Part shown: positions 1 to 22,162 of the stretch, piece by piece
How the letters are laid out: the number at the start of each line of letters is the position of its first letter
How positions within the stretch are numbered: the stretch's first letter is position 1
Assembly (NCBI RefSeq): GCF_006345805.1
Contig: NW_021823716.1
Span: 1-22,162 of the forward strand
Reading direction: 5' to 3'
Origin: Octopus sinensis
Taxonomy: Eukaryota
DNA: 22,162 bases
Notes under the pieces: model-generated
Database searches by the model: none
The model's input: only the letters and a program-made list of their open reading frames with translations
What the model was told of the DNA's origin: nothing
Program-made: the position numbers and the translations under genes

Positions 1-390
1 GTTACCGTGGTCTTTTTCGTAGGCTTTTCTTCCCACGGATAAACCTTACTTGCTTTCCCCTTTACACCATATATCATAACACTGTGATACACGATCCCTA
101 TTGATCGTTTTTTTTTTACTCTTTCACTTTTTTCCCCTTTTTTCTTCTTTTTTCATTTCCCTTTTCTTTTGTTCCTCTTCCTTTTCTTCTTTCTTTTATT
201 TTTATTTTTTATTTTTTATTTTATTATTTTTTGTTCTTTTCTTCCCTTTTACGATCCCTCTTGATCGAAAACCTACGCCACCCCTTTTTTTTGTTTCTTT
301 TGTTTTTTGTCTTTTTCATCCCCCAAAAGAAAAGCTCTACCTTGTAACTTGTCCCATCTGTGTGCAGCCCTGTGTGGCCAATAAAGAAAC
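1..390 (+). mobile_element. Tx1-clade LINE copy A, 3' UTR only (element continues upstream of the window)
   Basis: Same motif order as the 3' UTRs of copies C and D: CCGTGG..CCACGG stem, two CGATC-N5/6-GATCG hairpins around a T-rich tract, and terminal CAGCCCTGTGTGGCCAATAAAGAAAC followed by TATC repeats. Confidence 0.85.
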
Positions 391-391
391 T

Positions 392-476
392 TATCTATCT
401 GTGTGTCTGTCCGTCTGTTTGTCTGTCCGTCTATATATCTACCTATCTATCTATCTATCTGTCTATCTATCTGTCA
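392..476 (+). repeat. Degenerate (TATC)n/(TGTC)n microsatellite directly after copy A
   Basis: Read directly from the sequence. Confidence 0.9.
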
Positions 477-879
477 TCGACTGATTTGCACTAGTCGGCC
501 GCCGACGTCGTGGATATTACCGTAATTTTACCGCCAAGCAGTGTTTAGGCATAAGCAAAGTTTAGGTCAGTTAACACATGTGTGTAACACGATCCAACTG
601 TTAAAACGCATATCCATTGCAGTTAACACGGAGAAAAATTCTCTCTGTAGTTTCACACCCTGTCAGGATTCACAGACATTGTTTCCCGTCTCTTTCAGGT
701 AGTTTCATGATAATCAATATTTCAATGTTGTCCTTTATATCGACCTAGACGTGTACGGTTCTTTAGTGGTTTAAATGGGAGTTAACCCTTACAAATTTTG
801 CTTCCCTTATGAATAATTGAATCATATGTTCCAGTTTTATAAGGGTCATATATCTATCTGGGTGACGGTTTCACTTGTA

Positions 880-1059
880 TTTCGTCTGCCGTTACGTTCT
901 GAGTTCAAATTCCGGCGAGGTCGACTTTGCCTTTCATCCTTTCGGGGTCGATAAATTAAGTACCAGTTACGCACTGGGGTCGATATAATCGACTTAATCC
1001 GTTTGTCTGTCCTTGTTTGTCCCCTCTGTGTTTAGCCCCTTGTGGGTAGTAAAGAAAGA
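880..1059 (+). mobile_element. 5'-truncated tRNA-type cephalopod SINE with Tx1-like tail and 13-bp TSD
   Basis: Matches the reverse complement of the full copy at 2621-2852 (GTTCAAATTCC B-box-like motif, GTCGACTTTGCCTTTCATCCTTTCGGGGTCGAT core). GGTTTCACTTGTA occurs at 867-879 and 1060-1072. Confidence 0.85.
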
Positions 1060-1413
1060 GGTTTCACTTGTAGTTCATTATTTGGATAAATATGGTGATG
1101 GCTGTAACGGTTACGGGATTAAATGGACCTGATGTTCAATTTTAACCATGTTATGATAGATTTGAGATTAGATTTCTCTCTCTAACACACACACATGGGA
1201 ACTAGCGCAGAAGCAAATTCTCGCATGCACGCAGTGAAAATTCATACTGCATCCAGAGTGATAATTTTAGAACTAAAGAAATTATTCTGATCAAAATAGA
1301 CAAGTAAAACACTTCAGAGTGTTGCCAAACCATGGCTGCGGTTCAAAAATTGATGCCAGTGAAAACTCACAGATATCCATATATTCATTCATGTATATAA
1401 GCATAAATAATAC

Positions 1414-1544
1414 GTATATATATGTGTGTGTGTGTGTGTGTGCGTGTGTGTATGTATGTATGATATAAATGTATTATATATATATATACATACATACATA
1501 CATACATAAACATATATATATGTATATATATATATGTATATATA

Positions 1545-1577
<33 letters not shown>

Positions 1578-1590
1578 AAGATAGATACAG
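1414..1590. repeat. Compound (TA)n/(TG)n/(TACA)n microsatellite
   Basis: Read directly from the sequence. Confidence 0.9.
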
Positions 1591-1597
1591 ATATGGG

Positions 1598-1700
1598 GAC
1601 GGGCTTCTTTCAGTTTCCGCATAACAAATCCGCCCACAAGGCTTTTGTAGAAGACATTTCGCAGTGGGACTGAACCCAGGACCATGTGGTTGATAAGCAA
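1598..1700 (-). mobile_element. Fragment of OR-like octopus SINE (5' half, internally deleted)
   Basis: Reverse complement matches the head of the 8809-9241 SINE (GGTTCAGTCCCACTGCG and GGAAACTGAAAGAAGCCCGTC). Confidence 0.75.
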
Positions 1701-2162
<462 letters not shown>

Positions 2163-2164
2163 TC

Positions 2165-2330
2165 TTGTTTAAAGAAGCACCATGATTCACTGGCTGCTTT
2201 TAAAAATGTTAAATAATTGAATAAGTTCCTTGGCTTCAATAGGAAGCGTATTCCACCATTTCCGGCACTTCTGAAAGACAAAAATTTTGTCTGCTCACAC
2301 AAGTCTTACGATTGTTCGTTATGTTTCATC
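2165..2330 (-). pseudogene. Possible decayed 3' end of a CR1/L2-type LINE ORF2
   Basis: Frameshifted minus-strand reading LSFRSA..WWNTLPIEAKEL..TFLKAASESW resembles the WNSLP..FK C-terminus of CR1/L2 proteins. Short and recognised by eye only. Confidence 0.4.
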
Positions 2331-2459
2331 CATAATTAAAAAGTTTTCAAGACTTTCAGTAATTCAAAGTTTGCCTAACTTTAAATTATAATACATAATT
2401 CCCCCCCCCCACACATTATTTTATTCTTTTACGCGTTTCAGTAATTTGACCGCCGTTAT

Positions 2460-2600
2460 GTCGAACCGCGAAGTTACGGAGACATCGGTTGTCAAGCGAT
2501 GGTGGTGGGAGCCTACAAGCATAAATACAAAGGCACACACATTATATATATATACGACGGGCTTCTTTCAGTTTCCGTCTACCAAATCTGCTCACAAGGC
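2460..2600 (-). mobile_element. Middle fragment of OR-like SINE
   Basis: Reverse complement gives CTTGTGAG..GATTTGGTAGACGGAAACTGAAAGAAGCCCGTCG-(TA)n-..CGCTTGACAACCGATG..GCGGTTCG, as in the 8809-9241 SINE. Confidence 0.75.
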
Positions 2601-2620
2601 AGATATATGAACTTATACCT

Positions 2621-2852
2621 ATTTCTTTACTACCCACAAGGGGCTAAAGACAGAGAGGAAAAACAAGGACAGACAAACGGATTAAGTCGATTACATCGAC
2701 CCCAGTGCGTAACTGGTACTTAATTTATCGACCCCGAAAGGATGAAAGGCAAAGTCGACCTCAGCGGAATTTGAACACAGAACGTAACGGTAGACGAAAT
2801 ACCGCAAAGCATTTCGTCCGGCATGCTAACGTTTCTGCCAGCTCTCCGCCTT
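2621..2852 (-). mobile_element. Full-length tRNA-type SINE with Tx1-like tail and 9-bp TSD
   Basis: Head AAGGCGGAGAGCTGGCAGAAACGTTAGC, then GTTCAAATTCC, core, and tail TAGCCCCTTGTGGGTAGTAAAGAAAT. CTTATACCT occurs at 2612-2620 and 2853-2861. Confidence 0.85.
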
Positions 2853-2869
2853 CTTATACCTTATACCTG

Positions 2870-3131
2870 TCTATTTTCTTATATACTCCTATGTGAGTTT
2901 TACCTGTGGGGGGTTACACAAATGAGGAGGTGCACAAGACAAAACCTCGCACACTGGAGGATTGGAGACACGGATTCAGGAGATTCTCAAAGATACGCAA
3001 GACGACATCCTTCAGAAGGATGTTCATTACATCCATGGCCGTTTGAGGAAACTGGTTGACGTAATAAACTTGTAAAAGGAATCTGGATTTTATTACCTAT
3101 TTTTAATTGTACTTACTTTTCACCCAACCTG
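2870..3131 (+). mobile_element. Tc1/mariner-superfamily transposon remnant: transposase C-terminus plus right TIR
   Basis: Frameshifted reading FYLWG..EEVHKTKPRTLED(L)ETRIQEILKDTQDDILQKDVHYIHGRLRKLVD resembles the DFFLWG..KPRTLEEL C-terminus of maT/rosa-type transposases. Ends ..CACCCAACCTG followed by TA. Confidence 0.7.
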
Positions 3132-3152
3132 TATGTATATATATATATATAT

Positions 3153-3184
<32 letters not shown>

Positions 3185-3264
3185 TATATATATATATACG
3201 ACGGGCTTCTTTCAGTTTCCGTCTACCAAATCTGCTCACAAGGCAGATATATGAACTTATACCT

Positions 3265-3495
3265 ATTTCTTTACTACCCACAAGGGGCTAAAGACAGAGA
3301 GGAAAAACAAGGACAGACAAACGGATTAAGTCGATTACATCGACCCCAGTGCGTAACTGGTACTTAATTTATCGACCCCGAAAGGATGAAAGGCAAAGTC
3401 GACCTCAGCGGAATTTGAACACAGAACGTAACGGTAGACGAATACCGCAAAGCATTTCGTCCGGCATGCTAACGTTTCTGCCAGCTCTCCGCCTT
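3265..3495 (-). mobile_element. Duplicate of the 2621-2852 SINE
   Basis: Second unit of the 644-bp duplication. Confidence 0.85.
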
Positions 3496-3512
3496 CTTAT
3501 ACCTTATACCTG

Positions 3513-3772
3513 TCTATTTTCTTATATACTCCTATGTGAGTTTTACCTGTGGGGGGTTACACAAATGAGGAGGTGCACAAGACAAAACCTCGCACACTGA
3601 GGATTGGAGACACGGATTCAGGAGATTCTCAAAGATACGCAAGACGACATCCTTCAGAAGGATGTTCATTACATCCATGCCGTTTGAGGAAACTGGTTGA
3701 CGTAATAAACTTGTAAAAGGAATCTGGATTTTATTACCTATTTTTAATTGTACTTACTTTTCACCCAACCTG
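3513..3772 (+). mobile_element. Duplicate of the Tc1/mariner remnant
   Basis: Second unit of the 644-bp duplication. Confidence 0.7.
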
Positions 3773-3846
<74 letters not shown>

Positions 3847-4146
3847 CATACATTTCAACAATTGAGGGTAAAATTAATTAATTAATCAATTTCACCAAGT
3901 ATTCAGTATGCAAAGGGTCCATTTAAGGCGAATTCAAATTATTACATTATACAAAAGGGCTTAGTAAAATAAATTACTTTGCCGCATACTGAACTCATTA
4001 GAAATAGCAGCCAAAAAAAAAAAAAAAAAACTTTTCTAAAACTATTTCTAATACTTAAAGAAAACCTCTCTCATATAGTGTTTGCTCAATTCAACTCACG
4101 AAAGTATGGGGGTAGAGACATTAAAAAATCAAATGCAAAGGTTATT

Positions 4147-4199
4147 TGAGAACGTACGTTTCAAGATTAGTCAAACTCGACATTTCTATCATCAGCTCA
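4147..4199 (-). ncRNA. Type I hammerhead ribozyme motif L1
   Basis: Minus strand reads UGAG CUGAUGA UAGAAAUGUCGAGUUUGACUAAUCUU GAAAC GUAC GUU CUCA: core boxes present, stem I UGAG/CUCA. Confidence 0.75.
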
Positions 4200-4711
4200 G
4201 AACTCCCTGGTTTGGATTTGAAAACACTGAAAGTGGGAGCATACCCTTTCGGCTTCTTCTCGCTTCTGAAGATCTGCTCGACACTAACAGTGCCAACAAA
4301 CTCAAAAATGCAAGCGAAGAATTTCTGCTCTCCCCTTTCCACCAGCGTGGGTTAAAATCAGTAAACACTATGCTTTTTTACGGTAAAATCCGAGGCATTA
4401 TATAGAGAGAGATGAATTATAATTTCAACAATTGAGGGTAAAATTAATTAATTAATCAATTTCACCAAGTATTCAGTATGCAAAGGGACCATTTAAGGCG
4501 AATTCAAATTATTACGTTATATAAAAGGGCTTAGTAAAATAAATTACTTTGTCGCATACTGAACTCATTAGAAATAGCAGCCAAAAAAAAAAAAACTTTT
4601 CTAAAACTATTTCTAATACTTAAAGAAAACCTCTCTCATATAGTGTTTGCTCAATTCAACTCACGAAAGTATGGGGGTAGAGACATTAAAAAATCAAATG
4701 CAAAGGTTATT

Positions 4712-4766
4712 TGAGAACGTCGTACGTTTCAAGATTAGTCAAACTCGACATTCTATCATCAGCTCA
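4712..4766 (-). ncRNA. Type I hammerhead motif L2 (extra 3 nt near stem III and 1-nt deletion in stem II; variant or read error)
   Basis: Same motif with small indels. Confidence 0.55.
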
Positions 4767-5275
4767 GAACTCCCTGGTTTGGATTTGAAAACACTGAAAG
4801 TGGGAGCATACCCTTTCGGCTTCTTCTCGCTTCTGAAGATTGCTCTCGACACTAACAGTGCCAACAAACTCAAAAATGCAAGCGAAGAATTTCTGCTCTC
4901 CCCTTTCCACCAGCGTGGGTTAAAATCAGTAAACACTATGCTTTTTTCGGTAAAATCCGAGGCATTATATAGAGAGAGATGAATTATAATTTCAACAATT
5001 GAGGGTAAAATTAATTAATTAATCAATTTCACCAAGTATCAGTATGCAAAGGGACCATTTAAGGCGAATTCAAAATATTACGTTATATAAAAGGGCTTAG
5101 TAAAATAAATTACTTTGCCGCATACTGAACTCATTAGAAATAGCAGCCAAAAAAAAAAAAACTTTTCTAAAACTATTTCTAATACTTAAAGAAAACTCTC
5201 TCATATAGTGTTTGCTCAATTCAACTCACGAAAGTATGGGGGTAGAGACATTAAAAAATCAAATGCAAAGGTATT

Positions 5276-5328
5276 TGAGAACGTACGTTTCAAGATTAGT
5301 CAAACTCGACATTTCTATCATCAGCTCA
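5276..5328 (-). ncRNA. Type I hammerhead motif L3
   Basis: Identical core to L1. Confidence 0.75.
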
Positions 5329-5838
5329 GAACTCCCTGGTTTGGATTTGAAAACACTGAAAGTGGGAGCATACCCTTTCGGCTTCTTCTCGCTTCTGAAG
5401 ATCTGCTCGACACTAACAGTGCCAACAAACTCAAAAATGCAAGCGAAGAATTTCTGCTCTCCCCTTTCCACCAAGTGGGTTAAAATCAGTAAACACTATG
5501 CTTTTTTCGGTAAAATCCGAGGCATTTATAGAGAGAGATGAATTATAATTTCAACAATTGAGGGTAAAATTAATTAATTAATCAATTTCACCAAGTATTC
5601 AGTATGCAAGGGACCATTTAAGGCGAATTCAAATTATTACGTTATATAAAAGGGCTTAGTAAAATAAATTACTTTGCCGCATACTGAACTCATTAGAAAT
5701 AGCAGCCAAAAAAAAAAAAAAAACTTTTTAAAAACTATTCTAATACTTAAAGAAAACCTCTCTCATATAGTGTTTGCTCAATTCAACTCACGAAAGTATG
5801 GGGGTAGAGACATTAAAAAATCAAATGCAATGGTTATT

Positions 5839-5891
5839 TGAGAACGTACGTTTCAAGATTAGTCAAACTCGACATTTCTATCATCAGCTCA
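5839..5891 (-). ncRNA. Type I hammerhead motif L4
   Basis: Identical core to L1. Confidence 0.75.
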
Positions 5892-6392
5892 GAACTCCCT
5901 GGTTTGGATTTGAAAACACTGAAAGTGGGAGCATACCCTTTCGGCTTCTTCTCGCTTCTGAAGATCTGCTCGACACTAACAGTGCCAACAAACTCAAAAT
6001 GCAAGCGAAGAAATTTGCTCTCCCCTTTCCACCAGCGTGGGTTAAAATCAGTAAACACTATGCTTTTTTCGGTAAAATCCGAGGCATTATATAGAGAGAG
6101 ATGAATTATAATTCAACAATTGAGGGTAAAATTAATTAATCAATTTCACCAAGATTCAGTATGCAAAGGGACCATTTAAGGCGAATTCAAATTATTACAT
6201 TATATAAAAGGGCTTAGTAAAATAAATTACTTTGCCGCATACTGAACTCATTAGAAATAGCAGCCAAAAAAAAAAACTTTTCTAAAACTATTTCTAATAT
6301 TTAAAGAAAACCTCTCTCATATAGTGTTTGCTCAATTCAACTCACGAAAGTATGGGGGTAGAGACATTAAAAAATCAATTGCAATGGTTATT

Positions 6393-6445
6393 TGAGAACG
6401 TACGTTTCAAGATTAGTCAAACTCGACATTTCTATCATCAGCTCA
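6393..6445 (-). ncRNA. Type I hammerhead motif L5
   Basis: Identical core to L1. Confidence 0.75.
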
Positions 6446-6780
6446 GAACTCCCTGGTTTGGATTTGAAAACACTGAAAGTGGGAGCATACCCTTTCGGCT
6501 TCTTCTCGCTTCTGAAGATCTGCTCGACACTAACAGTGCCAACAAACTCAAAAATGCAAGCGAAGAATTTCTGCTCTCCCCTTTCCACCAGCGTGGGTTA
6601 AAATCAGTAAACACTATGCTTTTTTCGGTAAAATCCGAGGCATTATATAGAGAGAGATGAATTATAATTGGCATGAATTATGTTGGCACTGTTAGGTGTC
6701 GAGCAGATCTTCAGAAGCGAGAAGAAGCCGAAATGGTATGCTCCCACTTTCAGTGTTTTCAAATCCAAACCAGGGAGTTC

Positions 6781-6833
6781 TGAGCTGATGATAGAAATGT
6801 CGAGTTTGACTAATCTTGAAACGTACGTTCTCA
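6781..6833 (+). ncRNA. Type I hammerhead motif R1 (predicted cleavage after U6829)
   Basis: TGAG 6781-84, CTGATGA 6785-91, stem II 6792-6817, GAAAC 6818-22, GTAC loop, GTT 6827-29, CTCA 6830-33. Confidence 0.78.
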
Positions 6834-7343
6834 ATAACCTTTGCATTTGATTTTTTAATGTCTCTACCCCCATACTTTCGTGAGTTGAATTGAGCAAACA
6901 CTATATGAGAGAGTTTTCTTAAGTATTAGAAATAGTTTTAGAAAAGTTTTTTTTTTTTTGGCTGCTATTTCTAATGAGTTCAGTATGCGGCAAAGTAATT
7001 TATTTTACTAAGCCCTTTTATATAATGTAATAATTTGAATTCGCCTTAAATGGTCCCTTTGCATACTGAATACTTGGTGAAATTGATTAATTAATTAATT
7101 TTACCCTCAATTGTTGAAATTTAATTCATCTCCTCTCTATATAATGCCTCGGATTTTACCGAAAAAGCATAGTGTTTACTGATTTTAACCCACGCTGGTG
7201 GAAAGGGGAGAGAGCAGAAATTCTTCGCTTGCATTTTTGAGTTTGTTGGCACTGTTAGTGTCGAGCAGATCTTCAGAAGCGAGAAGAAGCCGCGAAAGGG
7301 TATGCTCCCACTTTCAGTGTTTTCAAATCAAACCAGGGAGTTC

Positions 7344-7396
7344 TGTGCTGATGATAGAAATGTCGAGTTTGACTAATCTTGAAACGTACGTTCTCA
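7344..7396 (+). ncRNA. Type I hammerhead motif R2 (stem I strand TGTG instead of TGAG)
   Basis: Core intact; one stem I mismatch. Confidence 0.65.
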
Positions 7397-7897
7397 AATA
7401 ACCTTTGCATTTGATTTTTTAATGTCTCTACCCCCATACTTTCGTGAGTTGAATTGAGCAAACACTATATGAGAGAGGTTTTTTTTAAGTATTAGAAATA
7501 GTTTTAGAAAAGTTTTTTTTTGGCTGCTATTTCTAATGAGTTCAGTATGCGGCAAAGTAATTTATTTTACTAAGCCCTTTTATATAATGTAATAATTTGA
7601 ATTCGCCTTAAATGGTCCCTTTGCATACTGAATACTTGGTGAAATTGATTAATTAATTTTACCCTCAATTGTTGAAATTATAATTCATCTCTCTCTATAT
7701 AATGCCTCGGATTTTACCGAAAAAAGCATAGTGTTTACTGATTTTAACCCACGCTGGTGGAAAGGGGAGAGCAGAATTCTTCGCTTGCATTTTCGAGTTT
7801 GTTGGCACTGTTAGTGTCGAGCAGATCTTCAGAAGCGAGAAGAAGCCGAAAGGGTATGCTCCCACTTTCAGTGTTTTCAAATCCAAACAAGGGAGTC

Positions 7898-7950
7898 TGA
7901 GCTGATGATTAGAAATGTCGAGTTGACTAATCTTGAAACGTACGTTCTCA
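7898..7950 (+). ncRNA. Type I hammerhead motif R3
   Basis: Core intact; 1-nt indels in the stem II region. Confidence 0.65.
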
Positions 7951-8459
7951 AATAACCTTTGCATTTTTGATTTTTAATGTCTCTACCCCCATACTTTCGT
8001 GAGTTGAATTGAGCAAACACTATATGAGAGAGGTTTTCTTTAAGTATTAGAAATAGTTTTAGAAAAGTTTTTTTTTTTTTGCTGCTATTTCTAATGAGTT
8101 CAGTATGCGCAAAGTAATTTTTTTACTAAGCCCTTTTATATAATGTAATAATTTGAATTCGCCTTAAATGGTCCCTTTGCATACTGAATACTTGGTGAAA
8201 TTGATTAATTAATTAATTTTACCCTCAATTGTTGAAATTATAATTCATCTCTCTCTATATAATGCCTCGGATTTTACCGAAAAATGCATAGTGTTTACTG
8301 ATTTTAACCCACGCTGGTGGAAAGGGAAGAGCAGAAATTCTTCGCTTGCATTTTTGAGTTTGTTGGCACTGTTAGTGTCGAGCAGATCTTCAGAAGCGAG
8401 AAGAAGCCGAAAGGGTATGCTCCCACTTTCAGTGTTTTCAAATCCAAACCAGGGAGTTC

Positions 8460-8512
8460 TGAGCTGATGATAGAAATGTCGAGTTTGACTAATCTTGAAA
8501 CGTACGTTCTCA
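8460..8512 (+). ncRNA. Type I hammerhead motif R4
   Basis: Identical core to R1. Confidence 0.78.
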
Positions 8513-8703
8513 AATAACCTTTGCATTTGATTTTTAATGTCTCTACCCCCATACTTTCGTGAGTTGAATTGAGCAAACACTATATGAGAGAGGTTTTCTT
8601 TAAGTATTAGAAATAGTTTTAGAAAATTTTTTTTTTGGCTGCTATTTCTAATGAGTTCAGTATGCGGCAAAGTAATTTATTTTACTAAGCCCTTTTATAT
8701 AAT

Positions 8704-8725
8704 ATATATATATACATATATTTTT

Positions 8726-8765
<40 letters not shown>

Positions 8766-8808
8766 TGTATATATATACATATATATGTATATATATGTAC
8801 ATATATAT
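8704..8808. repeat. (TA)n-type microsatellite at the right end of the array
   Basis: Read directly from the sequence. Confidence 0.9.
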
Positions 8809-8989
8809 GGGCGCAGGAGTGGCTGTGAGGTACATAGCTTGCTTACCAACAAAATGGTTCCAGGTTCAGTCCCATTGCGTGGCACCTTGGGCAAGTGTCT
8901 TCCTCTCTAGCTTCGGGCTGACCAGATCCTTGTGAGTGGATTTGGTAGACGGAAACTGAAAGAAGCCCGTCGTATGTATATATATATAC

Positions 8990-9026
<37 letters not shown>

Positions 9027-9241
9027 TTTGTATGTTTGTGTGTGTGTATTCGTCACCCGCATATAGCTCGACAACCGATGCTAGTGTGTTTACATCTCCA
9101 TAACTTAACGGTTCGGCAAAGGAGACTGATAGAATAAGTACTAGGCTTACAAGAGAATAAGTCCTGGGGTCGATTTGCTCGACTAAAACGGTGCTCCAGC
9201 ATGACCGCAGTGAAATAACCGAAACAAATAAAAGAAAAGAA
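8809..9241 (+). mobile_element. Full-length OR-like octopus tRNA-derived SINE with internal (TA)/(TG) microsatellite
   Basis: Head GGCGCAGGAGTGGCTGTG (A-box-like) and GGTTCAGTCCC (B-box-like), central microsatellite, CTGGGGTCGAT..TCGACT core, A-rich tail. Family name is from memory, not from a database search. Confidence 0.85.
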
Positions 9242-9242
9242 C

Positions 9243-9277
<35 letters not shown>

Positions 9278-9280
<3 letters not shown>

Positions 9281-9343
9281 GAAAGAATAGCTATATATAT
9301 AGTAGAAAGAATAGCTATATATATAGTAGAAAGAATAGCTATA
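9278..9343 (+). repeat. Three copies of a 24-bp unit GTAGAAAGAATAGC(TA)n
   Basis: Unit starts at 9278, 9302 and 9326. Confidence 0.9.
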
Positions 9344-9412
9344 ACTCTTTGACTGCTATTTCTAAATTCGGTGTGTGGTGAGGCAAATCGTTGCTAATCC
9401 CTTAATTACTTA

Positions 9413-9445
<33 letters not shown>

Positions 9446-9448
<3 letters not shown>

Positions 9449-9674
9449 GATACAGGATAAAATTTTTTTCGGGAAAAAAATTTTATCAATGGCCAGCATA
9501 TCAAAAAATGCCTTTAAAGGTAAAAATTATACATAATTTACAAGATAAGGGCAGAAGAAAAATTCTAGTGCCAGATACGCCAAAACAAAAAATTGTCGAT
9601 AACCATTAAATTTATGCATAATTTAATGGTTCCCGACAATTCTTTTGTTTCGGCGTATCTGGCATTAGAATTTT

Positions 9675-9677
<3 letters not shown>
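9446..9677. other. (TA)n-flanked palindrome-rich element of unknown family
   Basis: 15-bp perfect inverted repeat 9456-9470/9473-9487, and a ~123-bp near-perfect palindrome at 9555-9677. Confidence 0.7.
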
Positions 9678-9713
<36 letters not shown>

Positions 9714-9736
9714 ATATATATATATATATATTATAG

Positions 9737-9767
<31 letters not shown>

Positions 9768-10162
9768 CTATATACTATACATACACAATTATTGATGTGT
9801 ATATACATTTCTGTCCGTACATACACGCACACATATATAATTACTGCTAGTCATAACGTGAAAGGATGTATGCACTCTTTCGTAATTGACTGACATACGT
9901 GCATCATTTAATATGGAATCCATTTTGTAGGAACATCCATTCCGTTAATCTAAATAAATTTTATATCTGTAACCACTCTAATAATTAGTATAGATACCTC
10001 AACACAGTTAATCCTTCAACTTGAAATATAATATATTTCTACAGACAAGAAGAAACCAAATTTGAATTGGGAAACGTACGGTGAGATTTCTTTTCTTATT
10101 CCTTCTCTCTTTCCATACGTCTGTCGCCTGTTAAGTGCGAGTATATTATTAACTGCTATTAA

Positions 10163-10368
10163 CCCTTTCGTTACTGTATTAATTTTGAGATGCTCTGTGT
10201 TTCTTTCAATTACTTTAAATATAACAAAGAATTTAGTAAAATAACTCAGTTATCATTCAGCTAGTGTTAGGAACATAAATTGTGACTAAGGTTTGGTGGA
10301 AGATTTTAATTCAGAACTTTTGAAGACAAGACATTTGTATTACAAAGCCAGTGGTGGTTTCAAAAGGA
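10163..10368. mobile_element. piggyBac-type MITE copy 1 (right TIR degenerate)
   Basis: TTAA-CCCTTTCGTTAC start, TTAA at 10369-10372, internal sequence homologous to copy 2. Confidence 0.7.
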
Positions 10369-10399
10369 TTAAGAATTGTTTCTCTATTATATATTTTAA

Positions 10400-10620
10400 C
10401 CCTTTTGTTACCACATTTCTATTGAGATGCTTGTGTTTCTTTCAATTAATTTTAAATATAACAAAGAATTTAGTAAAATAACTTAGTTATCATTCAGCTA
10501 GTGTTAGGAACATAAATTGTGACTAAGGTTTGGTGGAAGATTTTTTATTCAAAACTTATGAAAAGATGACATTTGTACTCAGTGCCAGAGCCGATTTCAA
10601 CCGGGTTGGTAACGAAAGGG
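10400..10620. mobile_element. piggyBac-type MITE copy 2
   Basis: TTAA-CCCTTTTGTTACC..GGTAACGAAAGGG-TTAA: terminal inverted repeats plus TTAA TSD. Confidence 0.85.
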
Positions 10621-10624
10621 TTAA

Positions 10625-10800
10625 GGCGACAAGATTGGAGGAATCAGTACCTCGTAGAGGAAAACGCTTTGGAGCAGGTTTGCCGACTTCAGATGCCGTC
10701 AAGGTCGGCTTCCCGCTTCATTCTTTCGGGATCGGTAAAATAAGTACTAGTTAGACACGGGGGGGGGGGGGTAATAATCTTACCTCTTCCCTGAAATTGT
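10625..10800 (+). mobile_element. Old diverged SINE related to the 2621-2852 family
   Basis: GTCGGCTTCCCGCTTCATTCTTTCGGGATCGGTAAAATAAGTACTAG resembles the SINE core GTCGACTTTGCCTTTCATCCTTTCGGGGTCGATAAATTAAGTACCAG. Confidence 0.6.
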
Positions 10801-11307
10801 TCGCTTTTTGCAGAAATTTGAAGGTCCAGTGCTGAAGGCCCGTTATGAAGGTCCATCTCTTTACCTCCATTTGTTATACAACGCAGTTTGGTACCGTTGT
10901 GTTACTGGGTAAAGAATTTCTAGTATGCCCTAAATTTGAGCAATGCTTTTGAGTGAAATTTGTTAGATGGGAAGCGTTCAGAAGCCTATCCTATTCGCTC
11001 TACTCATAAGGGAAACATTACAGGATTTCTAGATGTGCGTTGAATTTGAGGTCAACGAGATACAAGATCAAACTATAATTGATTAGAGGTGTTTGATATG
11101 TAAATAATGTACATTTTCATAAATGTGTGTGGACGTGTGTGCGGTATGCACGAAAAAATCTGAACCCATCACACATATTCGCAGATCACTTCCTTGGGGT
11201 TGCATTTGTCAGTTCTTTCATTTGCGATTCCAGTGCCAGACTTCATCTCCATTTCTTATGAAAACGGATATTGTGTAACTTCTTAGAGCGAGATGGCGGA
11301 AGAGTAA

Positions 11308-11312
11308 GATAG

Positions 11313-11343
<31 letters not shown>

Positions 11344-11385
11344 GATAGATAGAGAGATAGATAGAGAGAGAGATAGATAGATATA

Positions 11386-11430
<45 letters not shown>

Positions 11431-11457
11431 GAGATAGATAGATAGATAGATAGATAT
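11308..11457 (+). repeat. (GATA)n array, 3' flank of copy B
   Basis: Read directly from the sequence. Confidence 0.95.
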
Positions 11458-13509
11458 GTTTCTTTATAGCCACACAGGGCTGCACAGATAGAACAAATTA
11501 CAGGTAGAGCTTTTCTTTTGAAGGTTTAAAAAAAAAAAAAGGAAGGGGGAGTTTCGATCAAAAGGATCGTAAAAGGAGAGAAAGAGAACAAAAAAAGGGG
11601 TTAAAAAAGGGGGAGAGGAAAAAAAAAAAACATTTTGTCAATAGGGATCGTTATCACAGAAATGTCAATATGAAGTGTAAAGGGGAGGACAGGTGAGGTT
11701 TACCCGTGGAAAGAAAAGCCTACGGAAAAGACCACGGTAACCTCGGTCAATGGAGTCACATGTTATATTTCTTTTTTTTTTTTTTGCAAATAAGCAACTC
11801 TCTGTTTTCAATTTCTGGGTTCATAGGATCATGCTCAAGGTGGCTACATTCACCCATCTTTTTTTAAAACATTCGCTAGACAAAACTTGCCTCTCTACTC
11901 TCACTTTCCTTTTCAAGTGGTACTTGAAGAAGTTGATGAGAGATTGACCAGAGAGGAAAGTGTTTGTCTCCAATCCTTTCAGACGCGTCCACCAGATACA
12001 TTCTTTCGCCATAGCCACAAGGATGATGAAAATAGCTCTTCTTCCCGTTTGAAGGAGGGAGGCGTGACACATATAACGATAGACTCAGCTGATAAACCGA
12101 CTCGTCCCACACGTGACAGCAGTTGTTCGACACCAAGCCCACAGGTCGGAAATTGTTGGACACTGCACGAGTGCATGCAGAACGGTTTCGTCGCTCTGAC
12201 CGCATCTCGGGCAGGTCGGCCCCGTGTTTCTCGAGCCGTGTCTGTAGAGCTTATCCCGAAAGGGTAGCGCTTCTGGTAGCACTGCCAGGCCAGGGATCTC
12301 TGGAAGTTGTCCATGGGCCCTGGCCGAAAGTCGTCCTGAACAGGCGGGTCAGGTACTCCTCGTCGACGTCCAGGTTCGCCCCGAGCTCGTCGTCGTACAT
12401 CCCCTCCACTAAACCCTATAGAATGCTTTGGTTGTGTTGAAGTCACTCAAGGTCGACCCAGGACGGCAGAGTTGCTTGAGCAACGCGACACTCGCGGTGC
12501 ATTCGCCCTTCTTCGGCCTCTTTTTGATCCACGACTGCAGTTCGGTCATGGAGACGAGCTGCGGGAAAGCGTGCCTCACAAACGGCGACCACACCTGTTC
12601 ACCGTCGTCTACATAGAGCCAGAGATGTCGCAGTCTCAGCGCGTGTCTGCGCATCATCAACCACGGCATGCCCAGCCCTCCTTTTAACGGGTGTTGACAG
12701 CAAATGGATCGCCTGACCATCGGGACGCATCCTTTCCACAAGAAGCGAAAGAGAATGCGTTGTAGTTTGGTGATGGTAGGGTCGGGACAAGGTACGCACG
12801 GTCAGGCGGTAGTAGATTACGGACGCGATGTACGTGTCGCCACCTCCGCCCGACCTTTTAGGGACAGTTTCCTCTCGGCCCATTGCCGGGCGAGAGTGAC
12901 CACCCTACTCGTTATCTCGTTCCAGTTCTTCTCCACTTGGAGGTCCGGACCAAACTAGACCCCGAGCAACTCAACCGGGCCGTCGGTCCAGCGTCCCACG
13001 GCGGAGGCGCTGGTGGACGGCATGGGCTTGCTTCTCCAGTGCTAGTCGCAAGCCCACTGACTTTTCCCGGTTGATTTTCGCTCCTGTCACCGCTTCGTAT
13101 TTTTTCAGTGTCTCGCCGACCTGCTCGATGTGCTCGTGGCTAGACACTATGACGGTGACGTCGTCGCGTATGCAGACACGCTCGTCCCGCATCCCAGTTC
13201 TCGCGGGATGCCTCTCAAGGTTGCCAGCTTCGCAATAATGGCTCGAGAGTCAATACGTATAGAAGCGACGAGAGGGGGCATCCCTGACGGACCGAACGTG
13301 CGATGTCGAAGGGTCTCGATAGATGTCATTCACGCGAATTACCGAACGGATGCCTCTGTACAAGCGGCTATCCAGCCGCGGAAGACGGGACCGAAGCCAG
13401 CCGCTCCGAGGACCGCCTCCAAGTATCGATGGTCCACCCTATCGAAAGCTTTCGATGATCCAAATTGATCAGCGCCCCCCCCATGCCAGGTTCGTAACTA
13501 CCCTGTCTA
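11458..13509 (-). mobile_element. Tx1-clade LINE copy B: 5'-truncated, RT C-terminal half, CCHC zinc finger and 3' UTR; ORF2 stop at 11821-11823
   Basis: Frameshifted minus-strand RT motifs (D..KAFDRV, YE(A)VTGAKINREK), CPRCGQSDETVLHALVQC zinc finger, and 3' UTR matching copy D. Confidence 0.92.
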
Positions 13510-13606
13510 GATAGAGATGATAGATAGATAGAAGATGATAGATAGATAGATAGAAGACAGATAAATAGATAGATAGATATATAGATAGATAGATAAATAG
13601 ACTGAA

Positions 13607-13638
<32 letters not shown>
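13510..13638 (+). repeat. (GATA)n then (GA)n array, 5' flank of copy B
   Basis: Read directly from the sequence. Confidence 0.92.
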
Positions 13639-13639
<1 letters not shown>

Positions 13640-13800
13640 TGGGGAATATATATTCAGGGTTAGTTTATTTACTGATGGCGGAATAGTGGAAGGCAAACTT
13701 GCATGAGATTGATTTGAATGCAAAGCGCAGTTAGTTCTAGTACATACCACAAGATATACACTCGCACATCCACCCATCTATCCATTCACGCATCATTCAA

Positions 13801-14140
13801 AATACATATATATATATATATATACATACGTATTGACACACACGCACACACCATATACACAGCTGTGTGATTCTTGCATATATATGAATATATTATATAT
13901 ATTATATATATAATATATATATTATATATATATATATAAATAGATATGTATATATATATATATACATATATATACAATATATACAGATATATACATATGT
14001 ACACACACACATATATATAACATATACTAGGTATATATATACACATGTACACATGTATATATATATATATGTTTATATATATATATTTATGCATATATAT
14101 ATATACACACATATATATGTGTACACACGTACACACACAA

Positions 14141-14173
<33 letters not shown>

Positions 14174-14195
14174 CACTTGTAGATTTCTATATACA
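13801..14195. repeat. Compound (TA)/(CA) microsatellite tract
   Basis: Read directly from the sequence. Confidence 0.9.
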
Positions 14196-14281
14196 TGTAT
14201 AGTTCTGTAGGTAGTGAGAGACTTTCATAAATGAATATGGGGGCAAATGAATAAATACGTATATATGCGTGTATGTAAATT

Positions 14282-14282
<1 letters not shown>

Positions 14283-14313
<31 letters not shown>
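14283..14313 (+). repeat. (TATC)n array, 5' flank of copy C
   Basis: Read directly from the sequence. Confidence 0.95.
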
Positions 14314-17300
14314 CACATTAGGTCAAACACTAACATTACTGAAAACGACATAAAAACAAGTAACCACCCACATACAACACCACCACAACACATTAAAATA
14401 ATACACGTGACACAGAACACATACAGCACCCTGAAATCTCTTTACCCTGATGCAGTAGGGAGATTTCAAAAGTACACATCGAAAAAAAACTGTATAAAAG
14501 CCTCATAGAAGAAGCGTGAGGTGAAAGACAAAGAACTTTCGAAAAACAAGTAACCTTTTCTCTCTCCTTTCCTTTTTTGCACTTTTATCGAACATGCTCA
14601 GAATAGGTAGTATAAATGTACGTGGCTTGGGGTCGCCTTGGAAACAAGGCTACCTGTTAAATGACATCAAGTCACTAAATCTGAATATCATAGCCATCAG
14701 TGAGACCAGACTCCACAGCTTGCGGGCACTCCAGCACATTTTCGGTACACATTTCAACATATTTTTCTCCGTGTCTACCGAGAATGGGCGGAGGTGGCAC
14801 CGCGGTGCTTATCCGGAAGAGTCTGGATCTCAAAGTAAGAGCAAATTTCCTAGACCGGAGGGTAGGCTGGTCGTTTTGGATGTCGATGGCAGCAATGAGT
14901 GTGCTTTTCGACTGATAGCAGTTTATGCTCCGTCCTTAACAGGCCGACCAGATTTCTTTCGACGTCTAGAGTCTTTCATGGGAACGTCTCGTCCTTTACT
15001 TTTAGTGGGGGATTGGAATGCCACCCTGGACACGCATCTAGACTACGTGGGCAGAGATAGCAATAGAAGGGGATGCAAATGCCTCAAAGACCTGCTCAGA
15101 CGTTTCCAACTGTCTGACAGGTACCGACTGGACCACCCGAATGTGCCAATGTGGACATGGAGTAACCGCATCGGGTCGTCCAGATCATACTTAGATAGAG
15201 TATTCTGTAGGACAATAGATAAAAAAGTGTAGGTTGTCCACAATTTCATATAGTCAGTTACACAGATCACAAGTTTGTGACTTGTACACTTGACTTAGAT
15301 AAGACACATAGGCAGGGTCCTGGTTACTGGAAACTGAACGCGTCTTACAGCACGACAGGTTTACAGGGACCGGATCAGCACATTAGTTAAGAGAGCTTTG
15401 ACGGGTACCATCATCAACAACAGATGGTGGTATGCCCTAAAAAAAGCGATTAAAGCAGAATCAGTCAGATACAGTAGAGCCTAGCATTAGACCGAAATAG
15501 AATAGAGGGAGAATTAGTTAAGGTTTTAGAAGAGGCACTTAGAACTGGCATCGCGTCCAACGTACTGGCGGCGAGATTGGCCCTCGACCAACACCTCAAC
15601 GCCAAACACGAGGGATGCGTTGTCAGAGCTAGGAGGTGCGTGCTCTGAGGAACGAAGGAGTTGGAGCCGCCCAAGAGGCCCGAGTGGTGGAGACGCAACG
15701 AGGCAACAGAGCCACCATCAAGTCTCTTATAGATGAACAGGGGCGCGAATTGCTCGAGCCTAAAAGGATGTGTGGGTTTTTTCAACAACACTTCACCCAA
15801 CTGTTTGGGACAAGTGGTGAGTCAGAAAGCAGAGTGGACTTTAGTGCCTACCTGCATGCCTTGCCACGACTCTCAGCAAGGGAGGTGGAGTCTTGTGAAA
15901 AGCCTATCACAGCTGCGGATGTACAGGATGCGATGGTAGGGCTGCGCGAGACAAGTCACCAGCTTGGATGGTCTGCCCTACGAATTTTATTTTCATATGC
16001 CAGACTTGTTTGGAGGCGTCTTGGCAGCTGTCTACTGCAACTGGCAGCAGAACGGGAGTATTCCTGCTTTTGTAAAGCGAGGAGCAGTGGCACTGATCAA
16101 GAAAGACCCAAACAAGGGGACGTCATAGATAATTTCAGGCCCATCACTCTGCTCAACGCAGATTTGAAAATTTTGGCCAAGGTGTTAGCCGAGAGGTTGG
16201 CGCTTGTCATCAAGAAACTAATCGACAAGGCGCAAACATGCGCCGTGCCGGGGGTAGAAGTATTCATGACAACCTCCATCTGATGCGCTACATCATAGAC
16301 AGGGTAGTTAAAAATCCTGGCATGGGTGGGGCGCTGATCAATTGGATCAATCAAAAGCCTTCGATAGGGTAGACCATCACTACTTGGAGGCTGTCTCAAA
16401 GCGGCTGGTTTCGGTCCAGTTTTCCGCGGTTGGATCGCTGCCTTATACAGCGGCATCCGCTCAGTAGTTCGCGTAAATGGTCATCTATCCAGACCTTTTA
16501 ACATCATGCGTTCGGTTCGTCAGGGATGCCCCCTCTCATCGTGCTGTGTATGTACTGACTCTTGAGCCACTACTGCGGAAACTGGCGACGCTGAGGGGCA
16601 TCCCACGAGAGCTGGGATGCGGGAGGAGCGTGTCTGCATACGCGGATGACGTCACCGTCATAGTGTCGAGCTACGAGCACATCGAGCTGGTCGGCGAGAC
16701 ACTGAAAGAATACGAAGCGGTAACGGGAGCAAAAATTAACCGGGAAAAGTCAGTGGGCTTGCGGCTCGGCACCTGGAGAAGCAAGCCCATGCCGTCCAAC
16801 AGCGTCTCCATCGTGGGACGCTGGACGGACGGACCGGTTAAATTGCTCGGGGTCTGGTTCGGTCGGACCCCAAAGAGAAGAACTGGGGCGAGATAACGAC
16901 TAGGGTGGCTACTCTCACCCAGAAATGGACTGAGAGAAAGCTATCCCTAAAAGGTCGGGCGGAGGTGGCGGAACGCGTACATCGCATCCGTCATCGAGTA
17001 TCGTCTGACCGTCGTGCCTTGTCCCGACCCTACCATCACCAAACTGGAACGCATACTCTTCCGCTTCTTGTGGAAGGAAACGTTCCGATGGTTAGGCGAT
17101 CCATTTGCTGCCAACACCCGCTAAATGGAGGGCTGGGCATGCCGTGGTTGATGATGCGCAGACATGCGCTGAGACTGCGACATCTCCGGCGCTTCATAGA
17201 CAACGGTGAACAGGGGTGGTCGCCTTTTGTGCGGCGCGCTTTCCCGCAGCTCGTCTCCTTGGACGAACTACAGTCATGGATCAAGCAGAGACCGAGGCTA

Positions 17301-18317
17301 GGCGAATGGCACCGCGAGTGTCGCGTTGCTCTCAAGCAACTCTGCCGTCCGGGATCGAACTTGTGCGACTCCATCACAACAAAGGCATTCTATAGAGGAT
17401 TAGTGGAGGGGAGGTGCGACGACGAACTCGGGCAGAGTCTGGGCGTCGACGAGGAACACCTGACCCGCCTGTTCAGGACAACTTTCGGGCCGGGACCTAT
17501 GAACAATCACCAAAGATCCCTGGCCTGGCAGTGCTATCGAGAAGCATTACCTGTTCGGATAAGCTCTACAGACACGGTTCCAGACACACTGGACCGACTT
17601 GCCCGAGATGCGGTCAGAGCGACGAAACCGTTCTGCACGCACTCGTGCAATGTCCAACCATTTCCGACCTGTGGGCTTATGCCGAACGGCTGCTGTCACG
17701 TGTGGGACGAATCCGCCTATCGGCCGAGTCTATCGTGAGAATTGCTCCGCCCCCTTCCCTCAACCGGGAAGGCAAGGCAGTTTTCATCGTACTGGTGGCC
17801 ATGGTGAAAGAATGTGTGTGGTGGACTCGAGCGAAAGGATTAGAGAACAAAACTTACCTCTCTGGCCAATCGCTCATCAACTTTTTCAAGTACCACTTGA
17901 AAAGGAAGGTGAGAATGGAGAGGAAGTTTTGTCTCGCGAAAGATTCAAAAAAAGATGGGTGAATGTTGCAAAGATGGTGCGTGCTAGTAACGAAACCATT
18001 TTGAGCATGATCCTGTAGATCGTAAAAAAGAAAGAAAGAGAGCATTTTGACATCATGGTTTATTCCTCCCTGACTGGGTTCCCGTGGTCTTTTCTGTAGG
18101 CTTTTTCTTCCCACGGATGAACCCAATCTTGTTATATCAATGTTTACAACCATTATTCTGTGATACACGATTTTCTTTTTTCCTTTTTTTTCCTCCTCTC
18201 GATCCCTTTTGATCGCCATCTTACATTTTTTTATTTTTTTTCCACCCTCGAAAAGAAAAGCTCTGCATTTGTATGTGTCCCCTCTGTATTCAGCCCTGTG
18301 TGGCTAATAAAAGAAAG
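14314..18317 (+). mobile_element. Tx1-clade LINE copy C: ORF1 3' remnant (14314-14553), complete ORF2 region, 3' UTR
   Basis: Full APE-RT-zinc finger order; ends GGCTAATAAAAGAAAG; TATC repeats on both sides. Confidence 0.93.
14594..18018 (+). pseudogene. ORF2 (APE endonuclease, reverse transcriptase, CCHC zinc finger) of the L1/Tx1 clade, broken by many 1-nt frameshifts in this sequence
   Basis: APE motifs SINVRGL, AISET, VYAP, VGDWN, SYLDRVF, TDH, YWKLN. RT motifs NFRPITLLNADLKILAKVL, QTCAVPG, DQSKAFDRVDH, RQGCPLS, YADDV, GAKINREKS, LLGVWFG. Zinc finger CPRC..H..C. Confidence 0.92.
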
Positions 18318-18318
<1 letters not shown>

Positions 18319-18377
<59 letters not shown>

Positions 18378-18394
18378 ATATCTATCTATCTATC
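18319..18394 (+). repeat. (TATC)n array between copies C and D
   Basis: Read directly from the sequence. Confidence 0.95.
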
Positions 18395-18408
18395 TGTGGG
18401 CTTTGCCC

Positions 18409-20339
18409 ACATCATAGACAGGGTAGTTAACGAACCTGCATGGGTGGGGCCCTGATCAACTTGGATCAATCTAAAAGCCTTGATAGGGTGACCATCTATC
18501 CTTGGAGGCATCTGAGAGCGGCTGGGTTCGGTCCCGTCTTCCGCGGCTGGATAGCTGCCTTGTACAGAGGCTCCGTTCGGTAATTCGCGTAAATGGACAT
18601 CTATCGAGACCTTTCGACATTGCACGTCGGTCCGTCAGGATGCCCCCTCTCGGCGCTTCTATACGTATTGACTCTGAGCCACTATGCGGAAGCTGGCGAC
18701 TCTAAGGGGCATCCCGCGAGAATGGGAGGATGCGACGAGCGTGTCTGCATACGCGGACGACACGTCACCGTCATAGTGTAAGCCACGAGCACATCGAGCT
18801 GGTCGGCGAGACACTGAAAACTACGAAGCGTGACAGGAGCGAAATCAACCGGGAAAAGGTCAGTGGGCTTGCGACTAGGCACCTGGAGAAGCAAGCCCAT
18901 GCCGTCCACCAGCGCCTCCGTCGTGGGACGATGGACCGACGGCCCGGTTGAGTTGCTCGGGGTCTGGGTGGGTCCGGACCTCCACGGGGGAGAGAACGGA
19001 ACGAGATAACGAGTAGGGTGGTCACTCTCGCCCGGCAATGGGCCGAGAGGAAACTGTCAAAAAGGTCGAGCGGAGGTGGCGAACACGTACATCGCGTCCG
19101 TCATCTAAACCGCCTGACCGTCGTACCTTGTCCCGACCCTACCATCACCAAAATACAACGCATTCCTCTTTCGCTTCTTGTGGAAGGATGCGTCCCCGAT
19201 GGTCAGGCGATCCATTTGCTGTCAAACACCCGTTAAAAGGGGCCTGGGCATGCCGTGGTTGATGATGCGCAGACACGCGCTGAGACTGCGACATCTCTGG
19301 CTCTATGTAGACGGACGGTGAACAGGTGTGGTCGCCGTTTGTGAGGCACGCTTTCCCGCAGCTCGTCTCCATGACCGAACTGCAGTCGTGGATCAAAAAG
19401 AGGCCGAGGAAGGGCGAATGGCACCGCGAGTGTCGCGTTGCTCTCAAGCAACTCTGCCGTCCTGGGTCGACCTAAGTGACTTCAACACAACCAAAGCATT
19501 CTATAGGGGTTTAGTGGAGGGGAGGTACGACGACGAGCTCGGGGGAACCGAACTGGACGTCGACGAGGAGTACCTGAACCGCCTGTTCGGGACGACTTTC
19601 AGGCAGGGCCCATGGACAACTTCCAGAGATCCCTGGCCTGGCAGTGCTACCGAGAAGCGCTACCCGTTCGGGATAAGCTCTACAGACACGGCTCGAGAAA
19701 CACGGGGCCGACCTGCCCGAGATGCGGTCAGAGCGACGAAAACGTTCTGCACGCACTCGTTCAGTGTCCAACAATTTCCGACCTGTGGGCTTATGTCGAA
19801 CAACTGCTGTCACGTGTGGGACGAGTCGGTTTATCAGCTGAGTCTATCGTCAATATTGTCAGCCTCCTTCCTTCAAACGGGAAGGAAGAGCTATTTTCAT
19901 CATCCTGTGGCTATGGCGAAAGAATGTATCTGGTGGACGCGTCTGAAAGGATTGGAGACAAACACTTTCCTCTCTGGTCAATCTCTCATCAACTTCTTCA
20001 AGTACCACTTGAAAGGAAAGTGAGAGTAGAGAGGCAAGTTTTGTCTAGCGAATGTTTTAAAAAAAGATGGGTGAATGTAGCAAGAATGGCACGTATGAAT
20101 GACGAAGCCACCTTGAGCATAATCCTATGAATAGAAATCGAAAACAGAGAGTTGCTTATTTGCAAAAAAAAAAAAAAAAAAAAAAGAAATATAAATGTGA
20201 CTCATTGACCGAGGTTACCGTGGTCTTTTCCGTAGGCTTTTCTTTCCACGGGTAAACCTCACCTGTCCTCCCCTTTTACACTTCATATTGACATTTCTGT
20301 GTGATAACGATCCCTATTGATCAATTTTTTTTCCTCTCC

Positions 20340-20372
<33 letters not shown>

Positions 20373-20520
20373 CCCTTTTTTGGTCCTCTTTCTCTCCTTT
20401 TACGATCCTTTTGATCGAAATCCCCTTCACCTTTTTTTTTTTTTTTTAAAACTTCCAAAGAAAAGCTCTCCTTTAATTGTTCTATCTGTGTGCAGCCCTG
20501 GTGGCTATAAACGAAAAAAC
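18409..20520 (+). mobile_element. Tx1-clade LINE copy D: 5'-truncated in RT, ORF2 stop at 20128-20130, 3' UTR; same subfamily as B
   Basis: Starts ACATCATAGACAGGGTAG, homologous to C at ~16291. Contains RT and zinc finger motifs. 3' UTR nearly identical to B. Confidence 0.92.
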
Positions 20521-20521
20521 A

Positions 20522-20666
20522 TATCTATCTATCTATCTATTGTCATCTACCTACTATCTATCTATCTATCTATCTATCTATATATCTATCTATCTATCTA
20601 TCTATATCTATCTACCTATCTATCTATCATCTATCTACATCTATCCATCCATCTATCTACACTATC

Positions 20667-20699
<33 letters not shown>

Positions 20700-20708
20700 A
20701 TCATCTAC

Positions 20709-20743
<35 letters not shown>

Positions 20744-20820
20744 CCTACCTATCTATCTATCTATCTATCTATCTACATATCATCTATCTATCTATCTATT
20801 CTATTATCTATCTATCTACC

Positions 20821-20859
<39 letters not shown>

Positions 20860-20880
20860 CTATCTATCTATCTATCTATC
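20522..20880 (+). repeat. Long (~360 bp) imperfect (TATC)n array between copies D and E
   Basis: Read directly from the sequence. Confidence 0.95.
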
Positions 20881-20884
20881 TCTC

Positions 20885-22162
20885 TGACGGATGTGATGTC
20901 GTTTCAGCTCCGAAGGGTAATCATTTATTTGACTATTTAAAAGTGTATATGACAAAATTTTGTGCTTAAAAGTTGTGCAACAACATCCACTGTAAACCTT
21001 TGATAAATATCGACACAAAATTTTGCCCCTTGTGGGCAAAATTTAAAGAAAAATTCTCATAGCCTTCGTGGTTTCATTTAGCCATTTTATTCCAAAATGG
21101 CCACTGGCCACCACGAGGCTGAGTTGCAAGTGAAGCGTGACGCAGAAACAGAAAAACAGGATGCTCTGTTAGCATACGCCGAACCTGACAACCCACCACC
21201 ACCAACAGCAACAAATACAAAACAAAGGTCGCAAGGCCAAGCACCGTCAACACCATCAGTGAGTCCACCACCACCACCAACACCATGGCAGAATCTGCTA
21301 CTAAAACTGCTATCCCTACTAAAGATATCGCCACCAATAACACATCACCATCACCGCCACCAAAGACCGTGCCGTCAATGTACAATACTACCAACACCAC
21401 CGTCACCAAAGACGACAATAAACAACAAACAACAACCCGACAACAAACAATTCCCTTCAACCACTGCTCACTCCATCACCAACAAGTGAAAAATAACGAC
21501 GAAAGCAAAAGAAAATGGAGAATTTTGCCCTAGTGCAGGACTAAAGTACCGCAGGCAATTTTCCACCCCTTCCTACTAGCACGATCGAACCAAAACACAA
21601 CCAATTTTACAAAATGCAGCCAACAACACACATCACACAAGCAACAACAATAACAAAACAACAACAAATTTCGCTGAGGCGATTAAAGAAAAAAAAAACA
21701 ACAATATACTTTACGGCCCAACAAATACAGGACACGAACATCAAAATAACAGAATCAGAAGGTATAGTAAAATTAACATACCAGAAGATATTTTGGAAAA
21801 TGAAAAAAGACGAACAATCATTTATAAAATAGTTACAAAAAAACAAACACCAGAGAAGGCCAACACAAGAAAATGAGAAGTGCTTGAAACCCCATCTGGG
21901 ATCACAAAGAATAGTACCTGGTGGAACAAATTTGCCCACATACAAGTTGTTTTCTACACCGAAGAGTTAGCTAGACATTCTCAACGCTAACTCTTCACTC
22001 AGATGAACTCCAATTACACCAAGCTATCGGGGACAGAAAGTGACTAAGATCACTCTAAACAATGTCCCCAAAATAGCCAATAGCCTATGGCTTGTAACGG
22101 CCCTATGCGTAAAAATGGCGAACTATACTATTTTGGAAACCACAGTCACAGAGCATAAAAAC
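20885..22162 (+). mobile_element. Probable 5' end of a full-length Tx1-clade LINE (copy E): 5' UTR plus ORF1, continuing past the window
   Basis: Starts right after the TATC array. ATG at 21097 opens an A/C-rich, frameshifted reading with a Pro/Thr-rich N-terminus, then ..AHIQVVFYTEELA..PSYRGQKVTKITLNNVP, which resembles Tx1 ORF1. Composition matches the ORF1 remnant of copy C. ORF2 is not in the window. Confidence 0.65.
21097..22162 (+). pseudogene. ORF1-like (gag-like) coding region, frameshifted in this sequence
   Basis: Consecutive ORF segments 21097-21489, 21285-21533 and 21614-21832 join by 1-nt shifts. The Tx1 ORF1 resemblance is by eye. Confidence 0.55.

Follow-up and report, generated by a model that had tools for sequence, protein, structure and literature searches.

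The analysed window (22,162 nucleotides of contig NW_021823716.1 of Octopus sinensis) contains a 4.9-kb block which, according to a blastn search of the repeat unit against the window, consists of about 8.6 copies of a repeat of about 564 bp. The first-pass annotation had placed this block at 3852-8703 with a unit of about 565 bp, which agrees well with the unit homology detected from 3852 to 8703/8706 and with a consensus of 564 nt (single copies range from 554 to 565 nt). The unit copies are 96-99% identical in the unit alignment, and the consensus has a G+C content of 34.6%, which is under the retrozyme limit of 45%. The block had furthermore been described as a tandem satellite. This holds for the units within each arm, but the title of that description was silent on the shape of the whole, which consists of two inverted arms. 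The arm ends given below were derived from blastn and the unit alignment, those of the microsatellites from TRF.

3773..3850, no strand: (TA)n/(CA)n microsatellite (period 2, 39 copies), adjoining the outer (3') end of the minus-strand arm
3852..6669, minus strand: minus-strand arm, 5.0 units, running in the ribozyme sense from unit position ~290 (window 6669) to ~292 (window 3852); predicted cut sites between 6397 and 6396, 5843 and 5842, 5280 and 5279, 4716 and 4715, and 4151 and 4150
6670..6680, no strand: filler GGCATGAATTA at the head-to-head junction, read from the sequence between the blastn arm ends
6681..8706, plus strand: plus-strand arm, 3.6 units, running from unit position ~413 to ~201; predicted cut sites after 6829, 7392, 7946 and 8508
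8696..8808, no strand: (TA)n microsatellite (period 2, 57.5 copies), adjoining the outer (3') end of the plus-strand arm

Both arms end in (TA)n at their outer 3' ends while their 5' ends meet centrally, and this head-to-head two-arm architecture with its (TA)n flanks is seen directly in the sequence. At the junction, ATGAATTAT at 6658-6666 recurs at 6673-6681 as a 9-nt duplication, and the (TA)n at the end of the plus-strand arm (8696..8808) overlaps the unit's own TATATAAT. Since (TA)n makes up about 4% of the window and also flanks other elements, any argument based on the flanks is a modest one. Most of the differences between the copies are indels of one base within homopolymers, and variants at unit positions 12, 91 and 200 are common to neighbouring units. 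A tandem duplication of ~643 bp is located directly beside the array.

The pattern CTGATGA-N(10-40)-GAAAC was detected nine times in the window compared to 0.08 occurrences expected from window shuffles; the minus strand carries five of these motifs (4158-6441), the plus strand the other four (6785-8501). As the nine copies represent one amplified sequence, they count as one independent observation. In all nine units the motif lies on the same strand of the unit with CUGAUGA and GAAAC placed in type I order, as had been noticed in the first-pass annotation, and the cut predicted there after 6829 is in register with the unit alignment. The nine copies of the 53-nt motif UGAG-CUGAUGA-(26 nt)-GAAAC-GUAC-GUU-CUCA reported there comprise six exact copies and three variants.

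4147..4199, minus strand: hammerhead-like motif, exact 53-nt match
4712..4766, minus strand: variant; one A lost from the internal loop of helix II and an ACG insertion, by which helix III becomes 4 bp (ACGU/ACGU) with a 3-nt loop
5276..5328, minus strand: exact 53-nt match
5839..5891, minus strand: exact 53-nt match
6393..6445, minus strand: exact 53-nt match
6781..6833, plus strand: exact 53-nt match
7344..7396, plus strand: variant; helix I is UGUG (A2.2 to U)
7898..7950, plus strand: variant; extra U after A9, loop 2 one U shorter, one base deleted directly 5' of helix I (GAG-UCUGAG)
8460..8512, plus strand: reference motif, exact 53-nt match and descriptor match, structure evaluated; helix I UGAG/CUCA; core CUGAUGA and GAAA; helix II with U.U, AGA/UCU, a 3x3 internal loop, GUCG/UGAC and loop AGUU; helix III AC-GUAC-GU; cut after GUU (8508)

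A relaxed type I descriptor, which demands a helix I of at least 4 bp, a helix II of at least 3 bp (one basal mismatch allowed), a helix III of at least 2 bp, the pair A15.1-U16.1 and a cut nucleotide other than G (H17), accepted seven of the nine copies and had no other match in the window. The copy at 7344..7396 fails because its helix I reads UGUG, and the copy at 7898..7950 fails due to the extra U after A9, the loss in loop 2 and the deletion 5' of helix I. The core boxes C3-U4-G5-A6-N7-G8-A9 and G12-A13-A14 stand in type I order, and the stretch GAAA-C-GUAC-G-U-U, with a C following the cut, provides the pairs A15.1-U16.1 and C15.2-G16.2 with U17 as the cut nucleotide. In the seven accepted copies three helices surround the core with helix I open, and these helices are weak. 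Helix I has 4 bp, whereas helix II is long (7 bp), interrupted and preceded by an odd nucleotide at its 5' base. No G10.1-C11.1 or any other Watson-Crick pair closes helix II, the position being occupied by U.U instead. The cleavage triplet is GUU; U17 is a permitted cleavage site, but uncommon and slower. Helix III comprises 2 bp and a palindromic tetraloop, so that ACGUACGU is self-complementary, and cofolding forms this duplex. A palindrome holding a 2-bp helix III would suit cleavage as a dimer, and dimer cleavage by motifs with a helix III of 1-2 bp and a palindromic loop has been described (PMC4209133). The descriptor asks neither for this palindrome nor for the shortness of helix I, the length of helix II with its odd nucleotide or the basal U.U, all of which have counterparts in published animal hammerheads.

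The Rfam Hammerhead_1 model, with which the first-pass annotation had proposed to check the motif, gave no match at the gathering threshold or at E<=10. None of the Rfam hammerhead families was detected in the whole window (gathering threshold), in 6600-8750 (2151 nt, E<=10) or in 8445-8525 (81 nt, E<=10), nor was any other ribozyme in those runs, the sole matches being chance ones to ctRNA_p42d and sR12. This rejection by the covariance models, together with the non-canonical 10.1/11.1 position and the GUU triplet, would be expected if the block were an ordinary AT-rich satellite which had grown by unequal crossing-over and carried a hammerhead look-alike by chance, with no cleavage and with an RNA without a role. 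The relaxed descriptor matches by chance at a rate of 1.7-7.9 x 10^-4 per 562-bp unit on both strands, corresponding to roughly 800-3800 matches in a 2.7-Gb genome, and hundreds to thousands of such matches genome-wide fit a look-alike, as does the reduction of the nine copies to one observation. However, for any single unit the chance is just 2-8 x 10^-4, and this figure does not yet include the distal stems, the 6/4 spacing of the internal loops or the fact that helix III is palindromic. Moreover, real animal hammerheads occur in exactly this context, namely in tandem repeats which are low in G+C and measure a few hundred bp. We consider a chance look-alike in an ordinary satellite unlikely.

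The folding predictions bear on both sides of this question. The hammerhead fold is thermodynamically unfavoured, as a look-alike would be, since it has -4.8 kcal/mol versus a local minimum of -12.7 kcal/mol and is not the minimum-energy fold; the predicted pair probabilities are ~0.7 for helix I, ~0.4 for helix II and ~0.1 for helix III, and the stability of the 91-nt motif segment does not exceed that of shuffles (z +0.65). On the other hand, the circular monomer is far more self-paired than shuffled sequences, which speaks against a look-alike, with a minimum free energy of -152.9 kcal/mol versus -117.3 +/- 6.5 kcal/mol (z -5.5) and ~63% of its bases predicted to be paired. The complement strand reaches a z of -3.9 with 9 G.U pairs versus 24 on the ribozyme strand, and this stronger folding of the ribozyme strand points to an RNA-level structure on that strand. 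The low G+C content and the predicted self-pairing of the monomer are both as known from retrozymes.

Among these near-identical copies (96-99%), the motif and the rest of the unit are alike in the density of substitutions (0.0088 vs 0.0108) and of indels (0.0132 vs 0.0122), and the catalytic boxes are no more conserved than the remaining unit. The lack of a preferential conservation of the boxes would fit an ordinary satellite, and the variants common to neighbouring units (positions 12, 91 and 200) and the adjoining ~643-bp tandem duplication likewise fit duplication at the DNA level at this locus.

Exact-pattern scans for the motif in the JGI metagenome, GTDB genome and IMG/VR contig collections gave no related sequence; the few matches are regarded as chance matches because they lack helices I and II and lie in unrelated surroundings. 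Neither a copy of the unit nor the hammerhead motif was detected in 20 kb of Argonauta hians around a homologous LINE. The presumed octopod origin of the block is backed by the nucleotide identity of the LINE (68-69%) and the SINE (80-82%) of the window to the Argonauta hians assembly. This APE-type LINE (14594-~18000) harbours the sole reverse transcriptase of the window, in which no Penelope reverse transcriptase or GIY-YIG gene was identified. An autonomous Penelope-like element was rejected since 3852-8706 contains no reverse transcriptase and GIY-YIG frame. A coding reading of the unit was rejected as well, its frames being broken by frameshifts between copies, and a 141-aa frame antisense to the ribozyme (8245-8670) had no homologue among 5.8 billion proteins and no Pfam domain. 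The block is a series of short tandem repeats (~8.6 units), each with a type I hammerhead motif, and without coding capacity. ARAGORN predicted neither a tRNA nor a tRNA-like head. A MITE or Helitron-like carrier was rejected due to the lack of flanking terminal inverted repeats, with only dispersed SINE fragments present. A scan for bacterial promoters and terminators, which is irrelevant for a eukaryote, revealed nothing beyond shuffles.

Taken together, the block is best explained as a non-autonomous octopod repeat of the retrozyme type, whose AT-rich 564-bp unit bears a single type I hammerhead motif of the kind known from animal retrozymes and Penelope-like elements, for which explanation we estimate a probability of roughly 0.6. 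The candidate retrozyme of the first-pass annotation is retained as far as its anatomy is concerned, which fits a metazoan non-LTR retrozyme or Penelope-type repeat in having tandem units of low G+C content, a motif in type I order whose short helix III is palindromic, and a self-paired monomer, but Rfam Hammerhead_1 gives it no match. It probably represents a new octopod example of the animal retrozyme repeats, a known class.

Metazoan non-LTR retrozymes (PMC7229834; 10.64898/2026.07.22.740005), of which a mollusc (mussel) example is known, are likewise built of tandem units of a few hundred bp, each with a single type I hammerhead, and have a G+C content below 45% (here 35%) and a highly self-paired monomer (here predicted). 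Invertebrate retrozyme motifs also share the 2-bp helix III with a tetraloop, and the axolotl HHR_Amex2 has a U.U at the base of helix II (PMC7229834), as found here. In contrast, helix II of metazoan retrozymes consists of 4 bp and a hairpin loop and is here long and interrupted by the 3x3 internal loop, the cut triplet is here GUU, and the single head-to-tail run of metazoan retrozymes is here replaced by two inverted arms. The unit had been thought to be longer than most animal retrozymes. This carries little weight: the invertebrate retrozymes are quoted with 170-400 nt, yet 564 nt lies inside the range of retrozyme consensus lengths (51-972 bp), whose mean is 650 bp in ray-finned fishes (bioRxiv 10.64898/2026.07.22.740005).

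The hammerheads in the terminal repeats of Penelope-like elements (PMC4209133) resemble the octopod motif in the short helix I, the long helix II (7-8 bp) with an odd nucleotide at its 5' base, the palindromic 15.2-16.2 and loop 3 with a dimer-dependent design, the location of neighbouring motifs on opposite strands and the AT-rich/(TA)n targets. They differ in that G10.1-C11.1, missing here, is highly conserved even in these motifs, that they lack the helix III which is here present with 2 bp and a tetraloop, and that in Penelope-like elements a reverse transcriptase/GIY-YIG frame is found between the repeats. The hammerheads of newt satellite 2 and Schistosoma Sm-alpha (RF00163) share the type I topology, the tandem repeats and a weak helix III implying dimer cleavage, whereas the present motif is unscored by RF00163, has a different helix II architecture and shows no recognisable loop-loop contact nucleotides.

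For the retrozyme-type repeat we infer self-cleavage, circle formation and mobilisation by a Penelope reverse transcriptase. Transcription of the array would yield a multimeric RNA, in which a single 2-bp helix III would be too weak alone and neighbouring motifs would pair via ACGUACGU to form a double hammerhead. Each motif would then cut after GUU, releasing 564-nt monomers, which a host RNA ligase may close into circles and which are predicted to adopt a compact fold with ~63% of the bases paired. A Penelope-like reverse transcriptase/endonuclease encoded elsewhere in the genome would reverse-transcribe the RNA, multimeric or circular, into AT-rich DNA; if both strands were primed at a (TA)n target, two 5'-truncated multi-unit arms arranged head to head would result. 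Penelope-like elements have been reported in Octopus vulgaris (PMC13282606); they prefer (TA)n/AT-rich targets and form tandem and inverted 5'-truncated copies (PMC8557442), and a purified Penelope-like protein was shown to nick and extend both DNA strands and to begin reverse transcription internally (PMC11167929). The (TA)n flanks and the inverted arms match this published behaviour (PMC8557442, PMC11167929).

The same architecture could have arisen otherwise, if the repeat is of Penelope-like terminal-repeat or retrozyme origin but the array is a dead relic shaped by unequal crossing-over and inversion or fold-back repair, or if the junction is an artefact of long-read assembly, so that the arms record no two-strand reverse transcription. 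The dominance of single-base homopolymer indels among the copy differences is typical of residual long-read error, and a relic would be in line with the variants common to neighbouring units, the 643-bp duplication beside the array and the 9-nt junction duplication (6658-6666, 6673-6681), which fits microhomology-mediated repair. The (TA)n flanks could furthermore be expansions of the unit's own TATATAAT and ATTATAAT at the arm ends. However, the junction is imperfect as a palindrome. Because the arms begin at different unit phases (~290 vs ~413), a simple missed-adapter or fold-back artefact does not explain it, and a missed-adapter palindrome was rejected as the sole explanation. Against a relic, published work gives 5'-truncated copies facing each other head to head within (TA)n as the signature of an insertion of the Penelope type (PMC8557442, PMC11167929). 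Taking both sides into account, a dead relic or an assembly artefact seems quite improbable.

Based on the retrozyme-type reading, a farther-reaching proposal can be made, albeit tentatively and as one that is rather unlikely to hold in full: the block may be an active octopod retrozyme despite the U.U at 10.1/11.1, the GUU site and the helix II extended by an internal loop, giving rise to abundant, highly paired 564-nt circular RNAs in octopus tissues, with the two-armed insertion as a natural record of two-strand target-primed reverse transcription. The latter is so far known in vitro only, for a Penelope-like protein (PMC11167929).

Should the motif be inactive, the block would be another AT-rich satellite and a caution that relaxed hammerhead descriptors yield many chance matches in large genomes. 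If it is active, the U.U at the base of helix II and the GUU site would make it a natural hammerhead variant useful for structure-function work, and the two-armed (TA)n-flanked insertion would provide genomic support for priming on both strands by Penelope-like enzymes. Ribozyme-bearing retrozymes and their circular RNAs, for which no report from cephalopods was found in the searchable literature, would then be extended to this group of animals.

A repeat with a 564-nt consensus, numbered here so that position 1 is the first base 3' of the predicted ribozyme cut, fills positions 3852-8706 (G+C 34.6%; copies of 554-565 nt, mutually 96-99% identical). It was unseen by TRF because the longest period of TRF was 500. 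The first-pass annotation had described a tandem satellite at 3852-8703; the repeat is indeed there (3852-8703/8706, 564-nt unit), but instead of a plain head-to-tail array it forms two inverted arms:

6669 (unit position ~290) down to 3852 (unit position ~292), minus strand: arm of exactly 5.0 units
6681 (unit position ~413) to 8703/8706 (unit position ~201), plus strand: arm of 3.6 units

In the ribozyme sense the 5' ends of the arms face each other over an 11-nt filler (6670-6680, GGCATGAATTA), and ATGAATTAT is present twice at this junction (6658-6666 and 6673-6681). The 3' ends point outward, directly into (TA)n at 3773-3850 and 8696-8808, and both outer ends lie where the unit's own sequence is TA-like (ATTATAAT and TATATAAT). 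The copies differ mainly by one-base homopolymer indels, which look like residual long-read error; there are also ~20 real substitutions, some of them common to adjacent units.

The pattern CTGATGA-N(10-40)-GAAAC has nine matches in the window (5 minus, 4 plus) compared with 0.08 in window shuffles. Since the units are mutual copies, these nine matches count as one observation. As noted earlier, the hammerhead-like motif occupies the same strand of the unit in 9/9 occurrences. The 53-nt string previously given for all nine copies is exact in six of them, the remaining three being variants:

7344-7396, plus strand: helix I substitution
7898-7950, plus strand: extra U after A9, shortened loop and one-base deletion immediately 5' of helix I
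4712-4766, minus strand: loop deletion, and ACG insertion extending helix III to 4 bp

The ACG insertion (4716-4730, minus strand, GAAACGUACGACGUU) lengthens helix III from 2 bp to 4 bp and gives it a 3-nt loop; provided that the variant is real and not a sequencing error, this copy is predicted to be able to fold on its own, as one motif.

The motif core is CUGAUGA (C3-A9) and GAA (G12-A14). Helix I comprises UGAG/CUCA (4 bp), A.C, A-U, an internal loop and a distal AGGG/CCUU stem, and helix II comprises U.U, A-U, G-C, A-U, a 3x3 internal loop (AAU/UAA), GUCG/UGAC and an AGUU closing loop. Helix III is formed by A15.1-U16.1 and C15.2-G16.2 with a GUAC loop, and ACGUACGU in the motif is a perfect palindrome. 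The cut is predicted at U17, on the plus strand after 6829, 7392, 7946 and 8508, the first of which coincides with the site proposed in the first-pass annotation. Distal stems are present past both internal loops; the loop of helix I starts 6 positions from the core and that of helix II 4 positions. Canonical type I motifs, with helices given as 6 bp and 4 bp (PMC4209133), would have the same spacing.

A relaxed type I descriptor (helix I of at least 4 bp; helix II of at least 3 bp with one basal mismatch allowed; helix III of at least 2 bp from A-U; H17), written loose enough to admit the motif of the array, passes 7/9 copies and has no other match in the 22 kb. Measured on 20 Mb of first-order Markov sequence, its chance rate per 562 bp on both strands ranges from 1.7 x 10^-4 (window composition) to 7.9 x 10^-4 (unit composition), so that the motif is unlikely to arise by chance in any given satellite unit. 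The same rate amounts to ~800-3800 chance matches per 2.7-Gb genome, and the descriptor by itself would not be convincing genome-wide. Some weight is added by traits outside it, namely the palindrome, the distal stems and the 6/4 loop spacing.

The Rfam 15 search returned zero hammerhead matches for the window at gathering score, and likewise at E<=10 for a stretch of 2151 nt and for the 81 nt centred on the motif; the Hammerhead_1 model, with which the first-pass annotation had proposed to check the motif, thus gave no match. Furthermore, the motif has U.U at the base of helix II in place of the G10.1-C11.1 pair, which is highly conserved, minimal Penelope-type motifs included (PMC4209133). 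On these two tests, the Rfam model and G10.1-C11.1, it falls outside the textbook hammerheads. The hand-built hammerhead fold reaches -4.8 kcal/mol compared with -12.7 for the local minimum-energy fold, helices I, II and III having pair probabilities of ~0.7, ~0.4 and ~0.1. The stability of the 91-nt motif segment is no better than that of shuffles (z +0.65), and a cofold of two motif copies yields an extended palindromic duplex. The GUU triplet at the cut site is allowed under the NUH rule, yet it is slower and seldom used.

These weaknesses are partly expected in the animal class. Helix III is described there as having 1-2 bp and a palindromic loop, which keeps a single motif from cleaving and lets a dimer cleave, and Penelope-type hammerheads show low activity in vitro (PMC4209133). 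The hammerhead of an Anolis Penelope-like element cleaved only in the presence of the protein of the element (PMC11167929). The axolotl HHR_Amex2 resembles the motif of the array in its 2-bp helix III with a tetraloop and its U.U mismatch at the base of helix II (PMC7229834). Overall the motif is similar to Penelope-type hammerheads in helices I and II and to canonical invertebrate hammerheads in helix III. A chance hammerhead look-alike inside an ordinary satellite appears unlikely.

The monomer RNA of the ribozyme strand is predicted to be much more structured than expected from shuffles. Its linear one-unit fold has -150.6 kcal/mol compared with -117.1 +/- 5.7 for dinucleotide shuffles (z -5.9; complement z -3.7), and the circular consensus fold -152.9 compared with -117.3 +/- 6.5 kcal/mol (z -5.5; complement z -3.9). 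In the circular consensus 63% of the bases of the ribozyme strand are paired, with 24 G.U pairs as opposed to 9 on the complement. This asymmetry suggests RNA-level pairing, at least in part, on the ribozyme strand. Among the listed traits of animal retrozymes are a low G+C content and strong self-pairing of the monomer (PMC7229834). No coding signal was detected in the unit: the frames of ~110-141 aa, on the strand opposite the ribozyme, do not stay intact from copy to copy, and they have no Pfam domain and no homologue among 5.8 billion proteins. Each unit carries on the ribozyme strand a run of 9-19 U within a hairpin (UAGAAAUAG...CUAUUUCUA). Such runs would halt RNA polymerase III, so that multimeric transcripts would need another polymerase.

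The only reverse transcriptase (RT) in the window belongs to a degenerate APE-type LINE, and no Penelope-like RT was found there. The LINE sequences (Pfam Exo_endo_phos and RVT_1) are:

14594-~18000, plus strand: LINE with APE endonuclease and RT, frameshifted
11842-13481, minus strand: 3' fragment of the same family
18443-20081, plus strand: 3' fragment of the same family

The sole named eukaryotic relative of the LINE frame 16905-17738 is an Argonauta hians protein (63% identity). The 20 kb around its gene (L009, GCA_054771915.1) contain a LINE with 68-69% nucleotide identity to the three window LINE fragments, as well as two copies of the window SINE (80-82% identity). These similarities give good support to an octopod host other than Argonauta. 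The SINE-like element (8809-~8975, plus strand) starts with GGGCGCAGGAGTGGCTG, and its tail is a TA/TG microsatellite. There are also shorter fragments with 90% identity (2552-2600 and 3196-3244). A ~643-bp tandem duplication (2543-3152 and 3187-3793), whose copies differ by single-base indels alone, adjoins the left side of the array, each copy containing the 3' part of a SINE in reverse orientation and terminating in (TA)n/(CA)n. Its source could be a recent event of unequal crossing-over between microsatellites, or else the assembly.

The microsatellite content of the window is unusually high, with about nine (TA)n tracts and many long tetranucleotide microsatellites of the GATA/TCTA family, reaching 93 copies (430-472, 2004-2156, 11307-11456, 13508-13637, 18319-18395, 20522-20885). 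At 9268-9343, after a (TA)16 tract, there is a perfect 24-bp tandem repeat (TATATATATAGTAGAAAGAATAGC, 3.2 copies). An inverted repeat of 32 nt (9559-9590 / 9643-9674; 94% complementary, 52-nt spacer) has (TA)n on both sides (9414-9445, 9677-9783) and has the appearance of a small hairpin or MITE-like element inserted into a microsatellite.

The best-supported reading of the array is a non-autonomous retrozyme-type repeat. In its multimeric transcripts, neighbouring units would pair into double hammerheads and cut the RNA, and the 564-nt monomers may be circularised. Multimeric or circular RNA would then serve as template for a Penelope-like RT/endonuclease, encoded elsewhere, that copies it into AT-rich DNA. 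Since none of the four arm ends lies at the ribozyme cut site, the template would have been such RNA rather than a cleaved linear monomer. The shape of the array fits this reading better than the growth of a plain satellite. Penelope-like elements favour (TA)n as target and commonly leave copies in tandem beside an inverted one truncated at its 5' end (PMC8557442), and a purified Anolis Penelope-like protein acts on both strands of AT-rich DNA, nicking and extending them, and begins reverse transcription internally on RNA (PMC11167929). Two-strand priming would leave outward 3' ends in (TA)n and 5' ends at a microhomology junction, as seen in the array.

This argument from the array shape is limited by the abundance of (TA)n (~4% of the window), by at least one further feature, the inverted repeat at 9559-9674, which likewise lies between (TA)n tracts, and by the possibility that the flanking microsatellites grew from the TA-rich ends of the unit. 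It is limited as well by the near-identical 643-bp duplication, which shows that DNA-level duplication occurs at the locus, and by the variants common to adjacent units. That the element is genuine and the array shape a DNA-level or assembly product is rather improbable.

By its architecture the array belongs to a known class, the animal tandem repeats with type I hammerheads. Its unit was initially regarded as longer than most animal retrozymes, but published lengths span 51-972 bp (10.64898/2026.07.22.740005) and so include it; length is therefore not distinguishing. We assign a probability of about 0.6 to a genuine retrozyme-type element that is active now or was so recently. Penelope-like elements have been reported in Octopus vulgaris (PMC13282606) and Naiad-clade remnants in cephalopods (PMC8557442). 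No paper on a cephalopod hammerhead or retrozyme was found in the literature searched. Such elements in a mollusc would not surprise a specialist; what stands out is the occurrence in a cephalopod, the unusual form of helix II and of the cut site, and the insertion in two arms.
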